Source: Thermodesulfobacteriota bacterium (GTDB lineage Bacteria; Desulfobacterota; Desulfobacteria; Desulfobacterales; SURF-7). Taken from it: a DNA stretch of 51,565 bases. Made by a program: the position numbers and the translations under genes. This document shows positions 1 through 51,565 of the stretch, one piece after another; positions within the stretch are counted from its first letter, which is position 1, and every line of letters starts with the position of its first letter. The notes beneath the pieces were generated by a model. It did no database searches and was not told the origin of the DNA. It worked only from the letters and a program-made list of their open reading frames with translations. The DNA is taken from positions 1-51,565 of the forward strand of contig JBMORA010000059.1 in the NCBI GenBank assembly GCA_049320885.1, in the 5' to 3' direction.

Positions 1-1912
1 CCACGATTTTTTTCACGATGGTCAGACCGGCGCCGGTGCCGCCGCCATATTGATCCCGGCCGTGCAGCCGCTTAAAAAGAGTGAAAATCCGGGATAAATG
101 CTTTCGGGGGATGCCGATGCCGTTATCCGTAACCGATAGAATCCAGCCGGCATCCGGATGGTTGCTCTCTTTTTCCGCGGCGATTTCAATGTGTTTTTTT
201 GAACGGGTGTTGTATTTGATGCCGTTGTTGATCAGGTTGGAAAAAATTTCCCGGATCCGGACTTCGTCACATTCGATGGTGGGCAACGGCCTTGGAATTC
301 GGATCCGCAGGTTTTCCTCCGGATGGGTGGAACTCAGGATTTCCGCGATATCCTTGACGACCGGATTCAAATCCACCGGCCGGCGGATCAAATCCGTCCG
401 GCCGAGGCGGGAAAAATGCAGCAGCGAACTGATCAGTTCTTCCTCCCGCTTGCACAGGCGCAGAATGGCCTCGATTTTTGAACGGGCGGCGGCATCGAGC
501 TCTTCGCCGTGATCTTCCATCAGGAAAGTGGAATAATTGCTGATGGCGCGGAGCGGCTCCCGAAGATCATGGGAGGCGATATAGGCGAAGTCGTCCAGTT
601 CCTGATTACTGCGCTTTAAAGCCGCCTCGGCCTCCTTGCGTCCGGTGATGTCATGGACGATGGAGTAAAGCAGTTTTTTATTCTGCAGGGCAATGGGGCC
701 ACTGAACACTTCCACATCCCGGATGTCACCATTCGCCAGGCGGTGGCGAAAAAAAAACTGGTTTCGTTTTTCCCTCTTCGCCCGGCTCATTTCGGCAAAC
801 ACATGTTCTTCCGACAGGGTGTTGATATCCGAAATTTTCATCCGCAACATGGCTTCATGCGAATACCCATAGTAACCGCATGCGGCCGGATTGGCGTCCA
901 CGATGGCGGCGCTTGACGGATCAATGAGCAGCATGGCCGAATGGTTGTTTTCAAAAAGACTTTTATAGCGCTCCTCGCTTTTTTTCAATTCGGCTTCCAT
1001 GGCTTTCCGCGGGGAGATATCTCTCAGAATCAGAATGATCGAGGCTACTTTATCGCTGACGTCCAGCATGCGGGTGCAATGTACTTCAAAAACCTTTTGC
1101 ACGGCATCCGTGTTCACGGTGCACTCCATGCTGAGAGAGCCGCTGCTGGTTTTCTGGAATTTTTTCATGAAAGCGGCGAGCCATGGGAACAATTCCGTGA
1201 TATTTCGGCCGATCAGCCGGGGCTTTTCTTCGGTTGCCTGATCGGCTTCTTTCCCGGAAGGCCTTCCGAATTCTTCCGTTGAATAATAATAAGCCCCCGG
1301 CGCAAGCTGTATGTTTTTCAGCTCCACGGCGGCGTGATTGAGGTTGATGACCTGATGCCGGTTGTTCAAAAGGATGGAAGGATCCGTCAGGCTTTCGAAA
1401 ACGGTCAGGTACGTGTTTTTTTCATTGGTCAGGATTCGGCTTCCCTCCTGAATCTCGCTCAACAGCTTGTCCGTCCCATGACCGGCCCACTCCTGACAAA
1501 AGGCGATTTCCATCCGGTCAAAACTGCGCTCCAGAAAAAGCCGCGATCGCGACAGCCGGTTTTCGTCCCGGATGTTTTCCTCCAGGAGGTCGGCATAACT
1601 CTGGCGATAATATTTCAACAGGCCTAGGAAAAGGGCGAGGGAAACGCCTCGCTGGCGGTGGCGCCGGGCCTCGATGACGCCGAAAGTGTTCAGCGGGTCG
1701 CTCAGGAAATCATCATCCGGGCCGAAATCCGGAATGGAACGATAATGCCGGATTCCCTGGATCAGGGAGGAGGACAAACCGGCGATGGAGAGCCGCCAGG
1801 CTTCCTCCAGGGTGGAGGTGTAGCGGGTGTAATCCCTTTCCTTGGCGTACTTCAGAATGCGCCGGATAAGCCAGTCTTCGCTGTTTTGAATCAAATCAAT
1901 CAATTCCTGCAT
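1..1912 (-). CDS. PAS-domain sensor histidine kinase, Cph1/BphP-like kinase core (3' end runs off the left edge)
   Basis: Absent from the ORF track because no stop codon falls inside the window. Manual translation from ATG 1912 gives MQELIDLIQNSEDWLIRR..., a PAS domain (RYKSLFENNHSAMLLID...HDITGRK), H-box FAYIASHDLREPLR, N-box NLINNGIKY, G1 DNGIGI, FKRLH and G2 GTGAGLTIVKKIV. Confidence 0.92.
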   Translation of the reverse strand, partial: MQELIDLIQNSEDWLIRRILKYAKERDYTRYTSTLEEAWRLSIAGLSSSLIQGIRHYRSIPDFGPDDDFLSDPLNTFGVIEARRHRQRGVSLALFLGLLKYYRQSYADLLEENIRDENRLSRSRLFLERSFDRMEIAFCQEWAGHGTDKLLSEIQEGSRILTNEKNTYLTVFESLTDPSILLNNRHQVINLNHAAVELKNIQLAPGAYYYSTEEFGRPSGKEADQATEEKPRLIGRNITELFPWLAAFMKKFQKTSSGSLSMECTVNTDAVQKVFEVHCTRMLDVSDKVASIILILRDISPRKAMEAELKKSEERYKSLFENNHSAMLLIDPSSAAIVDANPAACGYYGYSHEAMLRMKISDINTLSEEHVFAEMSRAKREKRNQFFFRHRLANGDIRDVEVFSGPIALQNKKLLYSIVHDITGRKEAEAALKRSNQELDDFAYIASHDLREPLRAISNYSTFLMEDHGEELDAAARSKIEAILRLCKREEELISSLLHFSRLGRTDLIRRPVDLNPVVKDIAEILSSTHPEENLRIRIPRPLPTIECDEVRIREIFSNLINNGIKYNTRSKKHIEIAAEKESNHPDAGWILSVTDNGIGIPRKHLSRIFTLFKRLHGRDQYGGGTGAGLTIVKKIV

Positions 1913-1924
1913 GCCGAGGCCCTC

Positions 1925-3589
1925 TCATATTTCCAGCGCAACAACCCGGTTGCTTCCCTGTTTTTTGGCGGCCAGCATGGCCGATTCGGCCAATTTGAAA
2001 AGGTTGTCCGGGGAAGCGGTGGAGATATTCCGGCAGACGGCGATACCGATGCTGGCGGTTGCCTGAATCGCCGCGCCTTTGTATGCAACCGGCAGTGCTG
2101 CCAATTGGCGGAGGATGGTGTCGCATATCGATATCGCGTTATCCCGGGTTGTGCCAGGAAACAGGGCGGCCAGTTCCACTCCGCCGTAGCGGCAGGGAAT
2201 ATCGGTTTGGCGGAGTCCCGAGATCAAGAGTCGGGCGATCGCTTTTATGATATTGTCGCCGGCGTCGTGACCATAAGCCGCGTTGATGTTTTTGACGCCG
2301 TCCAGGTGTAGGATGCAAAAGGCCAGGGGAGGATCGTCTGTTTCCGGTTCTCCGATTTTCCGATTCAGGATTTCCCTGAAGTGTTTTCGGTTGTAGAGGC
2401 CGGTCAACTCGTCCCGGGAAGCGAGTTCGGCGGCCTGTTTCAAGGCCTCTTTCGTCTGCTGCTTCAGGTGGGTTTTTTCCAGGCTGTTCCGTATGATCCG
2501 GGAAAGAGCTTTCCGGGAGATCCGGGATTTGGGTAGATAGTCGCAGGCGCCGGCCTGAATCATTCTGGCGGCGGCGATTTCGTCCCACCGGGCGGCGAGG
2601 ATGACCACCGGAATGTCCTGGCCCCGGCGATCCAATTCCAGCAGGAAATCGACATCCAGGCCGGCGGGCGGGGCATCTGCCAGAAAAATCAGATGAATAC
2701 CGCCGGATTCTGCGATCTGCAAAGCCTCGGCATGATCCATGGCCCGCCGGATGCAAATATCCCTGTTGTCCTTCAATAGTTTTTGGAGGCGGTGAAAATC
2801 CTCTTCATTGTTTTCCACAACAAGCAGATTGACGGCCTGGTTGATTTCCAGAATCGATGTTCTGCCGACATAGGGCCTCACCTCATGTTGACGGATATTC
2901 TGGATTTTCTGGACAATAGCGGCGATACGATCGGCTGCTTGCTGAATTTTGGCAATGTAGGAACTGGATTTTTCCGTATTCTGCCGATGCAATTCCAGCA
3001 GCTGAACATTTCCCAACAACGCCATGAGGGGTTGATTCAGTTCGTGGGCGGTGGCTCCTGCCATTTGCAGGAGTACCTTCAGCCGCTCTTCTTCGAGCAG
3101 GGCCTTCTGTTGTTCGATGATGCGCTGGTTGGCTTTTTCCAGTTCGAAAAGATTGGTTTTCAGCTTCGCGTTGGTTTGTCGCAGTTCCTGCTCCGTCTGT
3201 TTTTTTTCCATGGCGTGGCGGATGGTCCGGATCAAAAGGTCATGGTTCAGGGCGCCTTTCACCAGATAATCCGTTGCTCCCTTCTTCATGGCCTGGACGG
3301 CGATCATTTCATTTCCCTGGCCGGTCAGCACAATGGTCGGAACGTCTGCCGTGCTGTCGTCTCCGGTTATTTTTTCCAATAGCTCAAGCCCGTCCATGTC
3401 GGGCAGATTGTAATCCAAGAGGATGCAATCGATTTCGCGGTTGCGGAGAAGTTGAAGCCCTTCGGCGGCGGTTTCGGTTTCGAACAGGCGGTATTCCACG
3501 GTTTTGGTTTTACCCAGCAGGCGGCGATAGAGGAAGGCGTCTTCCGGATTGTCCTCGATGGCCAAAATGTTGATAACCCGGTTGTTCAT
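1925..3589 (-). CDS. Hybrid regulator: REC - HisKA-like helix - pseudo-REC - degenerate GGDEF
   Basis: N-terminal REC (IEDNPED, LLDYNLP, YLVK); ATAHELNQPL H-box with no ATPase domain; a second REC-like domain; DELTGLYNR...YGHDAGD...RQTDIPCRYGGVEL. Confidence 0.88.
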   Translation of the reverse strand: MNNRVINILAIEDNPEDAFLYRRLLGKTKTVEYRLFETETAAEGLQLLRNREIDCILLDYNLPDMDGLELLEKITGDDSTADVPTIVLTGQGNEMIAVQAMKKGATDYLVKGALNHDLLIRTIRHAMEKKQTEQELRQTNAKLKTNLFELEKANQRIIEQQKALLEEERLKVLLQMAGATAHELNQPLMALLGNVQLLELHRQNTEKSSSYIAKIQQAADRIAAIVQKIQNIRQHEVRPYVGRTSILEINQAVNLLVVENNEEDFHRLQKLLKDNRDICIRRAMDHAEALQIAESGGIHLIFLADAPPAGLDVDFLLELDRRGQDIPVVILAARWDEIAAARMIQAGACDYLPKSRISRKALSRIIRNSLEKTHLKQQTKEALKQAAELASRDELTGLYNRKHFREILNRKIGEPETDDPPLAFCILHLDGVKNINAAYGHDAGDNIIKAIARLLISGLRQTDIPCRYGGVELAALFPGTTRDNAISICDTILRQLAALPVAYKGAAIQATASIGIAVCRNISTASPDNLFKLAESAMLAAKKQGSNRVVALEI

Positions 3590-4042
3590 TTACACGTGCT
3601 CTTCTTTCGGAAATACGGCGATTTCGAACCAGAAATTTTTAAACCGCTGGATGGCCTCGATGTAGGAAGCCAAGGTGATGGGTTTGCAGATATAGCTGTT
3701 GGCGCCGGCGGCGTAACAGTTGTCGATATCGTGCTGTTCGCAGGAAGTTGTAAGGATAATGACCGGGATTGTTTTCAGCTGGAGGTCTTTCTTGATTTCG
3801 CCCAGTACTTCCCGGCCGTCGGTTCCCGGTAAATTCAGATCCAGCAGGATCAGGCCCGGTCGCGGGGATCGGGCGGGGTCGGAATATCTGCCGCGCCGAA
3901 AAAGATAGTCGATGGCTTCATCGCCGGTTTCGCAATGAATGATGGGATTGGCCAACCCGCATCTCTGGAACGCCCTTATGGTCGCTTCCTGATCCTCGGG
4001 ACTGTCCTCGATCAGAAGAATCGGTTGCTTCATTTTGCTCAT
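3590..4042 (-). CDS. Single-domain response regulator, Rcp1-like
   Basis: LLIEDSPED, LLDLNLPGTDGREVL, IPVIILTTS, GANSYICKP and a C-terminal FW, typical of the Rcp1-type partners of Cph1-like kinases. Confidence 0.92.
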   Translation of the reverse strand: MSKMKQPILLIEDSPEDQEATIRAFQRCGLANPIIHCETGDEAIDYLFRRGRYSDPARSPRPGLILLDLNLPGTDGREVLGEIKKDLQLKTIPVIILTTSCEQHDIDNCYAAGANSYICKPITLASYIEAIQRFKNFWFEIAVFPKEEHV

Positions 4043-4281
4043 GGAAAAATCCCTGTTGTCCGGAGTTGAGTGCCGCCGTTGTTCCGTTTGTCCGGTCCTG
4101 GCTCTGGTCGGCGCCGATGACCGCCAATCGGCTTCCGCGGTTATCGGGTGCGAATAATCGCTTCGGTGGTTGTCGTGCTGAAATGAACGAACGGATGCAA
4201 CCGTTTTTATATACGTAGATATCCAAGTCCTGAAGTAGCTGAAACTATATCAGAGTATTGGGAGGATATCAATCAAAAAAC

Positions 4282-4311
4282 TTGACAAGCGCGTATCCTG
4301 GGTAGTAAAAT
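4282..4311 (+). promoter_or_regulatory. Putative sigma70 promoter of the ABC/CoA-ligase operon
   Basis: TTGACA (4282-4287) - 18 nt - TAAAAT (4306-4311) in an AT-rich intergenic region. Confidence 0.6.
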
Positions 4312-4325
4312 TGTTTACAATACAT

Positions 4326-4343
4326 TGAATGAGCGCTCGATCA
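4326..4343. promoter_or_regulatory. Imperfect palindrome, candidate TetR-family operator
   Basis: TGAATGAGCGCTCGATCA; 14 of 18 positions are self-complementary; it lies just downstream of the -10 box. Confidence 0.45.
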
Positions 4344-4563
4344 TCAGGCGCTGATTACTATCGTTTTCTCGTATCGTCACTTATCTCCGTCAGCATTTTT
4401 CTGTTTTCAATAAGGTTTCGGTAATGACTTTTCGTCGCACGATGACGGCATCCAGAGGTATTATCCCATATCATCAAAATAATCGTTTCCCTTTTTTTAT
4501 CGGCAAGGCGGAACTCCTGAATCGGTGCAACCGGCTGTAAAACGCGCGAAAGGATGAGCCTAC

Positions 4564-5385
4564 GTGAGTGATTCGCATGAACGCAGTATTGGAGATGTCC
4601 TGCTGGAGTTGAAAGATGTCAACATGCATTTCGGTAAAGTGCGGGCCCTTGCCGGCGTGAACCTCGCGGTGCGCAAGGGTGAGATCCATTCGGTGATCGG
4701 ACCCAACGGAGCAGGAAAGACCGTGATGATGAATGTGATCAGCGGTCTGTATCGGCCCCAGAGAGGTGAAATCCATTATCAAGGGAGAAGGATCAATCAC
4801 CTGAAGCCTTATGAACGGGCATCCATTGGCATATCCCGGACTTTCCAGAAGGTGGAAGTGTTCGGCGGCATGACGGTGCTGGACAATATTCGTCTGGGCC
4901 GCCATATTCACATGAAATCGGGGATTCTGGGCGGAGCGCTGTATTTTGGAAAAACAGCCCGGGAGGAAATCGAACATCGGGAGTTCATCGAACAGGAAAT
5001 TATTGATTTTCTGGAAATCGAACAGCTGCGCCATAAACCGGTGGGCATGCTGCCCTATGGACTACAGAAACGGGTCGAGTTGGGGCGGGCCCTGGCCCTG
5101 GAACCGGAACTGCTGATTCTCGATGAGCCTCTGGCCGGACTCAACCTGGAAGAAACCGAGGATATGGCGCGGTTTATTCTCGACATCAACGAGGAGAAAC
5201 GCTGGCGGGTCACTTGTTTATTGGTGGAACACGACATGGGGGTGGTGATGGATCTGTCTGATCGGGTTTTTGTATTGAATTTCGGGAACATGATCATGGA
5301 TGGAACTCCCGCGGAAGTTCAGCACAATCCGGAAGTCATCAAAGCCTATCTGGGGGAAGAGGAGCTATATGCCACAAGGGGGTAA
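4564..5385 (+). CDS. ABC transporter ATP-binding protein, LivG-like
   Basis: Walker A GPNGAGKT, LPYGLQKRVELGRAL, Walker B LLILDEP, VEHDM and C-terminal VIKAYLG; GTG start. Confidence 0.93.
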   Translation: MSDSHERSIGDVLLELKDVNMHFGKVRALAGVNLAVRKGEIHSVIGPNGAGKTVMMNVISGLYRPQRGEIHYQGRRINHLKPYERASIGISRTFQKVEVFGGMTVLDNIRLGRHIHMKSGILGGALYFGKTAREEIEHREFIEQEIIDFLEIEQLRHKPVGMLPYGLQKRVELGRALALEPELLILDEPLAGLNLEETEDMARFILDINEEKRWRVTCLLVEHDMGVVMDLSDRVFVLNFGNMIMDGTPAEVQHNPEVIKAYLGEEELYATRG

Positions 5386-7315
5386 TGCCGTGGAGGATAA
5401 ACCGGAAAACATCATCGGGAAGGAGCTGACGATTCCGAAACTCTTCCTTCGGCAGGCCAAGCGTTTCGGCGAGAAGCGGGTCGCCATGAGAGAAAAGGAA
5501 TTCGGTATCTGGCGGCCGATCACTTGGCGGGATTATCTGGACAACGTCAAATATCTCACCCTCGGCCTGGTCAAACTCGGCTTGAAAAAAAACGACAAGG
5601 TCGCCATGATCGGCGATAACCGTCCGGAAGGGTTATGGGCCGAAATGGCCGCGGTATGCGCTGGCGGGGTCGGCGTCTGGCTTTTTCAGGACTGCCTGAT
5701 CGAAGAAGTAAAATACATCATCGACCATTCGGATTCAAAATTCCTGTTCGGCGAAACCCAGGAGGAGGTCGATAAAGCCCTCTCCATCATGCGGGAATGT
5801 CCGAAGCTGCAAAAAATCATCTGGGATGATCCCAAGGGAATGCGCAATTATCACCAGGATTGTCTGATAAGTTTGAACGCGGTCATGGAGTTGGGCCGGG
5901 ATTTGGACAGGGAGCAGCCCGGGCTGTTTGAGGAGCTTGTCCAGTCGGGACACGGCGATGATGTGGCCCTGCTGTTTTACACTTCGGGAACGACATCGCT
6001 CCCCAAAGGGGCGCTGCTTTCCCATAACAACATGCTGACCATGGGCAAGCATCTGATGGAAGTCGACCCTTGTCTGCCCACGGACGATTATGTTTCCTAT
6101 CTGCCGTTCGCCTGGATCGGCGAACAGATGATGTCCATTTCTTGCGGGCTGCAAATCGGCTACACCATCAATTTTCCCGAGGGGCCCGGCACCGCCCAGG
6201 AGAATATCCGCGAAATCGGCCCTCACGTCATGTTCGCCCCTCCGCGCATGTGGGAACAAATGACCAGGAGCATACAGGTGAAGCACCTGGACGCCACCTG
6301 GACCAAACGGAAATGCTTCCAGGCCGCCTCCCGCATCGGGTATCGAATGGCGGACATGAAATTCAAAAAGAAAACCATCCCCTGGTACTGGAAGGCTATG
6401 GATTATGTGGCCAAGATTTGCGTTCAGAATAAAATCAAGGATCACCTCGGACTCACCAACGTGCGCAACGCCTATACGGGAGGGGCCGCCATGGGGCCGG
6501 ATCATTTCCGGTTTTTTCACTCCCTGGGCGTCAATCTCAAACAGATTTACGGACAAACGGAAGTGGCCGGGATCTCCGTCGTGCACCGCAGCGGTGATAT
6601 CAAGTTCGATACCGTGGGAATTCCGATCCCGGGTACGGAAGTCAGGATCACCCCCGAGGGAGAAATCATCACCCGAAGTTCATCCGTGTTTCTCGGATAC
6701 TACAAGAATCCTTCGGCGACGACCAAGGCCCTGAGGGACGGCTGGTTGTATTCGGATGACAAGGGGTTTATCGATGACGACGGGCATCTGGTGGTGTTCG
6801 ATCGCACCAAGGACGTATTCACGCTGAAAGACGGTAAACCGTTTTCACCCCAGTACCTGGAGACCCGGCTCAAATTCAGCCCCTACATCACCGACTCCTG
6901 GGTCATCGGCGACAAAAAAGACTATATCACGGCGGTCCTGTGTATTGACTACGCGGTGGTGGGGAAATGGGCCGATGATAAAAAAATCAATTATACCAGT
7001 TACCAGGAACTCTCCCAGAAACCGGAAGTCTATTCGCTGATTGAGAAGCAGATTATCCAGGCCAATAAAGACCTTCCCGAATCAGCCAAGGTAAGAAAGT
7101 TCACCAATCTATACAAAACGCTGGATGCCGATGACGATGAACTGACCCGAACCCGCAAACTGCGGCGGGCGTTTGTGGAGAAACGCTACCAGGATATCGT
7201 CAATGCCCTGTATTCGGATGCGGAAGCAGTGCATATCGACACCGCCATCAAATACGAGGATGGCCGGCAGGCGCATATCAAAACGGATATGCAGATACGG
7301 AAGTTGAAAGACTGA
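5369..7315 (+). CDS. Long-chain acyl-CoA synthetase (AMP-binding, FadD/ACSL-like)
   Basis: YTSGTTSLPKG AMP-binding motif, YGQTE, and LTRTRKLRR near the C-terminus. The start is ATG 5369 or GTG 5390 rather than 5300. Confidence 0.9.
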   Translation: MPQGGNAVEDKPENIIGKELTIPKLFLRQAKRFGEKRVAMREKEFGIWRPITWRDYLDNVKYLTLGLVKLGLKKNDKVAMIGDNRPEGLWAEMAAVCAGGVGVWLFQDCLIEEVKYIIDHSDSKFLFGETQEEVDKALSIMRECPKLQKIIWDDPKGMRNYHQDCLISLNAVMELGRDLDREQPGLFEELVQSGHGDDVALLFYTSGTTSLPKGALLSHNNMLTMGKHLMEVDPCLPTDDYVSYLPFAWIGEQMMSISCGLQIGYTINFPEGPGTAQENIREIGPHVMFAPPRMWEQMTRSIQVKHLDATWTKRKCFQAASRIGYRMADMKFKKKTIPWYWKAMDYVAKICVQNKIKDHLGLTNVRNAYTGGAAMGPDHFRFFHSLGVNLKQIYGQTEVAGISVVHRSGDIKFDTVGIPIPGTEVRITPEGEIITRSSSVFLGYYKNPSATTKALRDGWLYSDDKGFIDDDGHLVVFDRTKDVFTLKDGKPFSPQYLETRLKFSPYITDSWVIGDKKDYITAVLCIDYAVVGKWADDKKINYTSYQELSQKPEVYSLIEKQIIQANKDLPESAKVRKFTNLYKTLDADDDELTRTRKLRRAFVEKRYQDIVNALYSDAEAVHIDTAIKYEDGRQAHIKTDMQIRKLKD

Positions 7316-7334
7316 AGCGCAAAGGAGAATCCTG

Positions 7335-8219
7335 ATGGATTTGCTGCTCATGACGATCACCACCGGGGTAATGGTCGGCGGCATTTACGCCCTGGTGGCT
7401 TTGGGCTGGGTGTTGATTTATAAATGCTCCGGCGTACTGAACCTGGCCATGGGAGAAATGACCTTGATCGGGGCCTATGTTTCCCTCAGTTTTTATTCCA
7501 TGGGGATCCCGTTCATCCTTTCCCTTATAATATCCCTGGTCATCGGCTTTTTCCTGGGAGTTCTGACGGAGAGGATTTTTCTGGACAAGCTGATCGGGGA
7601 GCCGGTTCTGACGGTGATCATGGTGACGGTGGGGCTTTCGTTTTTTTTCAAGGGAACGGTTGAATTTATCTGGGGCACCGACACCCAGGTCTTCACGCCG
7701 GCGGTTTTTTCCTTCGAGCCCATCCGGATCGGTCCATTGGTCATCGGGCGGGTATATTTGTGGAGTTTTGTCGCCGCCATTATTTTACTGGTGATTTTCA
7801 TGGCGTTTTTCAAATACACCCGCTGGGGGCTGGCCATGCAGGCCACCGCCGACGATGAAATGGCGGCCCTGTCCATCGGCATCAGCGCGCGGTTCGTTTA
7901 TGCAATCGCCTGGGCCATCGCCTTCATGGCCGCGGGCGTTGGTGGTACGCTGCTCGGCAATATCAATGGATTGAATATTTCCGTGGGTTATCTGGGGTTG
8001 CTGGTCCTGCCGGCCGTTGTGCTGGGGGGACTCAATTCCGTTCCGGGGGCCATCGTCGGCGGAATCGTCATCGGCATTCTGCAGAACCTGTGCGGCGCCT
8101 ACCTGGATCAGTATGTGCCCGGCGGCGTGAAAGAGATCGCCCCCTTTGCCTTCATGGCGGTCTTTTTGTTGTTCAAGCCATACGGCTTATGGGGCTGGGA
8201 AAGAATTGAACGCGTCTGA
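7335..8219 (+). CDS. Branched-chain amino acid-type ABC permease, LivH-like
   Basis: GGIYALVALGWVLIYKCSGVLNLAMGE, TRWGLAMQATADD and VVLGGLNS; hydrophobic; AAGGAG RBS upstream. Confidence 0.93.
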   Translation: MDLLLMTITTGVMVGGIYALVALGWVLIYKCSGVLNLAMGEMTLIGAYVSLSFYSMGIPFILSLIISLVIGFFLGVLTERIFLDKLIGEPVLTVIMVTVGLSFFFKGTVEFIWGTDTQVFTPAVFSFEPIRIGPLVIGRVYLWSFVAAIILLVIFMAFFKYTRWGLAMQATADDEMAALSIGISARFVYAIAWAIAFMAAGVGGTLLGNINGLNISVGYLGLLVLPAVVLGGLNSVPGAIVGGIVIGILQNLCGAYLDQYVPGGVKEIAPFAFMAVFLLFKPYGLWGWERIERV

Positions 8220-8254
8220 TCAGGCCTGACCGAAGATTGTAGAGGGGAAAAACC

Positions 8255-9355
8255 ATGTCGACCACTTTTTTGCCTTGCGGGACCTACCATGAAAATTACG
8301 GCCAGGATCATGCCTGGTGGCAGACCCGGTTCATCCGGGGTAAAATGGCCCTGCTGTTTCTGGTTCTCTTTGTTTTGATTCCCTGGTTTGCGGATTCCTA
8401 TTGGCTGAGCGTCTGCAACCAGATCGGCTATACGGTTCTCGGTGCCCTGGGCGTTCAGCTGCTGATCGGTTTCTGCGGTCAGGTCACCCTCGGCCATGCC
8501 GCTTTTCTGGCCGTGGGCGCCTACACCAGCACGCTGCTGATTCTGGAGCTTCCCTGGCCGGCCGTCCTCCTCGATTGGGGGCTGGCCTATCCCATCAGCA
8601 TTCTGATCTCCGCCGTCATCGCCGGTCTGTGGAGTGTTCTCTTCGGTCTGCCGTCCGCCAGGGTGAAGGGATTCTATCTGATTCTAACCACCATGGCGGC
8701 CCAGTTCATCACCGTGGATTTCATCATCACCCAGTATGTCAGCCAGATCGGTGGCAGGGGCCAGGCCTTTTCCCTGCCGCCGGGCACCATCAAGGTGGGG
8801 ATCTGGGTGATCGACACGGATTTGAAGGTCTATATCATGATGCTCGTGCTGGTGACCCTCAGCGTAATGGGTGTCGTCAATCTTTTGCGCTCACGGGTCG
8901 GCAGGGCCTGGGTCGCCATCCGGGACAACGATATCTCGGCGGAGGTCATGGGCATCAATGTGGTGAAATACAAACTGTTCGCTTTTTTCGTCGCCGGGTT
9001 CATCGGCGGGCTCGCCGGCGCTTTCTGGATCAGCAATCTGGCAGCCATCAGCCCGGAGCATTTTCCATGGTTCTGGTCCCTGTGGCTGGTGGGTGTGATT
9101 CTGATCGGCGGTGTGGGCTCGGTCCACGGCGCGATTTACGGTTCCGTTTTCATGGTGGTGGTGATGGAGCTGCTGCAGTTTGCGGTCATGCCGCTGGCGG
9201 ATACCTTTCCGAAGCTGCTGATGGATTTTTTGTTCATCAAGGAAGCTGTTTTCGGATTGGCCATTTGCGCCTTCATGATCTTCGAGCCCAACGGACTTTC
9301 CTACCGGTGGTGGCAGATGAAAAATTACTTCAACCTGTGGCCGTTTTCCTACTAG
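8255..9355 (+). CDS. Branched-chain amino acid-type ABC permease, LivM-like
   Basis: GFCGQVTLGHAAF, RVKGFYL, SRVGRAWVAIRDND and ILIGGVGS. Confidence 0.93.
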   Translation: MSTTFLPCGTYHENYGQDHAWWQTRFIRGKMALLFLVLFVLIPWFADSYWLSVCNQIGYTVLGALGVQLLIGFCGQVTLGHAAFLAVGAYTSTLLILELPWPAVLLDWGLAYPISILISAVIAGLWSVLFGLPSARVKGFYLILTTMAAQFITVDFIITQYVSQIGGRGQAFSLPPGTIKVGIWVIDTDLKVYIMMLVLVTLSVMGVVNLLRSRVGRAWVAIRDNDISAEVMGINVVKYKLFAFFVAGFIGGLAGAFWISNLAAISPEHFPWFWSLWLVGVILIGGVGSVHGAIYGSVFMVVVMELLQFAVMPLADTFPKLLMDFLFIKEAVFGLAICAFMIFEPNGLSYRWWQMKNYFNLWPFSY

Positions 9356-9432
9356 GCTCATCTCGGGTTGATATCGATGGAAAGGAAGCAACCGGATTAC
9401 CGGCAAACCTGGACAGAGAGGAGAAAAAGCAC

Positions 9433-10671
9433 ATGAGAGTAAAAAGAGCCCTAAAAGGATTGTGTCTGATCTGCTGTTTGTGGATTTGGTTCATCGGGCA
9501 GGGCGTCGCCGCGGAAACCATCAAGATCGGAGCCCTGAACGACATGACCGGGGCGACTTCCGATGTGGGCAAGGATTACGCCATGGGAATCGCCGAGGCG
9601 ATTCATTACGTGAACGACAACGGCGGCGTGAACGGAAAGGAAATCAAACTGTATCAGTTTGATTACGGATATCGCGTTCCGGAAGCCCTGACCAAATACA
9701 AGCTCTTCAAGCGTATGGGGTGTCTGGCCATCCTTGGCTGGGGCACGGGCGATACCGAAGCCCTTTCCCCCACGGTGACCAAGGATAAGATTCCCTATGT
9801 CTCCGCTTCGTATTCCGGTCATCTCACCGATCCTGCCAAAACTCCCTACAACCTCTTCGCCGCCACGGATTATTCCAGCAATGCCCGGGCCACGCTGACG
9901 GCCTGGTTCGATCTGCGCTGGCCCAAGCATCCGGATTTCGGGAAGCGGAAGCCGCGTTTTGCCTGCGCCTATATGTTCGTGCATCCATATTGCAGCGCAC
10001 CCATCAAGGCCATCAAGGATCAGGCGGAAATTCTGGGCTTTGAAGTCGGACCGGATCAGGACGTGTCTCTGTTCGCCATCGACACCAAAAGCCAGAATCT
10101 GTCCCTGAAGAGTTTCAAACCGGATGTGGTGTGGCACGGCAACACCACCATGTCCGTTTCCGCCACCATTCGGGACGCCTATTCCCTGGATTTGGGCGCA
10201 GATCACATCGTCAATCTGTGGGGCTTTGACGAGAATCTCCCCCGTCTGGCCGACAAGGCCGCTGAAGGGGTCATGGGCGCCACGGTTTGCGCGTTTTATG
10301 GTGAAGATGTTCCCATGATGAAACATGTGCTCGCCTATGCCAAGAAAATCAATGCCGGCGTACCCCAGGAAAAAAGACTCATCCGGACCGTCCAGGCCTG
10401 GTCCAATGTGCTGGCCCTGTGGGAAGCCCTCAAACGGGCGGACAAGGCCGGCGATCTTACCGGCGAAGGGGTGCTGAAAAAGGGATTTGAGACCATGTCC
10501 GGCCTCGAGCTGGGTTTGGGCGGCGCTCCCCTGACATACCAGGCCACGGATCATCGCGTATCCGGCGAGGTTCCTGTATACGAAGTCAAGGACGGCAAAT
10601 TCCAGCTGGCCAAGCGGGTGAATCTCAAGGAACGCTGGCCGGATAAATGGGACGCCTGGAAGGGCTGGTAG
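9433..10671 (+). CDS. ABC transporter substrate-binding protein, Liv/HAAT (type I periplasmic binding) family
   Basis: Signal peptide MRVKRALKG...GVAA, IKIGALNDMTG and NDNGGVNGKEI; GAGGAG RBS upstream of ATG 9433. Confidence 0.9.
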   Translation: MRVKRALKGLCLICCLWIWFIGQGVAAETIKIGALNDMTGATSDVGKDYAMGIAEAIHYVNDNGGVNGKEIKLYQFDYGYRVPEALTKYKLFKRMGCLAILGWGTGDTEALSPTVTKDKIPYVSASYSGHLTDPAKTPYNLFAATDYSSNARATLTAWFDLRWPKHPDFGKRKPRFACAYMFVHPYCSAPIKAIKDQAEILGFEVGPDQDVSLFAIDTKSQNLSLKSFKPDVVWHGNTTMSVSATIRDAYSLDLGADHIVNLWGFDENLPRLADKAAEGVMGATVCAFYGEDVPMMKHVLAYAKKINAGVPQEKRLIRTVQAWSNVLALWEALKRADKAGDLTGEGVLKKGFETMSGLELGLGGAPLTYQATDHRVSGEVPVYEVKDGKFQLAKRVNLKERWPDKWDAWKGW

Positions 10672-10701
10672 AATCCGAAACGCTCAGGAGGTCGCCACGC
10701 T

Positions 10702-11514
10702 TTGAATGCTCAAAAGATCATACTGAAAATCAACAACATCGAAGTCAAATATCACGAAGTGATCCTGGTAATCAAAGGGGTCTCCATCGATGTGCCCGAG
10801 GGCGGGATTGTCGCCCTGCTGGGGGCCAATGGAGCCGGCAAAAGCACCACGCTGAAGGCCATATCCGGACTGCTGAATCATGAGAACGGGCAAGTCACGG
10901 ACGGCTCCATCGAATTCATGGATGAGCGCATCGACAAAATGGCCGCGGAAAAAATCGCCCGCATGGGCATCGTCCAGGTTATCGAAGGCCGGCGGGTGTT
11001 TGAGCATCTCACCGTGGAGCAGAATCTCCGGGTGGGCGCCCACATGCGCAAATTCGGCCGCAGCGTGAAGGAAGGCCTGGATATGGTCTACCACTATTTC
11101 CCGCGCTTGTGGGAAAAGCGCAATGAAACGGCCGGTTTCATCAGCGGCGGCGAGCAGCAGATGACCGTGGTGGGAAGGGCCCTGATGACCAGCCCGAAGT
11201 TGATCCTCCTGGACGAACCATCCATGGGCCTGGCGCCCCTGCTGATCCATGAGATTTTTAACATCATCACCAAGCTGAACCAGGAGGAAAAAATCTCCAT
11301 TCTGCTGGTGGAGCAGAACGCCAAGCTGGCCCTGAACGTGTCGCCCTATGCCTATGTGATGGAAAACGGCCGGATCGTGATGAACGACAGCTCGGAGAAA
11401 CTGCGGCAAAACCCGGATATCAAGGACTTCTATCTGGGAATCTCCGAACATGGAAAACGCAAGAACTTCCGCGATGTCAAGCATTACAAACGCCGCAAGC
11501 GTTGGTTGACCTGA
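10702..11514 (+). CDS. ABC transporter ATP-binding protein, LivF-like
   Basis: GANGAGKST, ISGGEQQM, LLDEPSMGLAP and LLVEQNA; TTG start with an AGGAGG RBS. Confidence 0.93.
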   Translation: MNAQKIILKINNIEVKYHEVILVIKGVSIDVPEGGIVALLGANGAGKSTTLKAISGLLNHENGQVTDGSIEFMDERIDKMAAEKIARMGIVQVIEGRRVFEHLTVEQNLRVGAHMRKFGRSVKEGLDMVYHYFPRLWEKRNETAGFISGGEQQMTVVGRALMTSPKLILLDEPSMGLAPLLIHEIFNIITKLNQEEKISILLVEQNAKLALNVSPYAYVMENGRIVMNDSSEKLRQNPDIKDFYLGISEHGKRKNFRDVKHYKRRKRWLT

Positions 11515-11624
11515 TGCCTATTTGATTGTGGCATGGGAGGAGGCCGGCGGTTTCCGGTATCCGGACGGCTTCGCCCTTGCCCGGAGAGTAACCGACTTTA
11601 TCTAAAATACGGGAGTGACGGAAA

Positions 11625-12236
11625 ATGAAAACAAAACCATTGATTGTTCATCTGACCCTGATCGTTGTCCTCTCCGTCTGTTTTGCCGCCTGCGCCGGTG
11701 TCCAACCCCGGCCGGACGAGCAGAATTTCAGAAATCCGGTGGTGACCCTGAGCCATGTGGAGGTCTCCCACTATTGGGGATGGTGGTATTTCAAGAAAAC
11801 CATCGCTCCGGCGGCGGGTGCTCCCGGCGACTATGGCGCGCCCCTGGATCTGGCTTTTGTCTTCGAGATCCAGAACCCCAATGACTATCCCGTTGAAATG
11901 AAAACCCTGAAATTCACGGTGGCCTTCGAGGAGTTCGATCTCAACACCGTCAGTTCCGAGGAAACCCAATGGATTCCGGCCGGAAAGACCAATCAGCTGC
12001 GGGTCCACGCCATGTTCGATGGGCAGCAGTCGATGCTGTCCCTGCTGGTCACGGGCGGGTTCAAGCTCAAGGAAAAAGGACTGGAGGCCGGTCCCGCCGG
12101 AGCCCTGCAACAGCTTGGAAAATGGTGGGAAGGCATACCGGAATTTTCCTTCCCGGTGCATGTCAAGGAAGGTACGGCGATCTTTGGCGCGGAGACTGTT
12201 TCCAAGTCCGTGACCTTCGGTTTTACATACCCATAA
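11625..12236 (+). CDS. Predicted lipoprotein with an LEA_2/WHy-like beta-sandwich
   Basis: Lipobox-like FAAC after a hydrophobic N-terminus; FEIQNPNDYPV (the NPN motif typical of LEA_2). Confidence 0.65.
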   Translation: MKTKPLIVHLTLIVVLSVCFAACAGVQPRPDEQNFRNPVVTLSHVEVSHYWGWWYFKKTIAPAAGAPGDYGAPLDLAFVFEIQNPNDYPVEMKTLKFTVAFEEFDLNTVSSEETQWIPAGKTNQLRVHAMFDGQQSMLSLLVTGGFKLKEKGLEAGPAGALQQLGKWWEGIPEFSFPVHVKEGTAIFGAETVSKSVTFGFTYP

Positions 12237-12366
12237 AACCAAATTTTGAATTAGGAATTACGAATTACGAATGGTGGATGTTTGATCAATTGATATCCAG
12301 GCCTGGTTTTTCGCTTATCGCTTTGAGTGTCATTGTTTCAGGCTGTCCCCCATCTAAGGAGATGAC

Positions 12367-13653
12367 ATGGCGGCAGATGCGGACCGCACCGTCGGATTTT
12401 TCAATCGTGATCTGGAAACCCTTGCTCCATCGGAGCGTGATACCCGGCTGAATCAGGAATTATCGGCCGTGATCCAGCATGCCTATGCCAATGCCCCCGC
12501 CATTCGGCGCAAATTCGATCAGGCCGGGATCAAACCGGCGGAAATCCGAAGCATGCGGGATTTGGAGCAGGTGCCCATCACACGCAAGAGCGAATTGGCG
12601 GCGCTCCAGCAGGCGGAGCCGCCCTTCGGCGGTTTTTTGGGAGTGCCCCTTGATCAGATCCGGCGGATCTACATGTCTCCCGGCCCCATATATGAACCGG
12701 AAGCGGTCCACAGCGCCAATGACCGCTGGAGCCAGGCCTTTTTCGCCGCCGGTATCCGCAAGGGGGATATCGGCCAGATCACCTTCAGTTATCATCTGGT
12801 GCCCGCCGCTTTCTGGTTCGAGGATGCCCTGCATCGTCTGGGATGCATAGCCGCGCCGGGCGGAGTCGGCAATACGGATCTTCAGGTGCGGATGATGCGG
12901 GACCTGAAGGTCCGTGCCTATATCGGAACGCCCAGCTTTTTGAATGTGGTGGCGGCCAAGGCCAGGGAACTGGGGTATGACCTGCGGCGGGACCTGCGGC
13001 TTGCGGTCGGCTTTGTGGCCGGTGAAATGCTCTCTGAATCCCTGCGGGCGGAACTGGAGCAGACCTTCGGTATGATCATCCGCCAGGGGTATGGAACGGC
13101 GGATGTGGGTTGCATGGGATATGAATGTTACCACAAGTCCGGAATGCACATTCCCTATAACTGCATTGTTGAAATTGTGGACCCGGACAGCGGCCGCAGG
13201 CTGGGCCCCGGCGAACCGGGCGAGATCGTGACGACGGTTTTCGACAGGGCCTATCCGCTGGTCCGCTTCGGCACCGGTGACCTGTCCTTCCTTACGGAGG
13301 AGCCCTGTCCCTGCGGCCGGACCACTTCCCGTCTGGTGAAAATCATGGGGCGGCTGGACCAGGTGACCAAGGTCAAGGGCATGTTCATTCATCCGTCGGG
13401 GGCGGCGGAAGTGGCGGCGAAATTCCCGGAGATCGCCGCTTATCAGGTGGTGGTGACCAGGGAAAACCACGTGGATCGGATGACGTTCCACATCGCGACA
13501 GTCGCGGATATCACGCCGGACAAGGCGCTGGCCGAGCGCATCGCGGCGGCCATTCCCCAGAGCATGCGGGTGCGGGGCGAGGTCTGCTTCGTGGAGCGCG
13601 AGGCCATTCCGGAAAACGAGCCCCGGATTGTCGACAAGCGTCAATGGGATTAG
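12367..13653 (+). CDS. Phenylacetate-CoA ligase-like (PaaK family) AMP-dependent ligase
   Basis: YIGTPSFL, GYGTADVG, YPLVRFGTGDLS, CPCGRT and GRLDQVTKVKGMFIHP. Confidence 0.88.
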   Translation: MAADADRTVGFFNRDLETLAPSERDTRLNQELSAVIQHAYANAPAIRRKFDQAGIKPAEIRSMRDLEQVPITRKSELAALQQAEPPFGGFLGVPLDQIRRIYMSPGPIYEPEAVHSANDRWSQAFFAAGIRKGDIGQITFSYHLVPAAFWFEDALHRLGCIAAPGGVGNTDLQVRMMRDLKVRAYIGTPSFLNVVAAKARELGYDLRRDLRLAVGFVAGEMLSESLRAELEQTFGMIIRQGYGTADVGCMGYECYHKSGMHIPYNCIVEIVDPDSGRRLGPGEPGEIVTTVFDRAYPLVRFGTGDLSFLTEEPCPCGRTTSRLVKIMGRLDQVTKVKGMFIHPSGAAEVAAKFPEIAAYQVVVTRENHVDRMTFHIATVADITPDKALAERIAAAIPQSMRVRGEVCFVEREAIPENEPRIVDKRQWD

Positions 13654-13662
13654 GTATATGGT

Positions 13663-14256
13663 TCAGGAGCTTCGCCGGTGATGGAACCCGGCTGTTGCGA
13701 GGGCGATCAAACCGGATCCGAGCATCCAGAAGGTCCCGGCTTCCGGCACCGGCTGGATTCTGGAAATAACCACCGTCTTGGCCTTGAAGGATGTGCCGGA
13801 TTTGGATTCCCAATAGATAAAATCGAGCCCGCTGTATTGATCCGTTCCGTAAACCTTCCCGAAGTCCATGAATTTCAGCCAGAAATCGTTTGTCCCGGCC
13901 GTCCCCATATCCACGCCGCCGGCTTTTCCGCCGATACAGAAATTTCCCTCGTAATCCCCATTGTACATCAGACGGCCGTTGCGCAGAAGGATGCCCGTGT
14001 TGTCGCAGTGATATTGCTGACCGAGAATTTCCAGCCGGACGTCGGCCAGGGAAGCGTCCGCGTTGGGTCCATTACCGGATATCGTTGAAAAGGTCGCGGT
14101 AAACGAACCGGAAACAACCGCCTGGGGGGCGGCGGCACCAAAATCCGTGGCCGTGAAAGAATAGGCCGCCGTAATGGCGGTGGCACGGGCGGTTGTCGAC
14201 AACGCAAGCAGCAGCAAGCACAGGACCAGTGACGACGGCGTGAGTCTCGGTTTCAT
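13663..14256 (-). CDS. PEP-CTERM (exosortase target) secreted protein
   Basis: Signal peptide MKPRLTPSSLVLCLLLLALSTTARA; C-terminal VPEAGT, a hydrophobic helix and basic HHRR; AGGAG RBS before ATG 14256. Confidence 0.8.
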   Translation of the reverse strand: MKPRLTPSSLVLCLLLLALSTTARATAITAAYSFTATDFGAAAPQAVVSGSFTATFSTISGNGPNADASLADVRLEILGQQYHCDNTGILLRNGRLMYNGDYEGNFCIGGKAGGVDMGTAGTNDFWLKFMDFGKVYGTDQYSGLDFIYWESKSGTSFKAKTVVISRIQPVPEAGTFWMLGSGLIALATAGFHHRRSS

Positions 14257-14567
14257 ATGAATCTCCTGGTGTCCATCCCTGCGCGTTTCACCACGGCGGC
14301 TCAGGGGTGGCGCATTCAATGTCATGAAATACGAAAGACAGACTTCAGGTTTGGGTGCGAAATAAGCGATAACGGACGAAAGCGCTTTCCAGGCGCGTCT
14401 GCGGTAGTCTCTATCGAACTATGGCTTGGTTGTCAAGCATTGAAAGCCTTTTTGTTGCGCCAGCGCTTGGTTTTTATTGACGAAATGAAGAGGACGGGAG
14501 ATGATGCACCGGCTATCGGGGAAGTGACACCAAAAATACAAGCCGGGAATGCGGGAAGCGTGCTTGA

Positions 14568-16133
14568 GTGAAATCGATCCTGTTGATTCATCCGCCAGTC
14601 GCCAAACCCTGCGAACCGCCGGCCGGGATCGCCAGGCTGGCCATGGCGCTCCGCTCTGCCGGGATCGACTGCCGCGTTTTCGACGCCTCGCTGGAGGGCC
14701 TCCTTTATCTGCTGGGCCTGCCGCCTGCGGCCGGGGATACCTGGACCCGCAGGGCCGCGGTGAAGATCGACGTCCATCTCCAGGCCCTGCGGTCCGGGGC
14801 GGTTTATACCCATGCCGACCGCTACAAGAAAGCGGTGCTGGATCTCAACCGGATCGTGTCCATGGCCGGACGGGCCAGCGGTGTGCGGATCTCCCTGGCC
14901 GATTACGCCGATCCCGGTTTGGCGCCGGTTCGGAGCGCGGATCTGATGGAATCCGCCCGGCGTTTCCGGCGGAATGTTTTTTTTCCGTTTTTTGCAAGCC
15001 GTCTTGCGGCCTTGTTGGCTGAACAAGAGCCGGAGATTGTCGGTTTCTCGGTCAATTTCATGAGCCAGGCCCTATGCGCCTTTGCCATGGCGGGTTTTAT
15101 ACGGCAGCGGTTTCCCGGCAGCCGGATCGTATTCGGCGGCGGATTGATCACTTCCTGGATGAGCCGCGCGGGTTTCCGGAACCCTTTCGGCGGCATTGCC
15201 GACGATCTGGTCGCGGGCCCCGGAGAGCGCCCATTGCTGGCCATGTGCGGCATCCATGGCCCGGAGTCCGGATCATGCGGCGGATTGGATTATGCGGGGT
15301 TCCCCATGGACCGGTATTTGTCCCCCGGCCCGGTGCTGCCCTACAGCGCCTCCTCCGGATGCTACTGGCGGCGCTGTCGTTTCTGCCCGGAGACGGCGGA
15401 AGGCGGCGGGTATCGTCCGGTTCCCGCGGAGGACGTCCTCGGCGACCTGCGGTGCCTGATCCGGCTGAACCGGCCGGTCCTGATCCATTTTCTGGACAAC
15501 GCCCTGTCCCCCCTGTTGATGAAACGGTTGATGGAAAATCCTCCCGGAGTCCCCTGGTACGGTTTTGCCCGGATTACCGGCCATCTGGCGGATCCGGATT
15601 TCACCGCCGGCCTGCGGAAATCCGGCTGCGTGATGCTGAAGCTGGGCATCGAGTCCGGCGACCAGGGGGTGCTGGATGCCTTGGAGAAGGGCATCGATCT
15701 GCGAACCGTATCGGCGGCGTTACGGACCCTGAAAGCCTCCGGTATCGCCACCTATGCGTACCTGCTGTTCGGAACACCGGCCGAGACCCCGCGGAGCGCG
15801 GAAAACACCCTGGCCTTCACGGTGGCCCACGCGGAGAGCATCGATTTTCTCAATCTGGCCATTTTCAATCTGCCGGCGGCCGCCGGGGAAGCCCGGGAAT
15901 TGAAAACCGCCGCATTTTATCCGGGGGATCTGTCGCTCTACCGGGAATTTGTCCACCCCCACGGCTGGCAGCGGGACCAGGTGCGGCGCTATATCGAGAA
16001 AACCGTCAAACCGCATCCGGCGGTCCGGCCGATCCTCCGCGCCAACCCGCCGCTTTTTACGTCCAATCATGCGCCTTTCATACGGAATCAGGACTTTTCC
16101 CGTTTTTTCAACGGCCGGGCAGTTTCGGGTTGA
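14568..16133 (+). CDS. B12-binding-domain radical SAM protein
   Basis: ILLIHPP N-terminus, PEIVGFSV...IVFGGG, CxxxCxxC motif (GCYWRRCRFC) and LGIESG. Confidence 0.85.
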   Translation: MKSILLIHPPVAKPCEPPAGIARLAMALRSAGIDCRVFDASLEGLLYLLGLPPAAGDTWTRRAAVKIDVHLQALRSGAVYTHADRYKKAVLDLNRIVSMAGRASGVRISLADYADPGLAPVRSADLMESARRFRRNVFFPFFASRLAALLAEQEPEIVGFSVNFMSQALCAFAMAGFIRQRFPGSRIVFGGGLITSWMSRAGFRNPFGGIADDLVAGPGERPLLAMCGIHGPESGSCGGLDYAGFPMDRYLSPGPVLPYSASSGCYWRRCRFCPETAEGGGYRPVPAEDVLGDLRCLIRLNRPVLIHFLDNALSPLLMKRLMENPPGVPWYGFARITGHLADPDFTAGLRKSGCVMLKLGIESGDQGVLDALEKGIDLRTVSAALRTLKASGIATYAYLLFGTPAETPRSAENTLAFTVAHAESIDFLNLAIFNLPAAAGEARELKTAAFYPGDLSLYREFVHPHGWQRDQVRRYIEKTVKPHPAVRPILRANPPLFTSNHAPFIRNQDFSRFFNGRAVSG

Positions 16134-16209
16134 AAGAATGGCCGGGATGAGGTAGAAGCGTGTTGCCGAATTTCGAAAACCCGAAACACTATAACGAATC
16201 GAGGCAGAC

Positions 16210-16836
16210 ATGTTACGGAAATTTTTACCGAAAGAGGATCGCTTCTTTGAATATTTCGAACAACAGACCCAGGTGATCGGCCGGGGTCTGGAGCTGTTCG
16301 CGGAGATGTTGCAGGATTATCCCAACCGGAAGGAATACTGCGCCAGGATCAAGGAGGTGGAGAATCAGGCGGATCAGATTGTCCACAACATTTTTCAGCT
16401 GCTCAACAATACCTTTGTGACGCCTTTCGACCGGGAGGACATCAAACGCCTGGTCCACCGTCTGGACGATGTGCTGGATTACGCCGAAGACGCCAGCGCC
16501 CGCATGGACATTTACGACATTCCGGATGTGCCGGAGCCGGTCCGGGCCCTGGTGGACATCCTGAGGGAGGCCTTTAAAAGTCTTTCCCAGGCCATGCTGA
16601 CGCTGAGGAACCTGAAACAGCGGCAGGAATGCGATCGTTTCTGCATCGAGGTCAACCGGCTGGAAAATACGGGCGACGGCGTGTTGCGGGAAGCCCTGCG
16701 GAAGCTTTTCAAGGAGGAGACCAACCCCATCATGATCATCAAGCTCCGGGAAATTTATGAAAGCCTCGAGGAGGCCATCGACCGTTGCGAGGACGTGGCC
16801 AACACCATTGAAACCATTCTCATCAAAAACGCCTGA
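16210..16836 (+). CDS. DUF47 / PhoU-like phosphate transport regulator
   Basis: ENQAD, TFVTPFDREDI, LDDVLD, LENTGD and LEEAIDRCEDVAN; lies directly upstream of a PiT gene. Confidence 0.9.
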   Translation: MLRKFLPKEDRFFEYFEQQTQVIGRGLELFAEMLQDYPNRKEYCARIKEVENQADQIVHNIFQLLNNTFVTPFDREDIKRLVHRLDDVLDYAEDASARMDIYDIPDVPEPVRALVDILREAFKSLSQAMLTLRNLKQRQECDRFCIEVNRLENTGDGVLREALRKLFKEETNPIMIIKLREIYESLEEAIDRCEDVANTIETILIKNA

Positions 16837-16845
16837 TAAAATCCT

Positions 16846-17853
16846 ATGTCCCCCATGTCCATGACCGCGCTGGCAATTTTCATCATTCTCCTGGCCCTGG
16901 TGTTTGATTTCCTGAACGGCATGAACGATGCCGCCAATTCCATCGCCACCATTGTTTCCACCCGGGTCCTGTCGCCCCGGATGGCGGTGGCCTGGGCCGC
17001 GTTTTTCAATTTTGTCGCCGCCTTCGGTTTCGGCGTCGGTGTGGCCAAAACCATCGGCAAGGGGGTGGTGGATCCGCAGGTGCTGACACTCTGGTTCATC
17101 CTGGCGGTGTTGGTGGGGGCCTCCGGTTGGACCCATGCCTGCACCGTATTGGGTTTTCCCATCAGCGTTTCCCACGCCCTGGTGGGCGGAATCATCGGCG
17201 CCGGACTGGTCCGGGGCGGTTTCCAGGTATTGATCCTGGGCGGGATCCTGAAAATCGGAATCTTTATCGTCCTGTCCCCGCTGATCGGCATGTTTTTGTC
17301 CATTGTCTTTTCCATCCTGATCGACTGGATTTTCCGCAAACAGTCGCCCTATCGCGTGGACCGCTGGTTCCGGATCGGCCAGTTGCTTTCCTCCGCCCTG
17401 TTCAGCCTGGGGCATGGGGCCAACGACGCCCAGAAAACCATGGGGATCATCGTGATGGTCCTGGTGGCGGCCGGATGGCAACAGGATTTCTCGGTCCCCG
17501 TCTGGGTCATTTTCTCCTGCTATTTCATGATCGCCCTGGGAACCATGCTGGGCGGGTGGAAGGTGGTCAAGACCATGGGCATGCGGATGACCAAATTGAC
17601 TCCGGTGGGCGGTTTTTGCGCGGAAATGGCCGCCGCGGCGTCCATCATCGGCAATTCCCTGGCCGGTATCCCGGTTTCCACGACCCATACCATCACCGGC
17701 GGGATCATCGGCGTGGGGGCTGTCCGCGGTCTGTCCTCCGTGCGCTGGGGGGTAGCCGGGAACATCGTCTTGGCCTGGGTGCTCACGTTGCCCGGGGCCG
17801 CCCTGATTTCGGCATTGGTCTATTTTTTCCTGTCCCTGGCCGGGCTGGAATAG
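16846..17853 (+). CDS. pit: Inorganic phosphate transporter, PiT family
   Basis: Both signature motifs are present (NGMNDAANSIAT and HGANDAQKTMG), plus PVSTTH. Confidence 0.93.
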   Translation: MSPMSMTALAIFIILLALVFDFLNGMNDAANSIATIVSTRVLSPRMAVAWAAFFNFVAAFGFGVGVAKTIGKGVVDPQVLTLWFILAVLVGASGWTHACTVLGFPISVSHALVGGIIGAGLVRGGFQVLILGGILKIGIFIVLSPLIGMFLSIVFSILIDWIFRKQSPYRVDRWFRIGQLLSSALFSLGHGANDAQKTMGIIVMVLVAAGWQQDFSVPVWVIFSCYFMIALGTMLGGWKVVKTMGMRMTKLTPVGGFCAEMAAAASIIGNSLAGIPVSTTHTITGGIIGVGAVRGLSSVRWGVAGNIVLAWVLTLPGAALISALVYFFLSLAGLE

Positions 17854-17884
17854 ACCCGCTGTCCGCAATCCGTTTTTCCTTGTC

Positions 17885-17913
17885 TTGCCATCCTGTTTAT
17901 AAAAATATATAAT
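17885..17913 (+). promoter_or_regulatory. Sigma70 promoter of the XRE regulator gene
   Basis: TTGCCA (17885-17890) - 17 nt - TATAAT (17908-17913). Confidence 0.7.
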
Positions 17914-18042
17914 TGGTTCCGCAATCCGACGGCCGAGGCATATCCGTATCGATCACGTTCAACCCACTGTTGTCAAATCGGTTTGCATGCAGACACGGCA
18001 GGAAGCATTTCCCGGATACGGGCATCGAAAGGGGGGACTGAA

Positions 18043-18510
18043 ATGGATAAAGGTGATATCGCCAAAAAAATGTTGGGTAAAGCCACTGAAATGGGCTACG
18101 ATGCCGTGACCATCGCCAACGCATTGAAAATCAAACCCCAGACCGTCGAGGAGTGGCTGAGCGGCAAACGGCTGCCCCGCCCCAGCAACCTCATCGCCCT
18201 GGCCTCATTGCTGAACATTCCGCTGTCCTTCCTGAAGAAAGGCATCAATGTGCTGACGGATATCCCCACCTATCCCTATCAGCTGATCAAGGAGATTTTC
18301 TCGGAAATATCCAAGGCCGAAGCCGAGGAACTGGAAGTCTTGATCCGCCTGTGGAAGGGGGAAAAGACGGTCCGGGAAATTCTGGCCATCTTGAAGCAGA
18401 TGAAAAAAAGCGAGCTGGAGGAGATCCGGCAGGAAGCCGGCCGGATCCTTCAGCTCCGGCAGCTGGTGGATGACGTGGCCATGCTGAAAAAGGTGGTTTC
18501 CCTGAAGTAG
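18043..18510 (+). CDS. XRE/Cro-C1 family HTH transcriptional regulator
   Basis: IANALKIKPQTVEEWLSGKRLPRPSNLIALASLLNI; G-rich RBS upstream of ATG 18043. Confidence 0.8.
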   Translation: MDKGDIAKKMLGKATEMGYDAVTIANALKIKPQTVEEWLSGKRLPRPSNLIALASLLNIPLSFLKKGINVLTDIPTYPYQLIKEIFSEISKAEAEELEVLIRLWKGEKTVREILAILKQMKKSELEEIRQEAGRILQLRQLVDDVAMLKKVVSLK

Positions 18511-18580
18511 CCCCCCCACCCGGACGACAACCGCCGAATTCCGGATTGCGGGTCGGGGACCAGCCACGGGTGTCGTTCCG

Positions 18581-19438
18581 TCATTTCATCAGGCTTGCCC
18601 GGAGCATGGAAAACAGCCGTTCCAGCCGCTGTTCCGCGGCGAAAAGTTCGTCGGGGGACGCAATGGCCGAATCCAGTTCCCGGAGGATGTCTTCATACCG
18701 GGAGACGGGAATCGCTTCCCCTGTCCGCTGCACGGGCGGCCTGTCATATTCACCATTCTCGAAGAAATAATTGCAGGGGCCCGGCGCATCCGCTCGCCGG
18801 TGGGGCCAGTTCATTTTCAGGGCGGCGAATTCCTGAAACAAGCCGGCCGCTTGCGATGCCGGGGGAAAGTCCTCCTGCCGGACGGGCCGCTGGAGACGGT
18901 TCTCGAGTTCCTGAAAGAATGCCGCGAGCAGCTTCCGTTCGGTGACGATCAGTCCGAAAGGATGCCAGTGGTCCATCGAAGCGCGCAGGATTTCCAGTTG
19001 AACCGCGGGCAAATGGCGGTACGTGGGGCAGAAATAGGTGCGGCAGGCCATGCCGCCGTAATAACTGAGGCCGCGCCAGTCCACCCCGTTGTTGCCCGGA
19101 GCGGCCGGATGCAGCAGGCAGCCCACGCAGCCGGAAGCACCGCCGATCATCCCCAGAAACGGGCAATGGTGGAACCGGGGGAAAGGTCGATCCGGGGCGG
19201 TCCAGCCCTCGATTTTCATCCGGAAATCGTCGATGCCTGTAACGGTCCGGGGAACCCCGGCGAAGATTTCGGTCCGCCGGATGAGCATCTTCTCCAGGGC
19301 GTTGCGGGAGGGATCGGGGACATTGTACAAGCCGCAGCAGGCTCCGCAGGAAATGTTTGAACGGACCTGGCAAAGATAAACGTCCATGGTGTTTCCAGGG
19401 GCATGTTGGTTCAATTCGTTTTCCGGTTGCATGGTCAT
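18581..19438 (-). CDS. Cys-rich hypothetical protein, possibly metal or Fe-S binding
   Basis: SCGACCGLYN, HHCPFLG, VGCLLHP and ACRTYFCP; the start codon is uncertain. Confidence 0.75.
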   Translation of the reverse strand: MTMQPENELNQHAPGNTMDVYLCQVRSNISCGACCGLYNVPDPSRNALEKMLIRRTEIFAGVPRTVTGIDDFRMKIEGWTAPDRPFPRFHHCPFLGMIGGASGCVGCLLHPAAPGNNGVDWRGLSYYGGMACRTYFCPTYRHLPAVQLEILRASMDHWHPFGLIVTERKLLAAFFQELENRLQRPVRQEDFPPASQAAGLFQEFAALKMNWPHRRADAPGPCNYFFENGEYDRPPVQRTGEAIPVSRYEDILRELDSAIASPDELFAAEQRLERLFSMLRASLMK

Positions 19439-19529
19439 CCCGCAGTTGCCGATTCTTTTTGAAAAGCCAGCCTATATCATGAAACCTTCCCCGGGTACAG
19501 CCGCATTTCCCTGTTTGTCTCCCGGTTGG

Positions 19530-19576
19530 TTTTATTTGCGTAATGCAAATAAAATGTTTGCGTAATGCAAATAAAA
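19530..19576. promoter_or_regulatory. Tandem palindromic operator, probably bound by the adjacent MarR protein
   Basis: TTTTATTTGC-N5-GCAAATAAAA (19530-19554). The 20-mer TTTGCGTAATGCAAATAAAA occurs at 19535 and again at 19557. Confidence 0.75.
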
Positions 19577-19611
19577 ATGATAGGGGTGTACAACCTTCGG
19601 AAAGGATGCGC

Positions 19612-20103
19612 ATGAAGATCGCGGAAAGCCGGGAAGAAATCGATGAAGTCTTGTTTCGGGCGCTACGGGCGGTTTTTCAGTTTGAACGCCTGAAAGTCGC
19701 CTTGTTCGGCCTGACATTTGAAGAAATTTATCTGCTGCAGTTTCTGCGCCGGAAATCTCCCAGCCGGGTGGGTGACATCGCCGCGGAGATGAAAACGCCC
19801 ATCAGCACCCTTTCCAGAACCATCGGGCGGCTGCAAAAAAGAGGTCTGGTATCGCGCAGGCAGGATTCCGGGGACAAACGGGTCATCCTGGTGTCCCTGC
19901 CGGACAAGGGCAGACGGATGGTCATGGAAGTGGAAACCCACTCGTTCGAGTTGATTACCAGAAACATGGAAGCGTTCGGCCGGGATGACATCCAGGCCTT
20001 TATCCAAACGGCGGACGCGCTGGAAATGATTCTGCGGCCGGAGCCGCAAGAATTCATGCAATCAAATGGCAAGGACAAGCGTCGTGAAAGAGAGGAAACA
20101 TGA
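19612..20103 (+). CDS. MarR family transcriptional regulator
   Basis: STLSRTIGRLQKRGLVSRRQDSGDKRVILVSL winged-helix motif; start at 19606 or 19612. Confidence 0.9.
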   Translation: MKIAESREEIDEVLFRALRAVFQFERLKVALFGLTFEEIYLLQFLRRKSPSRVGDIAAEMKTPISTLSRTIGRLQKRGLVSRRQDSGDKRVILVSLPDKGRRMVMEVETHSFELITRNMEAFGRDDIQAFIQTADALEMILRPEPQEFMQSNGKDKRREREET

Positions 20104-20927
20104 AAAGACTGAATGGAAAGACGGCCGTCGTGACCGGCGCGGCCATGGGCATGGGAAGATGCATCGCCGGCATGCTGATGGGCGAGGGGTGCAAGGTGGC
20201 GCTGCTGGATGTGAACCGAAAGGCCCTGGATGAAACCCGGGAAGCCTTCAAGGACTTGGGGCATTGCGAAGGATTCGTCTGCGACGTGTCGGACCGCGAG
20301 GCGGTGTATGCAACCGCGGCCTCGGTCAGGAATGCCCTGGGACCGGTATCCGTGCTGGTCAATAATGCCGGCATCGTGAGGGCCCGGGAATTGCTGGAGC
20401 TGGATGATGCCGCCATCGAGAAGACCATCAACATCAACCTGACATCCATGTTCTGGACCTGCAAGGCCTATCTTCCCGACATGATTTCGCGGAACGAAGG
20501 CCACGTCGTCAATATGGCCTCGGCCGGGGGAATTCTGGCCATTCCCAACCTGTCGGCCTATTGCGCCAGTAAATTCGGCGTGATCGGATTTTCGGACGCC
20601 CTGCGCCAGGAAATGAGCAAGAAGAAAACCAACGTCGGGGTCACTTTCGTCTGCCCCAACACCGTGAATACCGGGATGTTCGACGGCTCCAAGATGGTGG
20701 CCGGGACCACGTTGCTGTCGGCGGAGAAGGTGGCGGCCGAGGTGATCAAGGCGATCAAGAAAAACAAGGCCATGGTGGCGGTTCCGAACATACCGGTTAA
20801 AATCATGACCCCCCTGTCGAAGCTGCTGATGCCCATCAAGATCATGGATTTGATGAACCGGATGCTCGGCATGTGGAAGGCGAATGATACCTGGACCGGC
20901 AGAAACACTTCGGAGAAAGGAGCATAA
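20100..20927 (+). CDS. Short-chain dehydrogenase/reductase, resembling the 17beta-HSD11/retinol dehydrogenase subgroup
   Basis: TGAAMGMG, LVNNAG, catalytic YCASK and VNTGMF; ATGA overlap with marR. Confidence 0.92.
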   Translation: MKRLNGKTAVVTGAAMGMGRCIAGMLMGEGCKVALLDVNRKALDETREAFKDLGHCEGFVCDVSDREAVYATAASVRNALGPVSVLVNNAGIVRARELLELDDAAIEKTININLTSMFWTCKAYLPDMISRNEGHVVNMASAGGILAIPNLSAYCASKFGVIGFSDALRQEMSKKKTNVGVTFVCPNTVNTGMFDGSKMVAGTTLLSAEKVAAEVIKAIKKNKAMVAVPNIPVKIMTPLSKLLMPIKIMDLMNRMLGMWKANDTWTGRNTSEKGA

Positions 20928-20928
20928 G

Positions 20929-21537
20929 ATGCAGGCGATTACAAAAGGGGTCATCAATCTGGTGCTGAACGGGTTTTCCGGCTGGGGCCTTTCGACCATG
21001 AGCGAGATTCTGCAAGTCCGTTCGGAGGAGGCCACCGTGGAAGATGTCCGCAGACTGGGCCGCTCCCAGCTGTTTCAGTTGTATCATGCCGCCGAGGTCC
21101 CTGATTTTGAAGCCATGAAAGGGGAGTATCGGGCGGAAGTGCTGCCGGTGGGCCCGTTTGCGTTTGTGGCCGATTTTTATACCCATAAGATGTTCGGCCC
21201 GGGGCGCTGGTTGGGCAAGGCCTTCCACCCGTTGCTGAAAACCTCCGGCTGGGGATACAATATTTTTGCCGGGAAAAAAGGCGGCGACATCTTCCGCACC
21301 TGCCGGATGAATACTTTCCTGGGTCTTTCCAACATGGATGACCGGGATGCCTTCCATTTGGATTACAGTCCCTGGAACGGATTCCTCAACTACACCATGC
21401 ACGATGAAATCCGGAAGATCAATGACCGGCTGTATCTCGGCATGGGTTATATGAGCGCCGGGGGCGGCCCGCTCAACCCGGCGCCGTTTCTGGTGTTTGG
21501 AGAGCCCACCCATTGGGTGGGGCCGGACAAGGATTGA
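20929..21537 (+). CDS. Hypothetical protein, probably beta-rich
   Basis: AGGAG RBS, coupled to the SDR stop codon; motifs GEYRA, WLGKAF, GYNIF and DEIR..LYLG. Confidence 0.75.
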   Translation: MQAITKGVINLVLNGFSGWGLSTMSEILQVRSEEATVEDVRRLGRSQLFQLYHAAEVPDFEAMKGEYRAEVLPVGPFAFVADFYTHKMFGPGRWLGKAFHPLLKTSGWGYNIFAGKKGGDIFRTCRMNTFLGLSNMDDRDAFHLDYSPWNGFLNYTMHDEIRKINDRLYLGMGYMSAGGGPLNPAPFLVFGEPTHWVGPDKD

Positions 21538-21554
21538 TGGACAAGGATTGATGG
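21525..21554. repeat. 14-bp perfect tandem duplication
   Basis: GGACAAGGATTGAT x2 plus GG, spanning the stop codon at 21535-21537. Confidence 0.9.
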
Positions 21555-21556
21555 TG

Positions 21557-21585
21557 TTGACATTCGGTCCCGGGCAGGCCATAGT
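21557..21585 (+). promoter_or_regulatory. Possible sigma70 promoter
   Basis: TTGACA - 17 nt - CATAGT upstream of the CDS at 21690. Confidence 0.45.
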
Positions 21586-21689
21586 TCCTCCTATGCGGCG
21601 CAATGGCCTGCTCATCAAGGCGTCGGCGGCTGGAAGATGCATGTTGAGCACAGCATATCGAGAACGTTTACATGGCAGGGAGGAACGGC

Positions 21690-22238
21690 ATGCGGAATGT
21701 AAAAGGATCGATCATGTTGCCCTGGGTGAAAACCATTAAAGCCAACAAGACCGGGGCCTACAACCAGTATCTGACGGAAAAGGACCGGGAAACGATTTCC
21801 AAGCTGATTCTGCCGTCATCCTGGTACGATTTTGAAACCTATAAAAACTGTTTCAACGCCGTGGTGGCGGTGGAAGCAAAGGGAGCTGTCGAGGTCTGCC
21901 GCGACTGGGGAAGAGCCTACAGCGATGTGATCATGTCCTCGGTCTACAAACGGGCGATTAAAAAAGGCGACCCCAGGGCGGCCATGGACCAGTTCACCTT
22001 CGTGTTCAAGAGCATGTTCAATTTCGGCAAGGTGGTCAGCGAATTTGTTTCGGATCGTGAAATGATCGTCACCATCGAGGAGTTCGATCCCCATGTGGAG
22101 GCCTGGTATTATGTGACCCGCGGTTGGCTGGAACGGTTCATCGAGCTGTGCCTGGATAAAAAAGTGACCTCGGAGTTTGTGAGCAAATCCTGGCGGGGTG
22201 ATCCGGTGACGGCCATCAAGGCGGCCTGGTCCGTCTGA
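21690..22238 (+). CDS. Hypothetical protein, DUF2378/TIGR02265-like
   Basis: GGGAGG RBS; the pattern VKGS...ILPSSWY...WGR...GWLERFIEL resembles this family. Confidence 0.65.
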   Translation: MRNVKGSIMLPWVKTIKANKTGAYNQYLTEKDRETISKLILPSSWYDFETYKNCFNAVVAVEAKGAVEVCRDWGRAYSDVIMSSVYKRAIKKGDPRAAMDQFTFVFKSMFNFGKVVSEFVSDREMIVTIEEFDPHVEAWYYVTRGWLERFIELCLDKKVTSEFVSKSWRGDPVTAIKAAWSV

Positions 22239-22253
22239 TACGGATGCCCTTGC

Positions 22254-23276
22254 TCAGCCGCCGATGGCGGACATATGGCCTGCGATGGGCTTGGTCGTCT
22301 CCGGGGTCAGGCCGTGGCCTTGGGGTTTCTTGGCCACGGCCGATAACATCAGTTCCACAAGACGGCTGTCGGTGCATCCAGCCCGCATCGGCTCCTTTAG
22401 ATCCGTCTGCTCATCCGACAGCAGACAGGCCCGGATACGTCCGCTGGCCGTGAGCCTCAGCCGATTGCACGCTTCGCAGAAATGGTTGCTCAGCGGGCTG
22501 ATAAACCCGATTTCTCCCCGGGCGTTCTGAAACCGGTACCGCCGGGCCGGACCGTCGTTTGCGCTGTTGCGAACCGGGGTCAGAGGTCCCAGGGTTTTCT
22601 CCAGTGTTTGCTTGATTTCACCGGCCAACAGCGGAGGATCCGGGTGGATGCCCAGGCCGCCGATGGGCATTTGCTCGATAAAGCGGATATGGAACGGGTA
22701 GGCGAATGACAATTGCCCCAGGCGCGACAACTCGTGATCGTTGATGCCCTTCAGCGCCACCACATTCAGTTTGATGGGGAAGAACCCGGCTTCATGGGCG
22801 GCCAGAATTCCTTCCCAGACCTTTTGAAAAACAGGATGCCCGGTGATGCGATGATACGTGGATGCGTCCAGGGTGTCCAGGCTGACATTGAGCCGCCGAA
22901 CCCCGGCGGTCTTCAGTCTTTCGACATTTTCCTTCAGCAGCAGGCCGTTGGTGGTCAACGCCAGGTCCGTAATTCCGTTGATCGCCGATAATCGGGCAAG
23001 GAATTCATACACTCCCTTGCGCATCAACGGTTCTCCGCCGGTGACGCGGATTTTGGAAATCCCCAGTCCCACGGCGATCCTCACCACGCGCAGGATTTCC
23101 TCGTACCGCAGGATATCCACATGGGTGAGCTTGGGAATCCGGTCGGTGGGCATGCAATACAGGCAATTCAGGTTGCATCGGTCGGTTATGGAAATGCGCA
23201 GGTAGTTAAGTCGCCGGTCGAAACCGTCCACCAGTCCATCCGGTTTCGATATCTTCCGGGATTCGAGGGAATTCAT
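22254..23276 (-). CDS. moaA: GTP 3',8-cyclase (Mo/W cofactor biosynthesis)
   Basis: YLRISITDRCNLNCLYC, TGGEP, FCEACNRLRLTASG..C and C-terminal MSAIGG; the probable start is ATG 23276. Confidence 0.96.
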   Translation of the reverse strand: MNSLESRKISKPDGLVDGFDRRLNYLRISITDRCNLNCLYCMPTDRIPKLTHVDILRYEEILRVVRIAVGLGISKIRVTGGEPLMRKGVYEFLARLSAINGITDLALTTNGLLLKENVERLKTAGVRRLNVSLDTLDASTYHRITGHPVFQKVWEGILAAHEAGFFPIKLNVVALKGINDHELSRLGQLSFAYPFHIRFIEQMPIGGLGIHPDPPLLAGEIKQTLEKTLGPLTPVRNSANDGPARRYRFQNARGEIGFISPLSNHFCEACNRLRLTASGRIRACLLSDEQTDLKEPMRAGCTDSRLVELMLSAVAKKPQGHGLTPETTKPIAGHMSAIGG

Positions 23277-23360
23277 ATCCAGAAAGGCCGCCTGTCCTAA
23301 TTGATATTCATATTCGGGCTCATCGCTCCTGGATAATTCCGATTTTTCAGGAGTAACAGG

Positions 23361-23390
23361 AATGTAACCCAGGAGTTGTCCCCAGGTCAA
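23361..23390 (-). promoter_or_regulatory. Possible sigma70 promoter for moaA
   Basis: Minus strand: TTGACC - 18 nt - TACATT. Confidence 0.35.
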
Positions 23391-23419
23391 TCTTTCTTTC
23401 TGCATCTTTCTTTCTGCAT
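23390..23419. repeat. 14-bp perfect tandem duplication
   Basis: ATCTTTCTTTCTGC x2 plus AT in the moaA-nuoA intergenic region. Confidence 0.9.
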
Positions 23420-23554
23420 ATTTGGATCTTGACATTTGACGTCTGTTTCACTATCAGTGTCCTTTCCGTCGGTTCCGCGGCGCCGGTGTGCCGCCGTTCG
23501 CCAGCGGCCATGGGGAGCCGAGCGGGAAGGTAACCTGCTGTCTAAACAATACTG

Positions 23555-23583
23555 TTGACACCCGGGGAACCTTTGCATATACT
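23555..23583 (+). promoter_or_regulatory. Sigma70 promoter of the nuo-fdh operon
   Basis: TTGACA (23555-23560) - 17 nt - TATACT (23578-23583), about 60 nt upstream of nuoA. Confidence 0.75.
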
Positions 23584-23644
23584 CCGCCCCGGTAAAAATG
23601 GGGTGGGCTTCGCTTATTATCAACCCGCAAAGCGGACAGGATGC

Positions 23645-23998
23645 ATGAACGAGTATATTCCGGTACTGATGATGATTTTTTTGGCGGCGGCCACGGCTGC
23701 TGGCATGATCGTCGCCACCACGTTGATCGGCCCCAAAAAGAAATTCGCGGACAAGATGGAGCCGTTCGAATGCGGCGAAAGTCAGATCGTGTCCCCCAAA
23801 CAGCGGTTTTCCATTAAATTTTATCTGGTAGCGCTTTTTTTCGTGATCTTCGACATTGAAGCGGTTTTTGTATATCCGTGGGCCGTGCTTTTCAAGGAGC
23901 TGGGGATGTTCGGTTTCATTGAAATGCTGGTGTTCATATCCATACTGGCCGTCGGCCTGATTTACGTCTGGAGAAGGGGAGCGTTGGAATGGGAGTAA
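23645..23998 (+). CDS. nuoA: Complex I subunit A
   Basis: PFECGE, FYLVALFFVIFDIEAVFVYPW and RRGALEWE. Confidence 0.95.
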   Translation: MNEYIPVLMMIFLAAATAAGMIVATTLIGPKKKFADKMEPFECGESQIVSPKQRFSIKFYLVALFFVIFDIEAVFVYPWAVLFKELGMFGFIEMLVFISILAVGLIYVWRRGALEWE

Positions 23999-24558
23999 AA
24001 CGTCAAGGGACCTTGGTTTCTCCGGACCTGCCGGGAAGGATTGCGGATTCCGCCGATCCGATGCGGCTGCTGGGCGATAGCGTCATCATGACCACCGTGC
24101 AGTCCGTGGTGAACTGGAGCAGAAAATATTCCTTTTTTCTCTATCCCTTCGTCACGGCCTGCTGCGGAATGGAGTTCATGTCCGTGGCCGGACCGAGATA
24201 CGATCTTGACAGATTCGGCGCGGCGTTGCCCCGATTTTCTCCAAGACAGGCCGACCTCATGATGGTGGTGGGCACCATCAGCCATAAGCAGGCGCCCATC
24301 CTGGTGAAGGTGTATAATCAGATGGCCGAACCCAAATGGGTTTTCGCCTTCGGCGTCTGCGCCGTATCGGGAGGCTTTTACGACAATTACGCCACGGTTC
24401 AGGGCATTGATACCCTGATACCGGTGGATGTGTATGTCCCGGGGTGTCCGCCGCGTCCGGAAATGGTGATCGACGGCCTGCTGAAACTCCAGGAAAAGGT
24501 CGCGAAGGAAAAATGGTCGGATTGGCCCAAAGGCGCGTCGCCGGTAAGCAAATGCTAA
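23989..24558 (+). CDS. nuoB: Complex I subunit B (N2 cluster)
   Basis: TACCGMEF with tandem Cys, SPRQAD, GVCA and PGCPPRPE; ATGGGAGTAA overlap with nuoA. Confidence 0.95.
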   Translation: MGVKRQGTLVSPDLPGRIADSADPMRLLGDSVIMTTVQSVVNWSRKYSFFLYPFVTACCGMEFMSVAGPRYDLDRFGAALPRFSPRQADLMMVVGTISHKQAPILVKVYNQMAEPKWVFAFGVCAVSGGFYDNYATVQGIDTLIPVDVYVPGCPPRPEMVIDGLLKLQEKVAKEKWSDWPKGASPVSKC

Positions 24559-24592
24559 CAAACCTATTTGAAACCATGTGAAGTGTTCGGTT

Positions 24593-25075
24593 ATGGATGC
24601 CAGCGTGACTCTGAAAAAACTGACAGACCGATTCCCCGAATCGATTCTCGAGACCCATTCCCACCGGGGGGATGACACCGCGATTGTAAGGAAGGAAGAC
24701 ATCCTGAAAATCTGCCTGTTTTTACGGGATGATGAAACCCTGCTTTTCAACTTCATGATGGATCTGACCGCCGTGGATTACATCGGCAGGGAGCCGCGAT
24801 TCGAAGTCGTGTATCATCTCTACTCCCTCCGCCATAATCAGCGGGTGCGGATCAAGGCGGGCGTTCCGGAATCCGATTGCGCCATCGATTCGGTGGTATC
24901 CATATGGCCCGGCGCCAATTGGTTTGAGCGGGAAGCTTTCGATATGTACGGAATCACTTTCAAGGGCCATCCCGAGTTGAGGCGGATTCTCCTGTATGAA
25001 GGATTCGAGGGACATCCCCTGAGAAAAGACTACCCGATAAAGAAACGGCAGCCCCTGATCGGGCCCATCAATTAA
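24593..25075 (+). CDS. nuoC: Complex I subunit C
   Basis: DLTAVDY, RFEVVYHL, ANWFEREAFDMYGI and GHPLRKDYP; start at 24593 or 24578. Confidence 0.95.
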   Translation: MDASVTLKKLTDRFPESILETHSHRGDDTAIVRKEDILKICLFLRDDETLLFNFMMDLTAVDYIGREPRFEVVYHLYSLRHNQRVRIKAGVPESDCAIDSVVSIWPGANWFEREAFDMYGITFKGHPELRRILLYEGFEGHPLRKDYPIKKRQPLIGPIN

Positions 25076-25106
25076 CCCAATACTCCAGTGAGCCATTGTT
25101 TGCGTC

Positions 25107-26297
25107 ATGTCTGATATAACAAAAGATCTTCATACCGAGCACATGGTGATCAACATGGGGCCGTCGCATCCGGTAACCCATGGGACGGTCAAATTTTTAG
25201 CGACCCTGGATGGAGAAACCATCGTGGATTTGAAGGTGGATATCGGGTATCTCCATCGCGGGTTCGAAAAAATGTGCGAAAACGGCACCTGGCAGCAGGT
25301 GATACCGTATACCGACCGGCTGAATTACGTTTCCCCCCTGATCAACAACGTGGGCTATGCCCTGGCCGTGGAAAAACTGATCGGCGTCGAGGCGCCCGAG
25401 CGTTGCCAATACATCCGTGTCATTGCCTGTGAACTTTCCCGCATCTCCGACCATTTCACCAATATCGCCGCGGGCGGCCTGGAACTCGGCGCGTTCACAG
25501 CCTTTCTGTATTTTGTCGAAGCGCGGGAACTTATTTACGACCTGATCGAAATGCTGTGCGGCGCCCGCGTCACCGCCAACTATGTCCGGATCGGCGGACT
25601 GAAGAACGATCTTCCCGGGGACTTCAAGGAAAAAACAGCGGAAGTGTTCAAGATAATTCGCGGTCTATGGGTGGATGTGGACAAGCTGCTGACGAAGAAC
25701 CGGATTTTCATCGACCGGGTCAAAGATGTGGGCCTCATGCCGCCGGATGAGGCCATTGCGCTGGGATTCACCGGCCCCTGTCTCAGGGCCTGCGGGGTGC
25801 CCTATGACGTCCGGAAGGCCCACCCCTACCTGATTTACGACCGCCTGGATTTCGAGGTCCCCATCGGTGAAACAGGCGACAACTATGACAAATACCTGGT
25901 GCGAATGGAAGAGATACAGCAAAGCCTGCGGCTTGTCGAGCAGGCGCTTGATCAGCTTCCCGACGGCCCGATAAACCTGGACATGCCCCAATACAGATGG
26001 CAGTCAAAGGATGATGTCTACAACAGAATCGATTCGTTGATTTTTCATTTCAAGACGGTCATTGAAGGCATCAAGCCGCCTCCGGGGGAAATTTATTCCG
26101 CCGTTGAGGGAGCCAACGGTGAACTCGGGTTTTATCTGGTGAGCGATGGAAGCGGCAAGCCCTACAAGTGCAGGGTGAGACCACCGTGTTTTCCCTTAAC
26201 CGCGGCAATGCCCAGGATGATGAAGGGGCGGCTCATCGCCGATATCGTCCCCACTTTCGACATGATCAACATGATCGGCGGAGAATGCGATAGATAA
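25107..26297 (+). CDS. nuoD: Complex I subunit D (quinone binding)
   Basis: NMGPSHPVTHG, GYLHRGFEK, DRLNY and GECDR; no NiFe-binding CxxC pairs. Confidence 0.95.
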   Translation: MSDITKDLHTEHMVINMGPSHPVTHGTVKFLATLDGETIVDLKVDIGYLHRGFEKMCENGTWQQVIPYTDRLNYVSPLINNVGYALAVEKLIGVEAPERCQYIRVIACELSRISDHFTNIAAGGLELGAFTAFLYFVEARELIYDLIEMLCGARVTANYVRIGGLKNDLPGDFKEKTAEVFKIIRGLWVDVDKLLTKNRIFIDRVKDVGLMPPDEAIALGFTGPCLRACGVPYDVRKAHPYLIYDRLDFEVPIGETGDNYDKYLVRMEEIQQSLRLVEQALDQLPDGPINLDMPQYRWQSKDDVYNRIDSLIFHFKTVIEGIKPPPGEIYSAVEGANGELGFYLVSDGSGKPYKCRVRPPCFPLTAAMPRMMKGRLIADIVPTFDMINMIGGECDR

Positions 26298-26299
26298 CC

Positions 26300-27370
26300 A
26301 TGCTTGCAGATCTCATCGAGTCCGTAGCAAAAATTGTATTTATTTTCGGCGTGAATATTGGATTTTTCGCCCCGGTGCTGGGATGGGTGGAAAGAAAACA
26401 AAGCGCGGTGATGCAGGACCGGATCGGCGCCAACCGGGCTGATATCCTCGGGTTCACCGTCATCGGCCTGTTTCACTCCATTGCCGACGCCGTCAAGGTT
26501 CTCACCAAGGAAGATTTTATTCCCAGCGGCGCCAATAAAGTCTTCCATACCATGGCGCCTTTCATCAGCCTGGTGCCCGCCATCGTGACCTTCACCGTCA
26601 TCCCGTTCGGCGGGCGGTACACCCTGTTCGGCCATGACGTCAACTTGGTCATCGCCGATCTGGATGTGGGCATCCTGTTCATCTTCGCTTTTTCCTCCCT
26701 GGCCACCTACGGCGCGGTCCTCGGTGGATGGTCCTCCAACAACAACTGGTCCTTGCTGGGTGGATTGCGGGCCTCGGCCCAGATGCTTTCCTACGAAGTG
26801 GCCATGGGACTCACCATCATCGGCGTCCTCATGGTGTATGGTTCGTTGAAACTAACCGAGATCGGCGCCATGCAGGAGAATTTTTTCCGCTGGGGGATAT
26901 TCATGCAGCCGGTGGGGTTCATCCTCTTTCTGACCTGCGCCATCGCCGAAAACAAGCGGGCGCCGTTCGATGTCCCCGAGGCGGAGTCCGAGCTCGTGGC
27001 CGGTTATTTCACCGAATACAGCGGCATGAAATTCGTCATGTTCTGGATGGGTGAATTCCTGGAGATCGTGACCATCAGCGGTATCGTGACCACCCTGTTT
27101 TTCGGGGCCTGGCATCTGCCCTTCGTCAGCGACCGGATGCTGCTGTCCTACTTCCAGTTCGCGGGCCCCAACGGGGCCGGGGTGCTGGCGATGCTCGTCA
27201 ACATCGCCGTGTTCTTTGCAAAGGTCATTTTCTTCATATGGCTGCAGATGACGGTGCGCTGGACCCTGCCGCGTTTCCGATATGATCAGGTCATGAAATT
27301 GTGCTGGAAGATGATTCTGCCGATTTCACTCATCAATATTATCATTACCGGGCTGGTTCTTTTGATATGA
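26300..27370 (+). CDS. nuoH: Complex I subunit H
   Basis: ERK..A.MQDRIG, AQMLSYE, RAPFDVPEAESELVAGYFTEYSG and PRFRYDQ. Confidence 0.96.
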   Translation: MLADLIESVAKIVFIFGVNIGFFAPVLGWVERKQSAVMQDRIGANRADILGFTVIGLFHSIADAVKVLTKEDFIPSGANKVFHTMAPFISLVPAIVTFTVIPFGGRYTLFGHDVNLVIADLDVGILFIFAFSSLATYGAVLGGWSSNNNWSLLGGLRASAQMLSYEVAMGLTIIGVLMVYGSLKLTEIGAMQENFFRWGIFMQPVGFILFLTCAIAENKRAPFDVPEAESELVAGYFTEYSGMKFVMFWMGEFLEIVTISGIVTTLFFGAWHLPFVSDRMLLSYFQFAGPNGAGVLAMLVNIAVFFAKVIFFIWLQMTVRWTLPRFRYDQVMKLCWKMILPISLINIIITGLVLLI

Positions 27371-27990
27371 ATAAAACGACGGTTCCACAGCAAGCCAAAT
27401 GTCATCCCATGGTGGGCGTCCCGACGGAAAAGTTGAGACCCAAACAGGTGAGGAAAAACCTGGATCTTACCTTGTGGGAAAGACTCTACATTTTCGAGAT
27501 CATCCGGGGCATGTACATCACGACCCGGCATTTTGCCGTCAACATGTTCGGATTCATCATCCCGCCGAAAGGCCGGAAGAGAAAAATCTTCACGGTTTAC
27601 TATCCGGAAGAGAAGGTGACGCTTCCTCCCGCATATCGGGGCAGGCCCGTCCTGGTTGCCTGGAAGAATGGCAGGGAAAAATGCGTCGCCTGTGGATTGT
27701 GCGAAAAAATCTGTCCGGCGGGCGCCATCACCATCGTCGCCGAGGAGAGAGACAGCGGGGATCGATATCCGGCAAGCTATACCTTGGATATGGCCCGGTG
27801 CGTGTATTGCGGTTATTGCGAGGAAGTCTGCCCGAAGGAAGCCATTGTCATGAGTGCTGAATATCAGGGGCTGGCCGAGAGGGACAGGCGGAACATGAAA
27901 TACGCCAAAGAACAACTGCTACGGTCCGAGGAAAGCGTGAAAGCCCGTATCGAATACATCAGGAGGATTTACTCCAAATGCACTTATTGA
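27367..27990 (+). CDS. nuoI: Complex I subunit I (2x[4Fe-4S])
   Basis: YPEEK, CVACGLCEKICP and CVYCGYCEEVCP; ATGA overlap with nuoH. Confidence 0.95.
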   Translation: MNKTTVPQQAKCHPMVGVPTEKLRPKQVRKNLDLTLWERLYIFEIIRGMYITTRHFAVNMFGFIIPPKGRKRKIFTVYYPEEKVTLPPAYRGRPVLVAWKNGREKCVACGLCEKICPAGAITIVAEERDSGDRYPASYTLDMARCVYCGYCEEVCPKEAIVMSAEYQGLAERDRRNMKYAKEQLLRSEESVKARIEYIRRIYSKCTY

Positions 27991-28511
27991 TGTTCTATAT
28001 ACTCGGTTTCGGCGCCGTTGTATCGGCGCTACTGATGGTGACCAACCGGAAGCCGGTATCGGCGGCCATGAGCTTGATCGCCGTCATGGTTTTTCTTGCC
28101 GGATTGTATGTGCTGCTGGATGCGCACCTGATCGCCGCTCTGCAGCTCATCGTATATGCCGGGGCCATCATGGTTCTCTTCCTTTTCGTAATCATGCTGC
28201 TGAATGTGGAGGAAAAGGAAGGGCGTCTTGCGGGGAATGCCATTCTGATGCAATTCGGGGCAATCGCGGCTGTCGGTTTTCTTCTCATAATGATGGTAAG
28301 TTATGTAAAGACGGGAGCGCCTCTGCCCGCCATCGGTGAAGGGATGGATCAATTCGGTACCACCAAGGCTGTCGGGAGAATGCTGTTCACCGAATACCTC
28401 TTGCCTTTTGAAATAGCCTCCGTGTTGTTGCTGGCGGCGATCGTCGGCGCCGTCATTCTGGCCAAAAGGAATATTGATGATCCGGAACAGGGAACACGCC
28501 ATTCCCGGTGA
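27978..28511 (+). CDS. nuoJ: Complex I subunit J
   Basis: QLIVYAGAIMVLFLFVIMLL and YLLPFEIASVLLLAAIVGA. Confidence 0.95.
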   Translation: MHLLMFYILGFGAVVSALLMVTNRKPVSAAMSLIAVMVFLAGLYVLLDAHLIAALQLIVYAGAIMVLFLFVIMLLNVEEKEGRLAGNAILMQFGAIAAVGFLLIMMVSYVKTGAPLPAIGEGMDQFGTTKAVGRMLFTEYLLPFEIASVLLLAAIVGAVILAKRNIDDPEQGTRHSR

Positions 28512-28524
28512 TGAAGGGTAACCT

Positions 28525-28827
28525 ATGGTTTCATTGAATTCATATCTGATATTGGGTGCGATACTTTTTTCCATCGGCGCGGTGGGGGTGTTCACGCAAC
28601 GAAATGCCTTGATCATCTATATGTGCATTGAGTTGATGCTGAATTCCGTGAATCTGACCATCATCGCATTCTCACGTTTTTTGAACAATATGGACGGTCA
28701 CGTGTTCGTGTTCATGATCATGACGGTCGCCGCGGCCGAAGCTGCCGTGGGATTGGCCATCATCATCTCCATGTTCCGGAACAAAGCGACCGTTAACGTG
28801 GACGACATTCATTTAAGTAAGGGTTAG
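28525..28827 (+). CDS. nuoK: Complex I subunit K
   Basis: [12 protein letters not shown] and [12 protein letters not shown]. Confidence 0.95.
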
Positions 28828-28834
28828 TGAAAAC

Positions 28835-30331
28835 GTGCAAACGATTATATCCATAAAGCCATTGCTTGCTGTGCTGGCGTCTCTTCTCGCGGTGCCGCTG
28901 ATTGTCAAGACGGGAGATCGGCCCAATCTTCGGGAATCCTGGTCCATCATCGCCGGGATCATCAAGTTTTCCATCGTGGTCTCCATGGTCCCCGCCATCC
29001 TTGCTGGAAACACCATCGAATATACCCTGGTGACTTTTTATCAGGGGATCGATATCAAGTTCCGGGTGGATGCCCTCGGGCTGCTGTTTGCGACGGTTTC
29101 TTCCTTCCTGTGGATCGTCACCACCTTTTATTCCATCGGGTATATGCGGAGCGGAAACGAACACGCCCAGACGCGATTCTTCACCTGCTTCGCCATCAGT
29201 CTGTCATCCACCGTGGCGGTGGCATTTTCCGCCAACCTGATCACCCTCTTCGTTTTTTATGAATTTTTGAGCCTCGCCACCGTGCCCCTGGTGGGACACA
29301 AGGAAACACCCGAAGCCTATGCCGGGGCACGAAAGTATCTGCTCTACCTGCTGAGCCTGTCAAAGACCCTGCTGCTGTCCGGTATCATCATCGTCTATAT
29401 GGTGGCGGGCACCACGGATTTCCAGAGCCACGGGCTCCTGCAAAACCAGCAGGGATCGACGCTGTTGTTCATCGGATTCTTCCTGTTTCTGTTCGGCTTT
29501 GCCAAAGGCGGGGTCATGCCGGTGCACAACTGGCTGCCGTCGGCCATGGTGGCGCCCACCCCCGTCAGCGCCTTGCTCCATGCCGTCGCCGTTGTGAAGG
29601 TGGGGGTTTTCTCGATCCTCCGGGTGGTGTTCCACATTTATGGTGTGGACCTGATGGGGCGTATGAATCTGGGCATCACCGCCGCATATGTCGTTTCGTT
29701 CACCATTCTGACGGGCTCCATTATCGCTCTCTCCAAGGACAACTTGAAGGCCAGGCTGGCTTACTCCACCGTCAGCCAGTTGTCGTACGTCATTCTTGGC
29801 GCCGTTCTGCTGACGTCGTGCAGCATGCTGGGCGGCATCATGCACATCGCCAATCATGCGTTCTCCAAAATCACCCTGTTCTTTTGCGCCGGCTCCTTGT
29901 ATTGCAGCGCCCACAAAACCGAGATCAGTCAGCTGTCCGGCATCGGTAAAAAAATGCCCTGGACGATGGCGGCTTTTTTCATCGGTTCGCTGAGCATGAT
30001 CGGCGTGCCCCCGGCGGCCGGATTCAACAGTAAATGGTATCTGGCCCTGGGTTCCATCGAGGCTGATCAGATACCCATTCTGCTGGCCCTGCTGGCCAGC
30101 ACCGTACTCAACGCCGCTTATTTTTTACCCATTACTTACAAGGCTTTTTTCGAAAAGGCGGAAGAACCGGCGCCTTCTTCCCATGGTCATCACGATCACC
30201 ACGACCATCATGAAGAAATCCGGGAGAACCCCATGATCGTGGTGCCATTGGTGTTGACGGCGCTCATATCTCTGCTGATCGGAATATATCCCGATTATTT
30301 CTTGAGGCTCGCACAGGAGGTGATCCGATGA
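28835..30331 (+). CDS. Additional antiporter-like subunit, MrpD/MnhD-family (Proton_antipo_M)
   Basis: FVFYE, AKGGVMPVHNWLPSAMVAPTPVSALLHAVAVVKVG, RLAYSTVSQL, HAFSKITLF and SKW; 498 aa with no lateral-helix tail; GTG start. Confidence 0.88.
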   Translation: MQTIISIKPLLAVLASLLAVPLIVKTGDRPNLRESWSIIAGIIKFSIVVSMVPAILAGNTIEYTLVTFYQGIDIKFRVDALGLLFATVSSFLWIVTTFYSIGYMRSGNEHAQTRFFTCFAISLSSTVAVAFSANLITLFVFYEFLSLATVPLVGHKETPEAYAGARKYLLYLLSLSKTLLLSGIIIVYMVAGTTDFQSHGLLQNQQGSTLLFIGFFLFLFGFAKGGVMPVHNWLPSAMVAPTPVSALLHAVAVVKVGVFSILRVVFHIYGVDLMGRMNLGITAAYVVSFTILTGSIIALSKDNLKARLAYSTVSQLSYVILGAVLLTSCSMLGGIMHIANHAFSKITLFFCAGSLYCSAHKTEISQLSGIGKKMPWTMAAFFIGSLSMIGVPPAAGFNSKWYLALGSIEADQIPILLALLASTVLNAAYFLPITYKAFFEKAEEPAPSSHGHHDHHDHHEEIRENPMIVVPLVLTALISLLIGIYPDYFLRLAQEVIR

Positions 30332-30585
30332 TCAAGAAAATCGTTCTATATATCGGAAACCCGAAAAATTCGAACATATTGAAGAAGGTGAGTTATGTCG
30401 CCCTGGTGCTGGTGGTGATTGCCGACTTTTTCGTTCACCGCGCACACGCCATTTATATTTGGGATAAAATACCCGGCTGGGGAGCATTTTACGGATTTGT
30501 TTCCTGCGTTGTTATCATTCTGGTCTCCAAATTTCTTGGACACCAGGGTGGCATCATGCATGACGAGGATTATTACGATGACTGA
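30328..30585 (+). CDS. Small two-TM membrane protein
   Basis: 85 aa with two hydrophobic segments and acidic C-terminus EDYYDD; AGGAGG RBS; overlaps both neighbouring genes. Confidence 0.8.
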   Translation: MIKKIVLYIGNPKNSNILKKVSYVALVLVVIADFFVHRAHAIYIWDKIPGWGAFYGFVSCVVIILVSKFLGHQGGIMHDEDYYDD

Positions 30586-32350
30586 TTGGTTGCACCCGTC
30601 CCTTGTATTCATCGCCGGATCGGTTCTGATTCCTTTCCTGAGGGGGAAAGTCCGGGACGCCTACCTGATGCTGATCCCCCTTCTTGGAGTGGCCTCGGTT
30701 TACTACATGACCCCGGGAACGTATTGGACCTATACCTTCCTCGGCACTCCGCTGACCTTCGGCGCGGTGGACAAGCTCAGCATTGTTTTCGGCTGGGTTT
30801 TCACCATAGCGAGTTTCATCAGCATCGTCTACGCCCTGCATGTGAAGGAACCGGGGCAACACATGGCCGCCTTCATCTATGTGGGCGGGTCCTTGGGCGT
30901 CACCTTCGCCGGCGATTTTTTCACCCTGTTCGTCTTCTGGGAGCTGATGGCCTTTTCTTCCGCCTACCTGGTTTTCGCAAGGCGCGAAAAAACCGCCCTG
31001 GAAGCCGGATACCGGTATATCCTGGTGCATATTTTCGGCGGCGTCTGCCTCTTGGGCGGCATCATCCTCCACTATATGAAGACCAAATCCATCGGGGTCG
31101 GCCCCATTGATCAGGACGGCAGCCTCTCTTTCTACCTGATCCTGGCGGGAGTCATGCTGAATGCTGCGGTGCCGCCGCTGCACGCCTGGCTGACGGACGC
31201 TTATCCCGAGGGAACCGTCACCGGCTCGGTGTTCATGTCGGCCTTCACCACCAAAACCGCGGTGTATCTGTTGGTGCGTGTGTTTCCGGGCACCGACCTG
31301 CTCATGTACCTCGGAACCATCATGGCCCTGTATGGAGTCGTCTACGCGGTGCTGGAAAACGACTGCAGAAGGCTGCTGGCCTATCACATCATCAGTCAGG
31401 TCGGGTATATGGTGGCGGGTGTCGGTATCGGGACGGATATGTCCCTGAACGGCTCGGTGTCCCACGCCTTCGCCCATATTCTCTATAAGGGCCTTCTGTT
31501 CATGGGCGCCGGCGCAGTTATCCAAATGACCGGCCGCCGGAAACTGACGGAACTCGGTGGCCTGTACAGGACGATGCCCATCACCCTTGTACTTTACATG
31601 ATCGGAGGCTTCGCCATTTCGGCTTTCCCCCTGTTCAGTGGGTTTGTCACCAAATCCATGGTGGTGGCGGGAGCCGCCCACGATCATCGGCCCGCGGTGG
31701 CCCTCTTGCTGACCATGGCCTCGGCGGGAACTTTTCTGCATACGGGTCTCAAGCTGCCGTATTACATGTTTTTCGGCAAGGATTCCGGATTAGAGGCCAA
31801 GGAACCGCCACTGAACATGCTGATCGCCATGGGTTTCGCCGCCTTCCTGTGCATCGGCATCGGCGTGCTTCCGGGACCGCTTTACGACCTCCTTCCCTAT
31901 CCGGTCCATTTCGAACCGTATACGGGCGACCATGTGACCAGCGCACTGGGGATTCTGTTGTTCACTGGTTTGGGATTCTTCATGCTGCTCAAGAAACTGG
32001 ATCCGGAACCCACCATCAGTGTCGACACGGATTGGGTGTACCGCAAGGGCAGCCGCCTGTTCATGTGGTTCGTCAACAAACCGCTGACAATATATGAGAG
32101 CTACCTGGCGGAAATCTACGAGACCTGGTTTTCCAGACTCACCTTGGTTCTCTCGAGTTTCTTCGCACGTGTTATCGATGTTCGGGGCATAGATGGAATC
32201 GTAAACGGCGTCGCCGGGTTTTTCATCGGCCTTGCCGGCACCTTGCGGGTATCGGCCACCGGCATGGTGCGGAATTACGCGGTTACAATGCTGATCGGCG
32301 GTGCCGCCATCATCGCTTATTACCTGTTGGCCTATTTGATGAGACAATAA
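30578..32350 (+). CDS. Mrp-type (Na+/H+ antiporter subunit D-like) subunit with a NuoL-type C-terminal lateral helix; NuoL equivalent
   Basis: [23 protein letters not shown] and [13 protein letters not shown]; NuoL-like tail [12 protein letters not shown]...[16 protein letters not shown]; start ATG 30578. Confidence 0.88.
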
Positions 32351-33843
32351 TGATTTCGCCAAATTTTCCGATTCTTTCCGTCATTACGTATCTGCCGTTG
32401 CTGGGAATTCTGGTGATCTGCCTGATCAACAGCAAACACCATGATTTGATCCGCTGGGTGGCTTTTATAACCGCCGTTGTGGCCTTCGTCGTATCCCTGC
32501 CCCTCTATTTCCTGTTCGATTCGACCAAATGGCAGATGCAATTCGTCGAAAAAGTTCCCTGGGTGGCTCAATTCGGGATCCAGTATCATATGGGAATAGA
32601 CGGCATCAGTTTACTCCTCATCCTTCTCACCACGTTTCTCTCGGCGCTCGCCATTCTGTCCACCTGGACGGCGGTCACGAAAGGGGTTAAAGGATACATG
32701 GTTTCCCTGCTGCTGCTGGAAACCGGAATGATCGGGGTGTTCTGCGCCCTGGATTTCATCCTTTTCTACATCTTCTGGGAAGTGATGCTGATTCCCATGT
32801 ATTTCATCATCGGGATTTGGGGCGGCCCCCGCAGGATCTACGCCGCGGTGAAGTTCTTCATTTACACCATGAGCGGCAGCGTCCTGATGCTGGTGGCGAT
32901 TCTTTTCCTTTATTTCATGAATTATAAAGCCACCGGTGCATATTCCTTCGATATCTTGTCGTATTACAATCTTGGAATCACGCCGGGCATCCAAATCTGG
33001 CTTTTCCTGGCGTTTTTTCTGGCGTTCGCCATCAAAGTCCCCATGTTTCCCTTTCATACCTGGCTTCCGGATGCCCATGTGGAGGCGCCCACCGCCGGCA
33101 GCGTTATCCTGGCGGGGGTTCTGCTGAAGATGGGTACATACGGATTTCTGCGCTTCAGTCTGCCGATTTTCCCCCAGGCCAGTATGGATTTCGCACCCAT
33201 CATTCTGGGCCTGTCGGTGATCGGGATCATATACGGCGCCATGGTGTCCATTGCCCAGGAAGATATCAAAAAACTGGTGGCCTACTCGAGCGTCAGCCAT
33301 CTCGGCTACTGCATGCTGGGAATGTTCGCCCTGAACATGGAAGGAGTCAAGGGCAGCATCATTCAGATGATCAACCATGGGTTGAGTACGGGCGCACTGT
33401 TTATGATCGTCGGGATGCTGTATGAACGGCGGCATACCCGGTTAATTTCGGAATACGGCGGCATCATGAAGGTCATGCCTGTTTTTGCCGGGCTTTTCCT
33501 GCTGGTCGCATTTTCTTCCATGGGGGTTCCCGGATTGAACGGTTTTGTCGGGGAATTGCTGATCCTTATCGGAGCGTTTAAGGCCTCCGTCGGCTATGGG
33601 TTGCTTGCGACCATGGGACTCGTTCTGGGCGCCGTTTACCTTCTGTGGATGTACAAGCGGGTCATGTACGGCGAGATCACCAAGGAAGAAAACAAACACT
33701 TGAAGGACATGACCGGCCGGGAATACGCGTATCTGATTCCCATCATCATTTTCATCGTCTGGATCGGCGTATATCCGAAACCGTTTTTGGATAAAATGGA
33801 CGCATCCGTGCAGCATCTCCTGCAGGTGGTAAAACCGCAATGA
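32350..33843 (+). CDS. nuoM: Complex I subunit M
   Basis: [47 protein letters not shown] and GFVGE. Confidence 0.96.
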
Positions 33844-33937
33844 TCCGGATGGAAGCGACGGGGACAGGACTTCGGCCCACGAATTTTAACAATTGACGTA
33901 ACATGAACCGGTTGCCTCGGACCAAAGGCGATAGATT

Positions 33938-35416
33938 ATGGAACAGGTAATGACGACAATCAAGGTTAGCGCCCTGCATCCCGAAATTATTTTGGCGCTT
34001 TTTTCATTGATCATTCTGCTGCTGCAATCCTTTTATGGCGCCCGCTCCAGAAATTATTACGGCTATGTGAGCCTTGTCGGCGTCCTGGCGTCCGCGGTGG
34101 TGGTCGTTTTAGAGCCCGCCGGCTTTGGGATGAGATTGCTGGAGTATTCTTTTAACGGGATGTGGGTGGTGGACAACTACTCCCGATTTTTCAAACTGAT
34201 ATTCCTTCTGGGTACCGGACTCACCATCCTCATTTCGATCAAATATCTCGAAAATGAGGCCATGCAGCACGGCGAATACTTCGCCTTGATCCTGTTTGCC
34301 ACCATCGGCATGATGATCATGGCCAGCGGAGCCGAATTGATCACCATTTTTCTAGGGATTGAGCTGATGTCCCTGTCGCTTTATGCCCTGGCCGGATACA
34401 CCCGGACGCGGATGGTTTCCAACGAGTCGGCCCTGAAATATTTTCTGCTGGGTTCCTTTGCAACCGGCTTTTTGTTGTACGGCATCGCCCTGCTGTATGG
34501 CGCCACCGGCACGACGGAAATCAGGGGGATTGCCGGAGCCATCGCTTCAAAGGGTTTTCAGGGTACCTATGCCATTCTTGCAGGCATGGCGCTCCTGCTC
34601 ATCGGGTTCGGCTTTAAAACGGCCGCGGTTCCCTTTCACATGTGGACGCCGGACGTATACGAGGGCGCGCCGGCACCCGTGACCGCCTTTATGTCCGCGG
34701 GTCCCAAGGCCGCCGCTTTCGCGGCGTTTGTGCGGATATTTCTGGAGGCGTTTTCCAACCTCCAGGGAGAATGGACGGTGATCATCTGGGTGATGGCGGT
34801 GCTGACCATGAGCATCGGAAATATCATCGCCCTGGTCCAGGACAACATCAAACGCATGCTGGCCTATTCCAGTATCGCTCACGCCGGATATATTCTAGTC
34901 GCCTTCCTGGCCGGCGGGGAACTCGGCATCACCGGGATCCTGTATTACCTGCTGACCTATACTTTCATGAATATCGGTGCCTTCGCATTGATCACGATCC
35001 TGGGCGGCAAAGGAGAGCAACGGGTCCGTGTTCTGGATTACAGGGGCCTCGGATACAGGCATCCCTATGCCGCCGTTGCCATGAGCCTGTTTCTCTTTTC
35101 CCTGGCGGGGATTCCTCCCACCGGTGGTTTCATCGGTAAATTTTACATTTTTTCCGCGGCGGTCAAGGAAGGTTATATCGCTCTCACCATTATCGGCGTG
35201 CTCAACAGCGTCGTCTCCGTCTACTACTATTTGCGCGTAACCGTGGCGATGTATATGCAGGACCCCGATACGGCGGATGCGGAAATTCCCGCAACGGTTT
35301 TTTCGCCCGCTCTCGTTGTGGCGATTCTAATTTCGGCATGCGGCGTGCTGTCGCTGGGAATATATCCCTCCGGCTATGCCGAAATCGTAAGGCAGTCCTT
35401 TTTAATGCTGAATTAG
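33938..35416 (+). CDS. nuoN: Complex I subunit N
   Basis: ESALKYFLLG, FKTAAVPFHMWTPDVYEGAP, KRMLAYSSIAH, GFIGKF and SVYYYLR. Confidence 0.96.
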   Translation: MEQVMTTIKVSALHPEIILALFSLIILLLQSFYGARSRNYYGYVSLVGVLASAVVVVLEPAGFGMRLLEYSFNGMWVVDNYSRFFKLIFLLGTGLTILISIKYLENEAMQHGEYFALILFATIGMMIMASGAELITIFLGIELMSLSLYALAGYTRTRMVSNESALKYFLLGSFATGFLLYGIALLYGATGTTEIRGIAGAIASKGFQGTYAILAGMALLLIGFGFKTAAVPFHMWTPDVYEGAPAPVTAFMSAGPKAAAFAAFVRIFLEAFSNLQGEWTVIIWVMAVLTMSIGNIIALVQDNIKRMLAYSSIAHAGYILVAFLAGGELGITGILYYLLTYTFMNIGAFALITILGGKGEQRVRVLDYRGLGYRHPYAAVAMSLFLFSLAGIPPTGGFIGKFYIFSAAVKEGYIALTIIGVLNSVVSVYYYLRVTVAMYMQDPDTADAEIPATVFSPALVVAILISACGVLSLGIYPSGYAEIVRQSFLMLN

Positions 35417-35513
35417 GTAGACAATCAGGGCATGATAACCATGCAGCACAGATTTCGAATCCGATATGTTTAAATAAGCATATTTTTTCTGTCAGGGAAG
35501 AAGGAAGGCATGT

Positions 35514-38183
35514 ATGACGAAGGTCAGGTTAACAATTGACGGCAAGGAAGTCATCACCGAAAGCAACAAGACCATCCTCCAGGCAGCCGAGAGCGCCGGG
35601 GTTCGAATCCCGACTCTCTGTTACCATGAACGTCTGAATCCCATCGGATCCTGCCGATTGTGCGTCGTCGAGATCGATGGTATGGAGGAACCGGTGACGG
35701 CTTGCGAAACTTCCGTCCGGGAGGGTATGTCGGTGATAACCCAATCCGACCGGTTGTACCGCATGCGGCAGGCTTCCCTGAAGCTCATCCTGGCCCACCA
35801 TCCCCTGGATTGCCCCATCTGCGATAAAGCCGGCGAATGCATGCTGCAGGACCTGGTATTCGAATACGGCATTCGTATAACAGATTACAAGGCCCCGGAA
35901 AAACCGCGTGAGTCGGTGTATGCGACGCCGTTGATCAAATACTGGCCCGACAGATGCGTCTTGTGCCTGCGGTGTGTTGCCGCCTGCCGTGAAATCAAGG
36001 GCGCCTGCGCGCTGGATGTCGCCAAAGCCGACGGAAAAGCGAGCCTCGTTTTCCATCCGGACCGTTGTGTCTCCTGCGGGGAATGCCTGCAACTTTGCCC
36101 GGTGGGAGCGTTGACCGAAAATGTCAGCCGGATAAAATCCAGATCGTTCATCGCGAAAAAAGTACCCACCACCTGCACATACTGCGGCTGCGGCTGCCAA
36201 ATGGAACTCCATGTTCTCGACAACCAGGTCGCCAACGTGACCGGTCTGAACGTCACAGGCGTGAACCAGGCCAGTTTGTGCGTGAAAGGACGTTTCGGCT
36301 ATGAATTCATCGCCAGTGACCAGCGCCTGACAAGGCCCCTGATCAAACGGAACGGCAAGTTCGAGGAGGCTGGATGGGATGAGGCCCTGGGGCTGGTGGC
36401 GAAAAAATTTGAACAGATCAAGAAGCAAAGCGGGCCGAATGCCATCGGCGGCTTCGCCTCGGCCCGCTGTACCAACGAAGACAATTATCTGTTTCAGAAA
36501 TTCATGCGCGCGGTGATCGGCACCAACAATGTCGACCACTGTGCCCGTCTCTGACATTCCTCGACGGTGGCCGGGCTGGCCGCCACGTTCGGAAGCGGTG
36601 CCATGACCAACCCCCTGAAGGATGTGCTGAAGTCAAAGGTCATCCTGGTGACCGGAACCAATACCACGGCCAACCATCCGATCATTGCCAACTATATCCA
36701 CGAAGCCGTGACTAAAAACGGGGCGAAACTGATCGTGGTGGACCCGCGCCGGATCAAACTGGTGGATATCTGCCATCTCTGGTTGCGTCCGAAAGTCGGC
36801 ACCAATGTAGCCTGGATCAATGGATTGATGAACGTCATCATCACCGAAGGGCTCCAGGATCAGGCGTTCATCGAAGGACGCACCACCGGGTATGAGGAAC
36901 TGAAACAAGTCGTGGCAAAATACACGCCGGACTATGTGGCCGGCATTACGGGTATCCCGGCAGCGGATCTCGCGGCCGCCGCCCGTCTGTATGCGACCGA
37001 AAGACCCGGTTCCATTCTCTACGCCATGGGTATCACCCAGCACACCAGCGGAACAAACAACGTAAAATGCCTTGCGTCCCTCGCGATGATCTGCGGCAAT
37101 GTCGGCGTTGAGGGCGGCGGCGTTAATCCGCTCCGGGGTCAAAACAACGTCCAGGGCGCCTGTGACATGGGCGGCCTGCCCAATGTGTTCACCGGGTATC
37201 AGGGTGTAACCGATGCCGCTGTGCGGGAAAAATTCGCCAAAGCCTGGAACGTGCCAGCGCTTGCCGAAAAGGCCGGTTTGACCGTCACCGAAATGACCGC
37301 TATGGACGGTCCGATCAAGGCCCTGTATATCATGGGTGAAAATCCCATGCTGAGCGAAGCCGACGTCCATCACGTGGAGAAAAAGTTGACGTCCCTGGAA
37401 TTTCTGGTGGTTCAGGACATTTTCCTAACGGAAACCGCCAAGCTTGCCGACGTCGTTCTACCGAGCGCCTGCTTCGCGGAAAAAGACGGAACCTTCACCA
37501 ACACCGAACGTAAGGTCCTTCGGGTGCGCAAGGCGGTGGATGCACCGGGGGAGGCATTGGAAGACCATCGGATCATTGCGGGGATCGCCGCCAAAATGGG
37601 GTATGCCATGGAATATCCGGATGCCTCCGCCATTATGGACGAGATCAATCGGGTCACCCCGAGTTACGGCGGTATCACGTTCCGGCGGCTGGAAACGGAA
37701 GACCTGACCTGGCCCTGTCCCACCAAGGACCATCCGGGCACCCCCGTTCTTCATAGCCAGCGATTTACCAGGGGGGAAGGGGTTTTCTTCCCCATTGAAT
37801 ACCAGCCCTCCGCCGAACTGCCGGATGGCGACTACCCGTTTGTCCTGACGACAGGGCGCGTGCACGCGCACTACCACACCGGCACCATGACGCGCAAGGG
37901 AAGCGCCCTGAATCGCATCTATCCGGAAGCCATGGCGGAGATCAATGCAGAGGATGCGAAGGCGCTGCAAGTCGCCGATGGCGAATACGTCCATATCGTT
38001 TCCAGACGGGGGTCCCTGCGGATAAAAGCGCAGGTTTCCGAAATGACGGATCATGGGGTTGTTTTCGTGCCCTTCCATTTTTTCGAATCGGCGGTGAACC
38101 AGTTGACCAACAGCGCTCTCGATCCGGTTTCGAAAATTCCGGAACTCAAGATCTGCGCCGTAAAAATCGAGAAGGCGGCATAG
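35514..38183 (+). CDS. fdhF: Selenocysteine-containing formate dehydrogenase alpha subunit (Mo/W-bisPGD) with a NuoG-like Fe-S N-terminus, 889 aa
   Basis: ORFs 35514-36554 and 36567-38183 are in the same frame and joined by TGA 36552-36554, reading NVDHCARL-U-HSSTVAGL. Fe-S motifs: IPTLC..GSCRLC..TAC, HPLDCPICDKAGEC, two CxxCxxCxxxC and CTYCGCGC..LCVKG. The catalytic-region motif RGQNNVQG is present. No Tat signal. Confidence 0.95.
36555..36594 (+). promoter_or_regulatory. Bacterial SECIS element (in-CDS mRNA hairpin)
   Basis: Stem GGTGGCC (36566-36572) / GGCCGCC (36578-36584) with a G-rich loop GGGCT, starting 11 nt after the UGA; a possible lower pairing TTCC/GGAA. Confidence 0.8.
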
Positions 38184-38216
38184 CAAGAAAACAGATCGCC
38201 AATATACGCAGGCTGG

Positions 38217-38252
38217 GGCCGGCCGGATATCACCATATCCGGCCGGCCTTTT
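38217..38252 (+). terminator. Rho-independent terminator of the nuo-fdh operon
   Basis: Perfect 14-bp stem GGCCGGCCGGATAT-cacc-ATATCCGGCCGGCC followed by TTTTGTTT, between convergent genes. Confidence 0.88.
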
Positions 38253-38257
38253 GTTTG

Positions 38258-39601
38258 TCAGGGGTGATCTCCCACCCGGATGGTGCCCTTGACCCATTCC
38301 AGGGTCACCCTGGCTACCAGATAGTCGCGATAGGCCTTGGCCAGATTGTTCTTGGCCCGCAGCAGATTCAACTGGGCGTCCTGGACGTCGAGGTGGGTCT
38401 TGACACCCAGCTGATAGCCCTGTTCCGCCATGCTCAATAATTTTTCGGCCTGGGCCACGGTACCGGAAAGGGCTTTGGCGATTTCACCGGCTTCCTGGAT
38501 GGCATCCACTGCATTGCGCACCTCCAGCGCGATGCCGTCGCGGGTTTTGGCTTCCTCGATCCGGAGAGAGGCCCCGTCGCTCTTGGCCTGGGCCACCTTA
38601 CCGCGGGAACGCAGACCGTCAAAAATGGGATAGGTGATCTGCAGCCCGGCGCGCCATTCGAGGCCGTCCGGATCCGTGGCTTCGTCGTAGTATTTCTTCC
38701 AGCCCAGATTACCCAGCAAGTCGAGCCGCGGTTTATCGCCGGCATCGTAAATCAACACCAGCTCCTGATTGATGTTGTTCCGGTGCCGCAGCTCGGAAAG
38801 CTCCGGACGGTGATCCAGGGCGCATTCCAGGGCTTCCTCATACGGGGGGTAAACGTCGATAACCGTGTCCAGGGAACCTTCGACATCCAGGTTCTCGATG
38901 TCCTCGGCCAATAGAAAACGCAGCTTTTCCGTGGCGGTTTTGATCATGTTTTCCCTGCGGATGACGAGGGGCTGGGCGTTTTCATAGTCCACCCGGGCCA
39001 CCAATTCGTCGTAATCCGTGGCTGTCCCGGCCGCGCGTTTATGCGCGGCCTCGTTCATGTGTCGTTTCTTGAGTTCGAGGTTTTCCTTGGCCAAAAGGGT
39101 CATCACCTTGGCCAGCAGCAGATCATAGAAAGCCTGGGATACATCCCGGGCCACGGCCTGACGGAAATAATCCAGCTGGTCATCGGCGACTTTCCGGTAA
39201 ATATCGGCGGCCCGGATGGCCGCGCCCACCTGACCCCAGGTGAATAACGCCTGGGATAATCCGACCCCGGCGGTGACGGCGTCCTGTTGAACCGGGTACA
39301 TACTGATGGGGTAGTCATTCTGGCTTTCATCCCGTTGCCGGAAGAGACCGGAAGTGACGGTCACCTGGGGCAGGGCCGCCGAGCGCTGCTCCACATAATA
39401 TCCTTCCACCCAGTTGCGGTACTCCATGGCTTTCTGGATATTCCGGTTTTTACCGTCGGCAATGGCCAGGGCCTGATCCAGACGCAGGGTTCTGGATCGG
39501 GCAACGCCGGGCGGAAAAGCGAGAATCGACATCAGGATCAGAAAGGCTTTGATGAAAAAAGGCAGCGAACGGGAACAGACCCGTTTGTCTCCGTGGTTCA
39601 T
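38258..39601 (-). CDS. TolC family outer membrane efflux protein
   Basis: Signal peptide, QRSAALPQV, ITYPIFDG and YQLGVKTHLDVQDAQ; last gene of the RND operon. Confidence 0.9.
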   Translation of the reverse strand: MNHGDKRVCSRSLPFFIKAFLILMSILAFPPGVARSRTLRLDQALAIADGKNRNIQKAMEYRNWVEGYYVEQRSAALPQVTVTSGLFRQRDESQNDYPISMYPVQQDAVTAGVGLSQALFTWGQVGAAIRAADIYRKVADDQLDYFRQAVARDVSQAFYDLLLAKVMTLLAKENLELKKRHMNEAAHKRAAGTATDYDELVARVDYENAQPLVIRRENMIKTATEKLRFLLAEDIENLDVEGSLDTVIDVYPPYEEALECALDHRPELSELRHRNNINQELVLIYDAGDKPRLDLLGNLGWKKYYDEATDPDGLEWRAGLQITYPIFDGLRSRGKVAQAKSDGASLRIEEAKTRDGIALEVRNAVDAIQEAGEIAKALSGTVAQAEKLLSMAEQGYQLGVKTHLDVQDAQLNLLRAKNNLAKAYRDYLVARVTLEWVKGTIRVGDHP

Positions 39602-42600
39602 TGAATCGCCTCCTTATGCCCGGAGAAGCGGGCGCGGACAAAAGCGCCAACATCATCCAGCAGCGTATAGATAACCGGTACGACCAGCAAGGTCAGCAGG
39701 GTGGATGTGATCAGGCCGCCGATGACGGCCCGGCCCATGGGCGCCCGGAACTCCGATCCGGAACCCAGGGCCATGGCCACGGGCAGCATGCCGAAGATCA
39801 TGGCCAGGGTGGTCATCATGATGGGCCGAAGACGGAGATGACCCGCTTCGATCAGGGCATCCCGGCGGGGCAGGCCCCGTTTCTGCAGGACTTTGGCGAA
39901 ATCCACCAGCAATATGGCGTTTTTCGTAACCAGCCCCATGAGCATGATCAGACCGATCAGGGACATGATGTTGATGGTGTCCCCGGTGAAATACAGCATG
40001 CCCGCCATTCCCAGGATGGACAGAGGCAGGGACAGCATGATGGCCAGGGGATCGATGAAGGATTCGAACTGGGCCGCCAGGATCAGGTAAACGAAAATGA
40101 TGGCCAGAAGCAAGGCTTCGGCCAGATATCCGAAGGATTCGACCATGTCCTCGGCCTCCCCGCTGAAGGTCACTTTGTAACCCGGGGCCATCTGGATGGC
40201 GGCCACCTCCTTTTTGACGTTTTCCACCACGGTGCCCAGGGGCACCTTATCCAGGTTGGCGGAGAGGACCACTTCGCGCCGCAGATCCCGGCGGTTGATT
40301 TCCGAGGGGGTGGTGCTGATCTGGTATTCGATGATGTCGTCCAGGGTGACGAGTTCCGGAATTCCCTGGGCCTGGGGAACGGAAAGCCGCAGGTTGCGGA
40401 TCTGATCGATATCCTCCCGCAATCCGCCCGGCAGCCGCACCTTGACGTCCACCGCGTCGCCATCCTCATCGTCGTAGGTGGAAACGGTTTTGCCGCCCAC
40501 CAGGGCGCCGAGGGTGGTGACGACATCCTCCGTGTCGACACCGACATCCATGGCCCGCTCGCGATCCACCACCAGCCGGTATTCGGGGATTTCCTGCTCC
40601 AGGGTCATCTCCAGATCGACGATCCCCGGGATATCGTACATTTTGGTTTTCAGTTCCCGGGCATACTGCTTGAGCAGTCCCAGATCCTCCCCGCGGATGC
40701 TTACCAGCAGGGGTTTGCGATCATCCAGGCGGCCGGCTTCCAGGAAAGAGGCCTGAATGCCGGGAATGTCATCCAGGAAGGCGCGCGCTTGTTCCATCAC
40801 GGCTTCCTGGCGGCGGGTGCGATTTTTTCGTTCCGTGAGTTTGATATAGTAATTGAGATCCCTCACGGTGGAGGCTTCCCCGGCGCCGATGCTGGCATAT
40901 ACCAGTTGAATCTCGGGTATTTGTTTCAAGGCCGCGAGAATCACATCCGCCCGGTTGCGCGTTTCCGCGATGGAGGCGTCGGGCGCGGTTTTCACGTTGA
41001 TGACGAATTCCCCCTGATCCGAAGGCGAGATGAATTCCTGCTGCAGGGAGCCGAAAACAGCCAGTCCGCCGACAAAGGCAACGACCGCCATGGCAGAAAT
41101 GGTTTTACGGTGATCCAGGGCCCAGCCGATGACGAATTTATATTGTTCCGCAATCCAATCGAAGCCCGCGTTGAATCGATCCAGAATCCGGGCCACCAGG
41201 TGGCGCCGTCCGTTGCGGCGTTCGACATCCGGGTCATACCAGCGCGAGGAAAGCATGGGATCCAGCGTGAAGGAAACGAACAGGGAGATCAACACGGCGA
41301 AGGTGATGGTGATGCCGAATTGAAAGAAAAAGCGTCCCACGATGCCCTTCATGAACGCCACGGGGACGAAAACCGCCACGATGGAAAAGGTGGTGGCCAG
41401 CACGGCCAGACCGATTTCACTGGTGCCTTCCCGCGCGGCCGTGAAATGATCCTTGCCTTTTTCCAGATGGCGTACGATGTTTTCCCGTACCACGATGGCG
41501 TCGTCGATCAGCAGCCCGATGGCCAGTGATAGGGCCATGAGAGTCATGAAATTCAAGGTCATGCCCATGAAATTCATGATGATAAAGGAGGAAATGACGG
41601 AAATGGGCAAAGTCAGTCCGGTGATGACGGTGGAGCGCCAGGAGTTGAGGAAAAAGAAAACAATCAGGATGGTGAGGAGTCCGCCGATGACGAGGGTTTC
41701 CTCCACATCCTTGACCGAATCCCGGATGAAGATCGAACCGTCACGCACGATCTCGATCCGCGTTCCTCGGGGCAGATCCTGTTGCAGCTTTTCAACTTCC
41801 TTTTTTACCGCGTCCACCACCTGCACCGTGTTCGCCCGGGATTGCTTCAGTATATCCAAGGCCACGGTGGGAACTCCGTTGATCAAGGCCATGGACCGTT
41901 GTTCCTCGATCCCGTCCTGGACTTCCGCCACATCGGCCAGGGTGATGGGACGGTTGTTGCGTTTGGTGATCACCATGGTTTTGAACTGCTCCACCTGCTC
42001 CGGCTTGCCGGAAATTCGCATGGGCAGTTCACTGCCGCCTTGATTCAGACGGCCGAGCGGCGTGTTGACGTTTTCCTTGCGCAGACCGTCGATGACTTCG
42101 TCGACGCCTATGCCGAGCGCCTCGGTGCGTGTCGGATCAATCTCGATGTTCACTTCCCGGGTGGAGGGCCCGATCAGGTCCACCTTGCCGACGCCGGAAA
42201 TATTTTCCAGCCGGCGCTTGATCTTTTTTTCCACCAGGGTGGTGATATCCCTTGGGCCGAGGGTATCCGAATGCACGGTCAGGGAAATGATGGGCGTGGC
42301 GGCGAAATCGAGTTTCTGAATGATGGGCTCCTCCGCGTCCAGCGGCAGATCACCGCGGATGGCGTTGATCTTGGCCCGGGCTTCCTGGGAAGCCTCGTTG
42401 ATCTTGACTTCCAGCTGGAACTCAACCACCACCTGGGATACCCCCTCTTTGGAAACAGAACCCACATGCTTCACGCCGGCGATGGGATTGACGGCCTCTT
42501 CGATGATATTGGTGACTTCTTTTTCAACCGCCTCGGGCGAAGCCCCGGGATAGATGGTGACGATGGAGAGAACCGGAATCTCCACGTCCGGCCACATATC

Positions 42601-42702
42601 GATGGCCAGCCGGCGATAGGAAAAAAAACCCAGGGTGACCAGGGCCAGCATCATGACAGCGGCGGTGACCGGCCGCTTGACGGACAGATCGGATAGCAAC
42701 AT
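39598..42702 (-). CDS. RND efflux permease, AcrB/AcrD/AcrF family
   Basis: 1034 aa; [32 protein letters not shown] and RLRPIMMTT. Confidence 0.96.
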
Positions 42703-42706
42703 GGGG

Positions 42707-43822
42707 TTATTTCTCCTTTGCCGGTTGGATTTTCACCCGATCGCCGTCATTGATATTGAAAGCCCCCCGGGTAACCACGAGCTCTCCCGGATCCAGGCCG
42801 GAGGTGATTTCCACGAGGTCGTCCTGGAGCGTGCCGGTTGTGACCGGCCGCAGGGATGCCTTTTGATTGGAAACCACGAAAACCTCACCTCGCTTGTTGA
42901 CCACATCCCAGAGTTTCAGGGCGCTGCGGGGAACCACCCGCACCCCCTTCCGGGCGCCTGTCACGATCCTGCCCTTGACGAACAAGCCGCCGCGCAATTC
43001 TTCCGGATCATTCGACACTTCGGCGATCACCTTCACGCTTCGGTTGGTGGGGTCCACTTCCGGGTTGATGTATTTGATTTTACCGTTATAGGTTTTATCG
43101 TTGAAGGCGTTGGTGCTGAAATCGATATCCTGTCCGATGCGGATATCCGCCATTCTGGCCGACGGAACCGTAACGGTGAGATCCAGCACGCGGTTATCCA
43201 CGATTTTGAACATGGGCCTGGGAGAACCCATGTTTTCAATATAATCGCCCACGTTGACGCCGCGGTAGCTGATGACTCCGTCGATGGGCGCCGTGATGAG
43301 GGTTTTCTCCAGCCGGGTTTCGGCCATGTTCACCTGGGCCTGGGCCGAAGCCGTGGCGGCGACGGCCGCCTCCCTGGCCGTGACGGCGTCATCGAAGAGC
43401 TGTTGCGTGATCAATCCGGATTTTTTCAGGCCCAGGGCGCGTTCATATTCCCGCACGGCCTTGTTTTCCGAAACCTGGGCCTGGGCCAGTAATGCCTTGG
43501 CCGCATCCAGGGCCGCGGCGGCTTCCCGCATATCGAGTTTGGCCAGTTGCGTTCCCCTGGAGACACGCACCCATTCGGTGACAAACACGTCCGTGATGAT
43601 GCCGGAGTATTCGGATTTGACTTCGGCTTCGCTTTTGGGTGCAAGGGTGCCCACCACGGCAATGGTTTCCGCGATGTCCACGGGTTTGACTTCCAGCACC
43701 TCCACGGCCACGGCCGGCCTGCCCTTGGGTTTACCGTTTCCCACGGTTTGGCTCTCTGAGGCGGAGCAGGCCATGATCAGCAGCGCGATCATCCCCAGCA
43801 TGGTCATCTGTTGTTTGGACAT
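42707..43822 (-). CDS. RND efflux periplasmic adaptor (membrane fusion lipoprotein)
   Basis: Lipobox IMAC, ITAPIDGVI and GLDPGELVVTRG; GGGAGA RBS before ATG 43822. Confidence 0.92.
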   Translation of the reverse strand: MSKQQMTMLGMIALLIMACSASESQTVGNGKPKGRPAVAVEVLEVKPVDIAETIAVVGTLAPKSEAEVKSEYSGIITDVFVTEWVRVSRGTQLAKLDMREAAAALDAAKALLAQAQVSENKAVREYERALGLKKSGLITQQLFDDAVTAREAAVAATASAQAQVNMAETRLEKTLITAPIDGVISYRGVNVGDYIENMGSPRPMFKIVDNRVLDLTVTVPSARMADIRIGQDIDFSTNAFNDKTYNGKIKYINPEVDPTNRSVKVIAEVSNDPEELRGGLFVKGRIVTGARKGVRVVPRSALKLWDVVNKRGEVFVVSNQKASLRPVTTGTLQDDLVEITSGLDPGELVVTRGAFNINDGDRVKIQPAKEK

Positions 43823-43897
43823 GATTGTTTCTCCCACCCGGTATATCCGGAATCAGAAAAATGAAGTTGCGGGCGACGGCGACCCCCGGGATTGCCG

Positions 43898-44518
43898 CTA
43901 CGGTGTTTGTTTGGCGAGAACTCCTTCATAAATGATTTTTTGAACCGCCCCGATGTAGGCCTCATTGAGGTTTCCCGTCAAACCGTCGGTTCCGAGCACG
44001 CCCATGAAATACTCCTTGTGCTGAAACCAGTGCATCAGCAGCGCGTCCACGGCCATTAAAATGAACCGGGCGTCGATGTCGCCGCGCAGGATGTTCATCC
44101 GCTGACTCTTGCGTAGGGTCTCGACCGTGGTTTGAATCAGCTTCCGGTCCAGTTCGACCACCTCGCTGTTGTCCTGTTCCAGAAACATCCAACTGATGAT
44201 GCGGATGATTTGGGGATTTTTTTCCAGGAATTCAAATTGCAGTCGGATGGCGGCGTTCATCATCGCCAGGGAGGGCCGGGTGTTTTCCTGCAGCTCGAGC
44301 TGCTGCCGGGCGATGGGAACGAACCGCCGTTTTTTGACTTCCATCCATAAATTGCTTTTGGAGGTAAAATGATGATGGATCAGACTTTTGGCGACACCTG
44401 CGCGCCGGGCGATCTGGCTGATGGGTGTGGCGCTGTATCCCTGGGCGAGAAAAATCTCCTCGGCCGCGTCCAAAATCGTCGTCCGCGTGACTTCCGGGTT
44501 GCGTCGGGTTTTTGTCAT
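43898..44518 (-). CDS. TetR/AcrR family transcriptional regulator
   Basis: ILDAAEEIFLAQGYSATPISQIARRAGVAKSLIHHHFTSK. Confidence 0.93.
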   Translation of the reverse strand: MTKTRRNPEVTRTTILDAAEEIFLAQGYSATPISQIARRAGVAKSLIHHHFTSKSNLWMEVKKRRFVPIARQQLELQENTRPSLAMMNAAIRLQFEFLEKNPQIIRIISWMFLEQDNSEVVELDRKLIQTTVETLRKSQRMNILRGDIDARFILMAVDALLMHWFQHKEYFMGVLGTDGLTGNLNEAYIGAVQKIIYEGVLAKQTP

Positions 44519-44544
44519 CGTTTCCCCTTGCAGGTGAGAATTGG

Positions 44545-44564
44545 TTGACTGGTCGTCCGGTCAA
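44545..44564. promoter_or_regulatory. Candidate TetR operator
   Basis: TTGACTGG-TCGT-CCGGTCAA, an 8-bp inverted repeat with one mismatch, 26 nt upstream of the tetR start. Confidence 0.65.
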
Positions 44565-44644
44565 TTAATGGCATGAATCCATATCGCGGGATGGGAATTT
44601 TTGTCAATGTTTTTCAGGCGGAGGCGGCGGGTACAACCGGAAGG

Positions 44645-44684
44645 AAAAAACAAGGCTGTCCCGTTTGATGACCGGAACAGCCTT
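44645..44684 (-). terminator. Rho-independent terminator of adk
   Basis: Stem AAGGCTGT.CC / GG.ACAGCCTT (44652-44684) followed on the minus strand by a T6 run (44645-44650). Confidence 0.7.
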
Positions 44685-44708
44685 TCGAAGAGAACTGCCT
44701 GCGGATGC

Positions 44709-45467
<759 letters not shown>

Positions 45468-45606
45468 TTAATGGCGAAAAATCAGCTTCATGTCAAGTTA
45501 ATAATGAATTCTATAGGATACTAATGAAAAACGTCCGGGGGCATGAGATCGGGCGCGGAGCGCCCCCCCAGCCGTCCCGGTTCCTTATTTTCCGTCAGCC
45601 CTTCCG

Positions 45607-45635
45607 TTGACTTTCAGGGATGCGGTTGTTATGGT
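45607..45635 (+). promoter_or_regulatory. Possible sigma70 promoter with an extended -10
   Basis: TTGACT - 17 nt (ending TGT) - TATGGT. Confidence 0.45.
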
Positions 45636-45643
45636 GCGGAGCT

Positions 45644-47629
45644 ATGGAAATCGGACAAATCGTCGAATATATCGAAAAGCAAAAAATGATCTGCGCCGTC
45701 GTTCTGGAAATGAAAAATCAGCGGGTGCGCGCTCTAAATGAAACCAACCGGGAAGTCAACCTGTCGTTTTCCCGATTGTCCTTCAAGGGCAAGGAGCGGC
45801 TGAGTCTTGCCCTGAGCCGGGATAAGCTGGTGGAGGCATTGAAGGAAACCTCCGCCAGACGCAAGCAGCTGGCGGCTTCCGTCGACATCAAGGGCTTGTG
45901 GGAAATCCTGAATACGGAAGAAGAATGGGTGGAGCTGGAAACCATGACCTCCTTCTGTTTCGGCGACGAGTTTTCAAGTGACCAGCAATCCGCCGTCATC
46001 AGGGCGTTTTTTAGCGACAGAACCTATTTCAAGTTCGATCATAACCGATTTTTCCCCAACAGCCGGGAGAAGGTGGACCAGCTGCTGGCCGAGGCCGCTG
46101 AAATCGAACGAAAGGAACGTCTGATTGCGACGGGTGGAGACTGGCTGAAACGAGCGGCCGCCGGGGCTGAGGTGGTCATGACGGCAGAGACGGCCGCATT
46201 CATCGAAATTCTGAAATCGTATTATTTGTTTGAAAAAGAAAGCTTGGAATTTGAAACCGGCAAGGGCATGCTTGCCCGGGCGGGAATGGATGGCGGCTCG
46301 AATCTGTTTAAACTGATGGTGCGACTGGGGATCTGGGATCGCGATGAGAATATCGATCTCCTGCGAAGCGGAATAGCCGTTGATTTCGCGGATGCGGTCT
46401 TGGCGGAAACAGAGGAAAAGGTCCGTTCCGTGACGGTTTCCCCGACCGACCCGTTGCGCCGGGATCTGAGCCGGCTCCCGATCATGACCATCGACGGCTC
46501 CTCGACACAGGATTTTGACGATGCCCTCAGTGTTGAAAAGCAGGAAGATGGTTATGTCGTCGGCATCCATATTGTGGATGTGGGTCATTATATTCAGAAA
46601 GGCGATATCCTGGACCAGGAAGCCATGGGGCGCGGCAGCTCCATCTATATGCCGGATCTGCGAATATCCATGCTGCCGTCCATTCTGGCCGAGAATTATT
46701 GCAGCCTCCGGGCCGGTGAGAATCGTCCGGCCATCAGTATCCTGGTCAAGGTCGATCGTTTTGCCAACCGGTTGGGATATGAGATATTCCCCAGTATCAT
46801 CCGGGTCCATCGACAACTGACCTATTCCCAGGCGGACGACCTGGCCGGTACGGATGAGGCGCTCCAAACGCTTCATATGCTGGCCGGGCATTTCCGCCAG
46901 AAACGCATTGCCGCGGGAGCCATTCAACTCATCCTGCCGGAAATCAGCATTCAGCTGGGGCAGAATGGTCACCCGGACGTGGTCCGGCTGGACAGGGAGA
47001 GCCCGGGACGCATGCTGGTCGCCGAGATGATGATCATGGCCAATTGGGTGATGGCCGGTTTTCTGCACCAACACCGAATGGCGGCCATTTTCCGTTCCCA
47101 GCCGGCACCCAAAAACCGGATTATCCGGGACAACGAGGGGACTTTTTTTCAGAACTGCATGCAGCGGAAACAGTTAAGCCGGGTGGTTTTGTCGATGGAA
47201 CCGGAACATCACACCGGCCTGGGGCTGGAGGCCTATGTTACCGCCACATCTCCCATCCGGAAATATTCCGATCTGGTCACCCAGCGTCAGGTGCGGGCGG
47301 CGCTGGGGCTGGAAACACCATATGGCACCGAGGAGATGCAACAGATCGTGCAGGCCCTGGAAATGCCGCTTCAGTCGGTTTCCCGTCTGCAGATCCAGCG
47401 GCAACGATACTGGCTTCTGCGGCATCTGGAGGGACGGATCGGGCAGAAAGAAGAAGCCGTTGTCCTGGAAAAACGGCGGGACGGATATGTGGTGATGCTT
47501 CCGCATTACATGCTTGAATGCAAAATCCCCATCCCCGGCGGAACCTCCATGAAACCGGGTGATTTGGCGCAGGTTACGGTTCAGCATGTCAATGCCAGGG
47601 CGGATATGTTGTCCTTATATCTGGGGTGA
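45644..47629 (+). CDS. RNase II/RNase R family exoribonuclease (RNB domain)
   Basis: TIDGSSTQDFDDALS, HIVDV, LVAEMMIMAN, HTGLGL and TSPIRKYSDL. Confidence 0.92.
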   Translation: MEIGQIVEYIEKQKMICAVVLEMKNQRVRALNETNREVNLSFSRLSFKGKERLSLALSRDKLVEALKETSARRKQLAASVDIKGLWEILNTEEEWVELETMTSFCFGDEFSSDQQSAVIRAFFSDRTYFKFDHNRFFPNSREKVDQLLAEAAEIERKERLIATGGDWLKRAAAGAEVVMTAETAAFIEILKSYYLFEKESLEFETGKGMLARAGMDGGSNLFKLMVRLGIWDRDENIDLLRSGIAVDFADAVLAETEEKVRSVTVSPTDPLRRDLSRLPIMTIDGSSTQDFDDALSVEKQEDGYVVGIHIVDVGHYIQKGDILDQEAMGRGSSIYMPDLRISMLPSILAENYCSLRAGENRPAISILVKVDRFANRLGYEIFPSIIRVHRQLTYSQADDLAGTDEALQTLHMLAGHFRQKRIAAGAIQLILPEISIQLGQNGHPDVVRLDRESPGRMLVAEMMIMANWVMAGFLHQHRMAAIFRSQPAPKNRIIRDNEGTFFQNCMQRKQLSRVVLSMEPEHHTGLGLEAYVTATSPIRKYSDLVTQRQVRAALGLETPYGTEEMQQIVQALEMPLQSVSRLQIQRQRYWLLRHLEGRIGQKEEAVVLEKRRDGYVVMLPHYMLECKIPIPGGTSMKPGDLAQVTVQHVNARADMLSLYLG

Positions 47630-47653
47630 GTCGCGGAAGAACGGGGAGGCTGA

Positions 47654-49258
47654 ATGGTCACAGAGCGGGTCATGGCGGGCGTTGTCGGATTTTTGTGGAT
47701 CGCCGGAGGCTGCGCGTTTTTCGGTGAACGGAATTGGGACAGCCAGGAACAGCCGGAGGCTGTGGCCCCGCCGGCTATCCGGCAGCTAGTGAATCGGGTG
47801 TTCGGTCCGCAAAAAGAGCCGGATTCTTCCGGTATTGATATCACTTACCCCTATCATGAAGCGGTTTTCCCTCCGGAAATCGCCCCGCCGACGTTCACCT
47901 GGAAAGACCATACCGGCATGTCCAGGCGTTGGCTCGTGGCCGTGTCGTTCTCCGAAGGACGCAAGCCGTTTTACAGCGTGGTGGATGATCCATCTTGGAC
48001 CCCGGAAAGGTCCGCCTGGGAGAAACTGAAAGCCGGATCGACCCGGGGGGTAGCGCGGTTCAGCGTTGTCGGCCTGGCGGATTACCCCGAAGGGAAAGTC
48101 ACGGCAAAAAAAACCGTCCATTTTCAGACCTCGACGGATCGGGTTGACGCTGCTGTATTTTACCGCCAGGTGCCGCTGCCCTTTCTGGCCACACCGGAAG
48201 GGTTTGCCAAAACAAAATGGCGGCTGGGAGACATAGCCGCCGAAGAACCGCCGACGGTGGTCATGTCGGGGCTTCCGTTTTGCGCCAGTTGCCATTTGTT
48301 TTCAAGAGACGGCACTCGTTTCAGCATGGAAATGAACTACCGGAACGACGGTGGGGCCCAGGTGATCAAGCGTGTCGGCCGGGAAATGGTCCTGACAGCG
48401 GAGGACTTCATGACCTGGAGTGATTTCCCGAAACCGGGGATTTTGCCGGCCACCCGGGGGCTGTTCGGCAGGATGTCCCCCAGCGGTGATTATATGGCGG
48501 CCAGTGTTCATGAGATATCCTACGCGGCCTTGATAGACGACATTGCTTTTTCGCAGCTGTTTTTCCCGACATATGGTGTCCTGGCGGTTTATAACGTTAA
48601 AGAAAAGAAAATCCGCTTGTTGCCGGGCGCCGATGATTATTCGGCGGTCCAGGCGGATCCGAACTGGAGTCCGGATGAACGCCATATCCTTTTTGCCCGG
48701 GCACCGGTGAGGAATGATGTGCATACCGATATCGGCAATGTGGCTCCGCATCGTGTGGATGGAGACATTCACGAGATGAACCGGCGCTATTCGATCCAGT
48801 TCGATCTCTACCGTATCCCCTTCAATCAGGGTAAAGGGGGAAAGGCCGTTCCCGTGGAAGGTGCCAGTGGAAACGGGATGAGCAATTATTTCGCAAGATA
48901 CTCGCCGGACGGCCGGTGGATCGTATTTACCCGGAGCCGATCGGGGATCATGCTGCAGCCGGACAGCGAGCTGTATATCATACCGGCCGAAGGTGGACAG
49001 GCCAGAAAGATGCGCTGCAACCGGGAGACGTTCAATTCATGGCATAGCTGGTCACCCAATGGGCGCTGGCTCCTTTTCAGTTCCAAGGTCAATACCCCGT
49101 ACACGGAGATCTTCCTGACCCACGTGGATGAAAACGGCATGGACACACCGCCGGTGCTGTTATCCCGTTTCAGTGATCCGCAATATGCCGCCAATGTTCC
49201 AGAATTTGCCCCGATAGCCGCGAATGCCATCCGATCCATACGCCTTGGAGACCCGTAA
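47654..49258 (+). CDS. TolB-like (PD40 repeat) lipoprotein with a CxxCH motif
   Basis: Lipobox-like AGGC, CASCH, and PD40-like repeats PNWSPDE, RYSPDGRWIVF and SWSPNGRWLLFSS. Confidence 0.8.
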   Translation: MVTERVMAGVVGFLWIAGGCAFFGERNWDSQEQPEAVAPPAIRQLVNRVFGPQKEPDSSGIDITYPYHEAVFPPEIAPPTFTWKDHTGMSRRWLVAVSFSEGRKPFYSVVDDPSWTPERSAWEKLKAGSTRGVARFSVVGLADYPEGKVTAKKTVHFQTSTDRVDAAVFYRQVPLPFLATPEGFAKTKWRLGDIAAEEPPTVVMSGLPFCASCHLFSRDGTRFSMEMNYRNDGGAQVIKRVGREMVLTAEDFMTWSDFPKPGILPATRGLFGRMSPSGDYMAASVHEISYAALIDDIAFSQLFFPTYGVLAVYNVKEKKIRLLPGADDYSAVQADPNWSPDERHILFARAPVRNDVHTDIGNVAPHRVDGDIHEMNRRYSIQFDLYRIPFNQGKGGKAVPVEGASGNGMSNYFARYSPDGRWIVFTRSRSGIMLQPDSELYIIPAEGGQARKMRCNRETFNSWHSWSPNGRWLLFSSKVNTPYTEIFLTHVDENGMDTPPVLLSRFSDPQYAANVPEFAPIAANAIRSIRLGDP

Positions 49259-49359
49259 GCATGGTGCCTGCTTTCGGGAACCTGTGGCCGATCCCCTTTC
49301 GCCCCATGGGACAGCCGGCTGCTTTTTCGCGGGTGGCCCGTCGATGCCGATCCGGTTGG

Positions 49360-50712
49360 TTAAAAAACTGCCTGAACCTTTTTCAAGGTGTTTTCCACCA
49401 GGGTGCGAATTTCTTTCAGACGCTGCTCTGTCATGGCTTCGAATCGCAGCACCAGCGCCGGCTGGGTATTGGAGGCCCGGACAAGTCCCCAGCCGTCCGG
49501 GAATAAAACCCGGGCGCCGTCGATATCGATGACATCGAATTGTTCCCGGAACAACCGGGTGACGCGTTCGATCACTTCGAATTTTATATGGTCCGGACAT
49601 TCCACTCTGATTTCCGGTGTCGTGAACGTCCTGGGAAGGTCGGCCAGCAGTGCGGAAAGGGGCTTGCCGGTATCGGCCAGAATTTCAAGCAACCGGCAGG
49701 AGGCATAAATGGCGTCATCAAATCCGAAATAGCGGTCGGCGAAAAACATATGCCCGCTCATCTCGCCGGCCAATTCGGCTTTTTCTTCCTTCATCTTTTT
49801 CTTGATGAGGGAATGGCCGGTACGCCACATAATCGCCTTGCCGCCGTTCCTGACAATGTCATCGTACATGGTTTTGGAGCACTTCACTTCCGAGATGAAC
49901 GTCGCCCCCGGTTTTCTGCCGAGGATTTCTCTTGAAAAAATAATGATGAGTTGGTCGCCGAAAACCAGCCGGCCGGTTTCATCAACGACACCGATTCGGT
50001 CCGCGTCGCCATCGTACCCAATGCCGATATCCAGCTTTTTCGACAGTACCAGCCGGATCAAATCCTGCATGTTGCCGATAACGGTCGGGTCGGCTTCGTG
50101 ATGGGGAAAATTGCCATCCATTTCGCAATACAGGTCATGCACTTCGCAGCCCAATTGTTTCAAGATCGGCACGGCCACAACCCCCCCCGTGCCGTTTCCG
50201 GCATCGATGCCGACCCGGATCGGCCGCTGGACGCGGATATTACCGAGCAGGTATTCCTCATAGGGTTTGCGGACATCCGCATGGGACAGCCGGCCGGTGC
50301 CGGTTGCAAAGGAACGGTCGGCGATGATGCGGCGGAGGGTCTGGATTTCCTGTCCGTGAATCGATTCGAGATCGCTGCATAGTTTAAAACCATTGTATTC
50401 AGGTGGGTTATGGCTAGCGGTGACCATCACGCCACCCCGGGTGGGCAACTGTTGAATGGAAAAATAAAACAAGGGGGTGGGACAAACACCAATGTCGATC
50501 ACGTCGCATCCGGTGGAGAGCAACCCTTCAATGATGTTGCGGGAATACTGCTCAGAAGTCAACCGGCAATCCCGCCCGACGGAGAGAGTCGTGCGGCCCA
50601 GCTGGGACAGATAGGTTCCCACCGCCTTGCCGATTAACAGCACATCCTCGTCGCCATAGTCTTTCCCCGCTATTCCTCTGATGTCATATTCTCTGAATAT
50701 TTCCGGATTCAT
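49360..50712 (-). CDS. Phosphomannomutase/phosphoglucomutase (AlgC-like)
   Basis: IFREYDIRG, TASHNP, DGDADR, GEMSGH and VRASNTQP; start ATG 50712. Confidence 0.95.
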   Translation of the reverse strand: MNPEIFREYDIRGIAGKDYGDEDVLLIGKAVGTYLSQLGRTTLSVGRDCRLTSEQYSRNIIEGLLSTGCDVIDIGVCPTPLFYFSIQQLPTRGGVMVTASHNPPEYNGFKLCSDLESIHGQEIQTLRRIIADRSFATGTGRLSHADVRKPYEEYLLGNIRVQRPIRVGIDAGNGTGGVVAVPILKQLGCEVHDLYCEMDGNFPHHEADPTVIGNMQDLIRLVLSKKLDIGIGYDGDADRIGVVDETGRLVFGDQLIIIFSREILGRKPGATFISEVKCSKTMYDDIVRNGGKAIMWRTGHSLIKKKMKEEKAELAGEMSGHMFFADRYFGFDDAIYASCRLLEILADTGKPLSALLADLPRTFTTPEIRVECPDHIKFEVIERVTRLFREQFDVIDIDGARVLFPDGWGLVRASNTQPALVLRFEAMTEQRLKEIRTLVENTLKKVQAVF

Positions 50713-50853
50713 ATGGACGCTTCCTGGCCATTTCCCGTTGCGCATCGCCGCGGAAACAACCGATATCGAGAGGTTTATGGTCATTATCAAATGGTTGCAT
50801 GCTTCGGCAGGAACCGAAAACCATTGCCCATATGACACGCATGCCCGTGGATG

Positions 50854-51565
50854 TCAATCCATATTACGGTGTCGTGGGAGGGTGTTATGACAGTTCGTAT
50901 GAGCGAAAACCCGGGACATCGGGATTCCGCAAATGAGGCAAAGAAACAAGATCTGCGCAAGCCAAGGGTTCCCGGCGCGCATGGAACCGATGAAACAGCC
51001 GCCGCCGCTTCCGCCGCTGTCTCCACCTCCGCTTGCACTTTGGGCCGGAACATCCTGACTGGTGGTGTGTTGGGCCGGTTCGTGGATATCCTCCCGGGCA
51101 GGTCCGAACGTCGTTACAATGACGCCGTTGGCGGCACCATCGTCGTCACCGGAACCTCCATCGGTCAGGGCCAGCCGTGCCATGGTTCCGGTTGTGTCCA
51201 TGGCGACTTTGCCGGTGATATTTTCCCAGCCTTCATAGGAGGAATAGGACAGCCACTGGAATTCCGGTTGCACCGCTTCGGGCAGAATGACATCCAGACC
51301 CACCGCCTCGCCAGGCGTATCCACCTGGATCGCCATATCGAAAAGTTGATTGGTAAAAATGGAAGAAAACTCCACACTCGGATCTATATCCACCGGATCA
51401 ACGATGTCGACATACACAAACACCGCGTTTCCTTTCAATTCAAAGTGGACCAGACCATCACCTGGAGCAGCGACCGTCCAATCCGGAGTCGCAGGCGGCG
51501 TGGTGGTTCCGGGCGTGGTGGTTCCGGGCGTGGTGGTTCCGGGCGTGGTGGTTCCGGGCGTGGTG
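50854..51565 (-). CDS. C-terminal part of a surface protein: Thr/Pro linker, choice-of-anchor U-like domain and Gly-rich GGGCFI sorting tail (5' end beyond the right edge)
   Basis: The frame is open from 51564 to the stop at 50854: (TTTPG)n...LTDGGSGDDDGAANGVI...GGSGGGCFI followed by a hydrophobic segment. Confidence 0.8.
   Translation of the reverse strand, partial: TTPGTTTPGTTTPGTTTPGTTTPPATPDWTVAAPGDGLVHFELKGNAVFVYVDIVDPVDIDPSVEFSSIFTNQLFDMAIQVDTPGEAVGLDVILPEAVQPEFQWLSYSSYEGWENITGKVAMDTTGTMARLALTDGGSGDDDGAANGVIVTTFGPAREDIHEPAQHTTSQDVPAQSASGGGDSGGSGGGCFIGSMRAGNPWLAQILFLCLICGIPMSRVFAHTNCHNTLPRHRNMD
51497..51565. repeat. 15-bp coding tandem repeat, at least 4.6 identical copies
   Basis: GGCGTGGTGGTTCCG at 51497, 51512, 51527, 51542 and partially at 51557; encodes a TTTPG repeat on the minus strand. 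Confidence 0.95.

Follow-up and report, generated by a model that had tools for sequence, protein, structure and literature searches.

A probable complex I variant of Desulfobacterota with a selenocysteine formate dehydrogenase in the NuoG position

In formate hydrogenlyase, FdhF-HycB sits on a group 4 hydrogenase that resembles complex I, and protons are the acceptor at a NiFe site. Descriptions of the enzyme present a cytoplasmic selenocysteine (Sec) formate dehydrogenase (FDH) that is wired through Fe-S clusters to a complex I-like membrane enzyme (PMC7050243, PMC5061711), as is proposed for the locus studied here. In canonical complex I (NuoA-N), NuoG is described as having lost its cofactor (PMC5123574), and mycobacterial complex I is reported to have no formate:NAD+ activity (PMC10068793). 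Nuo-Bfu is likewise a predicted anaerobic menaquinone complex I with an alternative head for NuoEFG, in that case the NADH/ferredoxin module BfuABC (Schut et al. 2022, PMC9304861); neither "NuoG" nor "Sfr" occurs in the text of that paper. The same five-cluster NuoG-like FDH architecture is found in ForCE of Bacillus subtilis, which reduces menaquinone and whose ForC has a CQ/RGH site and the small protein ForE as partner (PMC8808070), and in FdsABG, where FdsA is linked to an NAD diaphorase and has a Leu-type A4 dimer interface (PMC7171172). The "green complex I" known from rhizobia has two MrpD-like subunits in place of NuoL and four antiporter-like subunits; the sections that describe it do not mention an FDH input (PMC9040806). 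No description of an FDH-Nuo complex or an FDH-headed complex I was found in the open-access literature (PMC, bioRxiv).

The window, a 51,565-nucleotide stretch of a Thermodesulfobacteriota genome, contains an operon of 14 genes, all on the + strand, at 23645-38183, with intergenic gaps of -13 to +97 bp. We consider it about 70% probable that these genes encode a complex I variant of 14 polypeptides, a quinone-reducing ion pump fed by an active Sec-FDH in the place of NuoG. This reading draws on the subunit set, cofactor ligands, Sec machinery, conserved linkage and phylogenetic position, all read from sequence, and on modelled docking of the FDH on the Nuo arm. NCBIfam/Pfam profiles assign, in order, nuoA (23645-23998), nuoB (23989-24558, NCBIfam), nuoC (24578-25075), nuoD (25107-26297; TIGR01962 478 bits, cut-off 459), nuoH (26300-27370), nuoI (27367-27990, NCBIfam), nuoJ (27978-28511), nuoK (28525-28827), MrpD1 (28835-30331, PRK08375 family), MrpD2 (30578-32350, PRK12668 family), nuoM (32350-33843), nuoN (33938-35416) and, with ligand inspection, a Sec Mo/W FDH with a NuoG-type N-terminus (35514-38183). 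Between both mrpD genes lies an 85-amino-acid ORF (30328-30585) for a two-helix membrane protein of no known family, which matches none of the profiles. No nuoE, nuoF or standalone nuoG was found within the cluster when the window's ORFs were searched with the same profiles, so that both the gene set and the absences claimed in the initial annotation are borne out. The locus shares NuoBCDI, with quinone His/Tyr and tandem-Cys N2, and NuoAHJKMN with canonical complex I, which differs in having NuoE/F; from Nuo-Bfu it differs in its FDH head and in the absence of BfuB/BfuC and NuoE/F-like genes from the cluster. Unlike ForCE and FdsABG, it includes a pumping membrane arm.

The start first given, 22254, takes in moaA (molybdopterin biosynthesis; 22254-23435, - strand; TIGR02666 355 bits, cut-off 284), a divergent neighbour outside the operon. 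This gene adjoins the cluster in several relatives too. A sigma70-like promoter, TTGACA-17-TATACT (23555-23583, + strand, 11/12 bases matched), is the best of 15 such sites in the region, where 12.7 are expected by chance, and an intrinsic terminator with a 16-bp stem (38215-38250, + strand) is the strongest of 28, with 21.2 expected. Both elements of the pair proposed to bracket the operon are top-ranked, but the count of promoter-like sites is at chance level. A TTGACA box occurs at a similar place upstream of nuoA in 7/18 relatives shown, and similar hairpins lie 3' of the fdh stop in several; an Rfam scan of the window gave no match.

The FDH has 889 amino acids and a single in-frame TGA at codon 347 (36552-36554, context DHCARL-U-H), followed by a SECIS-like hairpin (36566-36584, + strand; 7-bp stem, loop GGGCU). 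The hairpin is kept in 36/36 sequences with the same codon context, its loop-closing pair being C-G in 9 and A-U in 27, and taken alone does not exceed shuffled sequences in stability (z +0.57 to -0.31). The host genome encodes selA, selB and tRNA-Sec (selC), which with the in-frame UGA and the SECIS place the FDH among predicted selenoproteins. Ligands are present for a [2Fe-2S] cluster (C36, C47, C50, C64), a His-ligated [4Fe-4S] N5 (H96, C100, C103, C109), two further [4Fe-4S] (C147-C195) and a proximal [4Fe-4S] (C221, C224, C228, C256), and those of all five clusters are invariant in 20/20 orthologues. The active site K258, U347, H348 and R541 is kept in 28/28. Sec ligand, His, Arg, Lys and proximal cluster are those of an FdhF-type Mo/W-bisPGD enzyme, and the two halves of the protein, scanned apart, score 171 and 651 bits against TIGR01591 (cut-off 666); a single-sequence AlphaFold2 model has a mean pLDDT of 33, too low for use. 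The motif is UH/RGQ, not the CQ/RGH of ForC, and there is no ORF between fdh and the terminator that could correspond to the DUF1641 protein ForE. The start of the protein has NuoG-type Fe-S domains in Pfam and there is no twin-arginine motif, both as originally claimed, and no hydrophobic stretch either; with no twin-arginine signal, a periplasmic Tat-exported FDH is ruled out. Canonical complex I also has a NuoG-homologous subunit with N1b, N4, N5 and N7-type clusters, but the window's homologue differs in keeping the Mo/W-ligand Sec, the catalytic His/Arg/Lys and a bridging cluster, the one that in FdsA connects N7 to the Fe-S chain (PMC7171172). Its N5 loop, HPLDCPICDKAGEC, matches NuoG (7q5y), whereas FdsA (6tg9) has HPLDCLTC instead, and Pro101 of the loop is found in 28/28. 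The complex I-type N5 motif is also present in three NuoG-like proteins (L262, L263, L268) with nuo genes absent within ~10 kb, and so is not specific.

NuoD retains the quinone-site residues H21/H25 (HPVTHG) and Y74 (DRLNY) and has no CxxC motif anywhere, hence no NiFe ligands, as had been reported. This excludes a hydrogenase or formate hydrogenlyase reading; the locus further differs from formate hydrogenlyase in that FDH and Fe-S adaptor form one fused protein. Together with the tandem C58-C59 of NuoB (cluster N2) and the two clusters of NuoI (N6a/N6b), the NuoD His/Tyr residues identify the Q-module, by its sequence features, as the quinone-reducing type. Modelling of the FDH on NuoC/D/I, a check that the initial annotation had suggested, was carried out with FDH residues 1-212 and gave a docking score of 0.66, the best of three controls reaching 0.00. 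The mark for docking is reached by 116/157 solved complexes and 2/215 mismatched pairs, counts that are only roughly valid here. The runs share at least 91% of contacts, with partner pLDDT of at least 77, and the N5 loop is predicted to contact NuoD 305-319 and the first CxxCxxC cluster motif of NuoI. A like interface exists in solved complex I, so the model shows likeness and not binding.

Among 49 relatives with NuoD at least 77% identical, nuoN is directly followed by the FDH in 25, the FDH is at the cluster together with a flavoprotein in 3 and is reached across a contig break in 4, and 13 have the flavoprotein instead, mostly with a cofactor-less NuoG-like paralogue. The suggested nuoN-fdh linkage therefore recurs, with gaps as small as 29-32 bp in three relatives. 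Two records titled as strains, Desulfoferrobacter suflitae DRH4 and Desulforhabdus sp. TSK, carry the FDH-headed type, which makes it testable. Two of the 49 relatives (L055, L104) retain a nuo cluster that has no input gene next to it. These are consistent with a co-transcribed FDH that is nonetheless a separate soluble enzyme working with ferredoxin or a flavoprotein, the 13 Nuo/Mrp subunits forming an N-module-less complex with ferredoxin or another donor. Complexes of that kind whose donors are not known are described as common (PMC11238625, PMC12142623), and FdsA and ForC operate with the same five-cluster architecture outside complex I. We nevertheless regard a separate enzyme as improbable, given the complex I type of the N5 loop and the position of the homologues. 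In other Desulfobacterota, Sec-FDHs 53-65% identical to that of the window lie between nuoD and nuoH, the literal nuoG position: in three loci (L226-L228, with L227 breaking off within the FDH) nuoD comes immediately before, and in ten a flavoprotein, which shares the nuoEFG slot with the FDH, intervenes. In trees of the N-terminal part and of the catalytic part alike, the FDH of the window falls inside this group, with a support of 1.0 for the catalytic clade. Within one NuoD lineage, FDHs and cofactor-less NuoG-like proteins replace one another. Among 251 genomes of the order, the FDH-type Fe-S module is present in 8/9 with the window's NuoD type, and in the four other carriers it directly follows another nuoD, so that within the order it was found only in genomes with such nuo clusters. 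Linkage, nuoG-slot homologues, N5 loop, the continuous set of clusters and modelled docking thus favor the original proposal of an FDH in the NuoG position of an ion-pumping formate:menaquinone oxidoreductase. The earliest-branching members of the window's NuoD lineage carry a dead NuoG-like subunit in a tree built with FastTree only and rooted on one canonical sequence. On this tree the FDH is rejected as a "living ancestor of NuoG"; in the window's lineage a dead NuoG-like subunit seems to have given way to the FDH.

The host genome also contains an unlinked flavoprotein (contig C63, 110539-112500) in which the C-terminal Fe-S domain of NuoF is joined to a GltD-like domain; we take the protein to be SfrB-like. 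It is 66-68% identical to its counterpart between fdh and nuoA in sister operons, and its presumed binding site on the FDH, the [2Fe-2S] cluster, is conserved throughout. The claim that the FDH replaces the NADH module therefore holds for NuoG and not necessarily for the whole nucleotide module, and the condition under which the earlier proposal was to fail, NuoEF-like partners encoded elsewhere, applies in part. An orphan NuoEF was not seen in the genome, whose other PF01512 matches belong to the second complex I, to Rnf or to clusters with their own partners, and this reading is rejected. The sister operons and the orphan copy make it possible that the FDH-headed complex is extended, in the window genome and a minority of relatives, to a three-way junction in which the C63 NADPH-type flavoprotein sits on the [2Fe-2S] end of the FDH and formate, NAD(P)H and menaquinone are interconverted. 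We hold this extension only tentatively. It is suggested by fdh-flavoprotein-nuoA operons in two relatives (L073, L106), by the ten Sec loci with flavoprotein and FDH in the nuoEFG slot, by the mirror case of a flavoprotein in the operon and an FDH elsewhere (G224, G089), and by the placement of the orphan, with no partner gene beside it, in a clade tied to the window's Nuo lineage. However, a close orthologue occurs in only 2/26 genomes with a tail FDH, 7/26 encode distant homologues (32-41%), of which some come with an FDH of their own, and 17/26, drafts of which completeness is not established, show none; nor is the orphan sister to the copy from the genome with the most similar operon.

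An antiporter-like pumping subunit is characterized by GluTM5, LysTM7, Lys/HisTM8 and Lys/GluTM12 (PMC7419157). The full set is present in NuoM (E144, K229, K260, E402), NuoN (E142, K227, K257, K401) and MrpD1, which has NuoL/NdhF-type channel residues (E143, K224, H249+K255, K400), no lateral helix, and NdhF (6hum_F) as its best solved match; it is probably the distal subunit. MrpD2 lacks the full set: it combines an MrpD-type core with a NuoL-type TM15-lateral helix-TM16 tail and has Asn195 in place of the essential TM7 lysine. Asn occupies this site in 33/40 matches in nuo loci (7 off-pattern and 2 duplicates among the 40) and in 13/14 in Mrp clusters. No single NuoL with both channel and lateral helix is present; where canonical complex I has NuoL, MrpD1 carries the channel signature and MrpD2 the lateral helix, and the 85-amino-acid ORF sits between both mrpD genes in nuo and Mrp clusters alike. 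In the ESM Atlas that ORF matched only unnamed clusters. The four antiporter-like subunits first noted are present, but with Asn for the TM7 lysine in the lateral-helix subunit a higher pumping ratio is not to be assumed. Moreover, some arms of four subunits come with a dead NuoG-like subunit, and some of three come with an intact FDH. By its sequence the arm corresponds to that already known from green complex I, and it varies independently of the FDH; this rules out a fourth antiporter there to exploit the extra energy of formate.

In the FDH-headed complex I that we infer, including its assembly, electron path, quinone, direction and the number and kind of ions, formate oxidation would take place at the Mo/W-Sec site, in the cytoplasm. 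Electrons would pass from the proximal cluster (N7 equivalent) through the extra bridging [4Fe-4S], lost from ordinary NuoG, to N4 and N5, then to NuoI N6a/N6b, NuoB N2 and menaquinone, and quinone reduction would drive ion pumping via NuoH/A/J/K, NuoN, NuoM and the MrpD pair. Formate was said to be more energy-rich than NADH, which is true at standard state; the advantage is gone at micromolar formate, the drive to menaquinone at 10 uM formate and 20 mM bicarbonate being -46 kJ/mol versus -47.5 for NADH, sufficient for about 3 H+ at 150 mV. The host genome carries mqnC, dsrA and a complete NuoEFG-containing complex I, so the FDH-type complex would be accessory. Acetyl-CoA synthase is found in 26/26 tail-FDH genomes, 45/48 with an intact nuo-linked FDH, 17/29 with a dead NuoG-like subunit and 25/51 of the phylum without the module, kin in these counts not being independent. 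With dsrA in 25/26 tail-FDH genomes, this fits Wood-Ljungdahl formate better than the syntrophic fatty-acid oxidation originally suggested. The most likely job is the transfer of methyl-branch formate from acetyl-CoA oxidation to the menaquinone pool in energy-conserving sulfate respiration; at low formate the enzyme would be near equilibrium and could reverse as a gradient-driven quinol:CO2 reductase. Mainly reverse operation, in which ion influx lifts electrons onto CO2 from menaquinol that acyl-CoA, succinate or sulfur-compound oxidation supplies, and formate is made for autotrophic Wood-Ljungdahl fixation or exported to a syntrophic partner, appears unlikely. With 4-5 ions at 150 mV the reaction would be at or beyond equilibrium below ~1 mM formate, a role in reverse transport has been suggested for additional antiporter subunits (PMC9040806), and in sister-lineage genomes outside the order dsrA was not seen in 14/15 while acetyl-CoA synthase is present in 14/15. 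However, the dsrA of the tail-FDH genomes makes a quinol sink available, and the independent variation of arm and head leaves arm size unmatched to CO2 reduction.

On a wider reading, which we judge to have an even chance, the locus belongs to an undescribed and widespread branch of Desulfobacterota complex I in which the NuoG position is a plug-in socket. An intact Sec-FDH alone would make a formate:menaquinone pump, reversible to gradient-driven CO2 reduction, an FDH with an NADPH flavoprotein would make a three-way junction, and the third filling would be a dead wire with a flavoprotein. Stand-alone FDH paralogues that belong to at least three different catalytic lineages and share the docking module (for example the copy on contig C46 of the host genome) may be interchangeable heads on one and the same membrane arm. 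If the FDH-headed complex is confirmed, it would name the donor for one class of NADH-module-less complex I-like enzymes, a long-standing question, and would be, as far as the open-access literature searched shows, the first quinone-reducing complex I to keep an active molybdo/tungsto-enzyme at the NuoG position, which makes the wire from FDH to quinone directly testable. Sulfate reducers that use the Wood-Ljungdahl pathway would gain an extra coupling site; alternatively, the complex would provide ATP-independent, gradient-driven CO2 reduction with quinol, relevant to low-energy life and to CO2-fixing biocatalysis.

The last gene of a 14-gene operon (23645-38183, + strand; intergenic gaps of -13 to +97 bp) encodes an 889-aa formate dehydrogenase (FDH; 35514-38183), preceded by nuoA, B, C, D, H, I, J and K, an MrpD-family gene (498 aa), an 85-aa ORF, a second MrpD-family gene (590 aa), nuoM, and nuoN. 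Judged from its sequence, the operon probably encodes a formate:menaquinone variant of complex I (probability roughly 0.7). In its quinone and membrane parts the predicted complex resembles complex I, and on the donor side formate hydrogenlyase, yet it belongs to neither; searches of open-access full text turned up no account of a Nuo complex headed by an FDH. Here a head without the flavoprotein described below is paired with a four-antiporter arm. The initial annotation placed the start at 22254, which includes moaA, a gene divergent from the operon. The bracketing signals it proposed hold in position, with the region's best promoter-like site upstream of nuoA and its strongest terminator downstream of the FDH, but the totals of such sites in the region are near chance level. 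The -35 box is also present in 7 of the 18 relatives shown, and the 97-bp gap between nuoN and the FDH has neither a promoter-like site nor a terminator. TolC-like and AcrB-like efflux genes (38258-42702), identified by ORF appearance only, converge on the terminator, and L073, one of the loci compared, has a comparable pair ahead of its nuo cluster.

The proposed selenocysteine FDH without a Tat signal was borne out, as the reading frame has a sole TGA at codon 347 (context DHCARL-U-H), is otherwise open, and has no Tat motif. A hairpin (7-bp stem, GGNCU loop) lies 14 nt downstream of the first base of the UGA codon. The stability of this SECIS-like hairpin alone is not above that of shuffled sequences; it is present in all 36 sequences with the same codon context, and the loop-closing pair (C-G in 9, A-U in 27) changes at synonymous positions. 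The genome encodes selA, selB, and tRNA-Sec; contigs C27, C1, and C12 together carry two tRNA-Sec calls and two selB genes above the cut-off, one of which is apparently split and lies next to a tRNA-Sec on C1. NuoD likewise agrees with the expectation of a quinone-binding rather than NiFe-binding subunit: it has the His and Tyr of the quinone site and lacks any CxxC motif.

A NuoD search of the genome collection left 80 loci, 49 of them with at least 77% identity. The FDH directly follows nuoN in 25 of these 49. In two others (L073 and L106) the FDH is followed by a 655-aa flavoprotein and then nuoA, and in one the flavoprotein precedes nuoA while the FDH converges on nuoN. The flavoprotein is present instead of the FDH in 13 loci, either directly before nuoA (nine) or on another contig (four), and a cofactor-less (dead) NuoG-like protein is beside it in 12 of the 13. 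The remainder have a close FDH beyond a contig break (4/49), are tiny contigs (2/49), or have a nuo cluster without an adjacent input gene (L055 and L104). The locus is thus real and conserved, and since FDH and flavoprotein/dead NuoG-like heads occur within one NuoD lineage, the head has been exchanged while the rest of the complex stayed constant. In one sub-group (L061, L065, and L109), divergent genes encoding an FmdE/molybdopterin-binding fusion and an additional molybdopterin oxidoreductase lie upstream of nuoA.

The FDH has ligands for five Fe-S clusters, and those of the first four are invariant in all 20 aligned orthologues; K258, U347, H348, and R541 are retained in 28 of 28. In complex I, cluster N7 is described as disconnected, about 20 A from N4 (PMC10068793), and in FdsA cluster A2 is described as bridging that gap (PMC7171172). 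Both CxxCxxC sets of the A2-bearing domain are present in the window FDH. The same account of soluble FdsA places a His-ligated cluster at the dimer interface, marked by Leu after the first Cys (PMC7171172). The window FDH instead has Pro at this position, and its loop is identical to that of NuoG in 7q5y. This complex I-type loop is found in 28/28 orthologues, 23/23 stand-alone paralogues, and few of nine other FDHs, and also in three dead copies without nuo linkage. In a model of FDH residues 1-212 with NuoD, NuoC, and NuoI, the fragment docks with a score of 0.66 (best control 0.00), contact agreement of at least 91%, and partner pLDDT of at least 77, against a mark that was passed by 116 of 157 solved complexes and 2 of 215 mismatched pairs and applies only roughly to this model. 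The modelled N5 loop packs against NuoD 305-319 and the first NuoI cluster motif. Because solved complex I has the same interface, the modelled pass indicates likeness to complex I, not binding. Identity to the window at the 19 modelled interface positions is 75% for orthologues, 66% for nuo-linked FDHs of the other lineage, 64% for stand-alone paralogues, and 40% for other FDHs, but follows the trend over the rest of the N-terminus (63, 51, 54, and 35%, respectively) and so adds little by itself.

Within the order, this NuoD type occurs in 9 of 251 genomes and the FDH-type N-terminal module in eight of those nine, the ninth being a fragmented draft (89%). Beyond these, the module occurs in only four of the 251 genomes, in each case immediately after a different nuoD; three of the four copies are Sec-FDHs in the order nuoABCD-fdh(-nuoHIJKLMN), without the flavoprotein. 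The module is found in 123 of 401 genomes of the phylum, and 39 loci from 38 of these carriers were chosen to span families. Around eight of them, no nuo gene lies within roughly 10 kb. At the 31 with adjacent nuo genes, 10 Sec- and 3 Cys-FDHs occupy the nuoD-nuoH interval behind the flavoprotein, three Sec-FDHs lie at the head or tail, and the rest are dead copies, preceded by the flavoprotein in 11 cases and accompanied by NuoEF in four. In FastTree trees, built without topology tests, the window FDH nests among the Sec-FDHs encoded between nuoD and nuoH for both the Fe-S module and the catalytic domain, which upholds the proposed NuoG position. The window Q-module belongs to a different lineage in the NuoD tree, whose earliest branches carry the flavoprotein and dead NuoG-like protein. 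These placements are most simply read as replacement of the dead subunit by an active FDH in the window lineage, followed by loss of the flavoprotein in most descendants. FDHs encoded in the nuoG slot at L235, L238, L249, and L260 are decayed to different degrees, with Sec replaced by Cys, His by Gln/Leu, and the metal ligand lost, and form a natural series leading from enzyme to wire.

The four antiporter-like subunits recognized initially are present as the MrpD pair, NuoM, and NuoN, but this arm is already known and is not tied to the FDH: the "green complex I" of rhizobia is described as having two MrpD-like subunits in place of NuoL (PMC9040806, PMC7415380), the same replacement as here. 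Relatives also carry the mrpD-small ORF-mrpD block in Mrp-type clusters that lack nuo genes. MrpD1 (28835-30331) has a NuoL-type channel without the tail, and MrpD2 (30578-32350) has an MrpD-type core with a NuoL-type tail. By hydropathy estimate, the TM15-to-TM16 span is about 98 residues in MrpD2 and about 86 in the genome's own NuoL, a difference smaller than the 26-residue insertion with which an additional subunit is reported to be spanned (PMC9040806); from this we infer the order MrpD1-MrpD2-M-N. The 85-aa protein (30328-30585) has two helices and no family, is conserved between the paired mrpD genes of both nuo and Mrp clusters, and may clamp tail-less MrpD1 to MrpD2. LysTMH7 is described as invariant and essential in antiporter-like subunits (PMC7419157); MrpD2 has Asn195 at this position, and among 40 matches in nuo loci 33 likewise have Asn there. 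Dead heads occur with four-subunit arms and intact FDHs with three-subunit arms. Given Asn195 and this independent variation, a fifth ion per turnover is possible but not implied. The mrpD1-mrpD2 arm is shared by a second, distant NuoD lineage of the same order (L036-L039), in which one locus has NuoEF-like genes upstream and the other three have no input gene among those searched. Closely related Nitrospinota clusters (L075 and L077 versus L086, L088, L108, and L113) differ in whether they have canonical NuoL or the MrpD pair; the arm has therefore been swapped within one lineage.

In the flavoprotein, a NuoF C-terminal Fe-S domain is fused to a GltD-like FAD/NAD(P)H domain; the protein is here called SfrB-like after the Geobacter protein. 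Among the 26 draft genomes with the FDH at the tail of the operon, two have an orthologue, seven have distant homologues only, and 17 have none. The window's genome has one on another contig (L183:2525-4501; contig C63:110539-112500) with no partner gene beside it, 66-68% identical to the operon-linked proteins and in the same clade, which elsewhere is in the nuoEF position. On these counts formate is likely the sole input for most of the group, and NADPH may be a third substrate in the window's genome. A stand-alone Sec-FDH paralogue in the same genome (51% identity; L002:8418-11111, contig C46:14417-17110), followed by a ModE-like gene, is one of 23 that share the Fe-S module of the window FDH, with 68% identity in the N5 region, although their catalytic parts belong to at least three different lineages. 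Such a paralogue is divergent to nuoA in seven relatives; these proteins are candidates for alternative heads, perhaps as Mo versus W forms.

The host genome (5.6 Mb, 98% complete) has dsrA, mqnC, and acetyl-CoA synthase. A second complex I in this genome is canonical, with nuoEFG and a fused nuoCD (L001:1843-17158, contig C48), and has a CBS-domain-like gene between its nuoA and nuoB. The genome further encodes an Ehr-like cluster and a NuoEF-linked cluster with a NuoG/FDH-like protein (30% identical). The closest operons come mostly from records labelled Desulfobacterales and Syntrophobacteraceae, and Nitrospinota also appear in this NuoD lineage. The two same-genus genomes have neither a close FDH (best 55-59%) nor a close MrpD2 (45-53%), which suggests horizontal acquisition.

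With commonly used potentials and PMC9304861, the free-energy change from formate to menaquinone is -69 kJ/mol under standard conditions, -57 with 1 mM, and -46 with 10 uM formate (20 mM bicarbonate), compared with -47.5 for NADH. The expected energy gain over NADH therefore exists at standard state but not at 10 uM, and with so small a drive at low formate the enzyme should be reversible. Acetyl-CoA synthase is present in 26/26 genomes with the FDH at the operon tail and 45/48 with an intact nuo-linked FDH, compared with 17/29 with dead heads and 25/51 without the module (five background genomes left out), and dsrA is present in 25 of the 26, contrasts that kinship among genomes inflates. This distribution points to the methyl branch of the Wood-Ljungdahl pathway as the source or sink of formate. 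The favoured reading is that the complex would run forward in complete acetyl-CoA oxidation with sulfate and in reverse during autotrophy or at low formate.

What the first reader, a model, noticed from the sequence alone, without database searches (positions are those of the whole stretch)
32030..32263. The lateral amphipathic helix of the NuoL equivalent is about 26 residues longer, roughly one extra antiporter subunit
Seen: after the last core TM the protein reads DWVY-(22 aa)-[34 protein letters not shown]...[12 protein letters not shown]. The DxxY-like motif that begins the NuoL lateral helix appears twice, 26 residues apart (codons at 32030 and 32108). DWVY to the Gly before the last TM spans 78 aa; AEIY to the same Gly spans 52 aa. 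From memory, the canonical NuoL span is about 48-53 aa. Established: an alpha helix rises 1.5 A per residue, so 26 aa is about 39 A. Complex I variants with an extra NuoM ('2M' complexes, Chadwick et al. 2018, ISME J) have insertions in this helix. Inference: all four antiporter-like subunits assemble into one elongated arm, possibly moving a fifth ion per turnover. Here the extra subunit appears to come from Mrp-type genes rather than a nuoM duplication.
Basis: partly seen in the sequence, partly recalled or inferred. Interest (0 to 1): 0.82.

Follow-up and report, generated by a model that had tools for sequence, protein, structure and literature searches.

The report
Spliced strap helix spans fourth pump
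This respiratory gene cluster has the already described "green complex I" layout with four pump-like subunits instead of three, and its strap helix is about 26 residues longer than usual, likely because an antiporter gene was spliced onto a complex I tail so that the strap would reach across the extra subunit; whether a fifth ion is pumped is untested.

Summary
DWVY (32030) and AEIY (32108) lie 26 codons apart. An AlphaFold model gives one 74-residue helix from DWVY, and superposition on solved NuoL chains gives a net extension of 24-27 residues.

The gene set (nuoA-K, MrpD-like D1, 85-aa protein, MrpD-like D2, nuoM, nuoN) is the published rhizobial "green complex I" membrane arm. This scan has noted it on other DNA many times.

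Added here:
(1) D2 is a chimera: an Mrp-type core plus 26 helix residues, joined to a whole NuoL tail.
(2) The span steps by about 26: 47-53 in 33 canonical NuoL, 75-77 in 98 of 102 nuo-linked D2, and 102 in 4 (one shown five-subunit, one four-subunit exception).
(3) Cores moved repeatedly between Mrp and nuo operons (at least 5 changes).
(4) A selenocysteine formate dehydrogenase gene follows nuoN, and there is no nuoEF.

Against the reading: 32 of 50 three-subunit Mrp tails are as long in residues, though unrelated and proline-broken. D2 also lacks the TM7 lysine (Asn in 155 of 156), so a fifth ion is uncertain.

The parts
23555..23583 (+). sigma-70-like promoter match upstream of nuoA (TTGACA-17-TATACT, 11 of 12)
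   Evidence: best of 12 matches, and 11.9 matches are expected by chance in the region, so pattern-level only
23645..23998 (+). nuoA (likely ATG at 23645)
   Evidence: NCBIfam match starts at residue 31 of the ORF
23989..24558 (+). nuoB
24578..25075 (+). nuoC
25107..26297 (+). nuoD
   Evidence: TIGR01962 over cut-off
26300..27370 (+). nuoH
27301..27990 (+). nuoI (true start probably about 27367)
27978..28511 (+). nuoJ
28525..28827 (+). nuoK
28835..30331 (+). D1: 498-aa MrpD-family antiporter-like subunit with no lateral helix; keeps E143, K224, H249, K255, K400
   Evidence: NF006236/PRK08375, 723 bits, over cut-off; each residue in 145-147 of 148
30328..30585 (+). x: conserved 85-aa small membrane protein between D1 and D2, no Pfam or NCBIfam family
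30578..32350 (+). D2: 590-aa helix-bearing antiporter-like subunit that replaces NuoL; Mrp-type core with a NuoL-type tail
   Evidence: NF009310/PRK12668, 753 bits, over cut-off
31028..31030 (+). D2 His151 (TM6; aligns with E. coli NuoL T174), a candidate stand-in for the lost lysine
   Evidence: (155 of 156); role inferred
31160..31162 (+). D2 Asn195 at the TM7 lysine position (E. coli NuoL K229, NuoM K234, NuoN K217)
   Evidence: (Asn in 155 of 156)
32030..32107 (+). first 26 residues of the lateral helix (DWVY segment), Mrp-D2 type
   Evidence: 28 bits to the Mrp-D2 tail profile, 0.3 bits to a NuoL TM15-to-end profile
32108..32347 (+). complete NuoL-type tail: AEIY (= DExY), IDG motif, TG, TM16
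   Evidence: 66.7 bits, gapless, to the canonical NuoL tail profile; 1.7 bits to the Mrp-D2 tail profile
32350..33843 (+). nuoM (TM12 Glu402)
33938..35416 (+). nuoN
35514..38183 (+). formate dehydrogenase alpha with a NuoG-like Fe-S N-terminus; in-frame TGA at 36552-36554 in the motif DHCARL*H, likely selenocysteine
   Evidence: TGA in 6 of 6 loci with the motif; two tRNA-Sec calls in the genome; selA
38215..38250 (+). terminator-like hairpin after the FDH gene (16 pairs)
   Evidence: pattern-level

Best explanation
The cluster encodes a green-type complex I arm with four antiporter-like subunits, and D2's lateral helix is about 26 residues longer than NuoL's, likely because an Mrp D2 core was recombined onto a whole NuoL tail, so that the helix would run from a distal D2 across D1, NuoM and NuoN. 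Shown: gene content, lengths, the mosaic of sequence types, and the link between tail type and operon type. Predicted: one continuous helix that starts where NuoL's DxxY sits. Inferred: the order N-M-D1-D2, with TM16 docking at the usual NuoN/J/K site. Also inferred: the adjacent selenocysteine formate dehydrogenase is the electron input (no nuoEF in the operon), making a formate:menaquinone oxidoreductase in a dsrA-bearing host. I put about 0.8 on four-subunit assembly with D2 distal, and about 0.45 on five ions per two electrons.
For: Span ladder: 47-53 in 33 canonical NuoL; 75-77 in 98 of 102 nuo-linked D2 and 102 in the other 4. Of those 4, L051 joins contig C180 by an 83-base overlap to give D1-D2-M-M-N, five subunits. 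L123 is a Manganitrophaceae MAG, a group that PMC9040806 reports to have five subunits and a 26-aa insert; its contig ends after M. 92 of 102 nuo loci show D1, D2, M and N, and 0 of 102 carry a canonical nuoL in the fetched stretch. Chimera: the distal tail scores 20 bits or more to a NuoL tail profile in 98 of 98 and to an Mrp-D2 tail profile in 0 of 98. The first 26 residues score 20 bits or more to Mrp-D2 in 66 of 98 and to NuoL in 0 of 98. The window core scores 764 against 118 bits. A tree of cores needs at least 5 switches between Mrp and nuo context, and one nuo clade is rejected (p-AU 1.7e-43 on 40 of 156 rows), yet 0 of 50 Mrp tails reach 20 bits on the NuoL tail profile. The closest Mrp relative (L119, 74% identical, three subunits) has a 77-residue tail, inside the canonical NuoL range of 69-85, against 106 here. 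Structure. D2-D1 co-fold gave weak support only: score 0.51, best control 0.00, runs agree in at least 56% of contacts, partner pLDDT at least 72. The mark was reached by 116 of 157 solved and 2 of 215 mismatched pairs, but at 0.60 or under by only 18 solved and both mismatches. It may reflect likeness to solved NuoL-NuoM or MrpA-MrpD pairs, and no contacts were given.
Against: 32 of 50 Mrp D2 tails are 98 residues or longer although 48 of 49 Mrp loci show three subunits, so residue count alone is not a ruler. These tails are non-homologous, have a proline at offset 40-48 in 47 of 50 (0 of 102 nuo), and the one modelled breaks after 41 residues. L034 has the 102 span with a complete four-subunit operon and no fifth partner among the 6 PF00361 matches of its 95%-complete genome. 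PMC9040806 also reports such inserts in NuoL of complexes without extra subunits. D2 lacks the TM7 lysine, which PMC7419157 calls absolutely conserved and essential, and has no acid after the TM12 lysine, where NuoL has D400. Tail pLDDT is 56-76, and the sequence excess from TM15 is only 13-17. FDH coupling rests on gene adjacency alone.
Confidence: 0.72

Rival explanations
1. All four subunits assemble in one arm, but D2 is a cap or relay rather than a full pump. D1 is then the functional NuoL equivalent and the stoichiometry stays at about four ions, or one site carries Na+.
For: D2 has Asn for the TM7 lysine in 155 of 156 and no acid after the TM12 lysine. D1 keeps Glu, Lys, a NuoL/MrpA-like TM8 His and the TM12 Lys. 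The lysine is described as essential in PMC7419157.
Against: D2 keeps E122, K226, H296, K359 and an invariant TM6 His151 in 153-156 of 156, which argues for a working proton path. The same D2 type serves in stand-alone Mrp operons.
Confidence: 0.35
2. D1 sits at the distal tip beyond D2 (order N-M-D2-D1), and the extra helix residues bulge out or bind the 85-aa protein.
For: D1 has the NuoL/MrpA-type TM8 His and a PF00662 match. The sequence excess from TM15 is only 13-17. The co-fold gave no contacts, so orientation is untested.
Against: The span is fixed at 75-77 in 98 of 102 across many phyla and steps by 26 with a fifth subunit. Two models place the DW-Y motif at the NuoL DxxY site. No nuo tail has a proline at offset 40-48.
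Confidence: 0.12
3. The length is a neutral by-product of where Mrp and nuoL recombined, and D1 joins only some assemblies or a separate antiporter.
For: L034 has a longer helix without a fifth gene. Mrp tails tolerate 70-147 residues.
Against: Independent context switches end at the same 75-77 span. This genome gave no tblastn match to MrpE, MrpB or MrpC queries, so no separate Mrp host was found. D1-x-D2 stay together in the loci long enough to show them.
Confidence: 0.08

Closest known systems
[quoted passage not shown]
   Same: Same J-K-D1-x-D2-M-N block, no nuoL, D2 64% identical, same tail class (102 against 106 residues to the end), same Asn at TM7.
   Different: Gene order A-K first. 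No nuoEF or standard nuoG in the operon; a selenocysteine formate dehydrogenase gene follows nuoN. The host carries dsrA.
2M complex I (Chadwick et al. 2018, PMC6194058; not held, known from passages in PMC9040806, PMC7117926 and PMC7419157)
   Same: Four antiporter-like subunits and a helix longer by about 26 residues.
   Different: 2M has a true NuoL with an insertion and a duplicated NuoM. Here there is one NuoM, and NuoL is replaced by two Mrp-derived subunits plus an 85-aa protein; the extension comes from a splice.
Manganitrophaceae Complex_I_3 (Yu et al. 2022, PMC9040806)
   Same: Same D1 and D2 families (L123 D2 62% identical).
   Different: Five subunits and a further 26 residues (span 102), which looks like a tandem repeat of the IDG module (7-10 of 26 identical; no null computed).
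Three-subunit Mrp operons mrpEFGBBC-D0-D1-x-D2 ('group 3'; label recalled and used in earlier scan notes)
   Same: Same D1-x-D2 module and core residues; L119 D2 is 74% identical.
   Different: No redox module; the tail is not NuoL-like, varies from 70 to 147 residues and is proline-broken.

Membership tests
green complex I | [quoted passage not shown] | tested here: met
green complex I | one NuoM and one NuoN with nuoA-D, H-K | tested here: met
green complex I | D2 orthologous to rhizobial MrpD2, same helix length class | tested here: met
   64-66% identity; one starred clade with the rhizobial rows
green complex I | NADH input module nuoEFG and rhizobial gene order in the operon | tested here: not met
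   The window has Sec-FDH and no nuoEF; nuoEF homologues lie on other contigs. Whether the original paper makes this defining could not be read, so membership is claimed for the membrane arm only.
2M complex I | second nuoM | tested here: not met
   one NuoM; D1 best matches PRK08375
2M complex I | about 26-aa longer lateral helix | tested here: met
2M complex I | helix-bearing subunit is a canonical NuoL | tested here: not met
   TIGR01974 146 bits against cut-off 407; core 764 (Mrp-D2) against 118 (NuoL) bits
four-pump complex I (any) | five ions per two electrons | not testable with these tools
   no measurement found in the searches
antiporter-like proton pump subunit (D2) | GluTM5, LysTM8, LysTM12 | tested here: met
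   E122, K226, K359
antiporter-like proton pump subunit (D2) | LysTM7 | tested here: not met
   Asn195, 155 of 156
stand-alone Mrp antiporter | mrpE, F, G, B, C genes | tested here: not met
   none in the operon; MrpE, B and C queries gave no tblastn match in the genome

The most novel reading that the evidence does not exclude
A selenocysteine formate:menaquinone oxidoreductase with four working pump subunits that moves five ions per two electrons, enough to run menaquinol-to-formate in reverse at about 140-150 mV. Its lateral helix is a modular 26-residue ruler (about 51, 77, 102 residues for 3, 4, 5 subunits), rebuilt several times by swapping tails between Mrp and nuoL genes, and its distal subunit pumps with a His/Asn pair in place of the textbook TM7 lysine.
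Probability: 0.3. Interest if true: 0.72.

Novelty: new member of a known kind. Interest (0 to 1): 0.42.

Why it matters
No proton count or structure for a four-subunit complex I turned up in the searches. The fixed length ladder and the repeated tail swaps are a natural experiment on what the lateral helix does: it behaves as a strap whose reach is set by subunit number. The formate-linked version gives an assay with a large driving force. With recalled midpoint potentials (-430 mV formate, -74 mV menaquinone) it supports 4.75-5.1 charges at 150-140 mV, against 3.3-3.5 for NADH, so a fifth ion could be used or detected there. A culturable homologue exists in S. meliloti. The layout itself is not new.

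Tried and rejected
Chadwick et al. 2018 is not held, so I cannot say whether it already measures the green-type helix; what I say of it comes from citing papers. [quoted passage not shown] Searches returned nothing; others gave listings only, none of which showed the chimera, the TM7 Asn or an FDH-linked green complex in title or abstract start. The supplements of PMC9040806 held as text did not contain the helix alignment; its Fig. S2 is a figure and could bear on novelty.

Rejected: tandem duplication of DWVY/AEIY; a transmembrane extra segment (19-residue hydropathy at most 0.5 over the DWVY-to-AEIY segment, with a high helical moment; helix in the model); D1 as a second NuoM; a single origin of nuo-linked cores. 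L046's apparent fifth subunit is a frameshifted nuoM.

My regex for the Mrp DxxY-to-Gly span mis-anchored several rows, and the IDG regex was loose, so I use total tail length and profile scores instead. No RNA holder was listed. The Atlas search gave only unnamed clusters for the 85-aa protein.

Full report
What is there. The + strand from 23645 to 38183 encodes nuoA, B, C, D, H, I, J, K, a 498-aa antiporter-like protein (D1, PRK08375), an 85-aa protein of no family (x), a 590-aa antiporter-like protein (D2, PRK12668, likely start 30578), nuoM, nuoN and a formate dehydrogenase alpha chain with a NuoG-like Fe-S N-terminus. The FDH frame has an in-frame TGA in DHCARL*H. It is TGA in all 6 loci that carry the motif, and the genome has two tRNA-Sec calls and selA. 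A promoter-like site precedes nuoA and a strong hairpin follows fdh, both pattern matches only. The genome has dsrA and a separate canonical nuo operon with a normal NuoL.

Checking the observation. D485 (32030), A511 (32108) and G562 (32261) give 26, 77 and 51 steps. In 33 canonical NuoL the DxxY-to-Gly span is 47-53. That set is E. coli, the genome's own, one Manganitrophaceae MAG and the 30 loci returned of 53 TIGR01974 matches; I did not check subunit number for those 30. AlphaFold2 on a 41-row alignment gives one helix at 486-559 between TM15 and TM16, with mean pLDDT 86.9 but 56-76 in the tail. Structural alignment at about 3 A pairs model residue 506 with E. coli 560 and 507 with mycobacterial 572. 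Against the Gly positions this is 27 and about 24 extra residues, or 36-40 A at 1.5 A per residue. A second model repeats the register. Counted from TM15 by sequence the excess is 13-17, so the anchor matters.

It is a known layout. [quoted passage not shown] S. meliloti pSymA carries the same J-K-D1-x-D2-M-N block with D2 64% identical. PMC7415380 and PMC5419562 (passages) treat it as hypothetical or as a trait. PMC7117926 (passages) describes 2M complexes. PMC7784846 (passages) mentions group 3 Mrp with extra MrpD-like genes. Earlier notes of this scan reach the same filing on other genomes, including the chimera and the TM7 Asn.

Comparative test. I fetched 78 stretches from the phylum search and the own genome, 2 plasmid records and 80 loci from GTDB genomes (queried with a nuo-type alignment, so biased to that type). 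I kept 156 closed D2 frames over 500 aa and at least 38% identical, the window's included. Context was set by neighbouring genes alone: 103 nuo, 50 Mrp, 3 unassigned. Dropping one frameshifted tail, the nuo span is 75-77 in 98 of 102 and 102 in 4. L051 is five-subunit once two contigs overlapping by 83 bases are read together. L123 belongs to the family reported as five-subunit, but its contig ends. L148 is too short to tell. L034 has four subunits and is an exception. Mrp tails run from 70 to 147 residues; 8 of 50 are 80 or shorter, like NuoL (69-85), and 32 of 50 are 98 or longer. The long ones are unrelated in sequence, 47 of 50 Mrp tails have a proline at offset 40-48, and the one modelled breaks after 41 residues into short helices.

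How the extension arose. From offset 23 onward the nuo tails match a canonical NuoL tail profile (98 of 98 at 20 bits or more; window 66.7, gapless) and not the Mrp-D2 profile (0 of 98). The first 26 residues and the core match Mrp-D2 and not NuoL. So AEIY is NuoL's DExY, and DWVY is the Mrp motif that occupies the same site on the core; keeping both adds 26 residues. A tree of the cores without tails needs at least 5 context changes (156 rows). On 40 rows chosen to keep the mixed clades, the mixture model also needs 5 and rejects one nuo clade. Long branches are present, the tree has no root, and counts cannot give direction. The two same-genus genomes have D2 at only 45% and 53% identity while two other-genus genomes have 91%, which suggests lateral spread of this operon.

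How it most likely works. Electrons from formate would pass through the Fe-S chain to NuoI/B/D and reduce menaquinone, or the reverse (inferred from adjacency; 5 of the closest named relatives keep the full fdh gene after nuoN). The arm is likely N-M-D1-D2, with D2's helix crossing three partners to anchor TM16 at the usual site. The D2-D1 co-fold gives weak support only (0.51 against 0.00; it may be memory of solved pairs). D1 keeps all textbook charged residues. D2 keeps Glu122, Lys226 and Lys359, but has Asn at the TM7 lysine and Ser after the TM12 lysine; an invariant TM6 His may substitute. PMC7419157 (passages) calls that lysine essential. With recalled potentials, five charges fit formate/menaquinone at 140-150 mV. 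I rate assembly at about 0.8 and a fifth ion at about 0.45.

Verdict. I did not find them in the papers searched, but the two primary papers could not be read. Interest 0.42.

Noticed in passing
window 35514-38183: Formate dehydrogenase read through an in-frame TGA (36552), followed by a predicted hairpin (-17.7 kcal/mol over 47 nt, no shuffle control). Gene callers will split it in two.
   Followed up: partly
window 22254-23435 (-): moaA is divergent from the nuo cluster, fitting a molybdo/tungsto-pterin enzyme in the operon.
   Followed up: no
window 30328-30585: The 85-aa protein x is kept between D1 and D2 in both Mrp and nuo operons; no family in Pfam, NCBIfam or named Atlas clusters.
   Followed up: partly
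L034 (G064:C17:27303-46928): Span of 102 with only four antiporter-like genes in a complete operon; no fifth partner found in the genome.
   Followed up: partly
L051 + L244 (G120:C136 and C180): Five-subunit nuo operon (E F G H I J K D1 x D2 M M N), revealed by an 83-base contig overlap.
   Followed up: partly
L119 (JBBTFC010000072.1): An Mrp operon whose D2 core nests among nuo-linked cores, with a 77-residue tail: a possible return from complex I to Mrp with the helix shortened.
   Followed up: partly
L090 (G027:C22): Mrp operon with two D2 genes in tandem (four antiporter-like subunits).
   Followed up: no
L106 (G016:C1:2052134-2071801): Another run of four antiporter-like genes, only about 30% identical to D1, D2, M and N; type not determined.
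   Followed up: no
L095, L100: nuo operons with the order J K M N D1 x D2 but the same 76-residue span.
   Followed up: no
G000:C46 about 14400-17100 and C39 about 9600-16000: A second FDH-like gene (48-56% identical) and a hydrogenase-4/Ehr-like cluster elsewhere in the genome.
   Followed up: no
window 38258-44518 (-): TetR-family regulator, RND adaptor, RND permease and TolC-family gene: an ordinary efflux operon converging on the fdh terminator.
   Followed up: no
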